IMG/VR virus record: IMGVR_UViG_3300038361_000164
Coordinates: 146,264 to 210,263 of that record
Reading direction: 5' to 3' (one strand)
Length of the DNA stretch: 64,000 nucleotides
Shown here: positions 1 through 64,000 of the stretch, piece by piece
How the letters are laid out: every line of letters starts with the position of its first letter
Numbering within the stretch: the first letter of the stretch is position 1
Notes under the pieces: generated by a model
The model's input: the letters and a program-made list of their open reading frames with translations, nothing else
The model's database searches: none
Told to the model about the DNA's origin: nothing
Made by a program: the position numbers and the translations under genes

Positions 1-883
1 ATATTGGAGCCTCATCAAATATTTCATATACCTTTCCTTTAATTTCTTTAAACCTATCGGTAAGGCCTTTTTTAGTAAGTTTAACCCAATCATAGAATTC
101 ATCTGGTACGTTATTTAGGATTTCATTGAACTCAGTGCCATCTCGTAAATATTCCCAAATGAGCCTACTAGTAACTCCAGTTAATATTCTGTGCAATCTA
201 ACATATTCCTCAAATTTGATCTTCATCATGAAGTTGTTAGAAAATCGTATAACATATCCTTCTTTGTTACTAAAGTTTTGATTCTTTAAAGTTTGGAAGT
301 CTGTATATTTATACTCTTTAGCGTGGTCAAATCCTTGTCCCCAAATACTTTTAAAGTCCCCAGTTTCGTTGTGTACCTTAGCTAACAACACTATATCGTC
401 TTTACCTTCGTACGTTATGACAATTCTATTTTCTGGATAAATTATTTCAAAAAGATATGTTGTTTCTCTGTTGAAGGTTTTCCATAGATGTCGGTGTCTT
501 GTATGTAGAAGTCTAGTTGCATGCATAGCTTGTTCAGAATTAAAACTACCCCTTGTGGCTATAAATGGGGTATTTCCGATCCAGTACATGATGCCTAGAG
601 AGCCATCTAACTTTTCTAATATGGTGTAGGACAAATTCGGTATTTCTTCTGCCGTATGCTCTTCCATATTAAAAAATTTAGGGAAAGGTCTAGATACGGT
701 ATTATAATCTTTATCTAATATCAATCCTCTGGCTATTCTAGTACATTCATTCCAGATACCTTCATACTGTGCTGATTTACTATAATTATATAGCCACAAA
801 TCCGCTGTTGGATGTTTTTGTACATTTATATATTTCTTATGTACCATGTCCAACAATAATACTACATTAATCTTCGTAGTCAT
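1..883 (-). CDS. T4 Rnl1/RnlA-type RNA ligase (runs off the window; start approximate)
   Basis: Manual translation: ...VQKHPTADLWLYNYS...ARGLILD...RPFPKFFN...EKLDGSLG...ATRGSF (KxDG motif I). Absent from the ORF track because it is truncated. Confidence 0.85.
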   Translation of the reverse strand, partial: MTTKINVVLLLDMVHKKYINVQKHPTADLWLYNYSKSAQYEGIWNECTRIARGLILDKDYNTVSRPFPKFFNMEEHTAEEIPNLSYTILEKLDGSLGIMYWIGNTPFIATRGSFNSEQAMHATRLLHTRHRHLWKTFNRETTYLFEIIYPENRIVITYEGKDDIVLLAKVHNETGDFKSIWGQGFDHAKEYKYTDFQTLKNQNFSNKEGYVIRFSNNFMMKIKFEEYVRLHRILTGVTSRLIWEYLRDGTEFNEILNNVPDEFYDWVKLTKKGLTDRFKEIKGKVYEIFDEAPI

Positions 884-2180
884 CATCATATGTTCTCTTA
901 AAACACAGGTACCAAAAGTATCCTGGGTATAAGTAGCATTTAACAAATTCTTCTTTTGTGTTTACAATGTCGTTAAGAGAATCTGAATACGAATCATTTG
1001 TAAATGTTTTAGCTAAAATAATGATATAATATGCTAATAAAAACATGATTCCTACTATGATTAAAAATATGAAAAAGCCGTGCATAGTGCTCCTTTCTTA
1101 AAGTTTTCCTTTTTTTACGCCCTCTTTTACTTGTGCTTCAGTTATGAAAAAGAAGGGCATTTTTTTAGAATTCATAACTGTCTCATAATTTGGTTTCATA
1201 CCAAACTGTCGTTCAAGTTGAGACTCTATTTGTCTGTACATAAAAGCTGCGCTTGGGCTATACATAAGATCTATATCTAACATAATGTCCCAAGTTTTGT
1301 ACTTATCGCGTCCCTCGTATCGAACCATTTTTGTCATAGTGGTAAGTTGGTTATGATTTTAAGAGTTTCTGTAGTTACTTTTCCGAAGTATGCTTTCACT
1401 GTTAAGCTTCCATCTGTGAGGTCATACCAAGACTCTGGAATCCCCCTAAGAGTATGAGTCAAATCGTATACTGTATTCTTTCCTGCTTTGCAGTATAGAA
1501 AAGACTCTCTTCGATCTCCTGGTGTTTCGATTTTAAAAGCCGTTCCAGGAGCTAAACTGTCGATCAACTCAAACCCTGTTAATTCTGATTGTGCCATCTA
1601 TTCGTCTCCTATTAAGTCAGCCCAATCGCTTTCAAATATATCATCATTTTCTTTGTAATCCTTCTCAATACGATCCACTACTTCACCACGGATACTACCC
1701 TCGTCCATATGATCATAAGCCTTTTGTGCTAAACGCTCTCTGTTTTCTTCAGTATTTTTAGTATGTTCGGGTTCAGGTCCCGTAATAAACAGTTTTAAGG
1801 TGCGGCCGTCATCTTGAATGTCTGTAGTTATTACAAACTTCTTCTTTGTCCAAAGAACATACTCTCTGCCAGGCGGATCGCCAGTACAGTGATTGATTAC
1901 TTCCAACCTGTTAAAGTCTGTCATTGTTTTTGGAATCTGTTCTGTGTTGCTCATTTTAGTTTCCTGGTTATATGCCGTGTGTGAATTCCGATTCAAGTTC
2001 TTCGAAATCCATTTCTTCCAGCTCTGTGATTTTTTTTGCTCTTAAATAGTCTAAAGCTATTTCTATAATGTCTTCTTTCTTTACAAGTAATTCGCCGTGA
2101 TCATTTACAATGTTGATTAGATCTGGGCTTTTCTTCATAACTATGAAAGAAGTATTTCCCGATTTCGAAGTATAGGACAT
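867..2180 (-). CDS. Five short hypothetical proteins (867-1085, 1098-1337, 1334-1597, 1598-1996, 1968-2180)
   Basis: Tightly packed co-oriented ORFs with overlapping start/stop codons; no recognisable motifs. Confidence 0.6.
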
Positions 2181-2764
2181 TATAGCATCTCAAGTTTGCC
2201 TATGGCATAGTTTAATACACGAGAAGATATATCATCTCCCTGTGCACGTTGTGAATGTAAAAACTCCATCAACTCATTTTCTTCTACCATAAACGATGTA
2301 ATATCTTCCAAGGCTCCTAACTTTTGAGTGCCCTTTGCGAGAGGATTTAAAGTTCCCACTGCTGTGTATACTTTTTCCGCAGACATACCAGCACTACTTA
2401 GGGCTTCTCCATACATAAAAAGACGTTTCTTGATTATATATCCTGTTTCCTCTTCCACTTCTCTGGCAATAGCCTGTGCTGGTGTCTCGCCTTTGTCAAC
2501 CATGCCGGCAGGAAATTCTATTACATAATTTTCTACTGAAGGTCTCCATTGACGAATTAATAACAGTTTATCATATTCACATCCGTTGGTATTGACCATT
2601 TTAAATATACCAACTACACCTTCTTGCTGCTTGGCTCGCTCTACAATTTCCCAATCAGATATTTTTTTTTGTCCCATAATTACTAACTGCTTAGACACAA
2701 CTTTTAAATATAGTCCCTCATACAGTGTTATTCGGTCCTGCACCTGTATCCTTTTATTGCTCAT
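2180..2764 (-). CDS. Nudix hydrolase (ADP-ribose pyrophosphatase-like)
   Basis: Nudix box GMVDKGETPAQAIAREVEEETGY preceded by QWRP...EFPAG. Confidence 0.9.
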   Translation of the reverse strand: MSNKRIQVQDRITLYEGLYLKVVSKQLVIMGQKKISDWEIVERAKQQEGVVGIFKMVNTNGCEYDKLLLIRQWRPSVENYVIEFPAGMVDKGETPAQAIAREVEEETGYIIKKRLFMYGEALSSAGMSAEKVYTAVGTLNPLAKGTQKLGALEDITSFMVEENELMEFLHSQRAQGDDISSRVLNYAIGKLEML

Positions 2765-2773
2765 TTCGTTCCT

Positions 2774-3361
2774 TTATGGTATATATAGGTTAATTGGATT
2801 GTTTTTGTGTATGTCCACATCCCATCCAAACTCATTAAATTGTTGTATATCAAAGGGATGTGTAATAATATGAAATCCGTTCTTTGTTGGAAGCGTCATT
2901 ATTATTTTATCACCATCTGGTCTACACTCATTGATTGAAGCTCTCATTGTGTCAAGTAAATCTTGACCTATTGTTGGGTTATCGACATCTATAATCCATG
3001 TTTTTAGTTTGGCATTGTGGGTTTGTCCACATGCTTTACTATATGAATTTGATATGGCCTGGCAATTACCGCTGTCCATTGTATTTGCTATATTCTGCAA
3101 GGTTTTTAAGGCCACTCTTCTATAGCTACGTTTGTTTAGACAGATCATTGCCCTTGCATTAAAAATGTCAGATAATTGTTTAATTTCTTCCCACTTTTTG
3201 TCAAGGTATTCAAGACTTCGAATGTAGTATATTTTAATTACCCTACTGTTGGAGCTTAGGTTTTCATTTTCTTTGCTTCTTTGTATGATTTGCAAAAAAT
3301 AGAAATCATCGTCCGATTCGAAAGTAAGTAAAGGTCTGATTTGTTCTAATACATTAATCAT
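2774..3361 (-). CDS. Conserved phage protein, possibly primase-polymerase (AEP)-like fold
   Basis: WIIDVD and TKNGFHII motifs resemble AEP DxD and GxH motifs; inference. Confidence 0.4.
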   Translation of the reverse strand: MINVLEQIRPLLTFESDDDFYFLQIIQRSKENENLSSNSRVIKIYYIRSLEYLDKKWEEIKQLSDIFNARAMICLNKRSYRRVALKTLQNIANTMDSGNCQAISNSYSKACGQTHNAKLKTWIIDVDNPTIGQDLLDTMRASINECRPDGDKIIMTLPTKNGFHIITHPFDIQQFNEFGWDVDIHKNNPINLYIP

Positions 3362-3989
3362 CTTCGCTCTCCGTCTCTTTCCAAGTTATGGTCCCTATGT
3401 CGGCGCGCAGTCTCCCTTCGTAAGCTCCTTCAACCATTACTAGATCTTGTATTTTATCTAATAACTGAAAGGCAAGGTCTGCTTTGTCGTGGGGATCCTC
3501 ACTGTATATGTTAATTTGTAAGTTCATAATGGTATCACTCTTGATATGTCTTGAGCTGTTCTTGTAATTGAGATAACATCGTGTATATCCATACATTTAG
3601 CGAGCATACCCATTTGTATAAGAGCTTTTCCCATTTCTGTTAATAACTCCTCGTAAATCATTGTGATGTCGAAAAGGAATCTTTGGCCGTTTAGTCCGTC
3701 GAAAACCACAGTTCCTTCCTCTAACATATGCTCATAGTTGGTTTGTCTGTTAAATTTAAGTCCCAACAGGTGTCCTGTTTCTATAATTGATTCTACTGTC
3801 AGTGGTTCTCTAGTCATAATACTCCTCAAATCGTTTTTTCTGTTCCTCTGTGAGATCGTCGCCAATCCAATCTAAGATGCCTAAATTCTTATCAATATCC
3901 CACTGTTCTTGGGCACTTAGTTTGAAATAATTTTTAGGTCTCTTGAAGGACTCTTCATACATTTGTTGTTCTGTCATTATTTCTTTCCT

Positions 3990-4544
3990 TTAATTTTTCT
4001 GATATAATTTAACTACCTCAGAAGGTACCAGTTTATCTAACTGTTTCCAAGCTAGTATTAATGTAGGATTCGTTTCCTCTTTACGCAGATTAGTATAGAA
4101 CTCTGAAGATTCTTTTTGATACATTTTATATTTGTGAATACTATGATGTATGCTGAAATTTATGTTAGCTATTCGATCGCAAATCTTAACAAGTAAAGAT
4201 ATGTCATGATATTTACTTGTCTGGATTTTCTTATACATAACATCTTTTCGCTCTTTTCGAGTTTTACCAACACCGTCAGTCACATCAAATACAATACATG
4301 CTACTGTTTCTCCAAATTCGTTTTCTAGTTGAGAATACTTCAAATCAGTATCTTCAAGAATATCGTGTAATATACAGCCCATAATAAAGCGTTGTTCATT
4401 CTTAGGGTGCATTTCCGCTTTTCTAATCATAAACGAAGCTGTAGTAACTACAAGCTTTAAATGATAAGTATAGGGAAATATGTCATATCTCTGTCCATGA
4501 TGTGCTGCTTCTGCAACTAACCATGCTTTTTCTATTTGTCCCAT
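3990..4544 (-). CDS. HD-domain hydrolase of the RelA/SpoT hydrolase (Mesh1/SAH-like) type
   Basis: AHHGQRY..PY..H, LHDILEDT, VKICDRIAN. Confidence 0.8.
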   Translation of the reverse strand: MGQIEKAWLVAEAAHHGQRYDIFPYTYHLKLVVTTASFMIRKAEMHPKNEQRFIMGCILHDILEDTDLKYSQLENEFGETVACIVFDVTDGVGKTRKERKDVMYKKIQTSKYHDISLLVKICDRIANINFSIHHSIHKYKMYQKESSEFYTNLRKEETNPTLILAWKQLDKLVPSEVVKLYQKN

Positions 4545-4996
4545 TATATTGTCTCCGCTATGTCATATATCATATGAGCGTAGTTTGCGATGTCTGTACA
4601 TTCCTTTCTTATCTGTTCAAGTTTGTTTTTAGTCTTTCCCGCTTCAAGAATTTCGCGAAGCTCGCCAAGTTCACCTTCAAGCTGCTCAAACAAATACCAA
4701 TGACTACATTCTTCCCATCCACCTTTACGGTCGTTTTCTTTTAAGATTTCCTCCATCGCATATGCAAATTTAAATACTGATGGTCGGACTCCGCTGGCAA
4801 GAATGTCTGCAGTTCTTATTTCTGGCGCCGTTTGTGTTTGTGTTTGTGAGGGCTTGTTTAGTGTTTGAATATAATGTCTGTTCGGAGTATCATAATACCC
4901 TTTATCCCATTTTATAATATAGAATTCTCCTTTTTCCGTATCATAATATACTCCGTTATCATGATCCGCCATCATTCCTTCTGGTAAGTTTTTCAT
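4544..4996 (-). CDS. Protein with C-terminal MazG-like all-alpha NTP pyrophosphatase domain
   Basis: EGELGELREIL...KECTDIANYAHM (ExxE...ExxD pattern). Confidence 0.5.
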   Translation of the reverse strand: MKNLPEGMMADHDNGVYYDTEKGEFYIIKWDKGYYDTPNRHYIQTLNKPSQTQTQTAPEIRTADILASGVRPSVFKFAYAMEEILKENDRKGGWEECSHWYLFEQLEGELGELREILEAGKTKNKLEQIRKECTDIANYAHMIYDIAETI

Positions 4997-5169
4997 TGTT
5001 TCTTTTGGTTAAATGTCGTACATATCCTGAGGTGGATACTTTTGTTCTTCTATTATTTGATTGATCTTCTTATTAAGAAGCTTTTTTGTTTCTGTTGGAT
5101 TATCACTAACTATTCCTTCCTTAACTATAGTAACAATTTCCATTAGATGTGAATCGTCTAGTTTTATTT

Positions 5170-8100
5170 TCATTTGGTTTTCCTTGTGAATTTGAAGTAG
5201 CTCCAGAAGGTACTTTTCGGTTTGTCGTTTCCCGCTTTCAGTGGTTTGTCAAGATCTAGATTGACATTAACTGTTTTCGGCACATACCTACCTATTGTAG
5301 CTATTGGAAGTATCGTCCTTCCGTCTAGCTGTTCATCTATTTGTAAACAATTTGCGGGTTCTGATATAAAATGTGCTACTCCGTGTGAATCGTATCCTAA
5401 GATTATTTTTTTACCCTCTTTGTTATTACAAATAAGAGCTCCTATCGTTAGGTTGCGTTTTTCTAGGTCCGCTGCGATAGCATCGTGGGTTTCTCTATAC
5501 TTTTGAATATTCTTTTCGTCTATAAGCTTCTGATTTGCTTTTTTAAGAATCTGATTGTCGAAGTATAAAGATTCCAGTAGAGGTTTTATAGTACGCTCAA
5601 GCTCATACCCTAATAAATTGTGTTTTGCTGGACGCGTCAGCTGTGGACGCGCGTCGAAGTACTCATCGATGAATTTTGTTAAGTCATTATCTGTCATGAT
5701 GTTTTTCCTTTCTGTTTGTTTGGCCATTTACTTAAAAAGAATGGTTTCCTCGATCGTACTCCTTTTATTGGTCTTTTATGTGCATCAATAAAAACTTTCG
5801 CATCATTTACTGTTACACCATGAAAGGTGTAACTTTCAAGATCATCTTCTATTTTTCGTATATATGCCAATTGTTTGGCTGTGGCTAAGTTTTCTTGTCT
5901 CATGGTGTTCTCCTTTCTTCTGTTATATCGATTGATTCTTTTCTTCGATCTGAGTATTCAACAAATCGTGAGGTTAAAGAAACGGTATTGTTATGTGTAT
6001 TATTTACATAAATGTAGTTCCAACCATTGGGAACTCTGTGTACAGTGACACGTAAAATTGCAATATCTTCTACAATAGGTGCCAATGTAGTACTTTCATG
6101 TAATTCTAAGGCCCATATGTCTTTCATAGTTCAGTCTCCTTTGTAATTATAGAAAATAATCCAAAACTAATGGCTATAAGGCTGCACAACAGCCCTAAAC
6201 CGCTTATATCCCAAACAAATAAATACCACCACGATGCAGCTATAAATGTCCAGGCAGATAATATATATCTTTTCTTTTTAGTTAACACAGCTACACTCCT
6301 GCGGCGGGAATACGCACTCTGTAAGTATCCAACGGTCGTCTAGTACTGGTATTCCACCAAGCCCGACACAAGCATCAATGGCTTGTTGTGGTCTACTGGC
6401 TAAGGGTTCTCCTGTTAGTGGATCTGTCTCTGCACATCGTGTGCTAAGTCCTACGAGAAGGAGGCATATTGTTATTGTCCATATTAATCTAGTTTGTTGG
6501 CTATAGTTCATATTAAGGTTCCTTATGTTGTACAACAGTTCTTAAACGGTTGAGTGATTCTTGTGGTGTATGTCCGTCATATTCAAATGCTACTTTATCC
6601 AGCTCAGGTATGTTAAACAAATACCAATGTTTCATTTCATAGTGATTAGAAATTTGTCCTTCTGGCAGTAGTGCCACTACAACAAACCAGTTTGAGCTTC
6701 CAAAACATTTTTCGCCATCGTGATGTCTTTTAGACTTGTGAACATGATACTTCTTTTGTGTGGCCCATTCATTAAACAATGCTGCGTTATACATCATCCG
6801 ATATTCATATAACTCGTTAAAAGTATGTAGTCCGTCTGAAACATCTCCCGGCATAGTATCGACGGGTAACACAATATCATATCCTAATACCACATTTGTT
6901 TTACTCATTATTTTGTTTTCTTTCTTTTTTTTAGTGTATTTGATTACAAAGTCTTCTGTCTTTTAAGCTTAGTAGTTTTCTCACTACGGGGCACATGAAT
7001 TCTAAACATACCCAGCTTCTCAATCTATATGGTAATGAGCATCCACCTTTTCTCCAAAACCCTACTTCTTGCTTAAATAACTTTTTATATATCTGTTTAT
7101 CGTAGTAAGTAGGTTTATGGCTGATGTATCCTTTATGTGCATAACATAGCTGACAACATCCTTTTTCCAAGTTCTCAGGATTCTTTGTTGTGGCGACTTT
7201 AATGTATGGAAAAGCATCTTGAAACTTATCAGATCGAGAATATGCACATCCTGTTTGATCTACGTTGCAAGGAAAATTTATAGTTTTAACATCCTTAGCT
7301 GTTTGATTATGTTCTTTGGTAAGTACTTTGCTACGTGTCTCGTGTTTCTTAAAATGCTCTGTTAACATTTCTTCAGGTGTCATGTGTCTTGCGTTTGATA
7401 TTTGCATTTGTTAGAAGATTTCTATTACATAGTCTTTGGGAAGTATTATCAAGGGTGTCCCTACAGGAAGTCCTTCATAGTGGTATTGTTGGATTAAGAT
7501 AGGGACTGTGGCTTCTTCCAAGTGTACAACGTGGACGTCCCAAGAATTAGCGAGATCGTTTAGATTAAAAGCCTCTCCTTTATCAGAAACACTAGTTAAG
7601 TGATATTCTCCATCATTATCGATTTTAATATCGTTGATGGTGTATACTACTTCGTAGAGGGGAGGTTGTTCAAATGTAGCTCCTAAATACCCTATCCAAC
7701 ACAGTTCTGCAGCTACAAGAAGGAGAATAGTGCTGTAAAAAATATTACTGATAATATGTCTTTTTCTTTCTTTTTTCATTATTTAGTTTCTTTCTAGTTT
7801 TTTGTTAAAGTCAGTGGAATAATATGTACCTCTTTCCTCTGCGCCGAACTGGGGTTTTATATTGAAAGAGTATAAATTACCTCCAAACCTTTGTACTACT
7901 TTATAGTGCTTCTGTAGGCTCTTCATACTTCTTGTGCGTGAATCTCTTCTCGGGTTTTTTTGATATTAGCAAGGAGTCTTTCTTGTAGAGTTTGAAGAAG
8001 TGAGTCCTTTTCTTTGCCAATAACAGTTACTGGCGGTATATTACTACCATCGTGTTTGTCTATGATCTCCAAATAGTCTCGTGTTTTGAGTTTGCTAATT

Positions 8101-8981
8101 GTGTTAAGATCCTGTAGATCCTTGGCTAAGCTTTCAGCTAAGATCTGTAAGTTCTTTAGTGTATTTGTTTCGGTCATTAGAATATTCCTCTTTCTATTAG
8201 TTTTGTTAAAAGTTCGTCACCGGCAAGTACTTGCTCTTTCAGCATTACTTCATGTGCCGAATAAGTACCTGGAGGTGTTGGAACAGAATCTGCAAAGTGT
8301 TGTCCATTACGCCAGTATTGATTCAGGTCAGGTGTCTCATACCACAAAGTATCTGCTTCTTGCATACTAGGTTGTGCTGATACAAATTTTGTGTCACATG
8401 TCCAAATTTCTAGATTAGGGTAACAAGATTTATCTCCCACGGCATTCTTCAGCATTTTTAGACAGTTTTCCACACTGTCCATAATAAATAACTTTGAATA
8501 CTTTATTTTTGGCTGTATCCACTCATCTTTAATGTATTCTAGAGATGTGCCATATTTAATATTACGTCTAGTTGTGAACATGTTCATGGAGAATAGTCTA
8601 TCTTTATAGATGTCTCGATTGGATCTTTTCACTACCTTATAATAAGGAGGTGGATCGGGAGTACGTGGTTTGGCAGATGCAAATATTGGAGTTCCAGTAT
8701 TACGTTTCATATTATAATTCCTTAATCTCTTTCAGTGTTTTGTCCACCTTATTCTCATAAAATATACGTAGGTAGTTAAGAAGGCCGGCTTGTACATCTT
8801 TGTCTGTAATTGTTAAATGGTGATTTTCATCTGCATTTGATAAATGTAGTTTGCCTGTTTCGAATTGTTCTAGTTTTATCACAGATTGCAGTTTCCAAAT
8901 ACTCTTTTCCAGAGTTGAGGTATGCTTTATTAAGTTGTCAAGCTTATTAGCTTGCTCTTTGTTTGTTTGAGATTCGCTCAT
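5170..8981 (-). CDS. Cluster of short early hypothetical genes, including 6513-6908 (SDGLHTFNELY, WDGH-like family) and Cys-rich 6931-7407
   Basis: Contiguous co-oriented ORFs with TAATG/ATGA overlaps. Confidence 0.6.
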
Positions 8982-9637
8982 AATTTTTCTTTCCTTAATA
9001 GTAAGACTACTTTTTACGAACTATCACTTGTTTATCGACAAGGTTCAGCTCTGCTGTGTATTCTTTAGGTGAATACTGTTTTTTTAACTCTGCTACCTTA
9101 ATTGGATCCGCCATCCATTTATACATAGAGGTTTCGGATTCAAACTGCTTAGCTATTATTGGTTTTGGCATGATTTGTTGGGTCCTTGTATTGTTAGTAT
9201 TTGTTTAAAAGTGGCGATTATCTACATAGGTGTTTTCTCTATTACTGACAAAATGTCTGTAGAAGTCTGCCACGAAATACGGGGTTTGGTGTTGGTTTTT
9301 GGCTGTTTTTTGTCGATTCTGCAAATTTTCGGTTCGATTTTGATCAATTTTTGACGATTTTGATCCAAAATTTTGGGGACTTTATAAGATTTGGGAAACA
9401 TTAAAGGCCAGAGTTTGGAGATTTGGGTCTATTTCATATATGAATGCGGTCTATGTATGGGCTAAAAAACGAGAAAAAAAGTGCGTTTTTTGCTCAAAAT
9501 GAAGTTGGTTTTGAACAGAATTGCTCAAAAAGGGCCAAAAACGGAAGGCAAAGTGCCGATTTCTCGAAAATTATTTGTTTAAAGTACCAGTGATGAAATA
9601 ATATGTACGTGGTAGGAACGTTGTTTTTGCTTACAAG

Positions 9638-9875
9638 GTTTACAAGGGCTTGTAAAGTAATAAATACTATTAATATTAAGTACTTACTTAGGTAGTTTAC
9701 AAACTTACAAGAAATTTAGCCAGGCGTCTAGCTTGAGCGTTTTAGCTTTTTATGTTTTTCGTTTTCTGAGTTGGCTCAGAAGTAGTTGCATGTGTTGTTT
9801 TCTTGTAAATTTGTAAACTGTTTGGATAAGTGCTTGTTATTAATGCGGGATATCGGTTTACAAAGGCTTGTAAAC
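9638..9875. repeat. Imperfect 77-bp inverted repeat built of TTACAA/TTGTAA units; candidate replication origin
   Basis: Arms 9638-9714 and 9799-9875 are reverse complements with scattered mismatches, in a gene-free ~800-bp region with A/T tracts at ~9290-9570. Confidence 0.6.
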
Positions 9876-9952
9876 TTAGAGGTAGCTTGTAAACCTATAT
9901 ATTTTTTTATGCTATGATTAATATAATTGCAATTTACTGGCACTACACTGCA

Positions 9953-11351
9953 CTACGCTGTGTTGCTTTGGAGTACTGCTTTGCGTATACTGTGCATTGA
10001 TATTACTATTCCACACATTTGTCTGATATCTTTTTGCACTATCTCTGTATCTGACGAGCCTGGATAGATATTAAGAGGATCGCCAAGAAGTGCTATTGTA
10101 TTGTTGCATGACTCTGTGCAAGCTTCTATTATATCTTCATGGTCCTCTTCACTGTGCACATTTACTGCTAATTTTGTTAGAGTATCGTATGTTTCCCGTA
10201 AATAGGTTATTGTTTCGTCTTTGTTATTAGCTTCAAAGCTAAGAACGTTTTCTCCTATTTCTTTAATTTGAGCTACTTGTTCGTCTATTAAATTCGGCAT
10301 ATGTGTTTCTTTCTTGATTAGTTTGATGTGGTCAAAGACTCTTACTTCGAATCCCATTTCTGAGGGGTCTGTGTTTTTCATCAGATACTCCTTATTTCGT
10401 TATTACAACCGTCTCCAATATTGGTGAGGTATTGATCTAGAGTATGTAAGAATTCTGGAAATCGTTTCTTATTTATGTGAATGGTTTTATCTAAATAATC
10501 ATGACCACTGTTTCCAGGCTGGTCAGCTTTAATATAGATCTTAATAGAGACTGTGGATTTATCCTTTAGTAGCTTGGCTATTTTTCTTTTTTGTACTCTA
10601 GTCTCTTCTTGTTCTTCCACAAGATTAAATACTGTGAGAGCATCTTTCATTTCCATTTGGTTATTCCTTTTTAAGTATGTCTTGTGTTAATAGTTTTGAT
10701 AGGAGCTCAATTTGTTCATCTAAATACTCCTTTGTCTGATTTTCAAAGAAGGTTAACAGCTGCTCGGCAGCTCCGGTGGCCATAATCTCTAACTGGTTTG
10801 TTTCACTGAAGATTATTAGTCCCTTAATTCCTTCATCTTTGACTCTTTTACATTGTTTTATTGTGCCGGCGGCGTGAGCCATACGGTCAGTGATCTTTTC
10901 TCGTTGTTCGTAAGTAGGGTCAGCCATTACTCAGCTATCTTTAATGAGATTTCTAACTCAATAGGGATATGAGAGGCCAGTTCACGGTTGGCAATCTGTT
11001 TTTCGTCTTGATTTACTAGAAATTGTGTGTCAGAGACGTGTTCATGAAATTCTTCCAGTATATTGGACATTATTTCTTCTACATCAGCTATTTCAGGTAT
11101 TAAAATACTTATATTCTTCGAGTCAGGCATATTATATCCTTTTTAAGTTAAAATTAATTAAATGCGCCTTCCACCAAGGCGTTAGAGAGTTCCGCAGTAG
11201 TAATGTCATGTTCTTCTAATTGCTTTCTGAATCTAGAGAGATATATCTTTAGGGCCATCTTGGCTGTATCAGGCTTTTTCGCGTTCATGAGTATCTTTTT
11301 TACGTTCCTTTCTTGCTCTGGTGTTAATAGTGAGCTATTTTCAGTTTGCAT
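9953..11351 (-). CDS. Five short hypothetical proteins
   Basis: Packed ORFs 9953-10381, 10381-10656, 10661-10927, 10927-11130, 11154-11351. Confidence 0.6.
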
Positions 11352-11379
11352 TTGTTTGTTGGTTGTTTGTTATTGAAAT

Positions 11380-12100
11380 ACGGCTTAGATGACTGGGGTC
11401 ACCAGTCACCTAAGGAGCGATGAAACGGGGTAGGAATTGCGCCGCGATAAACAGTTGAGTTAATTAAATTCATCTGGTAGCTACATTTACCTCTAGTTTT
11501 GCCCATCTCAATTCTAAAAATCTGTCCTGGTAGTTAATTCTACTGATTTATTCACCCAATTTCAGGGATGGTCAAGACGATAACGCCTTGGCTGGTGGTT
11601 CAGCTAATCTATACGCCCTTTAGGACGGTCAGGAAGTGTGCTTACAGTCTTCAAGCGCTGTAAGTTTATTTTTATGTGATCGTCGGGGTGTTCTTGAAGA
11701 GAACAACACTTGCCTCCCACATAATTAGTTGCCCGTCTCTGGAAAGCGGGCTAGTTATATCTCCAAGATTAGTCCAGAACCATCTTGGCGCATTGTAATG
11801 CTACTGAACCAATTGTTGCATTTGTATTGTGTTTGCGTTTCTTCGGAATTTTGTTACTCTCGCCCTGAACCTGCCATTCATCTAATTGATGACTTAACAG
11901 GGGAGCGCATAACGATGTTCCAAACTCCTGGCCTAGAGTACCTCATTTTCAGCTTATGATATAAGACTCGTCAATTGTGCACAAAAGACAAGGGTTAACC
12001 TTATAACGTTGCTTTATAGAGTTTTTGTATGATTCGCAGCATACTACGAAGCGTGAGCTGCATATTAATGAATTTCTTGGGAAAGAAACACTTACACAAA
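11380..12100 (-). ncRNA. Candidate large structured non-coding RNA
   Basis: No credible ORF, higher GC than flanks, many hairpins (e.g. 11384-11414, 11641-11664, 11731-11751, 11763-11788); lies downstream of the promoter motif at 12234. Confidence 0.45.
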
Positions 12101-12102
12101 TT

Positions 12103-12181
12103 TGGGCTCCAAGTAGGGACGAACCTACACATATCTAGAGTACGCAGCTCGACGTGTCTAACACGTCGGAAGCATTGGAGC
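12103..12181 (-). tRNA. Aberrant tRNA-like element with CUA anticodon loop
   Basis: GCTCCAA/TTGGAGC acceptor, enlarged D hairpin, GCGTA-CTCTAGA-TATGT anticodon arm, no variable loop, GTAGG-TTCGTC-CCTAC T arm, 3' CCA. Confidence 0.5.
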
Positions 12182-12370
12182 ATTGAAATGTTGGGGTATA
12201 TTTATGAAATACACGCTAAGGTGTTATTCACTATTCTTATACCCAATTTCCTGAGTATTACAGGGTTCCATCTGATTTGCAACGTATCCTGCGGTAATAG
12301 ATAATATAATTACTAGGATCATGTGACCTATAAATCTACACGTAGCATCTTTCATATCAATCCTTTCTAA

Positions 12371-13108
12371 TTAATTACCTTTACCATACAGCCACAATTG
12401 TACAGTAGACAGTGTCACTATAATACAGGTAGCAAGTGTATGATTTGCAGCTAGCCATTCCACTACTATAGGGTACCACCATATAGACACTTGAATTGAC
12501 CACCAAGCAAATGTTATATTTATCACTACAAAGAATAGAAGAACGATTCGACGTACCCATTCGTTAGGAGGCGGAGATAAGTAGTATATAGCAACAGCTA
12601 TGACAGCGATCATATTTACTACCAAAAATAAATAAAATAACATATTAATCCTTTCAAATTAAGTTGTTTGTTACACCATTCTTATACCCAAATACTAGTT
12701 ATTTTCATAGGTAAAGCTGAATTGATGTTTCTTATCGCCTACCAAGTCCCAGATGTCTGTATTATCGGAGGCGGCGTTAACGTAGGCGACCATTTTTGCA
12801 TCTCTTAAGAAATAGACTTCTGTCTCTCTGACATCTAATTCATCGAAAAGGATTGTTAGTATATCTAAGGGCTGAGCATAATGAGAGAACTTCCATACAT
12901 CTATTGAGTAGGTTAGGTAGTCTACAATTATGACATAACTAGCCACATAGGTTTGAGTCGGTATAGGTAATGCGTTTGAATGTTCTAGCAAAGTAGCGGA
13001 CACATCGGTGACTACAAGCTGGTCGTAAACTAATACAGATTGTTCAGTATCAGTGGTGTAAGCAAATGAGCACAGTAAAATTAGTATACTGTATAGGTAT
13101 TTATTCAT
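12371..13108 (-). CDS. Membrane protein (12371-12643) and signal-peptide-bearing protein (12695-13108)
   Basis: Hydrophobic segments; each has its own GGTATAAGAA motif upstream. Confidence 0.6.
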
Positions 13109-13203
13109 GAGTTGAGTTTGGTTATTTAAGAGTAAGTATTGATTACATAATTCTTATACCACAAACCTGTTGATTTTCTTGGAGATTGTTCCAATATTAA
13201 GGT

Positions 13204-14580
13204 ATGTCATTTAAAGTATATAGAGCAGTTGTGGTAGATGTTGAGGAGTTACAGGATAACCCCAACATATTTAATATATTTGTACAAAAGATGTATGATT
13301 ATAATGCTACTAAAAGAAAAGCGTTACCACCATCACCTATTGGAACAAGCAGTGTTGGTAGCGGATTTTTAAGTCGTCCAGAAATTAAGCAGGAATGTAT
13401 GGTAGCTGAAGATGAGAATGAACCTATAGTTCAGATCCTAACATATACTACTACAAGATTTACAAACCCATTTGGTGGATTAACTGGTGGTGAAAAGATA
13501 GCACCAGGTGGATTTGCCATGAAGATTGGTGGAGCCAATAAATCCGTACTCTCGATGGAGCCGGGTGGAGTATTTGGATTGTTTTCAAATGCGTGGGCAC
13601 ATATGGGACTATATGGGGAAAAAGGAGAATATAACTTAGTTGCTAAAACATTAGATCAGAGAACAAAGGTTGGAACTATTCTCGAAACATATAATCCTAG
13701 TGATAATAGATCCTCCTATGTATGACATCGAACACAGTTTATCGAACGCCCAATATTGGCAGACCATAAGAATAGCAGTGAGGCGTTACCAATATTTCCA
13801 AGCGTAGATCCTTTTGTAGGCCAGACCATTATTAGATCTGGTACAATTAAGAATTTAGCCTTTCCAAATGATGAACCTTTAGAACATGTGTATGAATTGG
13901 AAACAAGGCAATCTAAAGTAAATAATACTAGGAAGGATGTGTTCACTAAATTAAAACTGGGAATACAGAATAAACACAGACCTTTCACTAATACAGAGGA
14001 ATATCCAGGTGGGACTATTTTTGAGTGGACACAGAAACGCAGTGATCAAGGAGCTCGACTTGAACGATATGGGCTACTAGGTCCGAGTCGTGTAGAGTCT
14101 GGAGAATTATATAGACATAATGTTGTACACGGATTTGATCATGTACTAAGAGAAGGGGAAGGATATGAGTATAACTTTCCAGATGAGAGAGCTACACATC
14201 AACTTATGGAGAGTTTTGGAACAATAAACGATGGATCTGTGTATAGAAAGAGAATACACGGACCAAATACTAGTGTGACGAAGGTTTTAGCTGATGATCA
14301 GTATAAAATAGATGTCAAAATAGGCGAAGCTGAGTATAATTTAAAATTTACAGAGAATGGATTGACCATATCCACAAATGGTACTGATAAATATATAAAA
14401 CTAGGCGGATCAGGGAATGAACTGGAGTTAGCTACAAAAGAATTTGTTGAAGATGTATATGATGCACATACACACGGTACCGGAGTAGGACCCAGTAGTC
14501 CTCCTTTATTAAACGCACAAGCACAAGCAATAGCAGGAGGGGCCAGTAACTATTTAACAACAGTAACTAAGTCAGACTAA
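13204..14580 (+). CDS. Baseplate central spike / gpV-gp5-like protein (one gene with TGA=Trp at 13723)
   Basis: Track ORFs 13204-13725 and 13756-14580 are in one frame joined by a single TGA; C-terminal YDAHTHGTGVGPSSPP HxH apex motif. Confidence 0.7.
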
Positions 14581-15098
14581 TGGATATTAATAATATTATA
14601 GCAGATGTGATGAATATCTTGGTAAGTCCAGACATAAACCAAGATAATATAGCAGATGTATGGTGGAATATCATAGATAACGCTATAAATGACCTAACTT
14701 TCGTGTCTCCAACCACCGAACACGCCTTTTCTCCTAATATTTTAACATATACAACAGCATTTCAAGCCTTTCCTGGTTATTTCCCAACATATAGTAATGT
14801 AGATATCGGATTGGTAGTGTTATCTCGTTTTTTCAGTGAGAAGCTATTTCCCTTAAATGCTGTAACAGTAACAGGTCTTCCAACACTATTTCACAGTACC
14901 GCAGTTGGGTTAGTCAGTATCATTAGTACCTCAGCTGTTCCTTGAGGAGTGCTTGACTTGAGTAATGAAAGCAGTTATGAAACAGCAGCAACTGTTTTGG
15001 GAAATGCCATATATACAATTATAACATCAGTAACAGTGGTTGCAACGGTCCTAGATTCGTCAGGAGCGTCATTTCTAGTTACATTGTCAGCAAATTAA
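14580..15098 (+). CDS. Putative virion/baseplate protein (TGA=Trp at 14943)
   Basis: Frame stays open past TGA to TAA at 15096-15098, just before the next promoter. Confidence 0.6.
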
Positions 15099-15100
15099 GC

Positions 15101-15129
15101 TTGACCGTTTCTAGTGAACTTGTTATATT
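15101..15129 (+). promoter_or_regulatory. Sigma70-like late promoter TTGACC-N17-TATATT (one of about 8 similar sites)
   Basis: Same geometry at 13170 (AATATT variant), 33138, 33521, 41796, 46357, 52155 and 61747. Confidence 0.75.
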
Positions 15130-15185
15130 AAACTAAAGCTAAAAATAATAGCAAACGCAGATTAAAAGCAGAATTGGAGTTTAAC

Positions 15186-17249
15186 ATGAATAAATTATTT
15201 AAAGATACACCGACAATAGAAAAACAAGGTTCCGGAATCTATATGGACAAGGACAGCACGAAATGGGTACGTCAAGTGATTACTCACTTTGTTCAAATGT
15301 TCCCACAAGCAGAATCCTTACCTATTGCCGTATCTTGGACCAAAAAAGAAGACACTAAAGGATACGCAGTAGGCTCATTAAAAGCTGGGAATGCGTCAGT
15401 GCCTCTTATTATACGAGAATGGCGATTAGCTCCTATGGACACAATGATTGTGAATGATAAGCCATTACCTCTTACAACCGAAATGCTAAGTATGTTGATG
15501 ATTAAGGCACAACCATTTAAAGGATTAGTGAATCATAATAGAACTGGTATCGAAATGATGTTTGGTGGGATGCAAATGTCTCCTACAGGATATCCAACTC
15601 AAGACACATCAGAAGGTTTTAACAGACCAGCAAAGGTAGCTTCTTTTATTGAGAATCTATCATCTATAGATAAGAGAGTGGTTAAAGATCTTTTAGAAAA
15701 AGTAGCCGCAGATCAAAGCATTACATATGGATTTGTACAGAATGAAACAACAGAGGTTCTTGATCGACTAGTGAAGAGTGCAACGAGTGTTGAATCTTCT
15801 CAAGAGGCATTTCTAAGGGATTTAGATGTAGACAGACAATTAGTAGTGCAAGATCGCGAGGGTAACCATCATGTTAAGCAGGCATGTGCTGGGTTTGATC
15901 ACACTTGGAGTAAGCAGATTCCATCTTCAGATGTAGACAAGTTTCCTACATTATCCGCCAAGCTTCCAGAGATTGTGAAAGTAGGTGATGTTAAAGAGGA
16001 AAAAGTAATAGCACACAATAGTTCACCAGAGGCGGGCAAGATAGGCTGTTGGTATACTGAAGACGGCACTACAGAGCATTTTGAGATTACCGGCGTGACA
16101 AAAGTAGCTAATGAAGACAAATATAATATATATCAAAATAATTCTAGATTCCTTTGTGTTGATGAAGACCAAAATTGGTTTGAACATGACTCAAGCGAGG
16201 TAAAGACTGCTGAAAACTTCAAAATAAACGGTGATTTCCCCAATATCGGCTCAAAAGGTGTGTTTGTACTTAGAAATCAAACTACACCTCAGTATGAATT
16301 GCGAAATATGACAAAAGAAGCTGGAAAATTCACAAAAATCTCAGCATGGACTGGAACAGGTGTCCATTATTTGCATTTAACAGATAATGATAGTGATGAG
16401 TTTATAGTTGATGGCGTGGATGTATATTTACCAAAAACAGCTAAGTTTATAGCTTTGAAGGATGAATTGAAGACTATTGCCATTGAAAAACAGGCAGAAT
16501 TGGCTGAAAATGCCCATCGAACAGATAAAATAGCCTTTTTAACTGTGAATGGATTTAAACAGACAAAATATGTAGTTGGTGGCGATAAGTTAGAGAAAAT
16601 AGCTGAAGATGTATATAGAATTCCAGAGGGAACACAGTTTCTAGAGGTTAGTCCTGAGAAAATAGCGGAAGTATTGCCTACTTACACAGACATTGCAACA
16701 CATAGAATAGATAAAGACTCATACGGCTATTATTCGCTGAATGGGCCTGAGTTCTCTAAATATGCGGCACAAGGACACAAGATAAGAGATTTAAGTCATG
16801 CAGATGCTAAATGGGCTCTTATTTCATGTGATAGTACTTTAGATGTGTTAGATAAAATAGCTGACGCTAAGTTTACAACATTAGACGTCAATAACGTTAA
16901 AGCTCCAGTACCTGTACAAGCTTACTTAGATAAGATTGCAGAGAAATATGAAAATGGATTAGAAGAGATATTTAATGTAGAAAAGACACATTTATTAAAG
17001 TGTGCAGCCTCATTGACAGATAAATCCACTGTTGATGCCATATTGTCACTAGGAGTGATTAATAAAAAGAATGCTGGCGAATTTATGGCCATGTTACCTT
17101 CATATGAGGCAGTTATGTCAGATTTGGCATCTTTGCTTATTATGTCTAGAGTAGGTATGAAGCAGGTTTCTGAATTAGCAATTAAAGAAGCAATGGAAGC
17201 CATAACAACAGTAGTATTAATGCTACAAAGATTGAATGCAACAAACTAA
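15186..17249 (+). CDS. Large virion head-associated protein rich in K-x-A motifs
   Basis: GGAG RBS before ATG 15186; more than 10 KVA/KTA/KIA/KQA/KEA motifs, as in the head proteins at 46392-52096. Confidence 0.6.
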   Translation: MNKLFKDTPTIEKQGSGIYMDKDSTKWVRQVITHFVQMFPQAESLPIAVSWTKKEDTKGYAVGSLKAGNASVPLIIREWRLAPMDTMIVNDKPLPLTTEMLSMLMIKAQPFKGLVNHNRTGIEMMFGGMQMSPTGYPTQDTSEGFNRPAKVASFIENLSSIDKRVVKDLLEKVAADQSITYGFVQNETTEVLDRLVKSATSVESSQEAFLRDLDVDRQLVVQDREGNHHVKQACAGFDHTWSKQIPSSDVDKFPTLSAKLPEIVKVGDVKEEKVIAHNSSPEAGKIGCWYTEDGTTEHFEITGVTKVANEDKYNIYQNNSRFLCVDEDQNWFEHDSSEVKTAENFKINGDFPNIGSKGVFVLRNQTTPQYELRNMTKEAGKFTKISAWTGTGVHYLHLTDNDSDEFIVDGVDVYLPKTAKFIALKDELKTIAIEKQAELAENAHRTDKIAFLTVNGFKQTKYVVGGDKLEKIAEDVYRIPEGTQFLEVSPEKIAEVLPTYTDIATHRIDKDSYGYYSLNGPEFSKYAAQGHKIRDLSHADAKWALISCDSTLDVLDKIADAKFTTLDVNNVKAPVPVQAYLDKIAEKYENGLEEIFNVEKTHLLKCAASLTDKSTVDAILSLGVINKKNAGEFMAMLPSYEAVMSDLASLLIMSRVGMKQVSELAIKEAMEAITTVVLMLQRLNATN

Positions 17250-17258
17250 GAGGGTATA

Positions 17259-17720
17259 ATGAAGATAATTAGACCACTAAGTGACAGAATTAGAGAAGCT
17301 AAAGCTAAGCAAGCTAGAAATGCTAAGCGAAAGATGAAAAAGAATATTACACCAAAGGCAGTAGAGCCTGATGAGGTAAATTCCAGTTTCATTGTAAATA
17401 AACATGATTATGAATATAACCATTCCCTTATAGCCGAGTTGGATGGTGTAACTGTAGGTCTTAGTGATAAGATATCGGCTGTAGTAGATGGAGTGTGTCG
17501 TGGCGTAGGTACTTGAATGATTTTTCCACCAACAGGTGAAAAGCTATTTCTTATCACATTATACTCCAATGATGAGTTCGGAGAGATTGATTATTCGTTT
17601 CTTTATCGTAACTCTGAAGAAGACACAATATATGAATTGGACGAAACATTACCTTTGGATAAAGCCAATATGATTGTAGGTCATCCATATAGACCGTTTC
17701 AATTAACAATTAAAGACTAG
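17259..17720 (+). CDS. Hypothetical protein (track ORFs joined through TGA at 17514)
   Basis: TGA is followed immediately in frame by the next ORF. Confidence 0.55.
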
Positions 17721-17764
17721 ATTTGAATTCGGAAGAATAACAAACAAGGGAGGATGGGATTAGA

Positions 17765-18100
17765 ATGGTAGCAAACAGAGCTGGCAAGAATAAACAAGAA
17801 TATCACTGGTGAACTCATGGGATTCAGGTGACAGCAGTAATAGTTTCGATAGTAATAGGATTAGTGGGATTTGCGAACAGTGCGTATGCGGTAAGTTATG
17901 GTGTAAAAGGAAACGCAGTAGCAATTGAGAAATTAACAGAAAGAATAGAAACGAATGCGGAAGATATCGAACAGCTGAAGGAAGAAGATAACAAGATGAA
18001 GCTTGAGACATTGAAACAATTAAATCTTATTAGACTATCTTTGACCGAAATAAAAGTTAAGATGGATATACCTATTTTACCCGAAACAGGAACAAATTAG
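17765..18100 (+). CDS. Holin-like membrane protein (TM helix plus coiled coil), TGA=Trp at 17810
   Basis: MVANRAGKNKQEYHW(W)THGIQVTAVIVSIVIGLVGF...; GGAGG upstream. Confidence 0.45.
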
Positions 18101-18252
18101 AGTCTTTAAAGTATAAGATATATGATTAAACTCACATTGGCTATGATTAAACTTCAAATATATAGAAATAACAGCTATTTAATATTATTAAACCATAGTT
18201 TGATCCTGGGTCACCGCAGTTAACAAATTTTAAACAATCAATTATTTCTTAA

Positions 18253-18588
18253 ATGATGAAAAATTCACCTCCACTTTTAATAACTAAGAAAGCAGTAGCG
18301 GAGTGTAAAGCGCTCAAAATCCAAAACAAAATCAATAAATCACTAGTTTTGAACGTAAAAGCGACCGAAAATGAGCCTGGAGTAGTAGAATTCAACATAT
18401 TCTTCGCTAAGAAAGATAAACACGATCATCGCTACACAACTCACGGCTTACCTTTCGTACTCGACATGAACACAGCGCTTCAGTTGTGCGGTAGTAAGCT
18501 AGATTACACAGAATCAGAATTCGTCTTCACACATCAAGAGTATGCTGGTCACACACCACCAAATGTTGATGAAGTGATATGGAACTAA
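18253..18588 (+). CDS. HesB/IscA-like fold protein lacking the Fe-S cysteines
   Basis: ITKKAV..., GLPFVLD...L.GSKLDY...FVF pattern; no GGC or CGC motifs. Confidence 0.5.
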   Translation: MMKNSPPLLITKKAVAECKALKIQNKINKSLVLNVKATENEPGVVEFNIFFAKKDKHDHRYTTHGLPFVLDMNTALQLCGSKLDYTESEFVFTHQEYAGHTPPNVDEVIWN

Positions 18589-18605
18589 TAACCAAATAAA
18601 AAAAA

Positions 18606-18866
18606 ATGGACACACAAATAAGCGCCATTGAGAGCATTCCAACACTAATACCAACAATACCAGAAGAAAAGATTATCATCTATCTCCAAAATAAGGAAAA
18701 TGCTGTAATAGGCGAGTTCTTTGAAGATGAGTATGGAACACTTGACTTTAACGGAAAAGTAACAGATGCTGGCGGAGAGCTAGTGGAGTTCATACTAGAA
18801 AGCTTTCAAAATCGCATTAAAGAATTAGTGGAATCCGGGATTACCCGATTAACGAAGGATCCTTAA
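18606..18866 (+). CDS. Hypothetical acidic protein
   Basis: ORF in track; last gene of the plus-strand block. Confidence 0.5.
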   Translation: MDTQISAIESIPTLIPTIPEEKIIIYLQNKENAVIGEFFEDEYGTLDFNGKVTDAGGELVEFILESFQNRIKELVESGITRLTKDP

Positions 18867-18932
18867 GGTAAAAAAAATAAATAGCAATTAAGTGCTAGTT
18901 AAGCACTATATCAGTACTCAACTAGCACTTAC

Positions 18933-19289
18933 TTACCGATTTAATCTCCAGTTCTGGAATTTCTCCCACAACCATTGTGCTCCCAATACTATAGAAGCTG
19001 CCAACATCACTGTTAGCATGAACCCAACTACCGTTGTTTCCATAATGATCTCCAATTAAGTATAGGAAGCGCTATTACAGCGCTCCCTATTAGTGACTGA
19101 GTGTTAGTCAGATGTGTTTGCTGCTTTCTTAGCCTTACGAGCTTCATTCATCTCAACACCTTTATTCCAGGTGTATGTGCCAACTCTTTTAAGACCTTTA
19201 CCAACCCAATAACCACCAGCAAGAATTCCTGCGGTTAGTAGATTGCTTCCAACTGCTTTACCATCGACTGAACCAAAAATATTCTTCAT
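18933..19289 (-). CDS. Two small single-TM proteins (18933-19043, 36 aa, not in track; 19104-19289)
   Basis: METTVVGFMLTVMLAASIVLGAQWLWEKFQNWRLNR and MKNIFGS...; GGAG RBSs; promoter motif at 19358. Confidence 0.6.
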
Positions 19290-19753
19290 GTGTATCTCCT
19301 ATTAAGGTTATGTGTATCAGTGCACGGCACGCCTTTGTGCTATACTACTGTACATCATTCTTATACCCTAAAATAGACGTAAAATAGTGGTAATGTCAGG
19401 TTAAAGCTGACCTTGGCACTATGAAAGGTACTTGTTTTAAACACGATCTTAAGTCATTGGGTCCTACTTCGACCCCCCACGGCGACCCTACCTCTCCGGC
19501 TGGTGTTTTGTATATATTATATTTTTTTTATTATTTTTTTTGAGCCCTATAGGGAACTTTTCTAGTATCGGTACGTTATAGAAGTATAGTTAAATAAATT
19601 TTATCATTATTTATTTGGTTAGTTGTTATTAAAAAAATCCTCTTATTTTTCTAGGCACTTTCACTGGTGCCTAGTTTTTTTTAACCTAAAAAAATAATTA
19701 ACCTAGAGAAAAGCGGTCGACCACCGCAATTCTCCTTTCTCACCGATTCAAAT

Positions 19754-19924
19754 CTAGTCTTCCCAAACTCCGTCCATATCGATGTCTAAAACGTTTTCAC
19801 ATTCACATCCATCTTCCGGGCAATCACATTCTTCATAATTGTCATCACAAGTAGGACAGTCACATCCTTCACATTCACAATTTTCTTCACTTTCATAACA
19901 TTCAAAACATTCCTTGTAACTCAT
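19754..19924 (-). CDS. 56-aa acidic Cys-rich (metallothionein-like) peptide
   Basis: MSYKECFECYESEENCECEGCDCPTCDDNYEECDCPEDGCECENVLDIDMDGVWED; 11 Cys; AAGGA RBS. Confidence 0.6.
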   Translation of the reverse strand: MSYKECFECYESEENCECEGCDCPTCDDNYEECDCPEDGCECENVLDIDMDGVWED

Positions 19925-19947
19925 ACTTCTTCCTTTCTTTCTTTCTT

Positions 19948-22900
19948 TTATTTTCCTAAAATCATGTCCAGTGTAGTCAGTAATATAGTATCGATGTTTG
20001 ATAATTTATCCATAGATTTTCCCACTGATAAGGGTTCTTTTCTATATCTGTATAAATATGTTTTTACAGCAGTCGGACAATCTTCTGGAAGTATATCCGC
20101 ACCGTGACAAAATACCCAATTGACATCTGAACGGCCCATTTCACCCACCTCTACAAGATGGTGTCCACTATCATTGCTAGCAGCTGCTAAATGCTCTATA
20201 GGCATATATTCATCTTCACCCCAATGTTGTGTTTTAAAATCCAATAAGAATAGCTGAAACGGCCCAGGAAATCCATATCCAGTACATTCATAATCTTTGA
20301 ATTTCGGCGGTCTTCCTATCATAAGCATTATCTCCTTTTATTTAAGAAAGCCGAGCTAGATCTCCAATAGAAACCCGTGCCCGACTCCCAAATCATCAGC
20401 TTTTATTTTATATTATATCTTTTATTTGATATGTAATAGTTGTGTTTATTGGCATTTAACAACGCATAAAAACCTCCGTAGTTAATTATTTGTTCGCGTT
20501 ATCGCAATTACTGTAGATAACTCTATACTATTCTTATACCATTTTTAACGTAAAAAAAGAGTTGGTACTAGGTGTAATACCCGCTCTTTTTTATTTTAAT
20601 ATGTCGGTTCTAACCTTTGCTTACTGCATAGGCTGGACCTCCTTCCACCGCTATAACGGATTTTAAAAAGGATTTCATCATGAAGACTAAGTCATGTTTA
20701 ATTTTTCTTTAAAACTATGTCAACTTTTTTACGTAGCCAATCCACCTGTTCGTCTATATTATCTAATCTTTCCAATAGCGAATCTTTCCATAATTTAGTC
20801 AAAGTAGAGTTGTTAGCACAGCTATCAGCAAAATGCGGCTTAACTATATCACATATATCAGCAATGTGGCCAAGACCAAAGTCTAACTCAACTGCTACTT
20901 CTTTTGAGACAGTTCCCGTATTCAATAATTCTGCTATATCTTTTTTTAGACCCATATAAGTGATTTCCAAAATAATTGTGTAGGCCTCTACTAAATTCAT
21001 TTTTTGACGTTCAGTAAGTTCAGTAAGTTTCATACTTTTTCCTTTTCTTTCATTAATTGTAAAATTTTTGTACTAATTCGTCAAGTTCACTACGAGTTAA
21101 ACTAAATGTAAGAATCACGTCCTTACAAGGTTCATAACTACTAGTGCTATTTTTCTTTAATTTCATAGTCTGTGTTAATTGAATTTGTATACTTAGGTCT
21201 CTTAGATAATATGCTTGAAGATTTCCGGAGACTATAGTATCACCAAAACCTCTAGACATTAGCCAGAATCTCAAGTCAGGATCAAAGTGCACATGGACAA
21301 CGTGAGTATGGTCAGGATTACCTGTTAAAATCTTTAACACTACTTCTTTAAAAGCTCTAGTGCTTATATCAATGTATGGACGTGTGTCCATCCTCAAGAA
21401 TTGACCATTATCTATCCAAGCGATAAAGTGTTTTATCATATGTTTCCTTTCTAATTATTTATAAATGTTTTTCATCTCTACTGTTCTTATACCATTTTTA
21501 ACTTAAAAAAAGGGATACGAATACCCCTTTTAATATCTAAAACAATAGGTTATTTTTTCTCTCAACTAACTTTATCGCTAGTCACATATTCCGGAGGCAA
21601 GCCCATAGCAAGTTCCATATCATCTTGCACTTTCTCTCCCTCTTTTATCGTTTTCTTCAATTTAATGAGTCTAGGTTCCGGCGGATATATTCCAGCATGA
21701 TCAGGATGTATTTGTGCACATCTTCTCACTTCCATAGTGACAGGATTTAGCAAAGGTTTGAAATCTACGTGTAGTGTCCCCATTCTATCCCACTGAGCTA
21801 TCTTACCTAACAACTTAGCACAACCTAAACAAAACATAATATTTTGCCCACGGTTTCTCGTTGAGTAAGTATAAATGAGAGCATCTACATCTTTTTTCAA
21901 CTTCGTGTCACAGCCTCTACAGAAGCAATCCCTTTTCGCAAGTCTTTTCGTAAACTCCCCACTCATGGGTTACCTTCCTCAACATAATTACAACCAGCCT
22001 CAACACATCTTCTTGGATGTGGTTGATCCATACTTTTACTGAAACAATGCACATGATCTTCAAGTATGCGTATAAACCCTCCGTCAAGCTCATGTGGAGG
22101 ATCTTTGATAGGTTCGTCAGCTAGAAGCGCACCAACATCTCCATTAGTAACTGCGTAACTCAGCATATCAAAGCGCGTCCGTATTTTGACTAACGCAGCT
22201 CTTAACTGCATTATATGATTGTATGCCGCATCATCTATTGTATGTTCATTTCCATTTATTTTAATCTTCTTCATTATTTCTCCTCTTGCATAATAAAATG
22301 AGTTTCCACTGCTATACTTAGATAACCCTTGTCCACTTTCACATCCATTTTGTCAACACTGTCATTTAAAGCGGCAATTATATCTTCATGGAGTTTCTTA
22401 TGCAGTTGTTCTGGATCATACTTTCCAAATCTAATGTCACACTCATTGCGTAACACTACGCTTTTTATTGTTTTCTTCATTTGATTTCCTCCATAACTTC
22501 TCCGTCTCTTAAAGCTTTAACCTTATCAATAGTCTCAATAAGATCCTGTTTCCATTTCTTATAGGCTTTCACCAAACCAATTACCGCTCCTTCCATGTCA
22601 AAGTCTCCAAACATCCAACTAGCGAGTATTACAGCCAAAGTAAATCCACCCAGTATACCACCCATTACTAAAGGAAATAATAAAACGAATAAACCATGTT
22701 TTATTCCAAATATTAAACTTACCAGTGTAAAAAGCACAGACAAAACAGCTATTAACTTTGTTACCTAAGAACTATCTACTATAGTCCATATTATTTTTAA
22801 TGTATTATTCATAACACTCCTTTTTTTACTTTTGTCTAATATCGTTTTGAATTGTTCTTTGTTCGACTTTGTTACAAATATCACAAGCTCTTTGTTGTGT

Positions 22901-23977
22901 TACCCACGTTCCAATCTCTTTATCTTCCACGTTTTCATATTTATAATTACCTTTCATAACTTCACCTTCTCCAATAATTTCCCACCGGCTCAGAGAGTGA
23001 AGTCCAACGCTACATAAAAAATTTGTTAAATCAAACATCTATCTATACTCAACAATAATTCTATCAACACTTTTAGGTATCTTCCCAACCTGAATTACTT
23101 CACGATCTTCATGATCTGTAACCATACAGTCATCCAGGGATATCTCAACCCCGTCCTTGATATAACCCAATATGCAATCCTCCGAAATATCTTCTAGATC
23201 ATCTCCTGCAACCTTACCTTTGAAAAACTCGCTGGTCTCTTTTGGGTACGATAATCCATTCTCGATACAGAACTTTACAGCTCCATAATGTTTCTTAAAC
23301 TCTTCACTGTCTTTACTAGCAAACGCTGTTACGCTAATACTACATGACATATTAATTCTCCTACGTTAGTGTTTTCATTACATTGTTATTAATTAAGTTT
23401 TTTAATTCCCAAGATCTTAACATTTTCCCTTGAGATATTCCTTGTTCATATGCTTTTTGATACATTATTTCCAAAATATTTTTTATTTTGGCATTTCTTG
23501 GAATTGTCAGTAGGGTATCTGTGACATTATACCAATAATCATCTGGGTTTGTTATAGTTTTGTATGCAACTAGCCCTAACTTAAGTAATTGCTTATCAGT
23601 CATGGTAGCACCACCAGTATTGAATTACCATCATCCTCAGCCACTAGTGGTTTTTCAAAATACTCAGGATATTCTTTTACAAATACATCAAACCCTTTTT
23701 CTTCATATCCAATTAAATCACTGGTTATTGCAATCCATTTAAGCCCTTTGATCTTGCACCACTCTGCTATTGTTTTCACTTCCGAGTCTTTTATTCCACA
23801 ATCCCCTACAATCAGCTCATCTATTAAGACCGACTCATCTACACTTTCAGTTACATACATTCCTTTGTCAGAAGCATCCTGTTCGAGAATAGGTAATAGT
23901 TTATTGTATAACTCTTCACCATCAATAATTGCTACTAGTTCAGCATGATTCATACTTTCGTAAAAAACCTTAATCAT
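19948..23977 (-). CDS. Cluster of short early hypothetical genes
   Basis: Packed co-oriented ORFs with ATGA overlaps at 21963, 22477 and 23600; promoter motifs and hairpin/T-tract terminators between units. Confidence 0.6.
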
Positions 23978-23996
23978 AATACTTTTTCCTTTTTAT

Positions 23997-24527
23997 TTAT
24001 ATTTGTTCACTCGTATTACTTTTTACCCGTCTTCGACGAGCACTAATTTCTGCAAGACTTAATCTTCTACGATTAGGATTTTTCCATTCTTCGTCCGGCT
24101 CATCACAGACACTTAAAAAAGCAACAATTTCCATCCATTCGTCTGGGACGAATCCAGCTTTATCATCCAAGTATATGTCGAAATAAGGCTTGGACTCATA
24201 ATAGCCAAAGTCCTCATATGAACGTATTTCCGGATTCTCATTTAGATAATCAAAGAAGATCTCATCTTCTTCTAATATTTTAATATATTCCATTATTTGA
24301 TCTGGATAGGAGGAGGTATGTAATATAAGCCTAATGTCGTCTCGCTGACTCAGCATTTGTAAAGCAGTGCGTGCAAAAGTATTAACAAACTTCAATTCCA
24401 ATTTATCTAAATCATAATTAGGATGACAAATCACCCCATGAATGTCAATCATCCAATAACTTTCATACCAATGATTCTTCATCTGCTTGGCATACTGTTT
24501 AGTAATTACATCAATTATTTGTCCCAT
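23997..24527 (-). CDS. HAD-superfamily phosphatase-like protein
   Basis: DIHGVI (motif I variant), LHTS, KP..DIYLDDKAG. Confidence 0.65.
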   Translation of the reverse strand: MGQIIDVITKQYAKQMKNHWYESYWMIDIHGVICHPNYDLDKLELKFVNTFARTALQMLSQRDDIRLILHTSSYPDQIMEYIKILEEDEIFFDYLNENPEIRSYEDFGYYESKPYFDIYLDDKAGFVPDEWMEIVAFLSVCDEPDEEWKNPNRRRLSLAEISARRRRVKSNTSEQI

Positions 24528-24529
24528 TA

Positions 24530-27500
24530 TTACTCCTTTCTTTTACCGTAAAATTCTTCTTCCATGTCGGTACCAACTTCTGACCAAGCCCCAAAAGTTT
24601 CATACCATTCTGGGTAACTGGCTTTCCTGTTACCTAACATATTCATGTTAACAACAAAGTGCCCTAAATCATCCAATATTTTTTCGAAAAAGGATTCAAC
24701 GCTTAATAAAGTTTGTTCTTCATCAATTGCTTGATCGGTTAATACTGGTTTTTTACTCATTTCCCTGTTCTCCTTTGTAGACTCAATACTTTTAGTTTTT
24801 TTAATACACTTATCACAATAGTAACGAATTCCGGCAGAAGTCTCAGCACGGTTCAAGTACTTATGTTCATTGGGTTTACCCCAGTTCTTGTCCTCACCAG
24901 CCACACCATAACAACTATCACACAGAACTTCAAATGTTTTTATCTCTCTATATGTCATCTAGCCTCTCCTTTGCTTCTTGCTCTGTACTACATAAAGTTT
25001 CATAACAACTTTGCAAAGCACGAATTACGTGAGGTATCTCAACTTTGTCGATCATGACTAGGTGAATTTCTTTATCCTCATCCAATTCTTCTATCTCTAC
25101 CGCCTCGTCTATGGTTCTGATAGTTATGTTTGCACCTAGTTCACCATACCAGAAGGTAAACTTCTCATCTCTATGATATTTTTCCATTATCTACCTCGAA
25201 ACTCAGGTGTGTGAACCATACGAGTATCTGATGGGAAGACTTTATAATAATCTCCATCAACATAAGCAGACTGACATGTGCCACCTAGGGTTTTTTTATT
25301 CCACATAGCGTCGGCGTCTTCTTTTGTTAAACCATCCTCAATATCTATCCAACCGTCGAACATATCATATAATCTCAGTACAAAGGTCTCACCTTTATTC
25401 ACTTCATTTACTCCATCCACTTCGTCCGCTTCATTTATTTTTTCATAGTTGTGAGAGACTATTATATTAGCAATTTCATCGAGTAAAGCAGCTTTTTCCG
25501 CATCGCTTACCTTTTTCGGCCGGTATAGTGTACCGCCCGTCCTCAAGTCATTTTTTAATGAAAAGTTCTTACACATCGTCTGTATTTAACTTCGCAACTT
25601 TATCAGTAAAATCATCGACTGCGGTATCTGCTACTTGTTTTGCGTAATTATTTAAACGTGCCGGCGGTTCCAGCGGTCCAGTATCTTGTGGATTTGAAAG
25701 AATCACTGCTTGATACGTCTCTCTCCAAACTTCTAATAAGTCTCGTTCTTGTATTTCCATTTTATTCCTTTTAATTTACTAATTTTTTTCGATGCTTTCT
25801 TACTAACAAAGTCTTTTTCCATATCTCATTTCCTTTTTATGAAGTTAAAAAAAAGCCCCCCACAATGAAGGGGAGCTTTTCTAATTTACCATAAATTGTC
25901 TCTGCTTCGAAACCATCTACAACTGCTAATACAATTAACAGATTGCAAACAGCGTTTCAGTTCACATTGATACCAGTAGCATTTTTTACATGGCTTTTCG
26001 GCATATCCAGCCCATAAAATACCACCAGCAACAAGACAGCATCCAACTACAAAAGTAACAACTATCATGTTTTTTTACTCCTTCTCGTTCTCCATTTGTG
26101 AAACCATATCCACCCGTGATAGGCGAAGAAAACTATCCATACAATGTATACAACGGTTGCTATCATTTTATTTCTTCCACCAGATCTGAACAGCAGTTTC
26201 CCACTCTTCCATGACATCTTCCATGTCCTTACCATGCCAGATCCATATGCCGAGACCGACTAATGCCAGTACAACTGTGCCAAGACCTATTACTACTAGA
26301 ATAAGCCATAGTATTGAATAGGCTATCTTGACAACAAAGAGTACAAACCAGCCAATCAACAAGAGTAACAATCCAATAACTATTCTTCCCGCCAAAGGCG
26401 CTTCATATAATGTATTAAACATTTTCATTCCTTTCTTTTTAATTAAGTGTTATCTACTATTCTTATACCAAATTACAGAGATTTGAACTTGTTTATACTA
26501 TCGAAGATCCCGTTACCAAATTTTTCGAAGCCATCGCTTCTAACAAAACTTGGTCTGTGTTTTCTAAAACATTTCCAAATATTTTTACCGGTTTTTTCGG
26601 CATCAGCTAGATCGATACATAGTTTAAATTCTTTTAGTTCCTGCAATGAAAACGGCCAAACACCGCCACCCCACTTTATGTTATTCTGAAGTGCGTAGTT
26701 GAGTGCTAATAAGTTTGTCATTTCGCTATCCTTCATTACTTCTCCTTACTTATAGTCAGTACCATTGACTCGATTGATTTCCGCCAACAACTCTTTGCGA
26801 GTCGGGTGCGTCACATTGAACCAGTGATTTTCCGGGTTCTGTATCAAGGTACTCAAAGCATCGTTAAAATATCTAAAGGATTCAACTACTATCATTGTCT
26901 TTTTGTTATACACTATGTAGTAATGCCTAAGATCATCTGCCTCATACTGTTTCTTCCGTATAGCAGCTCGTATCTTTTTCAACTTCGCTTCAACATGTTC
27001 GAACGCCCTGTGAAAAGCATAAGGATCGCTGCGCCCATGACGCACTTTAAAAATACTTTCACCAGAGTGCATTGCAGCATCAATTGCCGCTTCGTCATCC
27101 ACATTATCTTCGGTTATCCCAAAAATACGTTCTAACGTATTACGCTGCCAATCCAATTCCTCAAAATACTTTTCAAAAGCATCTTTAGAAGGACTCAGCA
27201 CCGCTCCAACCCTTCCAGCCGCATAAGCTTTTTGGACTTCCTCTTTCATACTCTTAAGTATCAAAGTGGTCATCTCATGTAACTCATCAACTGGAAAAGC
27301 GTTTGCAAGCATAGTTACAAAGCGTGTTCTTTCTTCTTGATTCATGATTATTCTCTCATTTCTTCATCGCTAAATACTAGATTAGCGTGAATTTCACGTC
27401 CATCAGATAAAACAAATACTTCTTTAACCAAAGAGAAATCTACAATTGTAAGAGTCTCGTTATCAATTACATAAGTAGTTCCTAGCTTTGTTTCAAATTT

Positions 27501-28346
27501 AACTGTGTAATCTTCAAATGCTTCAACGCTTGTATGTATGTTATTTGTTAGTAGAGACAGACACGCAAGCATCAGTACTGCCACAAGTATTATTGTTGTT
27601 TTTGTCTTCATTTTTATTCCTTTATGTTTATGTTTATGTTTATGTTTACCTAAACCAAATCACAAGTGTAACATGTGTCATGGACACCTCTAAATTCGAA
27701 AGTGGGTCCTCCACATTTCTCACAGGTATATAACTACGAGTGTCTCTGACATATTTTCTCCTTTATTAAGGTGTTGTATCAATAAGGTTTTCCATTTCTC
27801 CTAAATAGGAAACGAAGTTTGCACCAATCATTTTACAGCTCTTGGCTTTACACCAAATGTTAAAGTTATCCATAAGCTCTATACAGGTGTCCTCCTCATA
27901 ACAAGTCAACACCTCTATTAATTCTATTAACTGCCCATTCATTTGTTTTCTTCCTTTTCTTTTTTATTTTCTTTTATTCTAAATTTTAATGGTGTTATGA
28001 AATCAGCACCAAGATCATCAGGTTTTAGGTATCTTAATTTTCTACTAAGAATATCTACAACCTTACGAGCAGTGATTTTCTCATCACGTTCCAAGGGAGT
28101 ATAATAATATGGGTTTATAACCTCACCAAGCATATTAGCAAGAGTGGGTTTAACATATTGTTCACAAAGCCTAGACAACACATTTACAAGATGTCTATTG
28201 CCTACCTCATCAAAAGGTAGGGCGCAATAACGACTATAAACACGTTTAAGCAAGTTATAGGAGTTATCCTTTTTTGTTGCTCGTATAAAGAGCATATCTG
28301 TTTTAGTCATTTCAATCCTTTCTAATTTATAAAAATCATCCGCCAA
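24530..28346 (-). CDS. Cluster of short early hypothetical genes, several membrane-spanning
   Basis: Packed co-oriented ORFs with SD-like motifs. Confidence 0.55.
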
Positions 28347-28385
28347 TACCTCGCCAAAATGGCGAGATACTGACGGGAAAATGCT

Positions 28386-28661
28386 CTAGTCCAGTTCCTC
28401 TGGAATGGTAATTACCATATCGTTTTCCTCTCCAATAGTCATCCAGCCTGTTACCATACCTACAGGAGGAACAAGACCAACTATTCTAATAACTTCAGTT
28501 TTATATGGAGGCTCAAAATCGAGATTTGATAATTTAACAATGTTCCTTACCCATCCAAAGCCTATACCTAATACAAGTATAGCACCTACTACGAGGATTA
28601 TTAATAATTCAAGTAAGGTGAATCCCTTTGTATTTTTCATTTTGTTTATTCCTTTACTCAT
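28386..28661 (-). CDS. Small membrane protein with a type IV prepilin (class III) signal peptide
   Basis: KNTKG/FTLLELLIILVV matches the G-F-x-x-x-E prepilin cleavage/methylation motif. Confidence 0.7.
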   Translation of the reverse strand: MSKGINKMKNTKGFTLLELLIILVVGAILVLGIGFGWVRNIVKLSNLDFEPPYKTEVIRIVGLVPPVGMVTGWMTIGEENDMVITIPEELD

Positions 28662-28705
28662 TTGTGAAAATATAACGCGCTCCGCGCATTGTTTATTTTT
28701 TTAGT

Positions 28706-31223
28706 TTACAACACTATAACTCTATATGATTTGACATAAAAAGCCAAGGTTCGGCTATTATACATCTCCCCACGGGTTAAAGTATATGCCGGGTTTCGGT
28801 CTGTTGATTTGTAAGCCCGTAGATAATATACCTCTTGCTCTGCAACAGGAGATTTTATCATTAACCTCTCTCCTTTCAACCACAAGTTTTCAGCGGTTGG
28901 AGGAAGCGTTGTTTGGTAAGATACTGTATCCGTCTCACCAAATCGATCATGTATTTCAACAAATACAATTTGTGACGGCATTTCCATTACCAACATTTCT
29001 TCTACTGACATAGGCACTGGAAACGCGAGTTCTATTACAATAAATGCCGCCCATAAGCCGGCACATATCATAAGTGTTTTTTTCCACGAAATGGGTTTAT
29101 CCATTTTATTCCTTTCTGTTAATAAGCTCTTTTTATTTGATTGCTGTTAATTACAAAGTGTAATTTAGTAATTTCATCATAAAGCATCATATCTCTTTTT
29201 ACAAGAAAAATTCCTCCAAACTCACCAACACCTTCAAAGCTGTGAAAGCGTCCAATTTCTGCAATTAAGTATTTTACTCTAACAGGCATTTCATCAAACT
29301 TTTGTTTAACTTCGCCTTTTCGTGATTTATTTATCTCAAAATACCCGTCCCACCCAATAACATTAATCCAATCACCAACCTTAAGAGGGGGCTCATCACC
29401 TATAATAGTATATATGTTGAAATCTACTTGTATTTCTGCTGGAAGATGTCTAAAAAGTAATCCACGTACCTTTACAGTATCTACAATAGGGGCACCCTCT
29501 TCAAGCATGTGTAAAGTAAAATCTCGCGCTCCCTCTTCCCAACTATCAAATTGACAGATCGGAAGTGAAGAGTACGTGTGACTAATACTTATTCCAGTTG
29601 GACTGTGAGTTGCTGTAACTTTAAACATAGTAATTGCCTCCTGTATTTAACCAGTCCATACTCAAATCCCTCTTTACCCAGATAAAAGCACCTGTGAGTA
29701 CAGCAGCACTACTAGCTGCCCAAATCAGTACTAATATCGCGTCTACTGTAGAATTAATGACTATTAAACCAAACACTAACCAAAAGACTAACCATGTCAG
29801 AGCAACATACAATCCCGTAAAGAATATGATTCCATAAATCTTACTTATCCCTAATACTTTAACCAATCCTACCCAACTACTACTTACATTGAGCACACTT
29901 ATGCCCACAATAAGAATAGTGAATACAACAGGACATATTGCTAGTGTCAAAAACCAAGGACCAGAATATCCAAGCAAGTAGCAAAGAATTGGAGCGAAAA
30001 TGCTACTCACATACAGAACAGTTTTTGTTACTAAAGATGAGAACTGTAATACAGTCATATTCATTAGTTATTTCCTTTCTGATGATTTCTCTTTTTATTT
30101 TTTTTATCACCTTCTTTAGGACCAGTTTTCGGGGTCTGCACATTAGCAGCCGCAGGTGGAGTAAATGATGTTTTAGTAATTTTTCCACCTTCTTCTCTAG
30201 TTACAAAGTAACCACGTCTTCGTGCTTTACTAACTTGACGTCCAGTTATTCCAAACTTCTCACCAAGTTCTTTATTAGTTTCTCTTGCGCTCATACTCTA
30301 TCTCCTTTTTTGTGAATTAAATTGAAGGAGTCGAACCTTCATATACCAGTATTCTTATACCAAATTACAGGAGATTCTTAAGGTAAAAAGAAGAACCAAA
30401 GTCCTTCCTTTTTTAGACATAACCCACCCAATGGACGGGGATCGACTTCAATCAAACTGTCTATCTAGTTTACGTCAGAAGGTCCATTCTCATCTTCATA
30501 ATCAAGGATCATTTCCATGACTAGTTTACCGTAGTAAGGATATCCTCCCTCTCCAGTATGCATAAAACCTTCACTATTTCTAGCATCAATAGCATATGAA
30601 AGAGTGCAGGCGTTATTGTGTTCTTGTGACAGAATTCCAATAATTTTGGATTTAGGAAACTCTGTTTGAAGTTCAAGAATATGTTCCTCTTTTATAGGAC
30701 CTTGGCTTCCTATATGTTCTCCGATAATAACATAATCCGGTTCAAAAGGTCTATCTGGATTATTTATATAGTTATTGTAATGCCATTCCATTACTGTGTT
30801 TTTTAACTTCTCAGGACGTAGAACATCTTTTCGAGGCATATCTGTTTTTGGAGACATGTGTTTTAGGACTGTTTCTTTTTTAAAGAATAACAGCACCGGT
30901 CGCAGCTCATCGGCTTTACTAAGCCACTCTTCGTTGCTGCGTCCGTGTCTATATGCTTTGTTTATCACATATGCAAATTTTAAACATCTTGCCAACCACC
31001 TATTTACATATAGACCTTTGCCATCACACTGTATTAACTTGTCACCCATAGTTATCATTAACTCCCTAATGACTTCATCAGTAAGCATTCCGACAACATG
31101 AGCAAACCCGTAATACGGAAACATCTTTTCGAGTTGTTCGTATTTTTCGATATTAGCATTGCTTAAGCGTCCTCGTCTGGTTCCTGTATGTGCTTCTTGT
31201 AAGTATGTAATATTTGTATTCAT
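28706..31223 (-). CDS. Hypothetical genes, including a multi-TM protein (29621-30064), a small basic HTH-like protein (30064-30294) and a 252-aa protein (30465-31223)
   Basis: ORF track; hydrophobicity; TNKELGEKFGITGRQVSK HTH-like pattern. Confidence 0.55.
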
Positions 31224-31329
31224 TCTTTATCTTCCTTTCTTTTTTTTTGATAATTAAGATTTGATTACATACTATTCTTATACCAATTTTAAGCTAAAAA
31301 AAGAGAAGGGGGTCCGTCTCTTTTTCCTT

Positions 31330-32500
31330 ACTACTAAAAATAGAAAAGAATTTACATTTAGTTGAGGTTTACACGAAAGATAGACTCGGCACTTCGTAGA
31401 AGGGCTGAACAATCTTTCTTGTTTACGTCAAGTATATGCAAATTCAATTGCCATTCTGTGAATTCTCTATACCTAGAGAGTTCTTGTTTCGTTCAGATAT
31501 TCCCATACCTGCGTATGCGTAGCACATGCGTTTAAACGAATCTAGTAAAATTAAATGTTTGGGCTTTTTACTACAAAGCGGCAAGAGATGTTTAAACCTT
31601 GGTTTACTCATCTTGATTTGCCAAGTAATTAGTTGGAACCCAGGCACGTAACGTACCTGTAGACATAGTCTAGTAAAAAGTTTGGATAGTTATTTATCAC
31701 TAAAGAAGTACGGTTTCGAATAGTATACCCTACGTATTATGGTTTGGCTGGATACTTGCGGGTTAAGACGAGCTTATTGTGGGACCGCAGTCCCATTCAA
31801 GCGCTGTCTTATCCGGCGCTAAGTAGTCGGTCGAAACATAATACACTTGGTATACTAAGTGGAACCTGGTTCTCTCGAACATACTCTATGTTCTTTGTTT
31901 AAGTCTGTTAGTTTACAGACTTCCATATGCGAAACGCATCTGTTAAACGGTCTAATAAATAAGTTGGTTTTCCTTCACTACTAAAGGTCGAAGAAGCTTC
32001 TCTTATTCGCGGCTATTTACATTTCATCCTTCTGAGAGTACTTCACCGTAGAGACACTTCGTAAAAGTTAATCCTTGAATAACTTTGCGGAGGGTTTCCT
32101 GAAGTAGGATCAGAAGGGTACAATGAAACGGAAATAGGGGTGAATTCGTTGGGACCAGAGGAGATTCGAGATCTTTGGATGGAGACCATATCGAATAAAG
32201 GAATAATCGTTCGGACATGCTGTTCGACCGTTTACCGATGTTGGAGTTCCGGCATTAAGATTTAAGGCTGGAACGACCTAACCCGGTAAATGGTTCGGGA
32301 CAGTGTCTGAATGTTATACCATATTTTGATATGCGGAAATAAGTAAACAGTAGCCTTACGCGGTTGTTTACGGTTTCCTTGTCTGGAGTTATTAACGAAA
32401 AAGAAATAAGTCAATAACGATCAAATGCGAAACGCATCTGTGAGAATTCTAGTAAAGGTGAGTCCGTAGGTGAAACGGACTCTAAAAGAAAGGAATATAA
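31330..32500. ncRNA. Candidate large structured non-coding RNA (strand uncertain)
   Basis: ~1.2 kb with no credible ORF in either code; long helices (32211-32310, 32460-32482); repeated ATGCGAAACGCATCTGT at 31927 and 32425. Confidence 0.45.
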
Positions 32501-32544
32501 CATGAGGTCATATTACATAATTCTTATACCCTATAATATTTTTT

Positions 32545-32965
32545 TAGTTGGTAAGCTCGAAGGTGAATCGAGCTATTTGTTACCAAACCCATTATAAGGA
32601 GAGCTGTAAACTAAGCAATACCCAAATTCTCGATATTACTTCTCTGTTACAGGGATGAATGAAAGGTTGTCTGTCACGATCCGCTAAGATCATAACTATA
32701 GGATTCCATTAACTGGAGCCTGCCCATTATCCCGGGCCAGTTACTTTATTTGTGGAAAGTATAAACCTGTGGGTTGAATCTCACCTATGAGCAGTTAATT
32801 GACAAATACTCGATTCAGAACGACAAGCGTTCAAAGCAGAAGCGTAGAGCAGGAAGATAGAGAGATGGACTCTACGCCATGGATATTCGTCCGAAGACAA
32901 ATATCGTAAATCAATCTCGGAGGGCTAAGTATGTGTGGCCACACAATATAAGCAATCTCCGAGTA
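32545..32965 (-). ncRNA. Candidate structured non-coding RNA downstream of a tRNA-like element
   Basis: Successive hairpins, including a C(UUCG)G tetraloop stem with a G-U pair on the minus strand at 32882-32905. Confidence 0.45.
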
Positions 32966-32974
32966 TTAAAGACA

Positions 32975-33065
32975 CTGTCGTACCGAGACTCGAACTCGGG
33001 AAGGACTCAAAGTCCCACTGTCCGCTTAATTTGTACTCCAGGGCGATCAGGACCTGGCCACGCAG
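32975..33065 (-). tRNA. Aberrant tRNA-Gln(UUG)-like element
   Basis: Canonical T arm CCGAG-TTCGAGT-CTCGG; GGGA-CTTTGAG-TCCT anticodon arm; bulged acceptor CTGCGTG/TACGACAG; enlarged D region. Confidence 0.5.
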
Positions 33066-33172
33066 TTCTTTAATAAGTTTAAATCTTTAGTAATCTCTTA
33101 CTCATCATTCTTATACCAATTTTTGATAAAATAATCCTTTACACTTACACGGGAGTATTATATATTAACAAT

Positions 33173-33472
33173 ATGGACAAATCTACATATGTTTTCGAAA
33201 AGCTGGCGAATAAACTAAACAATAAACCACAATGAGTTAAGGACCTTGTTCCTGGAGCTGCATCTGGAGTGGTCACTAGTTTAATGTTTCACCCATTAGA
33301 TACGTTACAAGTGTTGAGACAAACAGAGAAAAAAATGCCTAACGTAACTTTAAAAAGATTGTATAAAGGGGTAGGATTAAAATTGTTAAAGCAAGTACCT
33401 ACTATGGCAGTAGGCTACGGTGTGTACGGTGCTACAAAACGATATGTGGAAAATAAGTCTTCGGTTACTTAA
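33173..33472 (+). CDS. Leader-bearing protein consisting of one mitochondrial-carrier (Solcar)-like repeat (TGA=Trp at 33233)
   Basis: MDKSTYVFEKLA...(W)VKDLVPGAASGVVTSLMFHPLDTLQVLRQ...LYKGVGLKLLKQVPTMAVGYGVYGATK. Confidence 0.7.
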
Positions 33473-33632
33473 TATATAATACAACAAAAAAGTTTTAAAA
33501 AAACATTATCAATAAAACTCTTTGCGTGTATACATAGATTGTGTATATTAAAGAACACAAGTAGAAAAATTATACCTGAGCTGCTTCAGGGGTTTTAAGC
33601 AGTAATTAAACTAAATAATGGAGATCATTATA

Positions 33633-34106
33633 ATGGACAAAGCAGAATTAATAATGGAAAAGATCGCCGCAGGTGGACATTTTAGAGCAGCTGGCAGCTC
33701 AATATACAAAGGCGTAAGAAGTGCAGCAGGCACAGCTAGAGGTCAAGTATCCAAAGGTTGGGCAGGCATCAAAGGTGGAGCTACTGTAGGTAAAGCCAAA
33801 GCAATGGAATACGCTGGATCAGCAAAAGCAAAAGCAGGAAAAGCTTACAGCAAAGGCAAAGATAAAGCAACAGCGGCTTATGAAAAAGCTAAAACTAAAG
33901 TTAAGGGAACAAAAGCTGCAAAGGATATTGGTGTAATGAAAGCACATAATAAAACAAGTAAATCCTATAAAGGTGCAAGAAAACGTACTGCAATTCGTGC
34001 AGGAGTTGTTGGAGCGGGAGCTATTGCGTCCGGTGGAGCTGCATATGCATTATCTAAGAAAGCAGAACTTGCATTAGAAAAATTAGCTGAAGCATATCTT
34101 TCATAA
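33633..34106 (+). CDS. Basic Ala/Lys-rich putative internal virion protein with MDKAELIMEKIA leader
   Basis: Leader motif at the N-terminus and repeated at the C-terminus (KAELALEKLA). Confidence 0.65.
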   Translation: MDKAELIMEKIAAGGHFRAAGSSIYKGVRSAAGTARGQVSKGWAGIKGGATVGKAKAMEYAGSAKAKAGKAYSKGKDKATAAYEKAKTKVKGTKAAKDIGVMKAHNKTSKSYKGARKRTAIRAGVVGAGAIASGGAAYALSKKAELALEKLAEAYLS

Positions 34107-34123
34107 ATAAATAAATCAATAGT

Positions 34124-35443
34124 ATGGCAATCGGAATTCCGGATATCAAAATGTTTCGGGCTTTTCCGACTGTAAACAGTCCTCAAAAGGGAACTTTTAA
34201 TATACAACTACATGAAGCGGATCGTGCAGGAAGACATTACGACATTCGTATTGTTCTTCCTGGATCTTCTCATGCGTATTCCTGAGCTGCCAGAAAACTC
34301 CCAACATCTGGACAGAAGGTAATGGCCATCGAACAACCAACTCACACGGAAAGCTATGTGGGTTGGTCTGGTACTATATCAAAAGGATATGGGAAAGGGA
34401 CAGTGCGCTCAATTGTTAAAGAGCCAATCGAAGTCCTAGAAGCTACAGTAAATAAAGTTGTTTTTAACATATACACAGGAAACTCGGCAACTCGCTATCT
34501 ACTAAAAAGAACTGGTGCGAAAGAATGGTTATGATATAACTATACTCTTACCACAGATAATACCGCAATACCTACCAAAAAACCTTCCTATAAAGAAATA
34601 GAGTTCTCAGCCCTTACAACTCTAAATAAAGAAGAAGTACATTCTCCTAAATTAGACGGAGCACATAATATAATTCGATTGCGACCAGAAAAACGGATAG
34701 ATATTTATTCTTATAGAAAAAGTAAAAAAGGAAAAGAGAGAATAGATCATACATATAAAACAGATTTGTATAAAATAAGATCGCCAAAAGAATTTGGTGA
34801 CTCGGTTATTAGAGGTGAATTATATGTTCCCGGAAAAACTTCTACGGAAACTGGATCTATTTTAAACTCGAACGTATGAAAAGCTAGAAAGAAACAACAA
34901 GAATCAAACAACTCTTTAGATATTAGGATTTATAATATTGACACTTACAAAGGAAAAGATGTAAGCAAGAAACCTTATAGAGAAAAACTTTTAATGTTAC
35001 AAGAGATTAGTCGTCGAATTCCTCAACTTAAAATGATGGAATTAGCGCGTACACAAGGCGAAAAGTTAAAACTAATAGACCAGATCAAACACAAAAAACA
35101 TAAGGAAACGGAGGAGGGAATTGTTGTATTTAATCTCAATAACCCTACACCTGTCAAAGCTAAAATAGCATCAGACTATGATGTGCTTATTACAGGAACA
35201 TTTCCAGCAAAGCCTGGAACTAAATATCACGGAAACGCTATCGGCGGTTTTTTGGGACGACCAGAGAACAGTAACATTATTATTAGAATAGGTAGCGGCT
35301 TAACAGATCAGATTAGAAGAAGTGCTTATACTAATCCTGAAAAATACGCAGGACAGTGAGCAAAAGTAAAAGCTAACTCTAAATTAAAGAGTGGCAAATA
35401 CCGTCATCCAAGATTTATTGAATGACGTTATGAAAAATTTTAA
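34124..35443 (+). CDS. LigD 3'-phosphoesterase domain fused to ATP-dependent DNA ligase (5 in-frame TGA)
   Basis: QLHEADRAGRHYDIRI...S(W)AARKLP...YGKGTV (PE domain); SPKLDG, EEGIV, IGSGLT, RHPRFIE(W)R (ligase and OB fold). Confidence 0.85.
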
Positions 35444-35456
35444 AGGAGAAAATACA

Positions 35457-36038
35457 ATGGACAAAGCAGAATTTATATTTGAAAAGATTGCAGTAAGTGG
35501 CAAACTCTTTGGCAAAGCATTAAAAAGTAGAGTAAAAGATGTTCGTAAAGCCTATAAAACTGATTACAGTAAGGGATCTAAATTACACGAAAAAACCTTA
35601 AATCAAACACAAGGACGTACTATACGAAAAGGATTGAAAAAAATTCATAAAAAATCAGGTGGAAAAGGAAAAAACTATTATGGATCTAAAACCGAAAGAG
35701 CTATGACAGAAGTACATAGCAGAGTTTTAACTACTCCTAAAATGAAATATTTTTCACCCACTAAATCTCAAAATATGTACAATAAATCTATGAGTAAGAA
35801 AGCAGCTGTAAGTACTAAATTCCGAAATATGAGTAAGCTAGCCGTTTTAGGGCTTGCCGCAAAAGCTTTTGCAAAGGTTACTAGACGTGTTAGTGCTTTA
35901 AAAAATTTAAAAAAACCAGCAGTTAGAGCAAGGGTGTATAAACACATAAAAACTAAAAACCCTTTATCTTCGACAGCAAAGTTTAAAAGTATGAAAAAAA
36001 TACAACGACTTGGAGATGCCCCAAAGTTTGATATTTAA
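35457..36038 (+). CDS. Highly basic putative internal virion protein with MDKAEFIFEKIA leader
   Basis: AAGGAG RBS before ATG 35457. Confidence 0.65.
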   Translation: MDKAEFIFEKIAVSGKLFGKALKSRVKDVRKAYKTDYSKGSKLHEKTLNQTQGRTIRKGLKKIHKKSGGKGKNYYGSKTERAMTEVHSRVLTTPKMKYFSPTKSQNMYNKSMSKKAAVSTKFRNMSKLAVLGLAAKAFAKVTRRVSALKNLKKPAVRARVYKHIKTKNPLSSTAKFKSMKKIQRLGDAPKFDI

Positions 36039-36665
36039 ATGGAATATAAACACCACGCATTAAAAACTTCAGTAGTAGGATTATCTGGCGCAGCCGATAT
36101 TTTAATACCAGGACCTGTAGAAACTATACTTGCTGGGGCCTTGGCTCCAAAGGGTAAAAAGGTTAGAGCAAGCACTCTAGCCACAGCGGATTCAACTATA
36201 GGTTCTGTTCCTGGCTATACTGCGTTGGCTATTGCTAGTAAAGCTCCATTAAAAAAATGATTCAAGAAACAAGAAGGATTTAAAAGTGGAGTGAAAAATG
36301 CTTTTAGCTCTTTACGAAAACTTAAAGCGAAACAACTTTATAAAACATATAAAGGACCTCTTGCTTTATTAGGAATAGGAAGTGCTTTAGGAAGTGCGTA
36401 TGGATATAATCGTGCTATAAAACAAGCAGAGTATGACCCAACTTTAGAACGACAACTTCCTGGCTGAGATAATCATCTTCTCCAAGGAAGAAAAAGACTT
36501 CTCAATACTTCTAAGAAGCTATCAAGTGAATCTATTCGCGCGTTAGGTGACGAATGAATTTTTAGAAAACCACCTAAGGGCGTGCGTAAATTTGGATACA
36601 CAGGACATATCTCTAAAAAAGCAGAAACAGTGTTCAATAAAGTAAAGGAATGGCATAATGAATAA
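36039..36665 (+). CDS. Basic Gly/Ala-rich putative virion protein (3 TGA=Trp)
   Basis: Frame open through the TGAs to TAA at 36663; C-terminal KKAETVFNKV motif variant. Confidence 0.6.
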
Positions 36666-37725
36666 ATCAGAATATATTTTCACTAAAATTGCAAAAGAAA
36701 AATTAATGGATCTTTGAGCCAAACAAAATGTGCCAATAGGCATGACAACCAAACAATGAAATGATGATTATAATTCTCAATGATATGATTATAGTGCAAA
36801 AAAGAAATCTACAGGTAGTAAATCTTTAATGGCTTTTGATAAAGAATATCGTTCTATGCATAAATATAACTTCACTGCAGCAGATCAAAAAAAATATGTA
36901 AGTCAATCGAGAAAACGAGCATTACTTACTGTAGGCACTTTAGGTGCTGTAGGTGCTTTAGGAGGCTATTTGGTGACTAAAAAATTTAAAAAATTTGCCA
37001 CAATAGGATCCACAAGAGGTGCAGCAATAGGAGCGGCAACCCTTGGAGGATTATCTGCCCTTTCGCAAGGAGCGCATGTACGCGGATCTTTTAAAGATTG
37101 ACAAAAAAGTAATAAAAATAAATCTTTTAAAGCATATACAAAATCAGAACGTGGAAAAGGAACTATAAATCCTGCTTTAAAAGAAGTGGGGAGTAATTTT
37201 ATGTGAGGAGGCTTATCTGGGGCTTACTTAGGTACTGGGTTTAGAAGAGCAACAAGTTATAAAGGCTATAAAGGCTATAAAGGCTATAAAGCTTCTACAC
37301 ATTCAGTAGATAGCTTATTAAAAACTTTTGGAGGAACTAAAGGACAGTTCAAGACTAAAAAAGATGTAAACATGGCTTGAAGAAGTGCGGCTAAAAAATA
37401 TCATCCAGATAGAAATCCAGGCAATATAAAAGCCGAAGCTAAAATGAAAAATATAAACAATGCGTATACAGAAGTAAAAACAACTGACTGGTTTAGCAAG
37501 CTTGCCGCGTTATATAAAGTAAGTGGGTCCATGGGTCAGAAAAGGTTAAATAGATTAGGAGGGCACACAGTTAAACAACTTCAGGCGCTAACCAAAGCAA
37601 TGAAGGCCGGAAAATTGACTCCTAAGGAAGGAGGAGCTTTACATGCGAAGATAATGAGAAAACTTCATCCGACACTTCAAAAAATAAATTATAAACTTCA
37701 AAAAGGAATAGATAAACTTCCATAA
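36658..37725 (+). CDS. Leader-bearing protein with glycine-zipper hydrophobic segments and an internal DnaJ J-domain (6 TGA=Trp)
   Basis: MNKSEYIFTKIA...; KDVKHG(W)RSAAKKYHPDRNPGNIKAEAKMKNINNAY with HPD at 37402-37410. Confidence 0.75.
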
Positions 37726-37730
37726 TAACA

Positions 37731-39131
37731 ATGGATAAGGCCCTTTTCATATTTGAAAAATTAGCAGCTGACCAGTCGCATCAAGCTAGAGTTCTAAAAA
37801 AGCTTGAAAAGACTAATAGGCTTTTGCTATACCATGGATTGGGTTCAGGAAAAACGTACACAGCGCTTCGAGCAGGTGAGAAATTTAAACAACATATCAC
37901 AGCAGTAGGTCCAGCAGCGCTTAAAGGCAACTTTCCTAAAGAGAAGCAGAAACATAACATAAAAGGCACCTTAAAATATTTTTCATATAATAAGCCTCCT
38001 ACAAAGGACGTGTCTAAAAATATAGTAGTATTTGACGAAGCACACAGAATGGGTAGAGTGGAATCACAGCGTTCACATTATCCAGATAAAATAAAAGGTA
38101 GCAAAACATTGTTCTTAACAGGAACACCAATTAGAAATGAACCAGCGGAATTAATACCTATTTTAAGAGGATTAGATATTCCAGTTGGAAGAGATAAAAA
38201 AAGATTTAATCAGGCATTTGTTCAAGAAATAAGACAAAAACCTGGATTCTTTGCTAGAGTATTTAAAGGGGTAAAACCAGGAACAATTAAGCGAGGCAAA
38301 AATTTAGGCATACTATCAAGAGCACTAAAAGGCAAGGTGGATTATCATGCTCCACAGACAAATAAAGATTATCCCTCAGTTAAAACTCAGCGAATCGAAA
38401 CTGTTATGTCAGAGCGACAACAATCTACCTATAACATGGTAATGAAAGAACATGCCGATTTGCGCTATAAAATTAGACACGGTATTGCGCCGTCTAAAAC
38501 AGAGTCATCTCGTATGAATGCGTTTTTAACAGCAGCCAGACAGGTATCCAATCGTCCGGGCAAATATAATTTAAGCGCTACAGAAGCTGACGCGCCCAAG
38601 ATAAACGCCGCATTCGACGAAATAAAGAGACGCCACAAAAAGAACAAAAGATATAGAGGTGTAACATACTCCACATATCTTGGGCACGGTATCGACCCAA
38701 TGGCTAAAAGATTGAGTAGAACTAAGATCCCATTTGCATCTTTCACAGGTAGACTTAATGATAAGGAAAAATCTAATATTATTAAAAAGTATAATACTGG
38801 AAAAATTAAACACCTACTTATTTCTGGCGCAGGCGCAGAAGGTTTAGATTTAAAAGGCACAAGATTATTACAGATAATGGAACCTCACTGGAACGAGCCG
38901 ATGTTAAAACAAATTAAGGGTAGAGTGAAACGATTTAAATCTCATACACATTTACCGAAAAAAGAGCGCAATATAACAATTCAGACGTATATTAATAAAC
39001 CACGTAAAACACGTTGGTTGAAAAAACAGCATAGCGGTACAGATGAATATCTAGAACTACTATCTAAAAACAAACAAAATCTTGTAAGCGATTTTACTAA
39101 CGTATTAAAGAGGGTTGGAAGTGCAAAGTAA
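37731..39131 (+). CDS. SNF2-like superfamily 2 helicase with MDKALFIFEKLA leader
   Basis: HGLGSGKT, DEAH, TGTPIRN, AGAEGLDL, EPHWN, QIKGRVKR. Confidence 0.85.
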   Translation: MDKALFIFEKLAADQSHQARVLKKLEKTNRLLLYHGLGSGKTYTALRAGEKFKQHITAVGPAALKGNFPKEKQKHNIKGTLKYFSYNKPPTKDVSKNIVVFDEAHRMGRVESQRSHYPDKIKGSKTLFLTGTPIRNEPAELIPILRGLDIPVGRDKKRFNQAFVQEIRQKPGFFARVFKGVKPGTIKRGKNLGILSRALKGKVDYHAPQTNKDYPSVKTQRIETVMSERQQSTYNMVMKEHADLRYKIRHGIAPSKTESSRMNAFLTAARQVSNRPGKYNLSATEADAPKINAAFDEIKRRHKKNKRYRGVTYSTYLGHGIDPMAKRLSRTKIPFASFTGRLNDKEKSNIIKKYNTGKIKHLLISGAGAEGLDLKGTRLLQIMEPHWNEPMLKQIKGRVKRFKSHTHLPKKERNITIQTYINKPRKTRWLKKQHSGTDEYLELLSKNKQNLVSDFTNVLKRVGSAK

Positions 39132-39642
39132 AGCAGAAATATTATTTGAGAAATTAGCCACTAAATTGGGTTTTATGAGGAAGGGGTTTTTTTCCCACAC
39201 AACAAGTAGAAGCGCTTTATCGAATATTCTATCTTCAGGTAAAATAAAAACAGGCAGATCATTAGGAAAAGCAGGACAAGGTTTTAGAAACATGGATGAT
39301 ATGGTTCCTGACAGTTTTAATGAGTATGTAAGTACTGGAAAAAATACTATCTATACCTCTGGAAAAAGATTTAGAGCTATATTAATGAAATCTCCGAAAA
39401 ATGAAGTAAGTAATTTAGGAAAAGAATCTTTACTTAAAGGAGATGTCGCATTAAGTTTAAAAAATACACGAGTCGCAGTACCAGCTAACAGACTTTCAGG
39501 TTACCAAAAAAAGTATCCTAAGTATAAATTTATAGCATCTGAAGATATAAAAACTAAAAGAATAACAAAGTACCAACCAAATAAAGAAGTACAGGAAGGT
39601 ATCAACTGGGGTGAATTAAACCAAGCATTTGGTAATTATTAA
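39121..39642 (+). CDS. Leader-bearing protein with ADP-ribosyltransferase-like (DarT/Tpt1-type HxT) N-terminus
   Basis: SKAEILFEKLA leader; FSHTTSRSALSNILSSGKI motif. Confidence 0.5.
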   Translation: MQSKAEILFEKLATKLGFMRKGFFSHTTSRSALSNILSSGKIKTGRSLGKAGQGFRNMDDMVPDSFNEYVSTGKNTIYTSGKRFRAILMKSPKNEVSNLGKESLLKGDVALSLKNTRVAVPANRLSGYQKKYPKYKFIASEDIKTKRITKYQPNKEVQEGINWGELNQAFGNY

Positions 39643-39649
39643 AATAGAT

Positions 39650-40588
39650 ATGGCAGATAACCCTTCAATAGTAGATCATTTTAGATACGGTAAGCGTCTT
39701 GTTAGACACAAGTATTTCATGCTTGGCCCAGGAAGACAGTTAGGGGTGCCATACAGCACACTTCTTGCCCACGACCTGTCAAAGTTTAGACCAAGTGAAT
39801 GGGGCTCTTATGTGAAGTATTGGCACGGTCCAAAAGGTATAACTGGGACAAGAGATCCAGAAGTATATAGAAAATTTAGAGAAGCGGCATCGCTTCACTA
39901 CAAACGAAATCCACATCACGGTCATAAGATCAACGTGGAACAAAAGCGTAAGCATCAATTAGAAGCAGTAACAGATTGGTATGCAACAACGAAAGCGAAT
40001 CAGCCTAGTGCTAAAAACTTTCCTAGCTTTGGCACATGGGTCAGAAAACATAATTCGACTGCTAGAAAGAAATTAATGGAACTAGGAGTAGACACGGAGA
40101 AATTAGCAATGCAAGATAAAGCAACATACGTATTTGAGAAGCTAGCAGGAGCCAAATGATCGCCCCTTTCACCATATAAATTTAATAAGTTTATACGTAA
40201 TCGTTTTGGAGAGAAGCTTCTGCTAAAGTCATTTGAAACTTCTAACAAACTTTGACCTCAGGATGTTAATACTTTACATGCCTATAAAACTTTTAAACGT
40301 ATGGTAGCAGATGTTAATAATGTTAGAACGATTAAAGATGCTAGAAAAGTAAATAAAACTTGATCAGACAATGTATGAAGGAAAAATCAAGACTTGGTAG
40401 CCCCAGGAAGAAGAAACAGCATAGAAGAGGTATTAATGGAAAGAACATTAATTACTCCTCTCGGGAAGAAAGAAGGCTTACCTATTAATAGGAATGTATT
40501 AACAACGAAGTTAGAGAAAAACATACCCTCTAAACTTCAGAAACAATCTTTAAGACTTATATTTAATAATAAATATAGTAAAAATTAA
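39650..40588 (+). CDS. DUF5662/HD-like domain fused to a second leader-bearing domain (4 TGA=Trp)
   Basis: RHKYF...HDLSKFRPSEW...HYKRNPHH; internal MQDKATYVFEKLA; frame open to 40588. Confidence 0.65.
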
Positions 40589-40604
40589 ATAAAGGACTAT
40601 AACA

Positions 40605-41102
40605 ATGAAAGATAAAGCACAAATAATATTTGAAAAGATAGCGAAGAAGGATATAATATCCTATTTACCGTTTACTAAAAAAAGACGTCAGAAAAACAGG
40701 GAAGCTTGGGTAAGAGAAACTCCTAAAGGTAAGAATTTTTCACGTAAAGTATTAGTGGCATATGTAGCAAAACACATGCGAAAAGGGGGGAGAAAAGTAG
40801 CAATTCACCCTAAAAACCGCCTAACTGTGCAACAAGTACGAGCTGCAAAACGTTCAGGCTCTCATTATAGCCAAGGAAGTTATAAACATGCAAGTAAAAA
40901 ACAAGCAGCATACAGTAGTTTGAAAAAAGTAAAAGGAATAGGATTGCCCGAATTAGACAAGTTAGTTAGCAAGATTAATATAACAAGTAAAAAATATTCC
41001 AAGGAAGGCAAAAAACTAATACCATTGCTAAATCGTAAAAACAAGGCCTCAGTTAATAGAATTAGAATGCGTAAGAATTTAGAAAAACGTTACCAAAAAT
41101 AA
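40605..41102 (+). CDS. Basic putative internal virion protein with MKDKAQIIFEKIA leader
   Basis: Leader motif; AAGGA RBS. Confidence 0.65.
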   Translation: MKDKAQIIFEKIAKKDIISYLPFTKKRRQKNREAWVRETPKGKNFSRKVLVAYVAKHMRKGGRKVAIHPKNRLTVQQVRAAKRSGSHYSQGSYKHASKKQAAYSSLKKVKGIGLPELDKLVSKINITSKKYSKEGKKLIPLLNRKNKASVNRIRMRKNLEKRYQK

Positions 41103-41103
41103 A

Positions 41104-41791
41104 ATGTATTTAGCAATAGAACACTCAGGAACAAACACCGGCTTAGATGCCGCAGAAAAGATACAACAATTTGCAGAAAACGAATTTGGCGCGAGTTGTG
41201 ACCAAGTTGTTGGAAGTACAGAAAAAAGCGAAGTTATTGTATATAACGAAGATCAAGAAATAGTAGGAATTTTTGGGGAGAACCCGACAGAAGATACCAT
41301 GCGTTTTACATTAGCCATGGCATATGACGAGGAGGACAATTAAATGGGAAACCAAATCACATACGGATCATTAGAACCTGGAGCACAAGAACGTGCTTAT
41401 GAGTTTTTAGTGAACGAAGAAATCAATCAAGACTCTATGAATAAACTTGCACTTGACACAGACGTAGGAGCTGAAAAAACTTTTATAAAACTAGCTGAAG
41501 AGTGAAAACCAAAAACTTTTACTGAGTTTGCTGAAAAGGTTGACGAAACATTTGAAGGTAAATTAAATGAAAAGCTTGCCAGATGGGAAAAGAAACTAGT
41601 ACTCGATCGCAGCCTAATTAAAGAGTTATTTATAAATGACACTGCCTAAGTGGGCGACTAAGTCCCGAAAATTTATTAAATGCTCTGTTTGTAAACAGAA
41701 TAAAGCCAGAGTTACAATTATAGTAACACCCAACGGAAATAGAAAAAGAAAAGTTGTTTGCAATAACGGCGGCTGTAGAGCAGAAAGATAA
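41104..41791 (+). CDS. Three small proteins: 41104-41343 (acidic), 41344-41649 (TGA=Trp) and 41636-41791 (CxxC...CxxxxC zinc-ribbon-like)
   Basis: Manual translation; abutting or overlapping genes. Confidence 0.55.
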
Positions 41792-41870
41792 TTCTTTGCT
41801 TTCTTGAGTGAAGTTTACTATATTTAAGTAATTTAAATTAAGAGGGGCTTGTGCCTATTTACCAAATAAA

Positions 41871-42713
41871 ATGAAAATACCTTTTATAAAATACATCGAA
41901 GCTTGTTTAGTTTCTAGAAAAACGCTATCCCAGATTCTAAGAGATTTGGAATCGCACAGCCTATCTATTCCAGATGGAGTTATTGATATCATATACAAAC
42001 AACTTAGCAAAATTTATCCTGACTACTTCACAAATGTTACAGAGATAGCTCACGCCGATTGGTTACAGGAAATTGAAGTGGACAGAATGTATAGTCATAT
42101 TACTAAGTTTGAAGTTCCACGAGGAACTACTGGAATTGAAGGAACTTTTAAAATTTTAGAAGACCCAACAATGTATAGACTCGTCACAGCGTTAGCGATA
42201 GCACATATTACAGATGAAGATATCGAGCTAATTGTTAACGGTAAATTTAATGTTCAATACTCCTCTGAAGACATAAAAGAATTTTTACACTATTTCTTTA
42301 ATGTTGAAGGATGGACTGTTAACGATCGAAAAGAATATATCAGAACTGTTAAGGATAAAAATTTAAGAATGGCGTATAATCTGGCTATAGATAAACCTAA
42401 AGATTATCTTGTTTGAAAACTTGGTGCTTCTCCTGACAAAACATTTGATGAAATGCTCGAAGACATGACAAGAGATTCTTATTATAACTTCAAAGAGTGG
42501 GCAAGAGATAATCCCGAAACTGCGCAAAGATGAGGTACATTGGCTGTCAAACTAATGGATCGTCTCGACAGAGTTAAAAAAGATAGTAAAGATAAATCGG
42601 ACTTTTTTGAAGAGATTATTTTTAAGGTAGAGGCAATCAGATCTAAAGTACCTGCGCCTAGCGAAGATGGTTCGAAAAAGAGACATATTTCCGAATTAAA
42701 TGAAGACAATTAA
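41871..42713 (+). CDS. Hypothetical protein, possible terminase small subunit (2 TGA=Trp)
   Basis: Open through the TGAs to TAA at 42711; first gene of the operon containing terL; function inferred from position only. Confidence 0.4.
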
Positions 42714-43476
42714 ATTAGCAGGAATACTAGATACTCCGCAAAGAGCTTTAGCGAGCGATGTTTGATTGCCAATTAATGGTACCTATAAACTAATACCACA
42801 AATTAAAGAGCAAATTTTAAGCAAACTATATTCTTTTGTGCCTAAGGAAATGGTTCAACAGGTATTGATTTTAGGATCAATTACAGGATATAAATATAAC
42901 CCAACCTCAGATATAGATGTTAATGTTTCTATACTTCCATATGACCTAAGGTTTAAAGAAGCACGTCACGATATTAATGGGTTTTTGGCGTTCGGTACAA
43001 GACGTCCAGTTAACTTCTATTTTACTGAATACAAATCAGACACCGTCTGGAATACAGCAGTCTTTGGAGTTTATAGCATACGCACCGGAGAGTGGCTTTC
43101 TGAGCCGCCAGATGCCAGTACTATACGAGATCCAAAAATAGAGTTTTTACACTCAATAGCATATGCTAAAATAAAAACTAGACAATTTAATAGATTAGTT
43201 AATAATTATAAAACTAAACTACAACAATATCATAGAACTATGTCGAAAAAAACCTTAACAGCGGTAGATCATCTGATGGCGAATAGATATCACAGAAATA
43301 CAGCTGTAGCGTATAAACAAGTTTTAGATATGGCCAGAGCAATTGATCAAGATCGAAAATTTGATTATTACTGAAGCTGGGGAACTCCTAGAAATAGCTT
43401 TAGAAACATTATTTATAAACTTGTAGAGTACGGCCCTCACGGTAAACTCTTCGAGTATTTAAAGGAAATAGAATAA
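42700..43476 (+). CDS. Pol-beta superfamily nucleotidyltransferase (2 TGA=Trp)
   Basis: ILGSITGYKYNPTSDIDVNV (GS...DxD); N-terminal MKTIKLAG. Confidence 0.75.
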
Positions 43477-43488
43477 CCAACCATAACA

Positions 43489-43698
43489 ATGGCTAAACTT
43501 AATAAAGATTTTGGAACAAAAGTGTACGTTGATGGTCCGCAGGATTTCAATAAAGCAATGAGACGATGAATAAAACGCGTAGACAGTTGTGGAATTATAC
43601 AAGAAGTAAGAGAAAGACAGTATTTTGTTAAGGCAAGTACGCTAAAGAGATTAAAACGTAAGAAATGTCAAATCGTGAACAGAAGACAATACGGCTAA
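43489..43698 (+). CDS. rpsU: Phage-encoded ribosomal protein bS21 (TGA=Trp at 43567)
   Basis: VYVDGPQDFNKAMRR(W)IKRVDSCGIIQEVRERQYFVKASTLKRLKRKK matches the S21 pattern; not in the ORF track. Confidence 0.8.
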
Positions 43699-46340
43699 AA
43701 AGAAGTGAATTTGCGCAAGCTACCCTTTGATTAGCTGGCCAACCTTTTTCATTAGCGGATTATCCACACCTTGTAGACATTTATGACTGTGAGGCGGCTG
43801 AGCAAGTATTACAGTTCTCTCGTCAAACAGCTAAATCAACCACATTGGCAGCTATGGCTGTATCCAATTGTGCGATGATACCGGATTTTAAAAATCTTTT
43901 CATAGCTCCTACTGTAGATCAGTCTAAAGTATATAGTCACGATCGTGTGAATCCTTTCCTTAAAAGTCCTTTAATTGCCAGTAATTATATAAACAGCTCT
44001 GTCGTACAGAACGTGTTTATGAAAGAAATGACTAATCGCTCTAAAATGTATATTAGATATGCACTTCTTGACGCGGATCGCATCAGAGGCTACACTTTGT
44101 CTAAATCGTTTAATTATAACACCTTACGTGGATGAATTAAACCTGAAAATCTAACAAAAGATGACTGGGTTTTGACAAAAAACGAAGCAACAAACGAATT
44201 CGAATATCAGCAACCTACAGAAATAATAGATGAGCCTTATGAAGGTCCTATGCATATTTATAAACTTAGAAATAAGGTTATGATGGAGGTAACCCCAGAT
44301 CATCGAATGCATGCTGATATGTTAAAACAAAAACATAAAGGAGCTCCATTTGGAACAGGTTGGCAAACTGAAATCCGCTCTAAAGATATTCATACTAAAA
44401 ATTTCAGAATGGGAATAGGAAATCCAGGCGAAGGTTGGTACAAAGATTCCTCACCAGAATTTTTTGAATTACCCGAATTGAAAACCAACATTAAAGCAAA
44501 CGGACAACCTTATCAAGATGGTAAAATAAGAACGTATAGTGCAATAAAAATACCTATCAAACCTTTTATGATATTTATGGGATGATGACTCGCAGAAGGT
44601 TGAACAGCACTTGATTCCATTACTATCGGAGTGTGTCAAGATAAGAATCATAACTTAGAGCACTGAACGGAAATTGATAATATAATGAAAGAGTTATTTC
44701 CAAAACATATTATTAGCAGTAATTCAATAACTTCTTGGAACTGTAGTTCCGAATACCGTACTTTATACGAATGACTAAAACCTCTTGGCAAGTCTGGGGA
44801 TAAATATATACCCAGAGAACTTCTTGAATATACCAAGTACTTGCCGGATTTGTTAGATGCGCTTTATAAAGGCGATGGAGATAATGTAAAAAATGGTAAA
44901 GTAAAATCTACTCACAAAGAATATTTAAGACTTTCTACCAAGTCTAGCGCTTTAGCAGATTCTGTACAAGAAGCTTGACTACGTTTAGGAAAATGAGCAT
45001 CTGTAAATCATCGTGACAGAAAATACGGACGCACATACACAGTTGAAGTGAGATCTCGAACTTATGGAAATTGGTTATTAAATAAATATAAAAAAACTAA
45101 GCACAAATATTTTGAAGAAAAACATTATAAAGGAAGGATTTATTGTGTAGTGGTGCCCAATGGAAATTTTGTAATGCGCCATGAAAATTCTAAAGTTCCT
45201 TTTATAACAGGCAACTCAGCAGATCAAAATAATTTTGATGAGTGCCAGGACTTACTACCAGACATTATTCCTGTTGTACAGGAAACCATGTCACGTTCTA
45301 CCTACAAATGGACTACATATTCCGGAACACCAAAACGTACTCGCGGAACTTTGGCCGATATATGGCACCGTTCTACGATGAATGAATTTGTTCTTAAATG
45401 TACTTCTTGTAATCATTGAAATATTCTTGCAGAAGACAATATCGGACCGACTGGTGTAATCTGTAGCAAGTGTAGCGCAGACATAGATGTAAGGCAAAAA
45501 GCAGAATGGGTGTCTACTTATTCTTTAACTCAAAAACCGGATCTAGAGGGATTTAGAGTGTGTGCTTTACACTTTGCAAAAGCTCCATGAGTTAATTGAG
45601 AAAAAGATATACTAGGAAAACGCAAAGTATACTCAAAGGCAAAGTTTCAAAACGAAGTATTAGCCGTAGAATATGATTCAGGCGTTAGCCCTATTACAAA
45701 GGATCAAGTAAAACGAGCCTCAACTGGACCACAGTATCACACAGAACCTCTAGGCATTGACAGTAGTTATGTGTCCATTATGGGAGTAGATTATGGTCCT
45801 GTGAATTCAGAAAATTCAAATACAGTAATTTCAATTGTTCAACAAAGAGGCCATGGGCTTGAAGTAGTGTTTGCCAAGAAGTATGTTGGCAAAGAAGCGG
45901 ATTATGCTTTCATACATAAAGATATTCCTAGATTAATGAAAAAATGAAACTGTGTGCAACTTGCAGCGGATTATGGAATGGGCGATGCTCCCAACTCCGA
46001 AATCCGATCGAAAGTGGGCTATCAAAAAGTTGTTGCTTTCCAAAATTTGCAATCACAAAAACAAGAAATACAATGAAATCCGAAAATGCCAGCGTATACG
46101 CTGAACAAAACCAGAGTGTTAAATAAGTTTTTTCGACAAATTAAAAGAGGTCAATTAACTTTTCCAGAATATCACAGTTTTGTGGACTTTACAGAAGATT
46201 TATTAAATGTACAAACAGAGGCAGACGAATCTTTGGGCACTATTAAATATATTAATATTGGTCCAGATGATTTTACATATGCTACATTGTACGCAACAAT
46301 TGCGGCAACTCTTTATTTTAAAATCGATTGGGCCGATTAG
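43665..46340 (+). CDS. terL: Terminase large subunit (gpA-like) with intein; about 14 in-frame TGA
   Basis: SRQTAKST Walker A, RIRGY|SAD..FDE Walker B, SGTPK, CxxC zinc finger, FQNEVLA, MGVDYG, AADYG, GPDD nuclease motifs. Confidence 0.9.
44094..45215 (+). mobile_element. 374-aa intein with LAGLIDADG homing endonuclease inserted in terL
   Basis: Starts TLSKSFNYNTLRG(W); block B VTPDHRM; FMG(W)(W)LAEG and LDALYKGDG; ends IYCVVVPNGNF...ITGN|S. Confidence 0.85.
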
Positions 46341-46391
46341 TTTATTAAAATAATACTTGACACTTACATGACGGGAGGATATATTTAAATT

Positions 46392-47791
46392 ATGTATACA
46401 TCTCTAGATCTTGAAACCTTTGGCAAACAAATATCTGAGCAGCATTTTCAGACAAAGGAATCATTGACTTCACTTTTATCTAAAGTAGCTTCTTCTCACG
46501 AACTTACCTCGCAACAAGTTCATCGAGTAGCGGAATCCGCTAATATAGATACTTATCTAAATATGATGAAAACAGCCGAAGAAAAATATATTAAATTTGA
46601 AGTTGCAGATCCAATTGCAGTAGCTCACGGCCAAACACAGGTAGTGAAAACTGCAAGTGTTGTTACTAATTATGATTATAACACCTCTTTGGAAGATCAT
46701 TTGCATGATCTTATTCCTTCGGCAGAAAAAACAGCTGAAGAAATAACTATACCAGAACCTACTAATACAGAAATGCAGAAAGAAGCTGGCCTTAAACTAG
46801 GAGCTGTTATTAGAAAAGAAAATCATTTATTAGACGATCAACTTATTATTGCAAGCGAATTTGACAGTATAGAAGGGTTAGTAAAACAAGCACTGTTGGG
46901 CGGAACCTCTTTTAGCGATATTGCTCATGTACTTAAAGTAGCAGCTCCTATTTCCAATATGGGACTAATCACACACATAAAAGCAGATCTAGAAAAAAAC
47001 ATTCCACACCATAACTTTGAAGTTGCTTCATGCGACAGAGACCTTAGAACAGATTCTAAATTATATAAAAAAGCTGCGGCTTTTGATAAATCTGTAGATA
47101 CCCTTATTACTAAGGTAGCTGAGTATACAGAAATCTTACAAGACTATGTGACTTATGTACAAGATAAAGAATTACCAATTTTACATAAAGAAGCTGGTGT
47201 TTTGAAGAAGGTTAAAAATGTAGGTGAATTTGTAGGAAAACACAAAGTAATGTCTACTATGGCTGTGTTTGTTCCGGTCTCTTATAAAGCGGGAAAAGAA
47301 AAAGGCAAAAGAGATATGTCTAAAAATATTAAAGTTATAAAGGGGAACAAATAATGTCTACAATACCTAAATTTACACAATCCAAAATGTTCAGTCGAAC
47401 CGTGAGCTCATTAGCAATGGTAGGACTTGCTTTTTTTGCAGATGCAGTTAGAGACGCATTACATGCTACTGGACAAAAAAGAAAATCTAGAAAATTCTTT
47501 GAACAAATGTTGGAACACCACCCTCAATTGCAAAAAGAAAAACCAGAGATAGTGGCTAAGTATTGGGCATCTTTAAATCATTTTGCACCATATATGGCTC
47601 AAGAGCCAATGGCTGCTGGTGCATATATTAGACAGTCTATTCAACGAGGTTATCAAGAAGAATTTGGTGGCCCACCTCCTGATACATTTTCCACTTTAAC
47701 AGATATAAATAAAAAACTTAGTGATCAAAAGAAAAAAGGACCTTCCGAATTAGTACAGTATGCCTTAAAGGGTTCTGGATTAATAAACTAG
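46392..47791 (+). CDS. Two head-morphogenesis proteins (46392-47354, 47354-47791)
   Basis: Between terL and the protease; many K-x-A motifs in the first. Confidence 0.55.
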
Positions 47792-47803
47792 GTATTCAAA
47801 TAA

Positions 47804-49534
47804 GTGACCGATATTGGATTTAATAAAACTGTAGATTTTCTCTATGGAGACAACCAATCTGAAGTATTTCAGCCGTTGACTGCTAATATTGGATTAGAAA
47901 AAACCGCAGGATACTCTGAAGAACTGCAACAATATGTAAATTCTCTTAAACCAGCTTCTGGAAAAACATATGCGTTAGTAAACGCATTATCAGCTGGTGA
48001 ATACTTTGGTGAAAATCGAAACAGAGACTACTTTCCAGAAAAAGCTTTACAACAATATCACAAAACATTCGAAGCTTTAGGACATATATATGAGCATCAT
48101 GTAAATAAAGATCCTAGAAGAGCTCTTGGTAAAGTTTCATTTTCACATTATAATAATATGATGAAAAGAGTTGAACTTATATTAGAACTTATCGAATCCA
48201 AAGCACAACATATAATTAAAAGATTACACGCAGGCGAGTTGCCGGCGGTTAGTATGGGCTGCAGAGTTCCTTTTGATGTGTGTTCCATATGCGGAAATAA
48301 GGCGAAAACACGAGCACAGTATTGTCATCATTTAACAAAAAAGATGGGACATGTGTATCCAAATGGGCAAAAAGTATATGCCATTAATACCATGCCTAAA
48401 TTTTTTGATATTAGTATCGTAACCATTCCTGCAGATAAAACAGCTAGTTTCATTTCAGAATTACTAACGAGCTCAGGATCTAGACGTTCAATACGGCTTA
48501 ATGATTTCAATCAAAGAGACAGTGCTGCCGTACGTTTACAAAAAGTAGCCGAACTTTCCAGCGTTGCAGATATAAAAAAGAAAATTGATGTAGAAGTTAC
48601 AGCAATTGATAAAGATCCTAAAAACTTAATTTTGGAATCTCAAAAACGTCTTTCAAAAGATCAGCTTGAGAAGTTATCAAAATTCCCCCTTAGTGCTACC
48701 TTATCCACAATGCTGGGATTGAGAATTGTTCCAACTAAAGAAGATTTTCAAAAATTAGCACTATATGCTTCTGGACATAAAAAATTAGCAATACAATTGG
48801 AAGAACAAAATATTGTATTTGACTCCGACGATGAGGCAAAAGATCTAACAGATGTCGGACTTAATAATTATAATAAAAAAATAGCAGAAGTGCTAAAAGA
48901 AGACATACCAAACATGTCTTTAACAAAACCCTTGATTGTTAAACGAGGAATTGCTTATATTCAAAAAACGGCCGTAGATAATTCTACTCCTTATACTACC
49001 GGACAAACAAAAGACAGAAGTTTGATTGGTAAAATGTTTTTTGGACAAAAAGAAGAACCAACTTTAACACCACATCGTAATCCCATAGTACCTCTTGGAA
49101 TTCTTGGAGCTCTGTATAAGGGATATGTGAAAATATTTAACAATAGTACAACTGGATTTAGGAAATTTTTACGAATCCATCCGTGGCTATTACCAGTGCT
49201 TGTGGGTGCCGGAACGGCAACATCCCTTGGAGCACAACAACTGGTTTTTAATAAAACAGCCGGCTGGGTAGACCGCTTTGTGGCTTCATCTCTATTAACT
49301 GTTCCTGCTTCATATTTTGCTGCAGGAGTACAAGAAGATAAAGCAATTAAAGGAAAACCAATCAGTCGTTTTGAAAATTTTGTTAGAAAACACCCATTAA
49401 TAATGGGAGTGACTTCAGCTGGAGTTATTGGAAAAGGAACTCATAAAGTTAAAAAACTATTTAAAACAGCTGAATTGATATCGAGAATGAGTCAAGAAAA
49501 CCTTGACATCATTTATAAAGAACTTATATATTAA
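47804..49534 (+). CDS. Prohead maturation protease with long C-terminal extension
   Basis: NRNRDYF, EHHVNKD, VSMGCRVPFDVCSICG, FFDISIVTIPAD (HK97/assemblin-like His and Ser motifs with Zn-finger insert). Confidence 0.75.
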   Translation: MTDIGFNKTVDFLYGDNQSEVFQPLTANIGLEKTAGYSEELQQYVNSLKPASGKTYALVNALSAGEYFGENRNRDYFPEKALQQYHKTFEALGHIYEHHVNKDPRRALGKVSFSHYNNMMKRVELILELIESKAQHIIKRLHAGELPAVSMGCRVPFDVCSICGNKAKTRAQYCHHLTKKMGHVYPNGQKVYAINTMPKFFDISIVTIPADKTASFISELLTSSGSRRSIRLNDFNQRDSAAVRLQKVAELSSVADIKKKIDVEVTAIDKDPKNLILESQKRLSKDQLEKLSKFPLSATLSTMLGLRIVPTKEDFQKLALYASGHKKLAIQLEEQNIVFDSDDEAKDLTDVGLNNYNKKIAEVLKEDIPNMSLTKPLIVKRGIAYIQKTAVDNSTPYTTGQTKDRSLIGKMFFGQKEEPTLTPHRNPIVPLGILGALYKGYVKIFNNSTTGFRKFLRIHPWLLPVLVGAGTATSLGAQQLVFNKTAGWVDRFVASSLLTVPASYFAAGVQEDKAIKGKPISRFENFVRKHPLIMGVTSAGVIGKGTHKVKKLFKTAELISRMSQENLDIIYKELIY

Positions 49535-49556
49535 ACACAACGGGAGGTAAAACCGA

Positions 49557-50682
49557 ATGGCTAAGAACCAAGAATGGTCTGTCGACACAATTGTTAGTGA
49601 ATTAGAAAGCACTATTGAAAAGGATGCCGGCGCAAAAATGATCGAAAATGTGTTAAACGATGTTCCTGAAGAAAAAGTTGAAGAAAAGACAGCTGAAGAG
49701 GTAACTGAAGAAGTAACTGAAGAAGTAACTGAAGAAGTTAAAGAAAAAGTTGCCGAAGAAGTGACTGAAGAAGTTGTAGAAAAGACAGCTGAAACTCTTG
49801 AATTAGAGAAAGAAGCACAACGTTGGGAAGATGGTGGACGCATTTTTGCTAATAGTATGTTAGCAAGACTAAACGAACAAGCTACAGAAACAGTAGAAAA
49901 AGTTGCTGAGGAAGTTAATAACTCCGAAGAAGTGACTGAAGAAGTTGCTGTAGAACAATCTGAAATTTCCGAAAAGGTAGCAGAAGCTCTTGTCGGATTA
50001 ACTAAAACCTATTTAGAGGAGTAATATAACATGGGTGAACTATACGACACATGGAAAGAAATGAGCACAGAAAAGGTAGCAGAAGAAGAAGTAGCTATCG
50101 ATGATGGACAAGAAATTCTTGCTAAATTTGCTGAAACAGCTGACGTTCTTTTAGAAGAAGAATTTGGCGAAGATTACGATGCAAATGATGTTGAAAAACT
50201 AGCTGGATTATTAATTGAACATGCTCAAAACGAAGAATTGATGCAAGAAAAAATTGCAGAAATGGACGACTTTGCTGACATAGTAGCTGAAAAAGTTGCT
50301 GGTATGTTTGTAGAAGAATACGAAGAAGACTAGTAATTAGTAAATGGATTCTACTTTGAAGAAAAAAGCTCTCTTCGCTATAGGAGAGCTTAATAAACAG
50401 CTACACGAAGTTGAAGGTAAACTTCGCGACAAGACTGATGAATTGGAATTGCAAAAGCAAGCTCAATCATTAGCCTTTAACATGTTTAAAAAAGGTAGTA
50501 TAGCTGTTGAAGATTTAGAATCTACTATAAATGAGTATAGCACAAAGGGCCAGGAAGAGCTCGTTATTTTGGAAAAAGTAGCTGAGATAAGTTCTGGCCA
50601 GGGATATAAACTTGGTCGCGTAAGCGATCTAGACACATCTGGATTAGGCCAACCCTTATTGGATTGGATCATTTCAGATTAA
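49557..50682 (+). CDS. Acidic scaffolding-like proteins (49557-50024, 50031-50333, 50344-50682)
   Basis: EEVT repeats and EKTA/EKVA/EKIA motifs; located between protease and capsid genes. Confidence 0.6.
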
Positions 50683-50695
50683 TAGAGGAACATAG

Positions 50696-51145
50696 ATGTT
50701 AAAACTATTATCACATCTTACCCGCATAGAGAGAGTAGAAATGCTTCTAGATTCTCAGGGTTGGGTGTTAGCCTCAGGTGTTATAGGTTCATGGGTTTCT
50801 CCTGCAGGAGCTGGTTTAGTTAATAAACCACTCGCTGGTGATTTTGGCTGGCCAATATGGTCAGAAAGTGTTCGTGATAGCAATACAGCAGGATTCTCTC
50901 CTGATATTGCAGCTACGGGCAAAATCACTGTACTGTACGGAAAAGTACGTGCCTTAACAGATCAATTTACCGGGTCCCCAACTGTGGGAGCGGCGCTTTA
51001 TATCGCTGCAGATGGTACATTAAGCGTAACTTCAGCAGGTGATGCTGTTGTAGTTGCTTATTGCACAAAATCGGCCTATAACATAACAACATATTACAAT
51101 AAAGCAAGAAGCACTACTAGTGTTATCGAGTTTTATACTGTATAA
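50696..51145 (+). CDS. Capsid decoration/cement protein
   Basis: Directly upstream of the MCP; VGAALYIAADGTL...VVAYCT beta-rich pattern. Confidence 0.6.
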   Translation: MLKLLSHLTRIERVEMLLDSQGWVLASGVIGSWVSPAGAGLVNKPLAGDFGWPIWSESVRDSNTAGFSPDIAATGKITVLYGKVRALTDQFTGSPTVGAALYIAADGTLSVTSAGDAVVVAYCTKSAYNITTYYNKARSTTSVIEFYTV

Positions 51146-51160
51146 TTAGGAGGATAAATT

Positions 51161-52096
51161 ATGTACTCAGCAAATCAAATTAATGAGATGTTCGTACAGA
51201 AGCTAAACGCTCCTGACGGTATAGAGAAATTCGCAGCCGAAGGTGCAGCTTTTGTAAGACAAAAACTACGTGAAACAGCGTTTAGTCGTATGATTATAAA
51301 TCCACAATACGTTACTAAAGTTGATTTAACACGTTCAATCAATCACGACGGTTTAGTTAAAATCGTTGACATCGAACCAGAAAGCAAAGCTATGACTATT
51401 AACATGCGTGGTGAACCAGATTCACATTACGTTATGGGTGATAGATTTGAGATTCCTTTCCATGGAATTAGTTCAGAAGACTTCCAAAAAACTGAAGAAG
51501 AGTTGCTAGCTTACGAAATGCCTATTACAGACATCATCGAAAAGAACTCAGTACTTGATATTCAGAGAATTGAAGACGAAACATTCATGGCATTGGTCGA
51601 CGCTGCAATTGCAGTAGAAGAAGCTATTTCTGCAGGATCCAAAACAATTACAGGTACTTATGTATCTACAGGCGAAATTGGTTCCATCAAGAAGAGCGAT
51701 CTTAAGAGCTTATTTGACACGCTCGATGGTGACGAACTACGCTGTGATCTTTTACTTATGGACTCAACTATGTATAATCGCTTATTCCTATATAATGCGA
51801 CTACAGTAGGTGATGCAGTAGGATCAGAAGTTACAGTTAACGGATATACGTATAAGACCTTATTCGGTCGTAGAGTAATTGTTTCTAACAAGAAACTTAA
51901 CCAAGCAGGGTCTAACTTCTTGAACAACAAGATTTATGCCTTTACTTCTCAAGAATTCTTGGGTCAGTTCTGTATCTTAAACGATACTCAGTTCTGGATC
52001 GAAAAGAAGAAAAACATAATCTCTTGGGCAGCTTACGAGCATATTGGAATTGGTATCGGAAATACACGTTCTTGCTCAGTAATGAACTTGAGTTAA
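51161..52096 (+). CDS. Major capsid protein (HK97-fold, inferred)
   Basis: 311 aa, strong AGGAGG RBS, codon usage of a highly expressed gene, followed by a terminator, canonical position. Confidence 0.8.
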   Translation: MYSANQINEMFVQKLNAPDGIEKFAAEGAAFVRQKLRETAFSRMIINPQYVTKVDLTRSINHDGLVKIVDIEPESKAMTINMRGEPDSHYVMGDRFEIPFHGISSEDFQKTEEELLAYEMPITDIIEKNSVLDIQRIEDETFMALVDAAIAVEEAISAGSKTITGTYVSTGEIGSIKKSDLKSLFDTLDGDELRCDLLLMDSTMYNRLFLYNATTVGDAVGSEVTVNGYTYKTLFGRRVIVSNKKLNQAGSNFLNNKIYAFTSQEFLGQFCILNDTQFWIEKKKNIISWAAYEHIGIGIGNTRSCSVMNLS

Positions 52097-52115
52097 AATA
52101 CACCACAACACTAAA

Positions 52116-52146
52116 GAAAGGCCGGTTTTTTACTGGCCTTTTTTTT
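52116..52146 (+). terminator. Rho-independent terminator after the MCP gene
   Basis: AAGGCCGG...CTGGCCTT stem followed by a T run. Confidence 0.8.
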
Positions 52147-52191
52147 ACTTCTTCTTGACCAACCCACCCTACTTAACTATATTAAAGTATT

Positions 52192-52542
52192 GTGTTAGTA
52201 CTAAATGTTACATATAAAGCTAAAATAGAGGAAATTAGCCAAGATCCAGAAGTATTTCCAGTTGTAAAAGCTGGGTGCTGGGGATCAGAAACACTAACTT
52301 TTGCCTCTGACATAGCAGCACTAACTTTTGTACAAACACATTTTCGTGCCAAATTTGTTGAGGAGCTTGTTGCCACTACCATACTGAACCTCACTACTGC
52401 GTACCAATTAGTAGATGATAGTACCAAAAGCGCAATCTTGAGTAGTTTACTAACCCAGAATTTTGGCTTAGGAGATTTAACAGCAGGAAGTGCGACTGTA
52501 ACAGAACTAGGTTCAGGCGAGACCCAAATTAACAAAATATAG
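52192..52542 (+). CDS. Hypothetical virion protein
   Basis: ORF following the promoter at 52155. Confidence 0.5.
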   Translation: MLVLNVTYKAKIEEISQDPEVFPVVKAGCWGSETLTFASDIAALTFVQTHFRAKFVEELVATTILNLTTAYQLVDDSTKSAILSSLLTQNFGLGDLTAGSATVTELGSGETQINKI

Positions 52543-52551
52543 GAGTAAGCA

Positions 52552-52923
52552 ATGGCTACAACTACAGTTTATTTAAAACGACATGACTTGCGTCCAGCGT
52601 TAGACATGCAACTAAAAGATGGAGATGCTAACGCGCTCAATGTCAGCACAGCTATTGCTACCTCAGTGACCTTCATTATGAAAGATATAGCAACTGGCAC
52701 TGTTAAAGTTGAAGCCGCATGCACCTTACTTGAACCTACAGACATTACAAAAGCAAATGGATATGATGGAAGGGTACGCTATCAATGGCTCTCAGGTGAT
52801 ACGGATACTGCTGATACCTACTTAGGTGAGTTTGAAATTTTATATACAGATGGGCAAAAACTTACAGTTCCGACTGTTGATGTTTTAGCAATCGTGATCT
52901 TGGAGGACTTTAATAATGGCTAA
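52552..52923 (+). CDS. BppU N-terminal-like (Ig-like) virion domain protein
   Basis: LKRHDLRPAL...GRVRYQW..GDTDTA..YLGEFEI.Y.DG..LTVP. Confidence 0.65.
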   Translation: MATTTVYLKRHDLRPALDMQLKDGDANALNVSTAIATSVTFIMKDIATGTVKVEAACTLLEPTDITKANGYDGRVRYQWLSGDTDTADTYLGEFEILYTDGQKLTVPTVDVLAIVILEDFNNG

Positions 52924-53419
52924 TCCCACAACAACTGATCTACTAACCAATTTAATACCTTTTTCGGATGGCCTATGAGTAGCACGATTAAGAACGTACA
53001 TGAGAGATACAGCAGAATTAAATGTATTAGAGGGTGTGCAAGAGTCAACGGATATACAACTACACCATGCACTTTTGGACACAATAGATGATATTAATTA
53101 CGGCATGGATCCTCCACTATCTACTATATTTACTATATCTTCTTTAGCGTCAAATGATCTTCCATGGGTTTTAGTAAAAGACGGAGCTGCTTTAAAAGTA
53201 TTAACTTCGGCAGGAATTTTAAATTCCAGAAACACATTAACTTACAATGACGCTGGTGGTATAACTATCCGTGATATGGAAAAACACGGTCGATATATTA
53301 ATTATTATAATGTATTATACGGTAAACATATTCGTGGAGTTACAAATTTCAAACGTAGAAGAAATATTGCTGCCTGTTTTGGTGGCGTGTCTTCTGAGTA
53401 CGGAGATCTTGATTACTAG
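52916..53419 (+). CDS. Head-tail adaptor/neck protein (TGA=Trp at 52976)
   Basis: Extends the track ORF upstream to ATG 52916; position and YNDAGGITI motif. Confidence 0.55.
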
Positions 53420-54213
53420 TGTTAGTCTTAACTGAATTTTATGTCTCTACTTTTGCTAGAGACACTGCAACAGTTACATGGTCTTTTGAAAGCACTAATG
53501 AAACCATTAGTGGATATACTTTATCTTTATACAAATCTGAAGCCCCAAGCACTGTTCTAACTGATTATGATATAATTGCGTCAGGCATTACTGCTGATAA
53601 TTATACTTATACAGATGTATCTCTTTCAGGGTTATATTCAGATAACAGAAATTGGTATTACTTAGCATCCGTAATAAATACTTTAACAGGGGAAACAAAC
53701 ACACAACCAACCACTCCAGCGTATTTAAAAATAAATACCACTTCAACGAAGTTTAGTGAGATATTAAGAAGAAAAAATTTAGTACTCCAAAGATTTAGTG
53801 CTAGAGAAACTATTTATTTTGTAAAAAGACGCACATGGGGAACATTTTGTACAACTTGTTGGAATGCGACATTACAGCGAGTTTCAGAAGAAAATTGTGC
53901 GACTTGTTTTGGTACTGGATATGTGGGAGGTTATTTTTCACCCGTTTCAATATATGGAATGATAAATTCTGCTCCAAAATATAATCAAATAACAATGTTT
54001 GGACAATTTATGCCAAGCGATGCGATTATGTACATGACAAATTTTCCTGTAGTAACTCCACAAGATGTTATTGTAGATGCCATTAACCGTCGCTGATTAG
54101 TGAACGAAGTTAGACATTTAGAATTTAAAGGAAGAATTATAGAACAACAAGCACACTTAAGTAAACTTAGTATAGATGACATAACTTACACTATAAGCGG
54201 GTTAGGAAGCTAA
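53419..54213 (+). CDS. Neck/head-closure protein with FN3-like N-terminus and Cys motif (TGA=Trp at 54094)
   Basis: CTTCW...CATCFGTGYVGGY; frame continues RR(W)LVNEV to TAA at 54211. Confidence 0.6.
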
Positions 54214-54214
54214 T

Positions 54215-54682
54215 ATGGCTATTCTTTTAATAGAAGAACTAGATACTTTAAACAGTGGTCGTTTAAAAATTAACGGTAACTTTGTCGAAGTAAATGGGAA
54301 CATTACTAACCTTTCTGGAGTATATGCCACCATAACGACAACTGATACTTTAGACAATCGACTAGATGTAGTAGAAGATACTGCTGGTGATAACGCAATA
54401 GTACACGAAGTATTTACCTATTCAGGAGGAAACTCTACTCCATCAGGATTCGTTTGAAACACATTGACAGCAATAAGTCAGGGAAAAACATTAGATAATG
54501 GCTCTGTTCGTTTAATTGTAAATGGTGTAAACATGACATCTCATGCAGATCAAACAGACTATACTTTGCCAACAGATTTTTGAATTGGCGCCACTTCAAT
54601 AATATTAGCTAACGTAAGTGGCATATATGGCCTTACAGTAGAAGTAAGCGATATTATAGAAGCTTTTTATCAAACAGATTAA
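54215..54682 (+). CDS. Virion structural protein (2 TGA=Trp)
   Basis: DTLNSGRLKINGNF N-terminal motif typical of phage fibre/collar proteins; open to TAA at 54680. Confidence 0.55.
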
Positions 54683-54693
54683 TCATTTAAATT

Positions 54694-57600
54694 ATGCAAA
54701 ACATAAAAGGTGTTTTTGCTCATACAAGCTTTATAGGAAACTCTGGATATGCTTCACATGCCAGAAATTTTTTCACCAAACTAAATAAACATATCTCAGT
54801 AAAGATACGTAATTTTTCCATAGGAACTCATTGGGACGGAGTGTATAGAGCTGATCCTCATAAAGAGGAACCTTACCTTACAGACCAACATAGAGAAATG
54901 CTTGTCACACAAATTTGTATGAATGAGCCAGGAGAAATGATTGACCACGATCTGTATGGAGGCCCTCCCGATTTAACAAATTTTGTTAACATAATTCTTC
55001 ACGAAAGCCTACACCACAACTATTACCATGATTATAAAGGATTTAAGATAGCATATAATGTTTGGGAAAGCACTGAGCAATCTCCAGACTTTTTTGAAAA
55101 ACTCTTAGAATATGATCAATTATGGGTACCAACTCAATGGCAGCGGGATTGTAGCATAGCGCAAGGATACCCGGCTGAGCGTGTTTTTGTTGTACCAGAA
55201 GCAGTAGACAATGAGGTGTTTAACTTAACGCCAGTAGCACCATTAGAAGAGATGAAAAACAATCGTTTTAAGTTTATGATTTTTGGTCGTTGGGATCATA
55301 GAAAAGCTACTACAGAAATGATTAAAGCATTTTTGGAAGAGTTTTCAGCAGACGAACCTGTAGAACTTATCTGCTCTATAGATAATCCCTATCCCGTAGA
55401 TGGTTTTAAATCAACGCAAGAACGATTAAATCATTTTGGCTTTAACGACCCTCGTTTAAAAATAAAAAGCTTTATCAGTAGAGATGATTATATTAACTAC
55501 TTGAAGAATGGAAATGTTTTACTTACATGCTCTCGCGCGGAAGGTTGGAATTTGCCATTAATAGAGGCAATATCTTGTGGCACTCCGACTATATGTTCCA
55601 GCCACCCAGCTCAACTTGAGTTTGCCACTGATGTATCTTGCCAAGTTCGTACCAAAGAACAGCGTCCAATGAAGCCTTTTATGTTTGCCCCAGACGGCTC
55701 TGGTCTATGGGATGAGCCAGATTTTGAACATTTAAAGGAAGTTATGCGCGATGTATATAATGATTATAACAAATATAAAAAGAAAGCTATAAAAAATGCT
55801 ACAATAGTATCTAACAAATTTACATGGGAAAATGCAGCTGAAAAAGCTGTTACAATTTTAGAACAAATAGACAAAAATATGAATAATATACCTACATTAA
55901 AAAAAGAAAAGAAAGCTTATGTATTAAGCACAGATGAAAAATATTTACCATACGCTAAATTGTGTGTTGAGAGCTTGCTAATGTTTGATAACACAGATGT
56001 AATCGTATATGTAATTAACGCCGACAAAGAGCTTGACTGGGGCTGGTTAACACATCGAATAGATATTCGCCCAATTAAAACAGATTTTTCCTGGAACGTG
56101 GACGGACTACAAAATCCAGGTCATTACTATGCGCGAATTATCTCAGCTATAGATTGCCTAAAAAGAGACACACATCAAAGCTATATGTTTGTAGACGCAG
56201 ATATGATAGCGGGTAAAGATGTTTCCTATCTTTGGGAATACAAGAGCATGTTACAAGACTATCCATTATGTATTCAATATAATTCACCAAACTGGTATCA
56301 ATGGAGAGAAGTAGATGGTATTAAGTATAACGCAAGTTATGGAAAAGAAACCTCTGAAATTCTAAATGAAGGTATTCGTAAAAGTAACTCACACATAGCT
56401 GCAACCGGTTTTTTTCTATTTGATATTGAAAGTATGGAGTTTTTATCTGAAGTCTTAGATGTGTATAATACACAAAGACAAGGAATAACTTGGAATGTGA
56501 AAGATTCACATGGGAAAAATATATTTGTAGATGATAATGCTTTATCAGAGGAGCGAGTGTTAAACTATCTTATGTGGAAGTATAAGAGAAAAGCAGTTAT
56601 GCCTGTTACCTGGAATTTTCCAAAAGAATCTCCTATAAAAGATAGGTTTAATGATAAGCAATTGTTAGCATTAGATATGGGAAACTTTTCAGTAATGTAC
56701 GATATGAGTAATAATAAATTTTACGGAGCACATCCAGAACCTGGTGAAGGAAAAAATGTAGAGTATTCTAAAGATTTGTGGAAGAAATTTAATCCCAATC
56801 GTCGAAAGAATTTAATGATTGTAGCGCATCTTGATGATGAAACTATATTTGGTGCGGGCACTCTTTTAAAGAACCCTAAAGATTGGCACATTGAGTGCAT
56901 GACAGGTGCTGATGACAAACCACGTATGAATGAGTTTTATTCAGCGCTAGAGACACTTGGTATGGAAAGTACAGGCGTTTCTAATTACACAGATAGCTTA
57001 GAATATCCATTTCCAGAGGATGCAAAATATCACATTGAACATCTTTTAGCTGTCAATGACTACGAGATGGTGGTAACACATGGAGAAGAAGGTGAGTATG
57101 GTCACGTACAACATGTTAGTCTTCATAACATTGTTAAGGACTGTAATCCTAAGGGTTTACATTTTTTTGCGTTAGGAACAGAACCTCTCGATGCTGAAGT
57201 ATATAAAAAGAAACAAGAAGCTTTGGCTCACTATAAAAGCCAAGTAACTGATTTGCCAGGATTTCATAAGTATTTAAGATATGAAACAATTGTACCTGCC
57301 GGCACACAAAGCAAAAAGAAAAAGTTTGAGAAATCAGACTTCCTTAAAGATTTTAAACCGAAGGAAGCTGAAATTACGCCTTTTAAACAAATAACCATAA
57401 ACCATAATTTTATAAATGGCCCTTTTGTAGAAATACTTGGAGATGATCCAGCTCTTTTTTCTATAGAAATGAAAAACAATGACGTATTAATACATTCTAC
57501 ACAAATACATTCAAATCATTGGACTGTTGCAAATATAAAACATTATCAGGATTGGAATATCGAAATTAGTAAAGATGGCAAAATTATTGAAACACTATTG

Positions 57601-59214
57601 TTTGATGCAAAAAATAAAAACGTCTTTATTCACTTTGATAGTGCCGCTTTAGGAGATACAATAGCGTGGTTGCCCTACGTAGAAGAATTTGCGGAAAAAC
57701 ATGGCTGTAAAATGTATTGTTCCACTTTTCATAACAAGCTGTTTGCTGCAGAATATCCAAATATTACTTGGGTCGTTCCCGGAGCTACAGTTCAAAATTT
57801 GTATGCTTCTTATGAAATAGGGTATTTTGCAGATATAAGTAAACATCCAAATAATCCTAAGACTATTCCTTTACAGCAAATTGCTACAGATTTATTAGGA
57901 CTGGAATATCAAGAAAAGCGACCTAGAATTACTATATTAAAAAATAATAAACTTACGAGTAGTCCACATGTGTGTATAGGAGTACAATCTACAGCTCAGG
58001 CCAAGTATTGGAATTATTCAGGTGGTTGGGATTTGGTGGTTGATCACTTAAACTCTGTTGGATATAAGGTTTATGATATTGATCTTCATAAAGAATTTGG
58101 ACGCTATCCTCAACATATGAACGTTATTCCACAAAATGCAATCGATGTAACCGGTTCATATACATTATTAGAGCGTGCGGCGCAACTATCTCATGCTAAA
58201 TTTTTTGTGGGGCTTGGCTCAGGCCTTTCCTGGCTAGCGTGGGCTGTAGGCACACCTGTGATATTAATATCTGGGTTTAGTGCTCCTTTTACGGAATTTC
58301 AAAAAGGAGTTACACGTGTACACGAGGATAACGGCTGTCATAGTTGCTTTTCGAATCCAAAATATACTTTAGATAAGGACAACTGGGAATGGTGTCCAGA
58401 GAATTTAGATTTTGAATGCTCTAAAAGAATAACTCCTGAACGTATAATACGCACAGTTGATTATGAACGATTGGACAGAACACATTTGGAAGATGGAGGT
58501 GATTTTTGGCTAAGAGAGGAGCAATTGGAATACGCCAGTTATAACAAATGGTATACACCAAAAGATGGCGATGTGGTCGTAGATATAGGAGCCTCTATAG
58601 GTATATATCCTGCTTTAAATCTTCAAGGAATTGATTTAAAAGCCTGTTACTATATAGAGCCGCTATCTTATAACTTAGAGAGTTTGCGTAAAAATATACA
58701 GGAGTTTTTTCCTGATAATAAAAAGCACATTATTGAAGCCTCTGCGATAAGCACTGAAAATGGAGAAGAAATGATCGCAGGCGATTCAACGTGGTCTCCA
58801 GAACTTATGCGCTACAAAGACAATGATGCAGTTCCAGGAGAGATGGTGAAAACGATCACATTTTCACATTTTATTAACAAGTATCAGATTGAACGAATTG
58901 ACATGCTAAAAACAGACTGCGAAGGCGGCGAGTATGCTCTTTTCTTAGATGATAAGAACATGGAAATTTTACAAAAAACTACTAGAAATATGACAGGTGA
59001 GCTACATAAACACATTGAACCTTACTCAGGTGCTTTTATTGCGATGTTACTGCAATTGGATAAATATGGGTTTGAATACGATGTATTAAGTATAGATGGA
59101 TTTCCTATAAAAGAAAATCTTTTAAATAATGTCTTTTTAGAAGACAAGCAACTACATGCAATGGATTTTTATAGACAAGTAATATTCTTTGCGAAAAACA
59201 AAACACTTGCTTAA
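54694..59214 (+). CDS. Five-domain glycan-modifying enzyme: GT4 + GT-A (DxD) + PIG-L deacetylase + autotransporter-type (Aah/TibC-like) heptosyltransferase + FkbM methyltransferase
   Basis: SGYASH...RAEGWNLPLIEA; FVDADM; AHLDDE...HGEEGEYGHVQH; SAALGDTIAW...GSGLSWLAW...CHSC...C...C; VDIGASIG...KTDCEGGEY. Confidence 0.8.
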   Translation: MQNIKGVFAHTSFIGNSGYASHARNFFTKLNKHISVKIRNFSIGTHWDGVYRADPHKEEPYLTDQHREMLVTQICMNEPGEMIDHDLYGGPPDLTNFVNIILHESLHHNYYHDYKGFKIAYNVWESTEQSPDFFEKLLEYDQLWVPTQWQRDCSIAQGYPAERVFVVPEAVDNEVFNLTPVAPLEEMKNNRFKFMIFGRWDHRKATTEMIKAFLEEFSADEPVELICSIDNPYPVDGFKSTQERLNHFGFNDPRLKIKSFISRDDYINYLKNGNVLLTCSRAEGWNLPLIEAISCGTPTICSSHPAQLEFATDVSCQVRTKEQRPMKPFMFAPDGSGLWDEPDFEHLKEVMRDVYNDYNKYKKKAIKNATIVSNKFTWENAAEKAVTILEQIDKNMNNIPTLKKEKKAYVLSTDEKYLPYAKLCVESLLMFDNTDVIVYVINADKELDWGWLTHRIDIRPIKTDFSWNVDGLQNPGHYYARIISAIDCLKRDTHQSYMFVDADMIAGKDVSYLWEYKSMLQDYPLCIQYNSPNWYQWREVDGIKYNASYGKETSEILNEGIRKSNSHIAATGFFLFDIESMEFLSEVLDVYNTQRQGITWNVKDSHGKNIFVDDNALSEERVLNYLMWKYKRKAVMPVTWNFPKESPIKDRFNDKQLLALDMGNFSVMYDMSNNKFYGAHPEPGEGKNVEYSKDLWKKFNPNRRKNLMIVAHLDDETIFGAGTLLKNPKDWHIECMTGADDKPRMNEFYSALETLGMESTGVSNYTDSLEYPFPEDAKYHIEHLLAVNDYEMVVTHGEEGEYGHVQHVSLHNIVKDCNPKGLHFFALGTEPLDAEVYKKKQEALAHYKSQVTDLPGFHKYLRYETIVPAGTQSKKKKFEKSDFLKDFKPKEAEITPFKQITINHNFINGPFVEILGDDPALFSIEMKNNDVLIHSTQIHSNHWTVANIKHYQDWNIEISKDGKIIETLLFDAKNKNVFIHFDSAALGDTIAWLPYVEEFAEKHGCKMYCSTFHNKLFAAEYPNITWVVPGATVQNLYASYEIGYFADISKHPNNPKTIPLQQIATDLLGLEYQEKRPRITILKNNKLTSSPHVCIGVQSTAQAKYWNYSGGWDLVVDHLNSVGYKVYDIDLHKEFGRYPQHMNVIPQNAIDVTGSYTLLERAAQLSHAKFFVGLGSGLSWLAWAVGTPVILISGFSAPFTEFQKGVTRVHEDNGCHSCFSNPKYTLDKDNWEWCPENLDFECSKRITPERIIRTVDYERLDRTHLEDGGDFWLREEQLEYASYNKWYTPKDGDVVVDIGASIGIYPALNLQGIDLKACYYIEPLSYNLESLRKNIQEFFPDNKKHIIEASAISTENGEEMIAGDSTWSPELMRYKDNDAVPGEMVKTITFSHFINKYQIERIDMLKTDCEGGEYALFLDDKNMEILQKTTRNMTGELHKHIEPYSGAFIAMLLQLDKYGFEYDVLSIDGFPIKENLLNNVFLEDKQLHAMDFYRQVIFFAKNKTLA

Positions 59215-59215
59215 A

Positions 59216-59953
59216 ATGAAAGTGTTAGTTATCGGAGAGTATTGTACAGATGAGCATATTTATGGCACAATAGAACGATTGTGTCCAGAAGCTCCAATAC
59301 CTATAATAGAACCTACTAGAACAACTAAAAATTCAGGTATGGCGGGAAACACACACGCCAATCTTAAAGCATTAGGAGTAAAGACTGATATTATATGTAA
59401 TAAAGTTGATATTATAAAACGCCGATATGTGGATGATAAATCAGGGCAAATGCTTTTACGAGTAGATATAAATGACTTCTGCCCTCGCATGGATTCTTCT
59501 GTTTTATCTAATATTAATTTTGGACTATATGATGCTGTAGTAATTTCAGATTACAATAAAGGGTTTTTAACGAAAACAGATATTAAGTTTATTCTGGAAC
59601 ATAGCACACTTTCTTTTATAGATACCAAAAAGGAATTGGGAAGTTGGATATTATCAGCTACTTATATTAAACTTAATAAGTATGAAGCACAAAATAATAT
59701 ACCCAAACGCTACCAAGAAACTATAACTAAAAAACTCATAGTTACATTAGGAGATAAGGGAGCGGAGCATAATGGAGCGAAGTATGCGACTGAAAAAGTA
59801 GATATTTATAATGTATCCGGAGCAGGAGATACTTTTCTCGCAGCGCTCGTATTTGATTATTTAGAAACTAAAGATATTTGTAGAGCTATAAAATTTGCAA
59901 ATGAATGTGCAGCAGAAGTTGTACAAAAACCAGGAGTGGTGCCAGTATGCTGA
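59216..59953 (+). CDS. Heptose-7-phosphate kinase (HldE/RfaE domain I, PfkB family)
   Basis: ERLCPEAPIP, GMAGN, ISDYNKG, VSGAGDTF. Confidence 0.85.
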   Translation: MKVLVIGEYCTDEHIYGTIERLCPEAPIPIIEPTRTTKNSGMAGNTHANLKALGVKTDIICNKVDIIKRRYVDDKSGQMLLRVDINDFCPRMDSSVLSNINFGLYDAVVISDYNKGFLTKTDIKFILEHSTLSFIDTKKELGSWILSATYIKLNKYEAQNNIPKRYQETITKKLIVTLGDKGAEHNGAKYATEKVDIYNVSGAGDTFLAALVFDYLETKDICRAIKFANECAAEVVQKPGVVPVC

Positions 59954-60234
59954 TATATGTAGACATAGATAATACCATTTGTATTACTGCTAAAAGTGAT
60001 TATACCAAATCTATTCCTAACAAATCCAATATAGAAAAAATAAATGTTCTTTATGATAAAGGAAATACTATTATATACTGGACTGCTAGAGGCGGGAATT
60101 CCAAAGTAGATCATACAAAAATTACTAAACATCAGTTAGATTTTTGGGGCTGTAAGTACCATAAATTATCTACAAATAAACCTTCTTTCGATCTTCTGAT
60201 CGACGACAAAACAGTTAGAATGGACGAGCTATGA
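59947..60234 (+). CDS. Small HAD phosphatase (possible GmhB functional analogue)
   Basis: YVDIDNTIC, WTARG, KP.FDLLIDDK. Confidence 0.75.
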   Translation: MLIYVDIDNTICITAKSDYTKSIPNKSNIEKINVLYDKGNTIIYWTARGGNSKVDHTKITKHQLDFWGCKYHKLSTNKPSFDLLIDDKTVRMDEL

Positions 60235-60572
60235 AACGAGTAGAAAAGGGTTGGGGATATGAAGATTGGATTGTTAACAAAGACGAGTATTGTGGTAAGT
60301 TATTGTTTTTTGAGAAGGGTAAACAATGTTCCTGGCATTACCATATTTTAAAAGATGAAACATTTTATTTACAATCAGGCGAAATTGTACTCACTTATAG
60401 CTATGATGACGATACTTACACTGCACATAAAATAATTTTAGAACCTGGAATGGAGTTTCATGTACCAAGAGGTTTGCGTCACCAAATGCATGCTTTAAAG
60501 GACTCTGAATTATTTGAGTTTTCAACAAAGCACTACGATAGTGATTCATATAGGATTACAAAAGGTGATTAA
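60231..60572 (+). CDS. Cupin sugar isomerase-like protein
   Basis: KGWGYE, SWHYH..KDETF, H.M, EFST. Confidence 0.75.
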   Translation: MKRVEKGWGYEDWIVNKDEYCGKLLFFEKGKQCSWHYHILKDETFYLQSGEIVLTYSYDDDTYTAHKIILEPGMEFHVPRGLRHQMHALKDSELFEFSTKHYDSDSYRITKGD

Positions 60573-60966
60573 TAACTATAAAGTGATATGGGTTAATGGA
60601 TGTTTTGATGTTTTACATCGAGGCCATATTGAGCTATTAAAATATGCCAAATCACTTGGAGATTTTTTATTTGTTGGAATTGATTCAGATGCTAAGGTTC
60701 GTAGAAGTAAGGGTATTGCTCGACCAATAAACACACACGAAGATCGCCAGGAGATATTAAGAGCTTTATCATGTGTAGATGATGTGTTTATATTTAATAC
60801 AAAAAGTATGTTAGAGTGGTTAATAAAAACTATACATCCCGATATTATGGTAATAGGGGATGATTATGTTAATAAGCCTGTTGTAGGTAGTGCATTTGCA
60901 AAAGAGCTTATATTTTTTAAAAGATTACCTAACTATGCATCTTCTAATATTATTAAGGAGTTATAA
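60565..60966 (+). CDS. Heptose-1-phosphate adenylyltransferase (HldE/RfaE domain II)
   Basis: NGCFDVLHRGH, VGIDSD, KG..RPIN, GDDY. Confidence 0.85.
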   Translation: MINNYKVIWVNGCFDVLHRGHIELLKYAKSLGDFLFVGIDSDAKVRRSKGIARPINTHEDRQEILRALSCVDDVFIFNTKSMLEWLIKTIHPDIMVIGDDYVNKPVVGSAFAKELIFFKRLPNYASSNIIKEL

Positions 60967-61764
60967 ATGTTGATTCACATTAAAAGTATGAATCAACTTC
61001 TTTCCTGGAAAACTCAATGAACAAAGGATATAGATAATAATAAAGATTCCTCAATTTTTCATTGTTTTGGCTGGATACTAAGTTGTGCAAAAGTTAGTAA
61101 AGACTGAAGCGTTTATTTGAATGTAAATGAAAAAGGTGTAATAGATTTTATGTTACCTGTAGAAGCACAGGAATATCTAGGAACTTTGTTTACTGACAAT
61201 ACTGATGCGTTCGGCGATTTAACTAAATTAGATCTTCTCCCTTCAATAGAATTACCTAAATCAAGTGTTTTAAAAACAAATAACATTTCCACATATTCTT
61301 ACGAATGCCATGGTTTTGATAATATCGGTAAAAAGTGAATGAAGGATATTGTTAGGCAAAAAAATAAACTAAGTAGATATGAGCTTCAATTTTCTGACAC
61401 TTCTTCTTTGTTTTTTAAATTATGAGAAACATGAGCAAGTAAATGAGAGTGATCTTCTTCGAATATATCACGATTTAAAAACTTTATACTTAACAACTCT
61501 TGCCTAAAAAGCGCTGTTCTTTCTATAGACGGAGAACCTTCCAGTGTTTGGCTATATACAGTACACAATAAACGCTTATTATTTTGAGTAACTACTAGAA
61601 TACCAGATCAAAAAGTGTCCAGCGGATCCCTATTATTGTGAGAAATTATAAGTCGTTGAAAACCTAAAATAAAAGTATATGATCTTGGAACTGGAGATGA
61701 GACGTATAAACATCGAATTTTCCCCACAAAACGTCCACTATACTACTTGCGAATTAACCCTTAA
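60967..61764 (+). CDS. GNAT acetyltransferase (CelD/BcsL-like), 10 in-frame TGA
   Basis: Single frame with TGA=Trp; SGSLLL(W)EII...YDLGTGDETYKHR C-terminal motif. Confidence 0.7.
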
Positions 61765-61865
61765 CAATGTATATTAGTAGTGAAGACCGAATATCGGTAT
61801 TGTACTAAAACATAGAAGCCTTTAATTAGACGTACTAATTAATGGCATTTTAGCGGAGGCGTCTA

Positions 61866-64000
61866 GTGCCTAAAATTCCATTTAAACAGTTAGAGGGTGT
61901 TCTTAGTGAAGCTCAATTAGCGGCTGCTTACGCTGCAATAGATGTTAGCGCCTCTACAACTGCGCCCGTAAGTCCCTCAGACTGACAAGTTTGGCAAGAT
62001 ACCACGACCGATCCCCCACAATTAAAAACTTGAGATCCAACTTCAGAAACATGAAAAGTCGTAGCCGCAGGAGGCACATCCGGCTCATCAGGCTCATCTG
62101 GCTCTGATGGTACGTCTGGTGTAGCAGGTACCTCCGGTTCATCAGGCTCATCTGGTTCTGACGGTACATCCGGTTCATCAGGTTCATCAGGCTCATCCGG
62201 TTCTGACGGCACATCTGGCTCATCAGGCTCATCTGGTTCGTCTGGAAATCATGGAGCAAGCCTTCTATATAGTTATGATGGTAGTTCTCATGCTGCTAAT
62301 CCTGGATTAGGGGATATCAGGTTTAATAATGCCGATGTTACTTTAGCAACTGCTATGTACATTAACGATTCCGATATTAACTCGACAAATACTGCTGCAT
62401 GGGTAGCCACTTTCGATGACTCTACTAACGGAGTACAAGGTCACCTTGTTTTCCACGAAGCTTACGCGACAGAAAACTGGGTTATCTTCGAAGTAGGATC
62501 GGTAACTCCAGGAATAAACTACTCAACAGTAGTTCTTACTCACGTAGATTCTTCCGCTTCAGCTCCATTCGGAAACAACGATCTTATAAACGGTAATTTC
62601 TTTCGTGCAGGAGACATGGGAACATCCGGCTCATCAGGCTCATCTGGCTCATCTGGTACATCCGGATCATCAGGCTCATCTGGTACATCCGGATCATCTG
62701 GTTCATCTGGTTCTGATGGAACTTCAGGTTCATCTGGATCATCAGGCTCATCTGGTACATCCGGTTCATCAGGATCATCTGGTACATCCGGCAATTCAGG
62801 TACATCAGGTTCTTCTGGATCTTCTGGTACATCTGGTTCATCGGGATCATCCGGCACATCTGGTAATTCAGGCACATCTGGATCTTCCGGCTCATCTGGC
62901 ACATCTGGTACATCAGGCTCATCTGGATCATCCGGCACCTCCGGGTCATCTGGATCCTCAGGTACGTCGGGAGCCATAGGAGTAGCTGGTACATCTGGTT
63001 CATCTGGTTCATCTGGAATAGATGGTACATCGGGTACATCTGGAGCTACAGGAGTAGCAGGTACGTCTGGCTCATCTGGCTCATCTGGCACATCTGGTAA
63101 TTCAGGTACATCAGGTTCTTCTGGATCTTCTGGATCTTCAGGTACATCAGGTTCTTCTGGATCTTCTGGTACATCTGGCTCATCAGGATCATCGGGCACT
63201 TCAGGGGTGGCTGGTACATCTGGCTCATCAGGATCATCAGGTACTTCAGGAGTCGCGGGAGCGGCCGGCACATCTGGCTCATCAGGATCATCGGGATCAT
63301 CTGGTTCTGATGGAACATCAGGCTCATCAGGCTCATCTGGGTCTTCTGGCACATCTGGCTCATCAGGATCCTCAGGCACTTCAGGAGCGGCAGGCACATC
63401 TGGTTCATCCGGCTCATCGGGCTCTGATGGCACATCTGGCTCATCAGGATCATCAGGTACGTCTGGTATATCTGGCACATCTGGTTCATCAGGCTCATCT
63501 GGTTCTGACGGCACATCCGGTTCATCAGGCTCATCCGGTTCTGACGGCACATCCGGCTCATCAGGCTCATCTGGTTCGTCTGGAAATCACGGAGCAAGCC
63601 TTCTTTACAGTTTCGATACAGCCGTAGGTGTAGGAGATCCAGGAGCGGGAGATATTAGATTTAACAGTGCAAATGTTACTATCGCAACTGTGATGTACAT
63701 CAGCAATTCTGATATTAATTCGGTAGATGTTTCGGCATGAATAACTACTTTCGATGACTCTACTAACGGAGTACAAGGTCACCTTGTTTTCCACGAAGCT
63801 TACGCGACAGAAAACTGGGTTATCTTCGAAGTAGGCACAGTAACACCTGCAGCCGGATATTTAGCTGTGACTATTACTCACGTAGATTCTTCTGGAACTG
63901 CCCCATTTGGAAACGATGATCTTATAAACGGTAACTTTTTCCGAGCAGGAGACGCAGGAACTGACGGCACCTCTGGGTCATCAGGATCTTCAGGTTCTGA
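61866..64000 (+). CDS. Fibre-like virion protein with (G-S/T-S)n collagen-like repeats and a duplicated globular domain (runs off the window)
   Basis: GGAGG RBS plus GTG 61866; Gly every third residue; domain repeated at ~62245-62620 and ~63585-63960. Confidence 0.75.
62070..63585 (+). repeat. Coding tandem 9-bp repeats (GSS/GTS/GSD triplets)
   Basis: GGNTCNTCN / GGNACNTCN units in two tracts (~62070-62245 and ~62619-63585). Confidence 0.9.

What the first reader, a model, noticed from the sequence alone, without database searches (positions are those of the whole stretch)
11380..12243. Promoter, aberrant CUA tRNA-like element, then ~700 nt of structured RNA
Seen: about 50 nt downstream of a GGTATAAGAA motif is a cloverleaf with a perfect 7-bp acceptor, an 8-bp D hairpin, an amber (CUA) anticodon loop, no variable loop and a 6-nt T loop. 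A hairpin-dense ORF-free tract follows. TAG appears to be a normal stop in this window, so simple amber suppression is not evident. Inference: a tRNA mimic (processing signal or decoy for anticodon nucleases) heading a large ncRNA, reminiscent of the tRNA-associated phage RNAs GOLLD and ROOL.
Basis: partly seen in the sequence, partly recalled or inferred. Interest (0 to 1): 0.7.

Follow-up and report, generated by a model that had tools for sequence, protein, structure and literature searches.

The report
Abundant orphan phage RNA behind tRNA-like element
A marine jumbo phage makes, from one of its standard early promoters, a tRNA-shaped element followed by a highly folded non-coding RNA of about 550 nt that piles up in ocean metatranscriptomes and matches no known RNA family.

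Summary
The GGTATAAGAAT motif at 12243 is the consensus early promoter of this 210-kb seawater phage and its relatives. Fifty-two nt downstream, 12181-12106 folds into the described cloverleaf. A tRNA-geometry descriptor finds only this element and seven true tRNAs in the genome, and nothing in 10 shuffled genomes. It is still not a tRNA by ARAGORN or the Rfam tRNA model.

The tract from there to the next gene (11351) has no plausible ORF, also with TAG read through. It folds better than shuffles (z -4.9).

New evidence: eight marine metatranscriptomes hold 100%-identical contigs covering only about 12078-11528. Ends recur at 12078/12078/12077/12073 and 11533-11527. Flanks are nearly empty. 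So the stable RNA is about 550 nt, not about 700. It starts 27 nt after the cloverleaf and excludes it.

No homologue was found, so covariation could not be tested. All Rfam families, GOLLD and ROOL included, gave no match. Strand, exact ends and function are inferred.

Best reading: a precursor in which a tRNA-like module precedes a large trans-acting structured RNA. That is GOLLD/ROOL-like in layout, but it is not a member of either family. The decoy idea is untested.

The parts
12233..12243 (-). Consensus early promoter motif GGTATAAGAAT (extended -10-like, tTGGTATAAG). The start site is inferred near 12229.
   Evidence: The motif recurs about 23 times (1 mismatch or fewer) in the genome, nearly all in gene direction and mostly 20-70 nt before a start codon. 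One copy lies 62 nt before tRNA-Asn. It is conserved in relatives: G001, L038, L039, L042.
12195..12231 (-). Small 5' leader hairpin.
   Evidence: Fold of 12232-12185: -7.2 kcal/mol, z -2.9.
12106..12181 (-). tRNA-like cloverleaf: 7-bp acceptor, long rod in place of the D arm, CUA in a 7-nt loop, no variable loop, 5-bp T stem with the 6-nt loop UUCGUC.
   Evidence: MFE equals centroid, z -3.6. It is the only non-tRNA hit of the descriptor, with 0 hits in 10 shuffled genomes. Rejected by ARAGORN default and by the Rfam tRNA model.
12103..12105 (-). CCA directly after the acceptor stem, with no discriminator base.
   Evidence: Read from the sequence. Several true tRNAs of this genome also encode CCA.
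12079..12102 (-). U-rich spacer between the cloverleaf and the stable RNA. It includes a degenerate copy of the promoter word (AAATTTGTGTAAG). In the precursor fold it can pair with 11844-11827.
   Evidence: Absent from all RNA contigs.
11845..12078 (-). Domain A of the stable RNA, about 234 nt. The 5' end of the RNA contigs is at 12078.
   Evidence: RNA contigs end at 12078, 12078, 12077 and 12073 in four runs. X20 covers 11836-12073 at depth 57. Helices are listed.
11812..11844 (-). A/C-rich linker, probably unpaired in the mature RNA. Several contigs break here.
   Evidence: Contig breaks at 11834-11840 (X12, X20). Other contigs bridge it (X14, X15, X21). Fold.
11596..11811 (-). Domain B: a multi-branch domain closed by a 9-bp helix (11811-11803 / 11604-11596), with five hairpins.
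   Evidence: Covered by RNA contigs in X12, X14, X15, X18, X22 and X24.
11528..11595 (-). 3' hairpins of the stable RNA. Contigs end at 11533-11527 (...CUACCA). A U5 run follows at 11520-11516.
   Evidence: Contig ends at 11530, 11528, 11533 and 11527. One contig reads through to 11476. Folds.
11352..11527 (-). Structured trailer, or leader of the next gene. It holds a perfect 13-bp hairpin at 11414-11384, then a CA-rich stretch before the ATG at 11351.
   Evidence: Fold z -3.5. Almost absent from the RNA contigs.
11154..11351 (-). First downstream ORF (65 aa, ORFan), followed by a terminator-like hairpin at 11181-11165.
12224..12355 (-). Upstream ORF (43 aa). Its 3' end overlaps the promoter.

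Best explanation
One of the phage's standard early promoters (12243, minus strand) drives a non-coding precursor. In order it holds a short leader hairpin, a tRNA-shaped module (12181-12106, followed by CCA), a U-rich spacer, and a two-domain, heavily base-paired RNA of about 550 nt (12078-11528). That last part accumulates in infected cells as a discrete species, far above the neighbouring mRNAs.

The tRNA-shaped module keeps the acceptor/T-stem minihelix. That is the part recognised by RNase P, the tRNA 3'-end machinery and the CCA-adding enzyme. It has lost the D-loop/T-loop elbow and the variable region. So it most likely serves as a handle for host tRNA-processing enzymes, separating the leader from the large RNA, and not as a decoding tRNA. 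The large RNA then acts in trans as a structured non-coding RNA (scaffold, cage or sponge), as proposed for GOLLD and ROOL.

Shown: the promoter family, the cloverleaf geometry beyond chance, the absence of coding capacity, the excess folding energy, and a discrete abundant RNA with recurrent ends.

Inferred: the strand, the precursor-product relation, the processing role of the module, and any trans function.
For: - Promoter family and its use before genes and a tRNA. Conserved in four relatives.
- Cloverleaf is MFE and centroid, z -3.6. The descriptor gives 7 tRNAs plus this element, against 0 in 10 shuffled genomes.
- The distance from motif to element is 62 nt, the same as from the promoter at G000 118860 to tRNA-Asn.
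- No ORF, also with TAG=Q. Gene callers leave an 872-nt gap.
- Fold z -4.9 for 892 nt and -3.2 for the 566-nt core on the minus strand, against -3.6 and -1.8 on the plus strand. Coding flanks give z about 0.
- Eight metatranscriptomes from at least two independent sources hold 100%-identical contigs only within 11476-12078, at depth up to 57. Flanks over 5.5 kb are at depth 0-2 apart from one 165-nt contig at depth 7.
- Another ORF-free tract of the same phage (31330-33117) is held by no listed RNA run. So the signal is not DNA carry-over.
- GOLLD and ROOL are phage RNAs often near tRNA islands. One marine GOLLD lies downstream of a Met-tRNA (PMC12286853).
Against: - No homologue was found, so there is no covariation and no evidence of selection on the structure.
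- Ten contigs from other samples are 100% identical across the tract.
- The contigs carry no strand information.
- The 5' end at 12078 lies 27 nt beyond the cloverleaf, not at its 3' side. That cut removes the 5' strand of a helix that would close domain A in the precursor fold.
- No RNA contig covers the cloverleaf itself. Short RNAs are normally lost in such libraries, so this neither supports nor refutes it.
- There is no convincing intrinsic terminator at the 3' end.
- Other intergenic tracts of this genome also fold well, so a z-score alone is not specific.
Confidence: 0.5

Rival explanations
1. The tract is a long structured 5' leader of the downstream early operon (65-aa ORF and following). 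It would act in cis, for stability or for timing of translation. The 550-nt species would be a nuclease-resistant decay or processing intermediate with no role of its own.
For: - It lies between a promoter and the next ORFs on the same strand, with no strong terminator between them.
- One RNA contig reads through the 3' end, to 11476.
- The trailer 11527-11352 is also structured and ends in a CA-rich leader without a Shine-Dalgarno sequence.
Against: - In all eight runs RNA abundance drops sharply at about 11528, and the downstream ORFs are nearly uncovered.
- The other promoters of this type sit 20-70 nt from their start codon.
- An 890-nt leader for a 65-aa ORFan is out of scale.
Confidence: 0.2
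2. The cloverleaf is a decayed tRNA gene, and the tract behind it is lineage-specific filler. It would be transcribed because it sits behind a strong promoter, and would survive because it happens to fold. It would have no function.
For: - The element keeps the spacing and outline of a tRNA gene but fails tRNA tests.
- The tract has no homologue anywhere.
- The early regions of this phage family turn over fast, and their flanking proteins are ORFans.
Against: - Phage genomes are compact, yet 0.9 kb is kept unchanged in ten contigs from different samples.
- The RNA has defined recurrent ends and is the dominant RNA of the neighbourhood.
- The fold excess is specific to the tract compared with its flanks.
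- Relatives keep analogous promoter-driven hyper-structured tracts.
Confidence: 0.12
3. The cloverleaf is the functional part. It would be a decoy or mimic with a CUA loop that titrates a host tRNA-directed defence (anticodon nuclease) or a tRNA-modifying enzyme. The large RNA would be secondary.
For: - tRNA-like geometry beyond chance, with an intact 7-nt loop carrying U33 and a purine at 37.
- The phage invests heavily in tRNA biology: 26 tRNAs, a tmRNA and a canonical tRNA-CUA elsewhere.
- Further odd tRNA-like elements sit in the tRNA island.
Against: - Nothing shows that the 76-nt element accumulates.
- The anticodon stem is weak: 5 bp, two of them G-U.
- It lacks the elbow that most tRNA-binding enzymes use.
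- It shows no significant sequence similarity to any tRNA of the genome; the best alignment score lies within the range of shuffles.
Confidence: 0.08
4. The abundant RNA is transcribed from the plus strand (about 11528 to 12078), as an antisense or independent transcript. It would then be unrelated to the promoter and the cloverleaf.
For: - Logan contigs have no direction.
- An A/T-rich -10-like word (TAAAAAT, 11515-11521) lies 7 nt before 11528.
- The plus strand also folds, with an MFE of -155.9 kcal/mol.
Against: - There is no matching -35 and no copy of the phage's own promoter motif on that strand.
- All genes from 1 to 13108 are on the minus strand.
- The plus-strand fold z is only -1.8, against -3.2 on the minus strand.
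- The sharper of the two ends is 12078, as expected for a 5' end in random-primed libraries. This last point is inference.
Confidence: 0.08

Closest known systems
[quoted passage not shown]
   Same: Phage or prophage encoded, very large, ornate fold, no ORF. Often next to tRNAs; a marine example lies downstream of a Met-tRNA, and tRNAs can sit inside its linker. It has two domains joined by a poorly ordered linker, and is expressed during infection (PMC12286853).
   Different: No match to the Rfam model, even at E up to 10 on a 611-nt query. About 550 nt rather than more than 800. The neighbouring 'tRNA' is not a real tRNA. No homologues, so no shared conserved 3' domain can be shown.
ROOL RNA (rumen-originating, ornate, large)
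   Same: Similar size class (my own knowledge: roughly 500-600 nt). Encoded by phages and prophages near tRNA islands. Abundant, with no protein partner known (PMC12286853).
   Different: No match to the Rfam model. The locus is 27 kb from the phage's tRNA island.
tRNA-linked processing of non-coding RNAs: MALAT1/mascRNA, phage T4 stable RNAs C and D in the tRNA cluster, and bacterial 3'-ETS sRNAs released from tRNA precursors (my own knowledge)
   Same: A tRNA or tRNA-like fold in one transcript with another RNA. tRNA-processing nucleases define the ends, and the non-tRNA part accumulates.
   Different: Processing here is inferred, not shown. The observed 5' end lies 27 nt beyond the tRNA-like fold. 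The released RNA is far larger than bacterial 3'-ETS sRNAs.
Canonical tRNA / suppressor tRNA(CUA)
   Same: 7-bp acceptor, 5-bp T stem opening with UUC, a 7-nt loop with U33-CUA-R37, CCA after the stem, and the same promoter spacing as a true tRNA gene of the genome.
   Different: It is rejected by ARAGORN and by the Rfam tRNA model. The true tRNAs of the genome score 30-73 bits.

The T loop has 6 nt. There is no variable region. The D arm is replaced by an 11-bp rod without GG, and there is no discriminator base.

The genome has a canonical tRNA-CUA elsewhere, at G000 115365-115439.

Membership tests
tRNA | Recognised by tRNA detectors (ARAGORN default; Rfam tRNA covariance model at 29 bits or more) | tested here: not met
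   ARAGORN finds 0 genes in the window. Rfam gives no tRNA hit at gathering score, or at E up to 10. At a relaxed ARAGORN threshold a different 70-nt fold is called. The true tRNAs of the genome score 30-73 bits.
tRNA | 7-bp acceptor stacked on a 5-bp T stem (12-bp minihelix) | tested here: met
tRNA | 7-nt T loop (T54-A58 pair) and a D loop with G18/G19 forming the elbow | tested here: not met
   The T loop is UUCGUC (6 nt, no A58). The D region is a 3-bp + 8-bp rod with a 3-nt loop.
tRNA | Anticodon arm: 5 bp, 7-nt loop, U33 and a purine at 37 | tested here: met
   The loop is CU-CUA-GA. The stem has 2 G-U pairs.
tRNA | Variable region of at least 4 nt, and a discriminator base before CCA | tested here: not met
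   0 nt between the anticodon and T arms. CCA follows the acceptor directly.
tRNA | Aminoacylation and decoding | not testable with these tools
   Needs biochemistry.
GOLLD RNA | Match to the family covariance model (conserved 3' domain) | tested here: not met
   All 4227 Rfam 15 models were scanned. There were no hits at gathering score over the whole genome. No GOLLD hit appeared at E up to 10 on 1.7 kb, and no hit of any family on 611 nt.
GOLLD RNA | Phage-encoded, adjacent to or containing tRNAs | tested here: inconclusive
   It is phage-encoded and directly behind a tRNA-like fold, but that fold is not a tRNA. The tRNA island is 27 kb away.
ROOL RNA | Match to the family covariance model | tested here: not met
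ROOL/GOLLD-type RNA-only assemblies | Homo-oligomeric nanocage formation | not testable with these tools
   Needs cryo-EM or SEC-MALS.
Self-splicing introns and self-cleaving ribozymes | Match to the Rfam intron or ribozyme models; flanking exons that join into a gene | tested here: not met
   No Rfam hits. The ends of the RNA (C|AAGAA... and ...CUACCA) do not fit group I or II splice-site rules, as far as I know them. The flanking ORFs are complete and unrelated.
Structured ncRNA in general | Compensatory base changes among homologues | tested here: inconclusive
   No homologue could be found, and all available copies are identical.

The most novel reading that the evidence does not exclude
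This is the founding member of a new class of large ornate phage RNA. It would be made as a tRNA-like-plus-lncRNA precursor from an early promoter, and would be abundant enough to be assembled from bulk ocean metatranscriptomes. It would also be one example of a family-wide habit: these marine jumbo phages each carry lineage-specific, non-homologous, hyper-structured RNAs of 0.6-1.2 kb behind the same conserved early promoter. Examples are window 31330-33117 and L042 15290-16190 (z -9.6).
Probability: 0.4. Interest if true: 0.75.

Novelty: new variant of a known kind. Interest (0 to 1): 0.6.

Why it matters
Large structured phage RNAs such as GOLLD and ROOL are known, and their structures are now solved, but their function is not known. 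They were all found by sequence conservation.

This RNA was found without conservation and has direct environmental expression evidence. It has defined ends, a defined promoter and a tRNA-shaped neighbour. That makes a testable construct of about 700 nt for processing, probing and assembly studies.

If the pattern in the relatives is real, jumbo phages would hold a reservoir of fast-evolving large RNAs that comparative methods cannot see.

Tried and rejected
- Known RNA families. Rfam was run at gathering score on the window, on the rest of the genome and on the relatives' loci. It was also run at E up to 10 on 1.7 kb and on 611 nt. Only tRNAs and a tmRNA turned up, all elsewhere in the genome.
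- Hidden gene under another code. TAG=Q does not open the tract. Genome-wide ORF coverage is normal under code 11.
- DNA homologues. Searches that found nothing:
  - blastn (distant mode) against 50,697 phage records
  - blastn and nhmmer against relative G001 and the loci of four other relatives
  - own genome, for paralogues
  - three exact-word scans of IMG/VR
- Covariance models. Single-sequence models of both halves (R1, R2) were run against G001, the window and five relatives' loci. They gave only sub-threshold hits: two in G001, neither in an analogous early-region tract, one in the window, and one inside a called gene of L042 (identical in L043).
- Synteny route. The flanking small proteins are ORFans. 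The nearest conserved gene (691 aa) led to G001, L034, L038, L039, L041 and L042/L043. None carries the RNA.
- Strain variation. Ten contigs from other samples are 100% identical over the tract.
- Second promoter at 12078. The upstream word is a degenerate copy of the promoter that lacks the key A and has the wrong spacing. It does not recur elsewhere.
- RNase III model for the ends. The cuts are not staggered across the predicted 12099-12082 / 11844-11827 helix.
- Strand from G-U counts. Not decisive.
- Descent of the cloverleaf from a tRNA of the genome. The best alignment score lies within the range of shuffles.

Full report
**Context**

The window is the last 64 kb of a 210,263-bp virus record (G000:146264-210263) from a seawater metagenome, GC 36%. 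The phage encodes 26 tRNAs and a tmRNA in an island at 104-131 kb. One of the tRNAs is a canonical tRNA with anticodon CUA. Genes from window 1 to 13108 all lie on the minus strand. The finding must be read on that strand.

**The promoter**

GGTATAAGAAT at 12243-12233 is not a one-off. With at most one mismatch it occurs about 23 times in the genome. Nearly all copies point in the direction of the genes. Most sit 20-70 nt before a start codon that has an AAAGGA-type ribosome-binding site. One sits 62 nt before tRNA-Asn.

The same word marks the early regions of every relative I could fetch:
- G001: about 25 plausible copies among 30 matches with at most one mismatch.
- L038: 3 copies.
- L039: 11 copies, and L042: 8 copies.

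It reads like an extended -10 promoter (TGG-TATAAG). That it is a promoter is an inference from position and conservation.

**The cloverleaf**

This fold is both the MFE and the centroid: -29.7 kcal/mol, z -3.6, and 0 of 200 shuffles fold as well.

I wrote a descriptor of tRNA geometry and ran it on both strands of the genome. It returned seven true tRNAs and this element. It returned nothing in ten dinucleotide-shuffled genomes. The descriptor was fitted after the fact, so the test is lenient. Even so, the resemblance is not chance.

Two more tRNA-gene features:
- CCA follows the acceptor directly.
- The distance from the promoter word to the element (62 nt) equals that of a true tRNA gene.

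Against this, ARAGORN and the Rfam tRNA model reject it, while the true tRNAs of the genome score 30-73 bits. The T loop has six bases and lacks A58. There is no variable region and no discriminator. An 11-bp rod stands where the D arm and its GG loop should be.

What survives is the acceptor/T minihelix and an anticodon-like hairpin. I therefore call it tRNA-like, not a tRNA.

**The tract**

From 12223 to 11352 there is no ORF with a ribosome-binding site. Reading TAG as sense does not help. JGI's gene calls leave the same 872-nt gap in every copy.

The 892 nt fold with z -4.9 on the minus strand and -3.6 on the plus strand. In 200-nt windows the excess is confined to 11250-12350, while the coding flanks scatter around zero.

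**What is actually made**

The tract is held at 95-100% by nine seawater DNA runs. Parts of it are held by eight metatranscriptomes from at least two independent sources. When laid on 5-5.5 kb around the tract, the RNA contigs are 100% identical to the window and fall almost only inside 11476-12078:
- One end recurs at 12078, 12078, 12077 and 12073.
- The other end recurs at 11533, 11530, 11528 and 11527, with one read-through to 11476.
- Depth reaches 19 and 57.
- The flanks show nothing, or single read-length pieces at depth 2-7.

A second ORF-free tract of the same phage (31330-33117) is held by no listed RNA run. The signal is therefore neither DNA carry-over nor general phage transcription.

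So a discrete RNA of about 550 nt accumulates. It begins 27 nt after the cloverleaf, ends about 175 nt before the next ORF, and does not include the cloverleaf. Libraries of this kind would lose a 76-nt RNA anyway.

Several contigs break at 11834-11840, in an A/C-rich linker, and others bridge it. The RNA may therefore also exist as two pieces of about 240 and 300 nt.

**Predicted architecture**

- Domain A, 12078-11845.
- Linker, 11844-11812.
- Domain B, a multi-branch domain closed by 11811-11803 / 11604-11596.
- Three 3' hairpins, followed by a U5 run at 11520-11516.

In the precursor fold the spacer (12099-12082) pairs with 11844-11827. The mature 5' end removes that strand. I could not explain how the end at 12078 arises:
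- There is no recurring promoter word upstream.
- No ribozyme model matches.
- The cuts do not fit a staggered RNase III cleavage.

**Strand**

The contigs have no direction. The minus strand is favoured by the promoter, the gene orientation, and the better z-score (-3.2 against -1.8 for the core). The sharper end at 12078 also points that way. G-U counts do not decide it. I put about 0.8-0.9 on the minus strand.

**Homologues**

None were found.
- blastn against 50,697 phage records gave no match.
- The nearest relative in IMG/VR, G001 (204 kb, 55% identity in the SNF2 helicase, collinear core), lacks the early region. It gave no BLAST, nhmmer or credible covariance-model hit.
- The flanking small proteins are ORFans among 5.8 billion proteins.
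- A profile of the nearest conserved gene reached 1155 relatives. I fetched the loci of the six best. None has the RNA.
- Three exact words from the RNA or the cloverleaf are absent from IMG/VR.
- Ten contigs from other samples are identical across the tract.

**Comparison with known systems**

The layout 'phage, tRNA(-like), then a large ornate RNA with two domains and a linker' is that of GOLLD and ROOL (PMC12286853). Membership was tested with the Rfam models and is not met.

As a working analogy it also resembles tRNA-linked release of non-coding RNAs (mascRNA/MALAT1, T4 stable RNAs, 3'-ETS sRNAs). That comparison rests on my own knowledge.

I file it as a new, so far orphan, variant of the 'large structured phage RNA next to a tRNA' kind.

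**A wider pattern, seen in passing**

This phage has at least two more ORF-free, strongly folding tracts behind the same promoter word. One is 33117-31330, with z -9 for 32878-32219. The other is 9952-8982.

Relative L042 has a promoter-driven, terminator-closed tract of about 850 nt with z -9.6. None of these tracts is similar in sequence to the others or to any Rfam family.

**Verdict**

There is a real, abundant, large non-coding RNA behind a real promoter and a real tRNA-like fold.
- The RNA is shorter than proposed and separate from the tRNA-like fold.
- Its structure is unsupported by covariation.
- The roles proposed for the tRNA-like element remain untested.

Noticed in passing
window 31330-33117 (minus strand): A 1.8-kb tract with no credible ORF. 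It holds two copies of the early promoter word (33117, 32530) and a strong terminator near 31320. The part 32878-32219 folds with z about -9. A canonical T-arm-like hairpin (CCGAG-TTCGAGT-CTCGG) sits at about 32999-32983. There is no Rfam match, and no listed RNA run holds it.
   Followed up: partly
window 8982-9952: A 971-nt stretch with only tiny ORFs, among densely packed minus-strand genes. It folds with z about -5 on both strands and has no Rfam match.
   Followed up: partly
L042 15290-16190 (minus strand); also L042 1265-2201, and the gene map of the P0008 contig (gap of 944 nt): Relatives of the phage carry analogous ORF-free tracts. The L042 tract runs from a GGTATAAGAAT promoter to a strong intrinsic terminator. 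It is about 850 nt, z -9.6, with no sequence similarity to the window's tracts and no Rfam match.
   Followed up: partly
G000 118555-118722 (outside the window, in the tRNA island): There are two more aberrant tRNA-like elements that ARAGORN does not call.

One has a canonical T arm (GTAGG-TTCAAGT-CCTAC, the same stem as the finding's T arm) and a CAT loop.

The other is an 8-bp GC stem followed by TACCA.
   Followed up: no
G000 115365-115439 and 104475-104855 (outside the window): A canonical suppressor-type tRNA(CUA) and a tmRNA (tag GKTQFALAA). TAG is nevertheless an ordinary stop, ending 22 of 201 long ORFs.
   Followed up: partly
window 12091-12103 (minus strand): AAATTTGTGTAAG is a two-mismatch copy of the promoter word with its upstream A/T stretch. 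It lies just before the 5' end of the stable RNA. The spacing and the missing A argue against activity.
   Followed up: yes
window 62355-63740: A 461-aa collagen-triple-helix-repeat protein in a block of GC 0.48-0.50, against 0.36 for the genome.
   Followed up: no
window 54694-59214: A 1506-aa protein that combines glycosyltransferase (GT4, GT9), PIG-L deacetylase and FkbM methyltransferase domains.
   Followed up: no
L002 1716-3020 (G001 82383-83687): Relative G001 seems to encode a CCA-adding enzyme just downstream of one copy of the promoter word. I recognised it by eye from the HD-domain sequence and did not test it with a profile.
   Followed up: no

What the first reader, a model, noticed from the sequence alone, without database searches (positions are those of the whole stretch)
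32530..33117. Second unit with the same architecture: promoter, tRNA-Gln-like element, ~430-nt structured RNA
Seen: promoter motif at 33108, then a 91-nt element with a canonical T arm, UUG anticodon loop, 2-nt variable region, enlarged D region and bulged acceptor. Serial hairpins follow, including a UUCG tetraloop. The same distortions (large D region, minimal variable loop) occur in the 12103-12181 element despite different sequence. Inference: a recurrent functional RNA design rather than random tRNA decay.
Basis: partly seen in the sequence, partly recalled or inferred. Interest (0 to 1): 0.68.

Follow-up and report, generated by a model that had tools for sequence, protein, structure and literature searches.

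The report
Phage noncoding RNA with tRNA-like module
A giant marine phage carries a roughly 570-base, non-coding, tightly folded RNA unit that opens with a tRNA-shaped module and holds a 139-base core also kept in a related phage. It looks like a real RNA gene of unknown function, neither a working tRNA nor plain tRNA debris.

Summary
A recurrent promoter motif (33117-33107, minus strand) is followed by a junction with a canonical T arm, then four stable hairpins, one with a UUCG loop. The unit has no long ORF under table 11, TAG=Q or TGA=W.

It is not a tRNA. ARAGORN and Rfam find nothing even at very loose thresholds. The "acceptor" is the top of a 17-bp leader/trailer stalk. U8 and the G18/G19 pair are missing from the D loop, and the "UUG anticodon" hairpin folds better as 7 pairs with a 3-nt loop.

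The best-supported functional part is a 139-nt core, 32805-32667. It recurs at the syntenic spot in the one closer relative found, with the same length and compensatory changes. That relative has a 63-aa ORF where this phage has the tRNA-like module, so the promoter/tRNA-like/RNA architecture is not conserved.

The unit opens a 1.95-kb ORF-free RNA island that also holds a new repeated structured element ("E"). Elsewhere the phage carries a YrlA-like array and about 13 extra T-arm elements. A more distant relative drives a GOLLD RNA from the same promoter motif.

Function is inferred, not shown. Interest is moderate to high.

The parts
33107..33117 (-). Promoter motif (extended -10 type, GGTATAAGAAT). 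Transcription probably starts near 33104-33100.
   Evidence: 18 copies in the genome, all on the minus strand, against about 0.4 expected. The same motif occurs 20 times on one strand in relative G001 and upstream of the homologous locus in L089. Activity was not tested.
32964..33075 (-). tRNA-like module: a four-way junction on a 17-bp stalk. Stalk strands 33075-33059 and 32982-32964; first hairpin 33057-33038; unpaired linker 33037-33019; second hairpin 33018-33000 with UUG at its tip; T arm 32999-32983.
   Evidence: Fold of the whole unit. Canonical T arm. No ARAGORN or Rfam tRNA call.
32983..32999 (-). Canonical T arm: 5-bp stem, 7-nt UUCGAGU loop, G53-C61.
   Evidence: 33 such arms in the genome against 0.5 expected. 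13 lie outside tRNA genes called by ARAGORN, all on the minus strand.
32818..32963 (-). Four stable hairpins: 32963-32916 (compound), 32905-32882 (10 bp, UUCG loop), 32878-32841 (10 bp, 18-nt loop), 32832-32818.
   Evidence: For 32835-32955, z is -3.5 on the minus strand and -1.25 on the plus strand (own shuffles).
32667..32805 (-). Conserved 139-nt core ('C-motif'): a closing helix, a 5' region with conserved unpaired blocks, and three hairpins.
   Evidence: nhmmer of the unit against relative L089 gives E 2.4e-8. The homolog L089:561-423 is also 139 nt. Helices sit at matching positions, with compensatory changes in the closing helix, the middle hairpin and nearly every pair of the last hairpin. 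Stops occur in the reading frames.
32540..32666 (-). Tail with a 14-bp interrupted hairpin (about 32586-32549). It can instead pair over 16 bp with 32817-32802. No U-tract terminator before the next promoter.
   Evidence: z is -3.1 on the minus strand and -0.3 on the plus strand.
32520..32530 (-). Next copy of the promoter motif. It starts the following non-coding unit.
31224..32519 (-). Rest of the RNA island. It holds a partial E motif (32462-32421), two long imperfect hairpins centred near 32260 and 32080, and E elements at 31975-31694, 31691-31612 (short form) and 31568-31328. A hairpin plus U tract near 31330-31295 is followed by promoter 31284.
   Evidence: nhmmer and covariance-model searches. 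Covariation counts. z ranges from -3.2 to -7.7.

Best explanation
The unit is a non-coding transcript of a TGA=W-recoded marine jumbo phage, read from the minus strand off a phage-specific promoter of the extended -10 type. It is a composite of three parts: a tRNA-derived junction (canonical T arm) on a 17-bp leader/trailer stalk, four stable hairpins, and a conserved 139-nt multi-helix core.

The core is the part under selection and is most likely the functional RNA. The tRNA-like head cannot decode. I infer that it serves as an accessory handle. A T-arm junction on a double-stranded stalk is the kind of shape that host tRNA-processing and tRNA-modifying enzymes or a double-strand RNase recognise. 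It could therefore define or protect the 5' side of the downstream RNA within a longer precursor, since no terminator is seen before about 31300.

Shown: non-coding status, recurrent promoter motif, non-random T arm, strand-biased stability, and conservation with covariation of the core. Inferred: transcription, processing, and any role for the tRNA-like head.
For: - No long ORF under table 11, TAG=Q or TGA=W. The unit lies in the largest ORF-free stretch of the genome.
- Promoter motif: 18 copies on one strand in this phage and 20 in G001.
- T arm: 33 observed against 0.5 expected.
- 17-bp stalk, of which 9 pairs are perfect.
- Fold z -4.25 on the minus strand against -2.0 on the plus strand.
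- Core conserved in L089 at the same place relative to the divergent plus-strand genes, with the same 139-nt length and compensatory pairs.
- The phage reuses T-arm modules widely. A YrlA-like array scores 42-43 bits, and a T-arm hairpin sits about 20 nt after promoter 30361.
- Relative G001 places a GOLLD RNA (165 bits) behind the same promoter motif.
- tRNAs sometimes sit in the GOLLD linker (bioRxiv 10.1101/2024.12.08.627333).
Against: - No expression data. All 24 runs that hold the sequence are DNA runs.
- The one relative with this locus lacks the tRNA-like head, so the head is dispensable for the core.
- The head plus stalk is not thermodynamically exceptional (z about -0.6). No covariation could be measured for it, because the four runs laid showed no variants and no homologs were found.
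- Support for the core rests on two sequences only.
- No CCA and no single-stranded 3' end, which makes classical RNase P/CCA processing less likely.
Confidence: 0.45

Rival explanations
1. The tRNA-like element is a decaying relic of a phage tRNA gene, perhaps a class II tRNA such as Leu(UAA). It has no role and merely lies next to an unrelated conserved RNA.
For: - It fails every tRNA detector.
- U8 and the D-loop GG are missing.
- It is absent from relative L089.
- Its best similarity is to the phage's own tRNA-Leu(UAA).
- It is not unusually stable.
Against: - The T arm is intact in stem and loop, although the rest has diverged beyond recognition.
- The closing helix is extended by 9 perfect leader/trailer pairs that no tRNA gene needs.
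- About 13 such elements persist in the genome, all on the transcribed strand.
Confidence: 0.25
2. The whole unit, or the whole 1.95-kb island, is one large ornate RNA of a new class, a functional analogue of GOLLD/ROOL. The tRNA-like module would be an integral domain, as tRNAs are in some GOLLD linkers.
For: - Relative G001 has a true GOLLD behind the same promoter motif, whereas this phage has none.
- The full-length fold predicts a 16-bp long-range helix, 32817-32802 with 32580-32564, that encloses the core.
- There is no terminator inside the unit.
- There is a literature precedent.
Against: - There is no Rfam match to GOLLD or ROOL.
- Only 139 of about 570 nt are conserved in L089, where the 5' half is a protein-coding gene.
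- The long-range helix is not seen in L089.
Confidence: 0.15
3. The head on its bulged stalk is a Y-RNA-like decoy that binds host Ro60/Rsr or tRNA enzymes. It would be a second type alongside the phage's YrlA-like array.
For: - The phage has a YrlA-like array.
- D. radiodurans Yrn1 is modelled with its T-arm module oriented differently from YrlA with respect to the RNA ends (PMC4201824).
- The stalk carries single-base bulges.
Against: - There is no YrlA or other Rfam hit on the element.
- The phage has no TROVE gene and the host is unknown.
- The element is embedded in a longer RNA instead of being about 100 nt.
- It is absent in L089.
Confidence: 0.07
4. The conserved segment acts in cis, either as a leader or 3'-UTR regulator of neighbouring genes, or at the DNA level in the divergent control region or replication origin.
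For: - In L089 the core lies about 50 nt upstream of a 98-aa ORF and just after a 63-aa ORF.
- The island sits at the switch between leftward and rightward genes and at the minimum of cumulative GC skew.
Against: - In this phage no ORF follows the core for 1.4 kb.
- G+C here is above the genome average, and no iterons were found.
- Stability is biased to the minus strand, and a G-U pair fits the minus strand only.
Confidence: 0.08

Closest known systems
GOLLD RNA (Rfam RF02032), and ROOL
   Same: These are large, elaborately folded phage RNAs of unknown function, found near tRNA genes. Some GOLLD members carry a tRNA in the linker between their domains. A relative of this phage has a GOLLD right behind the same promoter motif.
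   Different: There is no sequence or structure match. Here only a 139-nt core is conserved. The embedded element is not a functional-looking tRNA.
Bacterial and phage Y RNAs (YrlA, Rfam RF02553; D. radiodurans Yrn1)
   Same: These are non-coding RNAs that carry a tRNA-mimicking module with a true T arm (PMC4201824). The same phage holds a YrlA-like array.
   Different: In YrlA the acceptor-like stem is closed by a loop and a D arm is present. Here the acceptor-like helix is open and formed by leader and trailer, there is no recognisable D arm, there is no model hit, and the phage has no Ro60 gene.
tRNA-like elements joined to downstream RNAs: MALAT1-mascRNA, and the tRNA-like small non-coding RNAs of murine gammaherpesvirus 68. 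Papers listed; mechanisms from my own knowledge.
   Same: A tRNA-shaped module is joined to further structured RNA, and tRNA-processing enzymes set the RNA ends. MALAT1 also uses a leader-trailer interaction (title of PMC8457004).
   Different: Those are eukaryotic or animal-virus systems that use RNase P and RNase Z. No processing has been shown here, and the module is far from the tRNA consensus.
Ordinary phage tRNA genes and tRNA pseudogenes
   Same: Canonical T arm, four-arm layout, and a phage with 26 tRNAs and a tmRNA.
   Different: It fails tRNA detectors. It has no U8 or G18/G19, an aberrant first arm, a 19-nt unpaired insert, no free 3' end, and a 17-bp stalk.

Membership tests
tRNA (Rfam RF00005 / ARAGORN) | Recognised by a tRNA covariance model or by ARAGORN | tested here: not met
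   ARAGORN at default finds none in the window. Relaxed to 80% it finds none; at 60% it gives only '???' calls with 2-nt anticodons. Rfam gives no tRNA hit at E<=10 on 3 kb, on 64 kb or on 136 nt. Other odd tRNAs of this phage score 24-43 bits.
tRNA (Rfam RF00005 / ARAGORN) | T arm: 5-bp stem, G53-C61, loop U54 U55 C56 R57 A58 | tested here: met
   32999-32983.
tRNA (Rfam RF00005 / ARAGORN) | 7-bp acceptor stem with a free discriminator/CCA end | tested here: not met
   The helix has a bulged A. It continues through a G bulge into 9 further leader/trailer pairs, and there is no CCA.
tRNA (Rfam RF00005 / ARAGORN) | U8, and a D arm with G18 G19 in its loop | tested here: not met
   Read directly: position 8 is G, and the 10-nt loop of the first hairpin has no GG.
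tRNA (Rfam RF00005 / ARAGORN) | 5-bp anticodon stem with a 7-nt loop (U33, purine 37) | tested here: inconclusive
   A 7-nt loop with UUG is possible only on a 4-bp stem. The minimum-energy fold gives 7 pairs and a 3-nt loop. The hairpin aligns best with the variable arm of the phage tRNA-Leu(UAA).
YrlA / Y RNA-like (RF02553) | T arm and D arm flanking a closed acceptor-like stem-loop; match to the family model | tested here: not met
   No hit at E<=10. The acceptor-like helix is open. True YrlA-like units exist elsewhere in the genome.
YrlA / Y RNA-like (RF02553) | Ro60/Rsr (TROVE) partner | tested here: not met
   The phage has no TROVE domain, and the control genomes rang. The host is unknown, so a host partner cannot be tested.
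GOLLD (RF02032) | Match to the conserved 3' domain model | tested here: not met
   No match in the window or the whole genome at E<=10. The same tools find GOLLD in relative G001 at 165 bits.
ROOL (RF03087) | Match to the family model | tested here: inconclusive
   No match. The control genomes did not ring either.
Group I intron (RF00028) | Match to the catalytic core model at this locus | tested here: not met
   The hits lie only at genome 7714-7912, 6385-6612 and 142359-142602. There are none in 31000-34000.
Bacterial extended -10 promoter | TGn plus a TATAAT-like hexamer, recurrent upstream of genes on the transcribed strand | tested here: met
   The motif is strand-exclusive, with 18 copies, and mostly intergenic. 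It is shared with G001 and L089. Promoter activity itself cannot be tested here.

The most novel reading that the evidence does not exclude
The unit and its neighbours are members of one or more undescribed classes of large structured phage RNAs that incorporate tRNA-derived modules. These include unit 1 at 12243-11352 and the E elements. In this lineage they would fill the niche that GOLLD fills in the related phage G001, as part of a phage RNA arsenal aimed at host tRNA and RNA-surveillance machinery. That arsenal also includes the YrlA-like array, the tmRNA and 26 tRNAs.
Probability: 0.22. Interest if true: 0.8.

Novelty: new variant of a known kind. Interest (0 to 1): 0.58.

Why it matters
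Large structured phage RNAs such as GOLLD and ROOL are few, have no known function, and were recently shown to form RNA-only cages. This phage offers several new candidates in one genome: a conserved 139-nt core, a five-copy E family with covariation, and T-arm modules used outside tRNAs. All are tied to one promoter type that drives a bona fide GOLLD in a relative. That gives a comparative handle on why phages link tRNA-like shapes to large RNAs. It also provides defined constructs for enzyme-cleavage, probing and cryo-EM tests.

Tried and rejected
- **Known RNA families.** Rfam gave nothing for the unit at the gathering threshold or at permissive thresholds.
- **Alternative genetic codes.** The genome does use TGA=W, but the unit stays ORF-free.
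- **tRNA with an intron.** Rejected, because there is no group I match at the locus.
- **E-element membership of the unit's 5' end.** I suspected this by eye. nhmmer and a covariance model rejected it.
- **Paralogs in the genome.** None found.
- **Homolog hunts:**
  - The phage database gave nothing in near or distant mode.
  - The flanking 252-aa protein has no relatives.
  - G001 shares only the promoter/terminator motif.
  - Exact-pattern scans for the core and for the tRNA-like element gave nothing or only chance matches. They covered viral, metagenome and genome contigs.
  - A scan for the E motif gave only chance matches.
- **Microdiversity from public runs.** There were no variants in the four runs laid, and the contigs are low-depth fragments.
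- **Protein homology between the L089 63-aa ORF and the unit.** None found.
- **Technical.** One timing-out script was rerun.
- **Not run.** No complex prediction or structure prediction was run, because no protein claim is made.

Full report
**Context**

The window is the last 64 kb of a 210,263-bp, 99%-complete virus record. The sequence occurs in many seawater DNA metagenomes, and none of the holding runs is RNA.

The phage carries 26 tRNA genes and a tmRNA, all on the minus strand at genome 104-131 kb. None lies in the window.

The genome reads TGA as tryptophan:
- The DNA ligase gene (34322-35443) has four in-frame TGAs. Three align with W and one with F in a relative.
- ORFs of at least 150 aa rise from 141 under table 11 to 187 under table 4.

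**The observation**

The promoter motif GGTATAAGAAT lies at 33117-33107 on the minus strand. The core GGTATAAGAA occurs 18 times in the genome, always on the minus strand, against about 0.4 expected. It occurs 20 times on one strand of the related phage G001.

Folding the unit by reference gives these parts on the minus strand:

| Part | Coordinates | Notes |
|---|---|---|
| Stalk | 33075-33059 with 32982-32964 | 17 bp, two single-base bulges |
| First hairpin | 33057-33038 | enlarged first arm |
| Unpaired linker | 33037-33019 | 19 nt |
| Second hairpin | 33018-33000 | UUG at the tip |
| T arm | 32999-32983 | canonical |
| Hairpin | 32963-32916 | compound |
| Hairpin | 32905-32882 | 10 bp, UUCG loop |
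| Hairpin | 32878-32841 | 10 bp, 18-nt loop |
| Hairpin | 32832-32818 | |

The unit folds at z -4.25 on the minus strand and -2.0 on the plus strand. It has no long ORF under table 11, TAG=Q or table 4, and every frame holds 6-9 stops. With its neighbours it forms the largest ORF-free stretch of the genome, 31224-33172 under table 4.

**Is the 5' element a tRNA?**

The T arm cannot be a chance match. The genome has 33 strict T arms against 0.5 in simulated genomes. Thirteen of them lie outside tRNA genes called by ARAGORN, all on the minus strand.

Everything else fails:
- ARAGORN finds nothing at default or at 80% stringency.
- Rfam gives no tRNA hit at E<=10 even when only 136 nt are searched. 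Other odd tRNAs of this phage score 24-43 bits.
- Position 8 is G, and the first loop has no GG.
- The "acceptor" runs on into nine perfect leader/trailer pairs and has no free 3' end.
- The "anticodon" hairpin prefers 7 pairs with a 3-nt loop.

The tRNA-Gln label is not supported. The best local similarity is to the variable arm plus T arm of the phage's own tRNA-Leu(UAA), with score 42 against a shuffle maximum of 38. The head plus stalk alone is not unusually stable (z about -0.6).

**Conservation**

The only closer relative that keeps this locus is L089. Its helicase is 73% identical and its ligase 71%.

L089 matches the unit over unit positions 294-433 only (nhmmer E 2.4e-8). The matched core is 32805-32667 here and 561-423 in L089, and both are 139 nt long.

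Both cores fold into a closing helix plus three hairpins at matching positions. Compensatory changes occur in the closing helix, in the middle hairpin and at nearly every pair of the last hairpin. One G-U pair fits the minus strand only.

The distance from the core to the first plus-strand gene is similar in the two phages, 361 nt here and 342 nt in L089. That gene is 48% identical between them.

L089 has no tRNA-like element. Between its promoter motif and the core lies a 63-aa ORF with a ribosome-binding site. So the core is conserved, and the three-part architecture is not.

No further homologs of the core or the head were found. The four public runs laid show no variants.

**Surroundings**

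The unit opens an RNA island. Behind the next promoter copy (32530) come, in order:
- a partial E motif;
- two long imperfect hairpins;
- E elements at 31975-31694, 31691-31612 and 31568-31328;
- a hairpin plus U tract, followed by promoter 31284.

E is a new repeated structured element. Two more copies lie in the tRNA region. A covariance model of its 5' domain finds five copies, and a marginal one in G001.

Covariation supports the E structure: 84% of cells are paired against 24-46% in slid controls, and six pairs show changes on both sides. The model does not match unit 2, so my early impression that the unit's 5' end is E-like is rejected.

The two extra E copies lie inside an array at genome 110.0-111.7 kb with eight bracketed units. 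Five of these hold a T arm, an acceptor closed by a loop, and a D arm. That is the YrlA layout (PMC4201824). Two score 42-43 bits on the YrlA model, below its cut-off of 69. The phage has no Ro60 gene.

Another T-arm hairpin sits about 20 nt after promoter 30361.

Unit 1 (12181-12103) folds into a four-arm cloverleaf. It has an 11-bp first arm, a 7-nt loop with CUA at the anticodon position, no variable loop and a short T loop. Relaxed ARAGORN reads it instead as a 70-nt Arg(GCG)-like call. Rfam finds nothing. It is followed by about 750 nt without a convincing ORF.

The more distant relative G001 has a true GOLLD RNA (165 bits) about 400 nt after a copy of the same promoter motif. This phage has none.

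**Mechanism**

*Shown:*
- The region is non-coding.
- It sits behind a recurrent, lineage-conserved promoter motif.
- Its stability is biased to the minus strand.
- Its core is conserved with covariation.
- It contains a genuine T-arm junction.

*Inferred:*
- The core is the functional RNA.
- The tRNA-derived head on its double-stranded stalk is an accessory handle. It would offer a recognition or protection site for tRNA enzymes or a double-strand RNase, setting the 5' side of the downstream RNA within a longer precursor. No terminator is seen before about 31300.

I give this reading 0.45. The rivals are:
- a functionless tRNA relic beside the core (0.25);
- one large ornate RNA of a new class (0.15);
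- a cis or DNA-level element (0.08);
- a Y-RNA-like decoy (0.07).

**Comparison and novelty**

The closest known systems are GOLLD with tRNAs in its linker, YrlA-type tRNA mimics, and tRNA-like processing modules such as MALAT1-mascRNA (the mechanism is from my own knowledge).

Membership in tRNA, YrlA, GOLLD and group I families was tested and not met. ROOL was inconclusive, because its controls did not ring.

I class the finding as a new variant of a known kind: a phage non-coding RNA that carries a tRNA-derived module.

**Limits**

- Only two sequences support the core.
- There is no RNA evidence.
- The host is unknown.
- The z-scores come from my own dinucleotide-preserving shuffles. Coding controls in that call ranged from +1.5 to -3.8, so they are indicative only.

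Noticed in passing
window 34322-35443 (+) and 33173-33472 (+); whole genome: The phage reads TGA as tryptophan. The ligase has four in-frame TGAs, three aligned to W and one to F in relative L089. ORFs of at least 150 aa number 141 under table 11 and 187 under table 4. No convincing tRNA with a UCA anticodon was found; the only candidate, at genome 106498-106588, is a poor relaxed-threshold call.
   Followed up: partly
outside the window: G000:C1:110047-111680 (L012:7048-8681), minus strand: An array of eight units bracketed by two conserved motifs. Five units hold a T arm, a loop-closed acceptor and a D arm, which is the YrlA layout. Two score 42-43 bits on the YrlA model (cut-off 69). Two anomalous tRNAs flank the array. 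One unit has a 7-nt loop with UUA at the anticodon position. The phage has no Ro60 gene.
   Followed up: partly
window 31975-31694, 31691-31612, 31568-31328, partial 32462-32421 (minus); also L012:8386-8133 and 7740-7466: A new repeated structured element, 'E', of about 120-280 nt. It has a closing helix, a conserved 5' three-way junction and a variable middle. There are five model hits and covariation (six pairs with changes on both sides). It has no Rfam match. A marginal relative lies at G001 108006-108285, closed by a 10-bp helix.
   Followed up: partly
window 30319-30361 (minus): A canonical T-arm hairpin with no other tRNA parts lies about 20 nt after promoter copy 30361, in the 5' leader of a 76-aa ORF (30294-30064).
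   Followed up: no
window 11352-12243 (minus): Unit 1: promoter 12243, then a cloverleaf-like element at 12181-12103 with CUA at the anticodon position and CCA-like bases after the acceptor, then about 750 nt with no convincing ORF under table 4. z is -2 to -3 on the minus strand. No homologs were sought in relatives.
   Followed up: partly
window 31990-32340: Two long imperfect hairpins (arms of about 35-70 nt) centred near 32260 and 32080. They are very stable on both strands, with z -4.1 and -6.8.
   Followed up: no
relative G001 (IMGVR_UViG_3300025867_000006): 47273-48117; 53842-54060; 63584-63768; 65351-65606: G001 carries a GOLLD RNA (165 bits) behind the shared promoter motif. It also has group I introns, two of which sit just upstream of orphan T arms (63807, 65657). 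That suggests tRNA genes split by introns.
   Followed up: partly
outside the window: genome 114646, 118597, 122543, 130614 (minus): Further non-canonical elements with a T arm and a 7-bp acceptor. One is 141 nt long with a normal D arm and an insert of about 65 nt. One is 94 nt long and followed by CCA.
   Followed up: no
window 33173-33472 (+): A 99-aa protein with one TGA codon matches a single mitochondrial-carrier repeat (Pfam Mito_carr, 39 bits, cut-off 22). A 48%-identical homolog lies in L089. This is unusual for a phage.
   Followed up: no
window 62355-63740 (+): A 461-aa collagen-triple-helix-repeat protein explains the jump in G+C to 0.49 at the end of the record.
   Followed up: yes
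outside the window: genome 7714-7912, 6385-6612, 142359-142602 (minus): Group I intron matches of 58.7, 25.7 and 12.5 bits.
   Followed up: no
window 25577-26167 and 18867-19947: Two further ORF-free stretches under table 4, of 591 and 1081 nt. The second contains promoter copy 19367, and copy 26469 lies about 300 nt upstream of the first. There is a weak GcvB-like hit at 25847-26011 (27.5 bits, E 0.04), probably chance.
   Followed up: no

What the first reader, a model, noticed from the sequence alone, without database searches (positions are those of the whole stretch)
43489..43698. Hidden bS21 ribosomal protein overlapping terL and gated by an in-frame TGA
Seen: a 69-aa S21-like ORF missing from the track, overlapping the terL start. 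Known: phage bS21 genes occur near core structural genes and are expressed late. Inference: it is produced only after the code switch and may retune initiation toward late mRNAs.
Basis: partly seen in the sequence, partly recalled or inferred. Interest (0 to 1): 0.6.

Follow-up and report, generated by a model that had tools for sequence, protein, structure and literature searches.

The report
Phage S21 gene coupled to terminase
A large uncultured marine phage that reads the stop codon TGA as tryptophan in part of its genome carries a real copy of ribosomal protein bS21 just upstream of, and overlapping, its DNA-packaging gene; the gene is genuine, but the TGA inside it comes from the phage's codon usage and is not a dedicated switch.

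Summary
Window 43489-43698 (+) is a 69-codon ORF with one in-frame TGA (codon 27, 43567-43569). Read with TGA=Trp it matches Ribosomal_S21 above Pfam's cut-off, and its last 34 nt overlap the only usable start of terL (43665).

TGA=Trp is well supported. In terL, TGA falls on invariant Trp columns. In S21, it falls on the conserved aromatic residue of the RRF motif.

The genome (210 kb, seawater) is dual-coded. In the early-like minus-strand block, TGA behaves as a stop. In tail, baseplate, terL and S21 genes it is a sense codon.

The "gate" is not specific to S21. I found 37 distinct S21 genes in this phage family, and 29 overlap or abut terL. Fifteen of them sit in standard-code relatives. 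Only 4 of the 22 in recoded relatives have a TGA inside the S21 domain, each at a different position.

What is conserved is the S21-terL coupling, not the TGA. No tRNA(UCA), release factor or TrpRS gene was found, so the decoding mechanism is unexplained. The role in initiation is inferred and untested. This is a new member of known kinds (phage bS21; TGA-recoded phages).

The parts
43489..43698 (+). bS21 homologue gene: 69 codons plus a TAA stop. Product P0001 when TGA is read as Trp.
   Evidence: PF01165 35.1 bits against a gathering score of 27. PHROG 21469. Solved bS21 chains at E 1e-15 with profile A1. AF2 model with pLDDT 85.8 and helices at 17-34, 36-44 and 49-68.
43567..43569 (+). In-frame TGA at codon 27, read as Trp. 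It sits at the aromatic position of the conserved A-x-R-R-F-K-R motif.
   Evidence: In alignment A1 this column is mostly F, with some L and one W. In the terL alignment, TGA codons sit on invariant W columns.
43665..43698 (+). 34-nt overlap between the 3' end of S21 and the 5' end of terL, in different frames. Probably a site of translational coupling.
   Evidence: Read from the sequence. ATG 43665 is the only in-frame start upstream of the conserved terL N-terminus. An overlap or abutment is seen for 29 of 37 distinct S21 genes in the family.
43665..46340 (+). Large terminase gene: 891 codons, 14 in-frame TGA, TAG stop. Product P0002.
   Evidence: PHROG 675 terminase large subunit at E 2e-49, and PF05876 GpA_ATPase. 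Alignment with relatives.
44094..45215 (+). Intein-like insertion in terL: residues 144-517, 374 aa, with a LAGLIDADG domain and 8 of the 14 TGA codons.
   Evidence: PF14528 LAGLIDADG_3. Absent from intein-less relatives at the RGY|SAD junction. Relatives have Cys at position 1 where this phage has Thr, and all end in GN followed by Ser.
42700..43476 (+). Upstream gene of 258 codons with 2 TGA, function unknown. In S21-less relatives its homologue abuts terL directly.
33138..33175 (+). Sigma-70-like promoter (TTTACA-17-TATATT) carrying an ACTTACA..GGGAG motif. It ends 6 nt before the ATG of the first + strand gene of the block that runs through S21 and terL.
   Evidence: The motif occurs twice in the window against 0.03 expected.
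46357..46394 (+). Second promoter of the same design (TTGACA-17-TATATT), immediately after terL. It heads the TGA-free head-gene block.

Best explanation
The ORF is a functional phage gene for a homologue of small-subunit ribosomal protein bS21. It lies in a roughly 210-kb uncultured marine phage that decodes TGA as Trp in one set of genes (terL, S21, ligase, DnaJ, baseplate, fibres) and treats TGA as a stop in its early-like gene block. The single TGA in S21 replaces the conserved aromatic residue of the RRF motif. So the full protein is made only when UGA is decoded as Trp. Before that, translation would stop after 26 residues.

The gene ends inside the start of terL. The two are therefore most likely translated as a coupled pair from one mRNA. 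That arrangement is the conserved trait of the whole phage family, in standard-code and recoded members alike. The TGA is a by-product of recoding in some lineages, not a device aimed at S21.

By analogy with tested phage bS21 (incorporation into 70S ribosomes, Mizuno 2019, PMC6375957; co-expression with structural genes, Chen 2022, PMC9723584), the product probably replaces host bS21 on the 30S platform and biases initiation toward phage mRNAs while packaging genes are expressed.

Shown here: homology, the identity of the TGA codon, the overlap, family-wide synteny and dual coding. Inferred: translational coupling, timing, ribosome incorporation and any effect on initiation.
For: S21 family matches and a helical model. 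TGA means Trp: of the residues aligned to TGA codons in terL, 90 of 159 are W, and six columns are all or nearly all W. The TGA column in S21 is F, L or W. Identical sequence occurs on 13 independent contigs.

Dual coding: in the minus-strand block at 84.5-179 kb, 15 of 131 ORFs end in TGA. Read-through there runs only 1-25 codons, and there are no internal TGA. Elsewhere a TGA is followed by hundreds of open codons. A rough probability that 15 sense TGA would all fall in the last 25 codons is about 2e-12.

Synteny: S21 lies directly upstream of terL in 37 distinct relatives, 29 of them overlapping or abutting, 22 recoded and 15 standard-code. terL has no Shine-Dalgarno sequence of its own (-2.9 kcal/mol), which fits coupling.
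Against: There is no direct evidence of expression. Metatranscriptome contigs with this phage cover the head gene 46392-47354 and part of the terL intein, but not S21. The TIGR00030 score is just below its equivalog cut-off. The KPS motif reads KAS. Foldseek found bS21m as its top hits, but only at E above 0.5. No UGA decoder was found: no tRNA(UCA), release factor or TrpRS. So the assumed switch has no identified agent. The block containing S21 is headed by a sigma-70-like promoter, so its timing could be early or middle rather than late.
Confidence: 0.75

Rival explanations
1. One reading: the TGA is a dedicated timing gate, selected to keep S21 off until the code switch, after which S21 redirects ribosomes to late mRNAs.
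For: In this phage the TGA does make full-length S21 depend on UGA decoding. The genome is dual-coded. TGA-bearing genes have somewhat weaker Shine-Dalgarno sequences than early genes: median -1.8 against -5.4 kcal/mol, p = 0.048.
Against: The TGA is not conserved. The nearest relative has Phe at that codon. Only 4 of 22 S21 genes in recoded relatives have a TGA inside the domain, at HMM positions 13, 27, 44 and 56. Fifteen S21 genes are in standard-code relatives. The highly expressed head genes are TGA-free with strong GGAGG Shine-Dalgarno sequences, so 'late' does not equal 'TGA'. The Shine-Dalgarno contrast is marginal (p = 0.048 and 0.08).
Confidence: 0.12
2. There is no switch. The host itself reads TGA as Trp (code 4), so S21 is made whenever its mRNA is present.
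For: No phage tRNA(UCA), release factor or TrpRS gene was found. That is what one expects if the host supplies the decoding.
Against: The early-like block has no internal TGA despite hundreds of TGG codons. It uses TGA at the end of 15 ORFs, each backed by a nearby TAA or TAG. Close relatives in the same family use the standard code. From my own knowledge, I know of no free-living marine bacterium with code 4.
Confidence: 0.06
3. The S21 homologue has been recruited for DNA packaging. It would act as a small basic nucleic-acid-binding partner of the terminase, sitting where small-terminase genes usually sit, and would not act on the ribosome.
For: Its position immediately upstream of and overlapping terL is conserved in 29 of 37 family members. 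No recognisable small terminase was found among the neighbouring genes. The protein is very basic (pI 10.5; the C-terminal domain has 8 K/R and no acidic residue).
Against: The sequence keeps the S21 family signature along its whole length. S21-less relatives package DNA with the same terL and the same upstream 245-aa gene. A tested phage bS21 enters ribosomes (PMC6375957).
Confidence: 0.05
4. It is a decaying pseudogene or a chance ORF interrupted by a nonsense codon.
For: Under the standard code it is cut after 26 codons.
Against: The profile match has E 1e-8. The flanking genes hold 2 and 14 TGA at Trp positions. Intact orthologues exist in 37 relatives. The sequence is identical in 13 independent assemblies.
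Confidence: 0.02

Closest known systems
Phage-encoded bS21 of freshwater Bacteroidetes phages (Chen et al. 2022, PMC9723584) and of pelagiphage HTVC008M and many uncultured viruses (Mizuno et al. 2019, PMC6375957)
   Same: A bS21 homologue carried by a large phage and placed among the terminase and head genes. The proposed role is replacement of host bS21 during production of virion proteins.
   Different: Here the gene is on the same strand as terL and overlaps its start, whereas Chen et al. describe it on the opposite strand. The family is marine. The protein is very divergent: tblastn found no match in 50,697 GenBank phage records, and the best outside homologues are 40-50% identical. Part of the family is TGA-recoded, and neither paper mentions that for bS21 phages.
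Stop-codon-recoded phages with TGA read as Trp (code 4: the Jade, Sapphire and Agate clades; Borges et al., bioRxiv 10.1101/2021.08.26.457843)
   Same: In-frame TGA at Trp positions. Standard-code-compatible early genes. Close standard-code relatives. Genome size around 200 kb.
   Different: The habitat is seawater, not gut. No tRNA(UCA), RF1 or TrpRS was found. Instead there is a tRNA-Trp(CCA) plus a tRNA(CUA), although TAG still acts as a stop. Head genes are TGA-free, while terL and the tail genes are TGA-rich.
Bacteroidetes-type bS21, which sequesters the anti-Shine-Dalgarno sequence (Jha et al. 2021, PMC7797042)
   Same: Same protein family and the same place on the 30S platform.
   Different: The C-terminal domain here is strongly basic (pI 11.6). 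It has Ile, not the signature Tyr, 12 residues after the KPS-equivalent Ser. It therefore resembles the Shine-Dalgarno-permissive type of Proteobacteria and Firmicutes. About half of the phage genes carry a Shine-Dalgarno sequence.

Membership tests
bS21 (Pfam PF01165 Ribosomal_S21 / NCBIfam TIGR00030) | Sequence matches the family profile above the curated cut-off | tested here: met
   PF01165: 35.1 bits against 27, covering profile positions 2-50 of 55. PHROG 21469: 33.2 bits. Profile A1 against solved bS21 chains: E 1e-15.
bS21 (Pfam PF01165 Ribosomal_S21 / NCBIfam TIGR00030) | Reaches the stricter NCBIfam equivalog cut-off | tested here: not met
   TIGR00030: 28.2 bits against a cut-off of 28.95. 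It is marginally below, so it is a divergent member and not a typical cellular rpsU.
bS21 (Pfam PF01165 Ribosomal_S21 / NCBIfam TIGR00030) | Small size (about 55-90 aa), a short N-terminal strand followed by helices, and a basic C-terminal tail | tested here: met
   69 aa. AF2 pLDDT 85.8 with helices at 17-34, 36-44 and 49-68. pI 10.5. The Foldseek top hits are bS21m chains, but only at E 0.5-1.2.
bS21 (Pfam PF01165 Ribosomal_S21 / NCBIfam TIGR00030) | Binds the 30S platform and is part of the ribosome | not testable with these tools
   This needs ribosome purification and mass spectrometry, or cryo-EM.
TGA-to-Trp recoded phage (code 4, phage-driven) | In-frame TGA at conserved Trp positions of core genes | tested here: met
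   terL alignment: TGA falls on invariant W columns in five recoded relatives. ORF coverage rises from 0.73 to 0.88 genome-wide when TGA is read as sense.
TGA-to-Trp recoded phage (code 4, phage-driven) | Early genes are compatible with the host's standard code | tested here: met
   The early-like block has no internal TGA. Fifteen ORFs end in TGA with only 1-25 codons of read-through.
TGA-to-Trp recoded phage (code 4, phage-driven) | Phage-encoded suppressor tRNA(UCA). Borges et al. detected one in only about 35% of code-4 phages, so it is not obligatory. | tested here: not met
   Aragorn at default and relaxed settings and Rfam RF00005 find 26-36 tRNA-like genes. These include Trp(CCA) and a CUA anticodon. 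The only UCA candidate is a poor one with a broken acceptor stem and no T-loop.
TGA-to-Trp recoded phage (code 4, phage-driven) | Recoded codons concentrated in late structural and lysis genes | tested here: inconclusive
   Baseplate J, collagen-like fibre genes, terL and S21 are TGA-rich. The head-gene block and a 1506-aa glycosyltransferase are TGA-free. No expression timing is available.
Bacteroidetes-type bS21 that sequesters the anti-Shine-Dalgarno sequence | A weakly basic C-terminal domain and the signature Tyr (Tyr54 in F. johnsoniae) | tested here: not met
   The C-terminal domain TLKRLKRKKCQIVNRRQYG has pI 11.6. The position 12 residues after the Ser of KAS is Ile.

The most novel reading that the evidence does not exclude
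In this marine phage family, bS21 is an obligate translational partner of the terminase: terL is initiated only by ribosomes that have just made S21. In the recoded lineages, UGA is decoded without any dedicated UCA tRNA, through the phage's own tRNA-Trp(CCA) together with an unknown block of RF2. S21-modified ribosomes would be part of that late translation regime. That would link a viral ribosomal protein to a change of genetic code.
Probability: 0.08. Interest if true: 0.8.

Novelty: new member of a known kind. Interest (0 to 1): 0.42.

Why it matters
Phage bS21 genes and stop-codon recoding in phages are each already described. This locus joins the two in a habitat (seawater) and a phage family that have no cultured relatives. 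It also gives a clean set of natural comparisons: the same S21-terL module occurs in standard-code, recoded and S21-less relatives.

The conserved overlap with terL is a testable case of a viral ribosomal protein translationally coupled to a packaging enzyme. Clear TGA-to-Trp recoding without a tRNA(UCA) raises the question of how the code is changed.

For annotation, the practical point is that table-11 gene calling hides S21 and shatters terL in these genomes.

Tried and rejected
- **TGA as Gly (code 25) or selenocysteine.** Rejected. TGA aligns with Trp or aromatic residues, and there are 359 in-frame TGA genome-wide.
- **TAG recoding, suggested by the tRNA(CUA).** Rejected. Extensions past TAG have a median of 7 codons, like those past TAA at 9.
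- **S21 presence tied to recoding.** The first sample of 14 terL sequences suggested it. The wider survey showed S21 in 15 standard-code relatives. All that remains is that every recoded relative with upstream sequence has S21, and that all 10 S21-less loci use the standard code. This may simply reflect phylogeny.
- **A distinct leader motif for TGA-bearing genes.** k-mer enrichment showed only depletion of AAAGGA, and the gene set contained spurious antisense ORFs. The cleaned Shine-Dalgarno comparison was marginal.
- **Host identification.**
  - The word-based protein search found only the query itself.
  - Cluster names were uninformative.
  - GenBank phages show terL identity of 26% or less and no S21 match.
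With P0001 it gave one 28-residue match in a Planctomycetota MAG, which is not informative.
- **RNA evidence.** The only two RNA runs hold a few 150-220-nt contigs, none on S21.
- **Fold search.** Foldseek against the PDB gave no significant hit.
- **Not attempted.** Complex prediction was not used, because I do not claim that S21 and TerL bind each other.

Full report
**What is in the sequence.**
- Window 43489-43698 (+) starts with ATG, ends with TAA and has one in-frame TGA at 43567-43569, which is codon 27.
- Under table 11 nothing of 30 aa or more is open in that frame.
- With TGA read as Trp it gives a 69-aa protein (P0001).
- The next gene, terL, is open from ATG 43665 to 46340 only if its 14 TGA codons are read through (P0002).
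- ATG 43665 is the only in-frame start ahead of the conserved N-terminus, so the two genes overlap by 34 nt.

**Is it S21?**
- P0001 scores 35.1 bits against Pfam Ribosomal_S21 (gathering score 27).
- It scores 33.2 bits against PHROG 21469, 'ribosomal protein S21'.
- It scores 28.2 bits against TIGR00030, just under the 28.95 equivalog cut-off.
- An exhaustive HMMER search of 1.8 billion representatives found only 40 hits at E of 0.001 or better. The best is 55% identical and the rest about 35-50%.
- The alignment of these hits (A1) shows the family motifs: RRF/WxKR, G-I-x-x-E-V-R-E-R-Q-Y-F, and K-[PA]-S. As a profile it hits solved bS21 chains at E 1e-15.
- AlphaFold gives a confident model (pLDDT 85.8) with three helices.
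- Foldseek ranks mitochondrial bS21 chains first, but not significantly. That is expected for an extended protein that folds on rRNA.
- I file it as a divergent member of bS21.

**What TGA means.**
- In A1 the TGA column holds the conserved aromatic residue. It is mostly F, with some L and one W.
- I aligned terL from 14 relatives with TGA masked. TGA falls on columns that are otherwise all Trp. Of 159 residues aligned to TGA codons, 90 are W.
- Gly (code 25) and selenocysteine do not fit this pattern.
- The exact 69-aa protein, TGA included, is found on 13 contigs from independent assemblies.

**The genome and its two coding regimes.**
- The window is the last 64 kb of a 210,263-bp IMG/VR virus record, rated 99% complete, with 36% G+C.
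- Reading TGA as sense raises ORF coverage from 0.73 to 0.88.
- TGA-bearing genes cluster in a few places: genome 19.6-27 kb (-), 42-84 kb (+), and window 34-46 kb and 53-62 kb (+).
  - The 42-84 kb block holds a baseplate J protein, glycosyltransferases and a 1803-aa collagen-like fibre protein.
  - The window blocks hold a ligase, a DnaJ-domain protein, DUF5662, S21, terL and a GNAT acetyltransferase.
- The long minus-strand block of small genes at 84.5-179 kb has no internal TGA. Fifteen of its 131 ORFs end in TGA, and read-through there would add only 1-25 codons. Elsewhere a TGA is followed by hundreds of open codons.
- If TGA were a sense codon everywhere, the chance that all 15 would sit in the last 25 codons is of the order of 1e-12. 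This is a rough figure.
- The genome therefore mixes standard-code genes with TGA=Trp genes. That is the pattern Borges et al. describe for phages that change the code during infection of a standard-code host.
- Full-length S21, like terL, needs the TGA=Trp regime.

**What does not fit the simple 'late equals TGA' picture.**
- The head-gene block right after terL (window 46392-52923) and a 1506-aa multi-glycosyltransferase (54694-59214, 32 TGG) have no TGA. The relative L009 shows the same split.
- The block that contains S21 is headed by a sigma-70-like promoter at 33138-33166. A near-twin promoter at 46357-46385 heads the head genes.
- Timing is therefore unknown.
- The phage occurs in seawater metagenomes from many studies. 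Two metatranscriptomes hold a few short contigs of it, on the head gene 46392-47354 and in the terL intein, but none on S21.

**How UGA is decoded is unexplained.**
- The genome has a tmRNA and 26 tRNAs by Aragorn, or 36 tRNA-like matches by Rfam.
- These include tRNA-Trp(CCA) and a tRNA with anticodon CUA, but no credible UCA tRNA.
- No release-factor or class-I TrpRS domain was found.
- TAG still behaves as a stop.
- A second recoded family member examined across its tRNA regions (G001) also has Trp(CCA) and a CUA tRNA. A standard-code, S21-less relative (G004) has neither.
- This is two genomes against one, so it is a lead and not a result.

**The family view, which decides the interpretation.**
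- Searches with the 576-aa head-block protein and with a terL profile returned about 90 related viral loci.
- An S21 gene lies upstream of terL on the same strand in 37 distinct sequences. In 29 it overlaps or abuts the terL start, in 6 it is within 300 nt, and in 2 it is further away.
- Twenty-two are in contexts where TGA must be sense, defined as a coverage gain of 0.1 or more. Fifteen are in contexts that read well under table 11.
- Ten loci, about six distinct, lack S21, and all of them use the standard code. In those, the homologue of the 258-aa upstream gene abuts terL.
- Within the S21 domain, TGA occurs in only four recoded lineages, at HMM positions 13, 27, 44 and 56. Some others have a TGA in an N-terminal extension.
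- The closest relative (L009: S21 55% identical; the N- and C-terminal terL segments 85% and 77% identical by tblastn; also recoded) has Phe at codon 27 and no TGA.
- The conserved, selected feature is thus the S21-terL coupling. The TGA is a lineage-specific consequence of recoding.
- A terL tree could not resolve how many times S21 was lost or recoding arose.

**Function.**
- From the literature, a pelagiphage bS21 enters E. coli 70S ribosomes (PMC6375957). Freshwater phage bS21 is transcribed together with structural genes (PMC9723584).
- The C-terminal domain of this protein is strongly basic and lacks the Bacteroidetes signature Tyr. It is therefore of the type that allows Shine-Dalgarno pairing.
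- About half of the phage's genes have a Shine-Dalgarno sequence.
- S21 itself has none (+0.2 kcal/mol). It has an A/C-rich leader with an AACCAA-like motif that recurs in relatives. terL has none either.
- TGA-bearing genes have somewhat weaker Shine-Dalgarno sequences than early genes or TGA-free late genes. After I removed doubtful ORFs the contrast was marginal (p = 0.048 and 0.08).
- I conclude that ribosome modification during virion-gene expression is the most likely role. It remains an inference.

**Host.** The host is unknown. No cultured phage is close. The S21 homologues are all metagenomic. The single genome-collection scan was uninformative. The dual coding and the Shine-Dalgarno usage point to a standard-code bacterium that uses Shine-Dalgarno sequences.

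**Verdict.** It is a new, divergent member of two known kinds, with a conserved coupling to terL and an unidentified decoding mechanism as the points worth following.

Noticed in passing
window 44094-45215 (+), inside terL: terL carries a 374-aa intein-like insertion with a LAGLIDADG domain at the RGY|SAD junction. It holds 8 of the gene's 14 TGA codons. Relatives with the insertion begin it with Cys, but this phage has Thr at position 1. It ends in Gly-Asn followed by Ser. Most family members lack the insertion.
   Followed up: partly
genome 115365-115439 (-) and 109296-109371 (-), outside the window (locus L042): There is a tRNA with anticodon CUA (an amber suppressor) and a tRNA-Trp(CCA), but no UCA tRNA, in a genome that recodes TGA and not TAG. 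The recoded relative G001 has the same pair. The standard-code relative G004 has neither.
   Followed up: partly
L042 6131-6211, 10628-10703, 6990-7100 and 7397-7464 (genome about 110.1-114.7 kb, - strand): Two tRNA-like genes align to the Rfam tRNA model without a D-arm, have a long extra arm, and carry anticodons UCU and ACG. Two further elements resemble Y RNA-like YrlA but score below the gathering threshold.
   Followed up: no
window 33138-33175 and 46357-46394 (+): Two near-identical sigma-70-type promoters carry a shared ACTTACA..GGGAG spacer motif. In each, the -10 box ends 6 nt before the ATG of the next gene, so these mRNAs may be leaderless.
   Followed up: partly
window 46392-52923 and 54694-59214 (+): The head-gene block (several genes with strong GGAGG Shine-Dalgarno sequences) and a 1506-aa protein with several glycosyltransferase, deacetylase and methyltransferase domains (32 TGG) contain no TGA at all, although they sit between TGA-rich genes. 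The relative L009 shows the same pattern.
   Followed up: partly
window 61866-63998 (+), open at the window end, and genome 1-100: A collagen-repeat gene runs off the end of the record, and the first bases of the record also encode Gly-X-Y repeats. The assembly probably broke inside this repeat, so the genome may be circular or circularly permuted. A second collagen-like protein of 1803 aa lies at genome 68512-73923.
   Followed up: no
genome 104475-104855 (-), locus L042 476-856: The phage encodes a tmRNA (Rfam 88.8 bits) with the predicted tag GKTQFALAA.
   Followed up: no
window 3458-3865, 5164-5727, 21550-21966, 23576-23977 and 27927-28346 (-), among others: Early-like genes that end in TGA have a TAA or TAG 1-25 codons downstream in frame. 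These could act as back-up stops once UGA is being read as Trp.
   Followed up: partly
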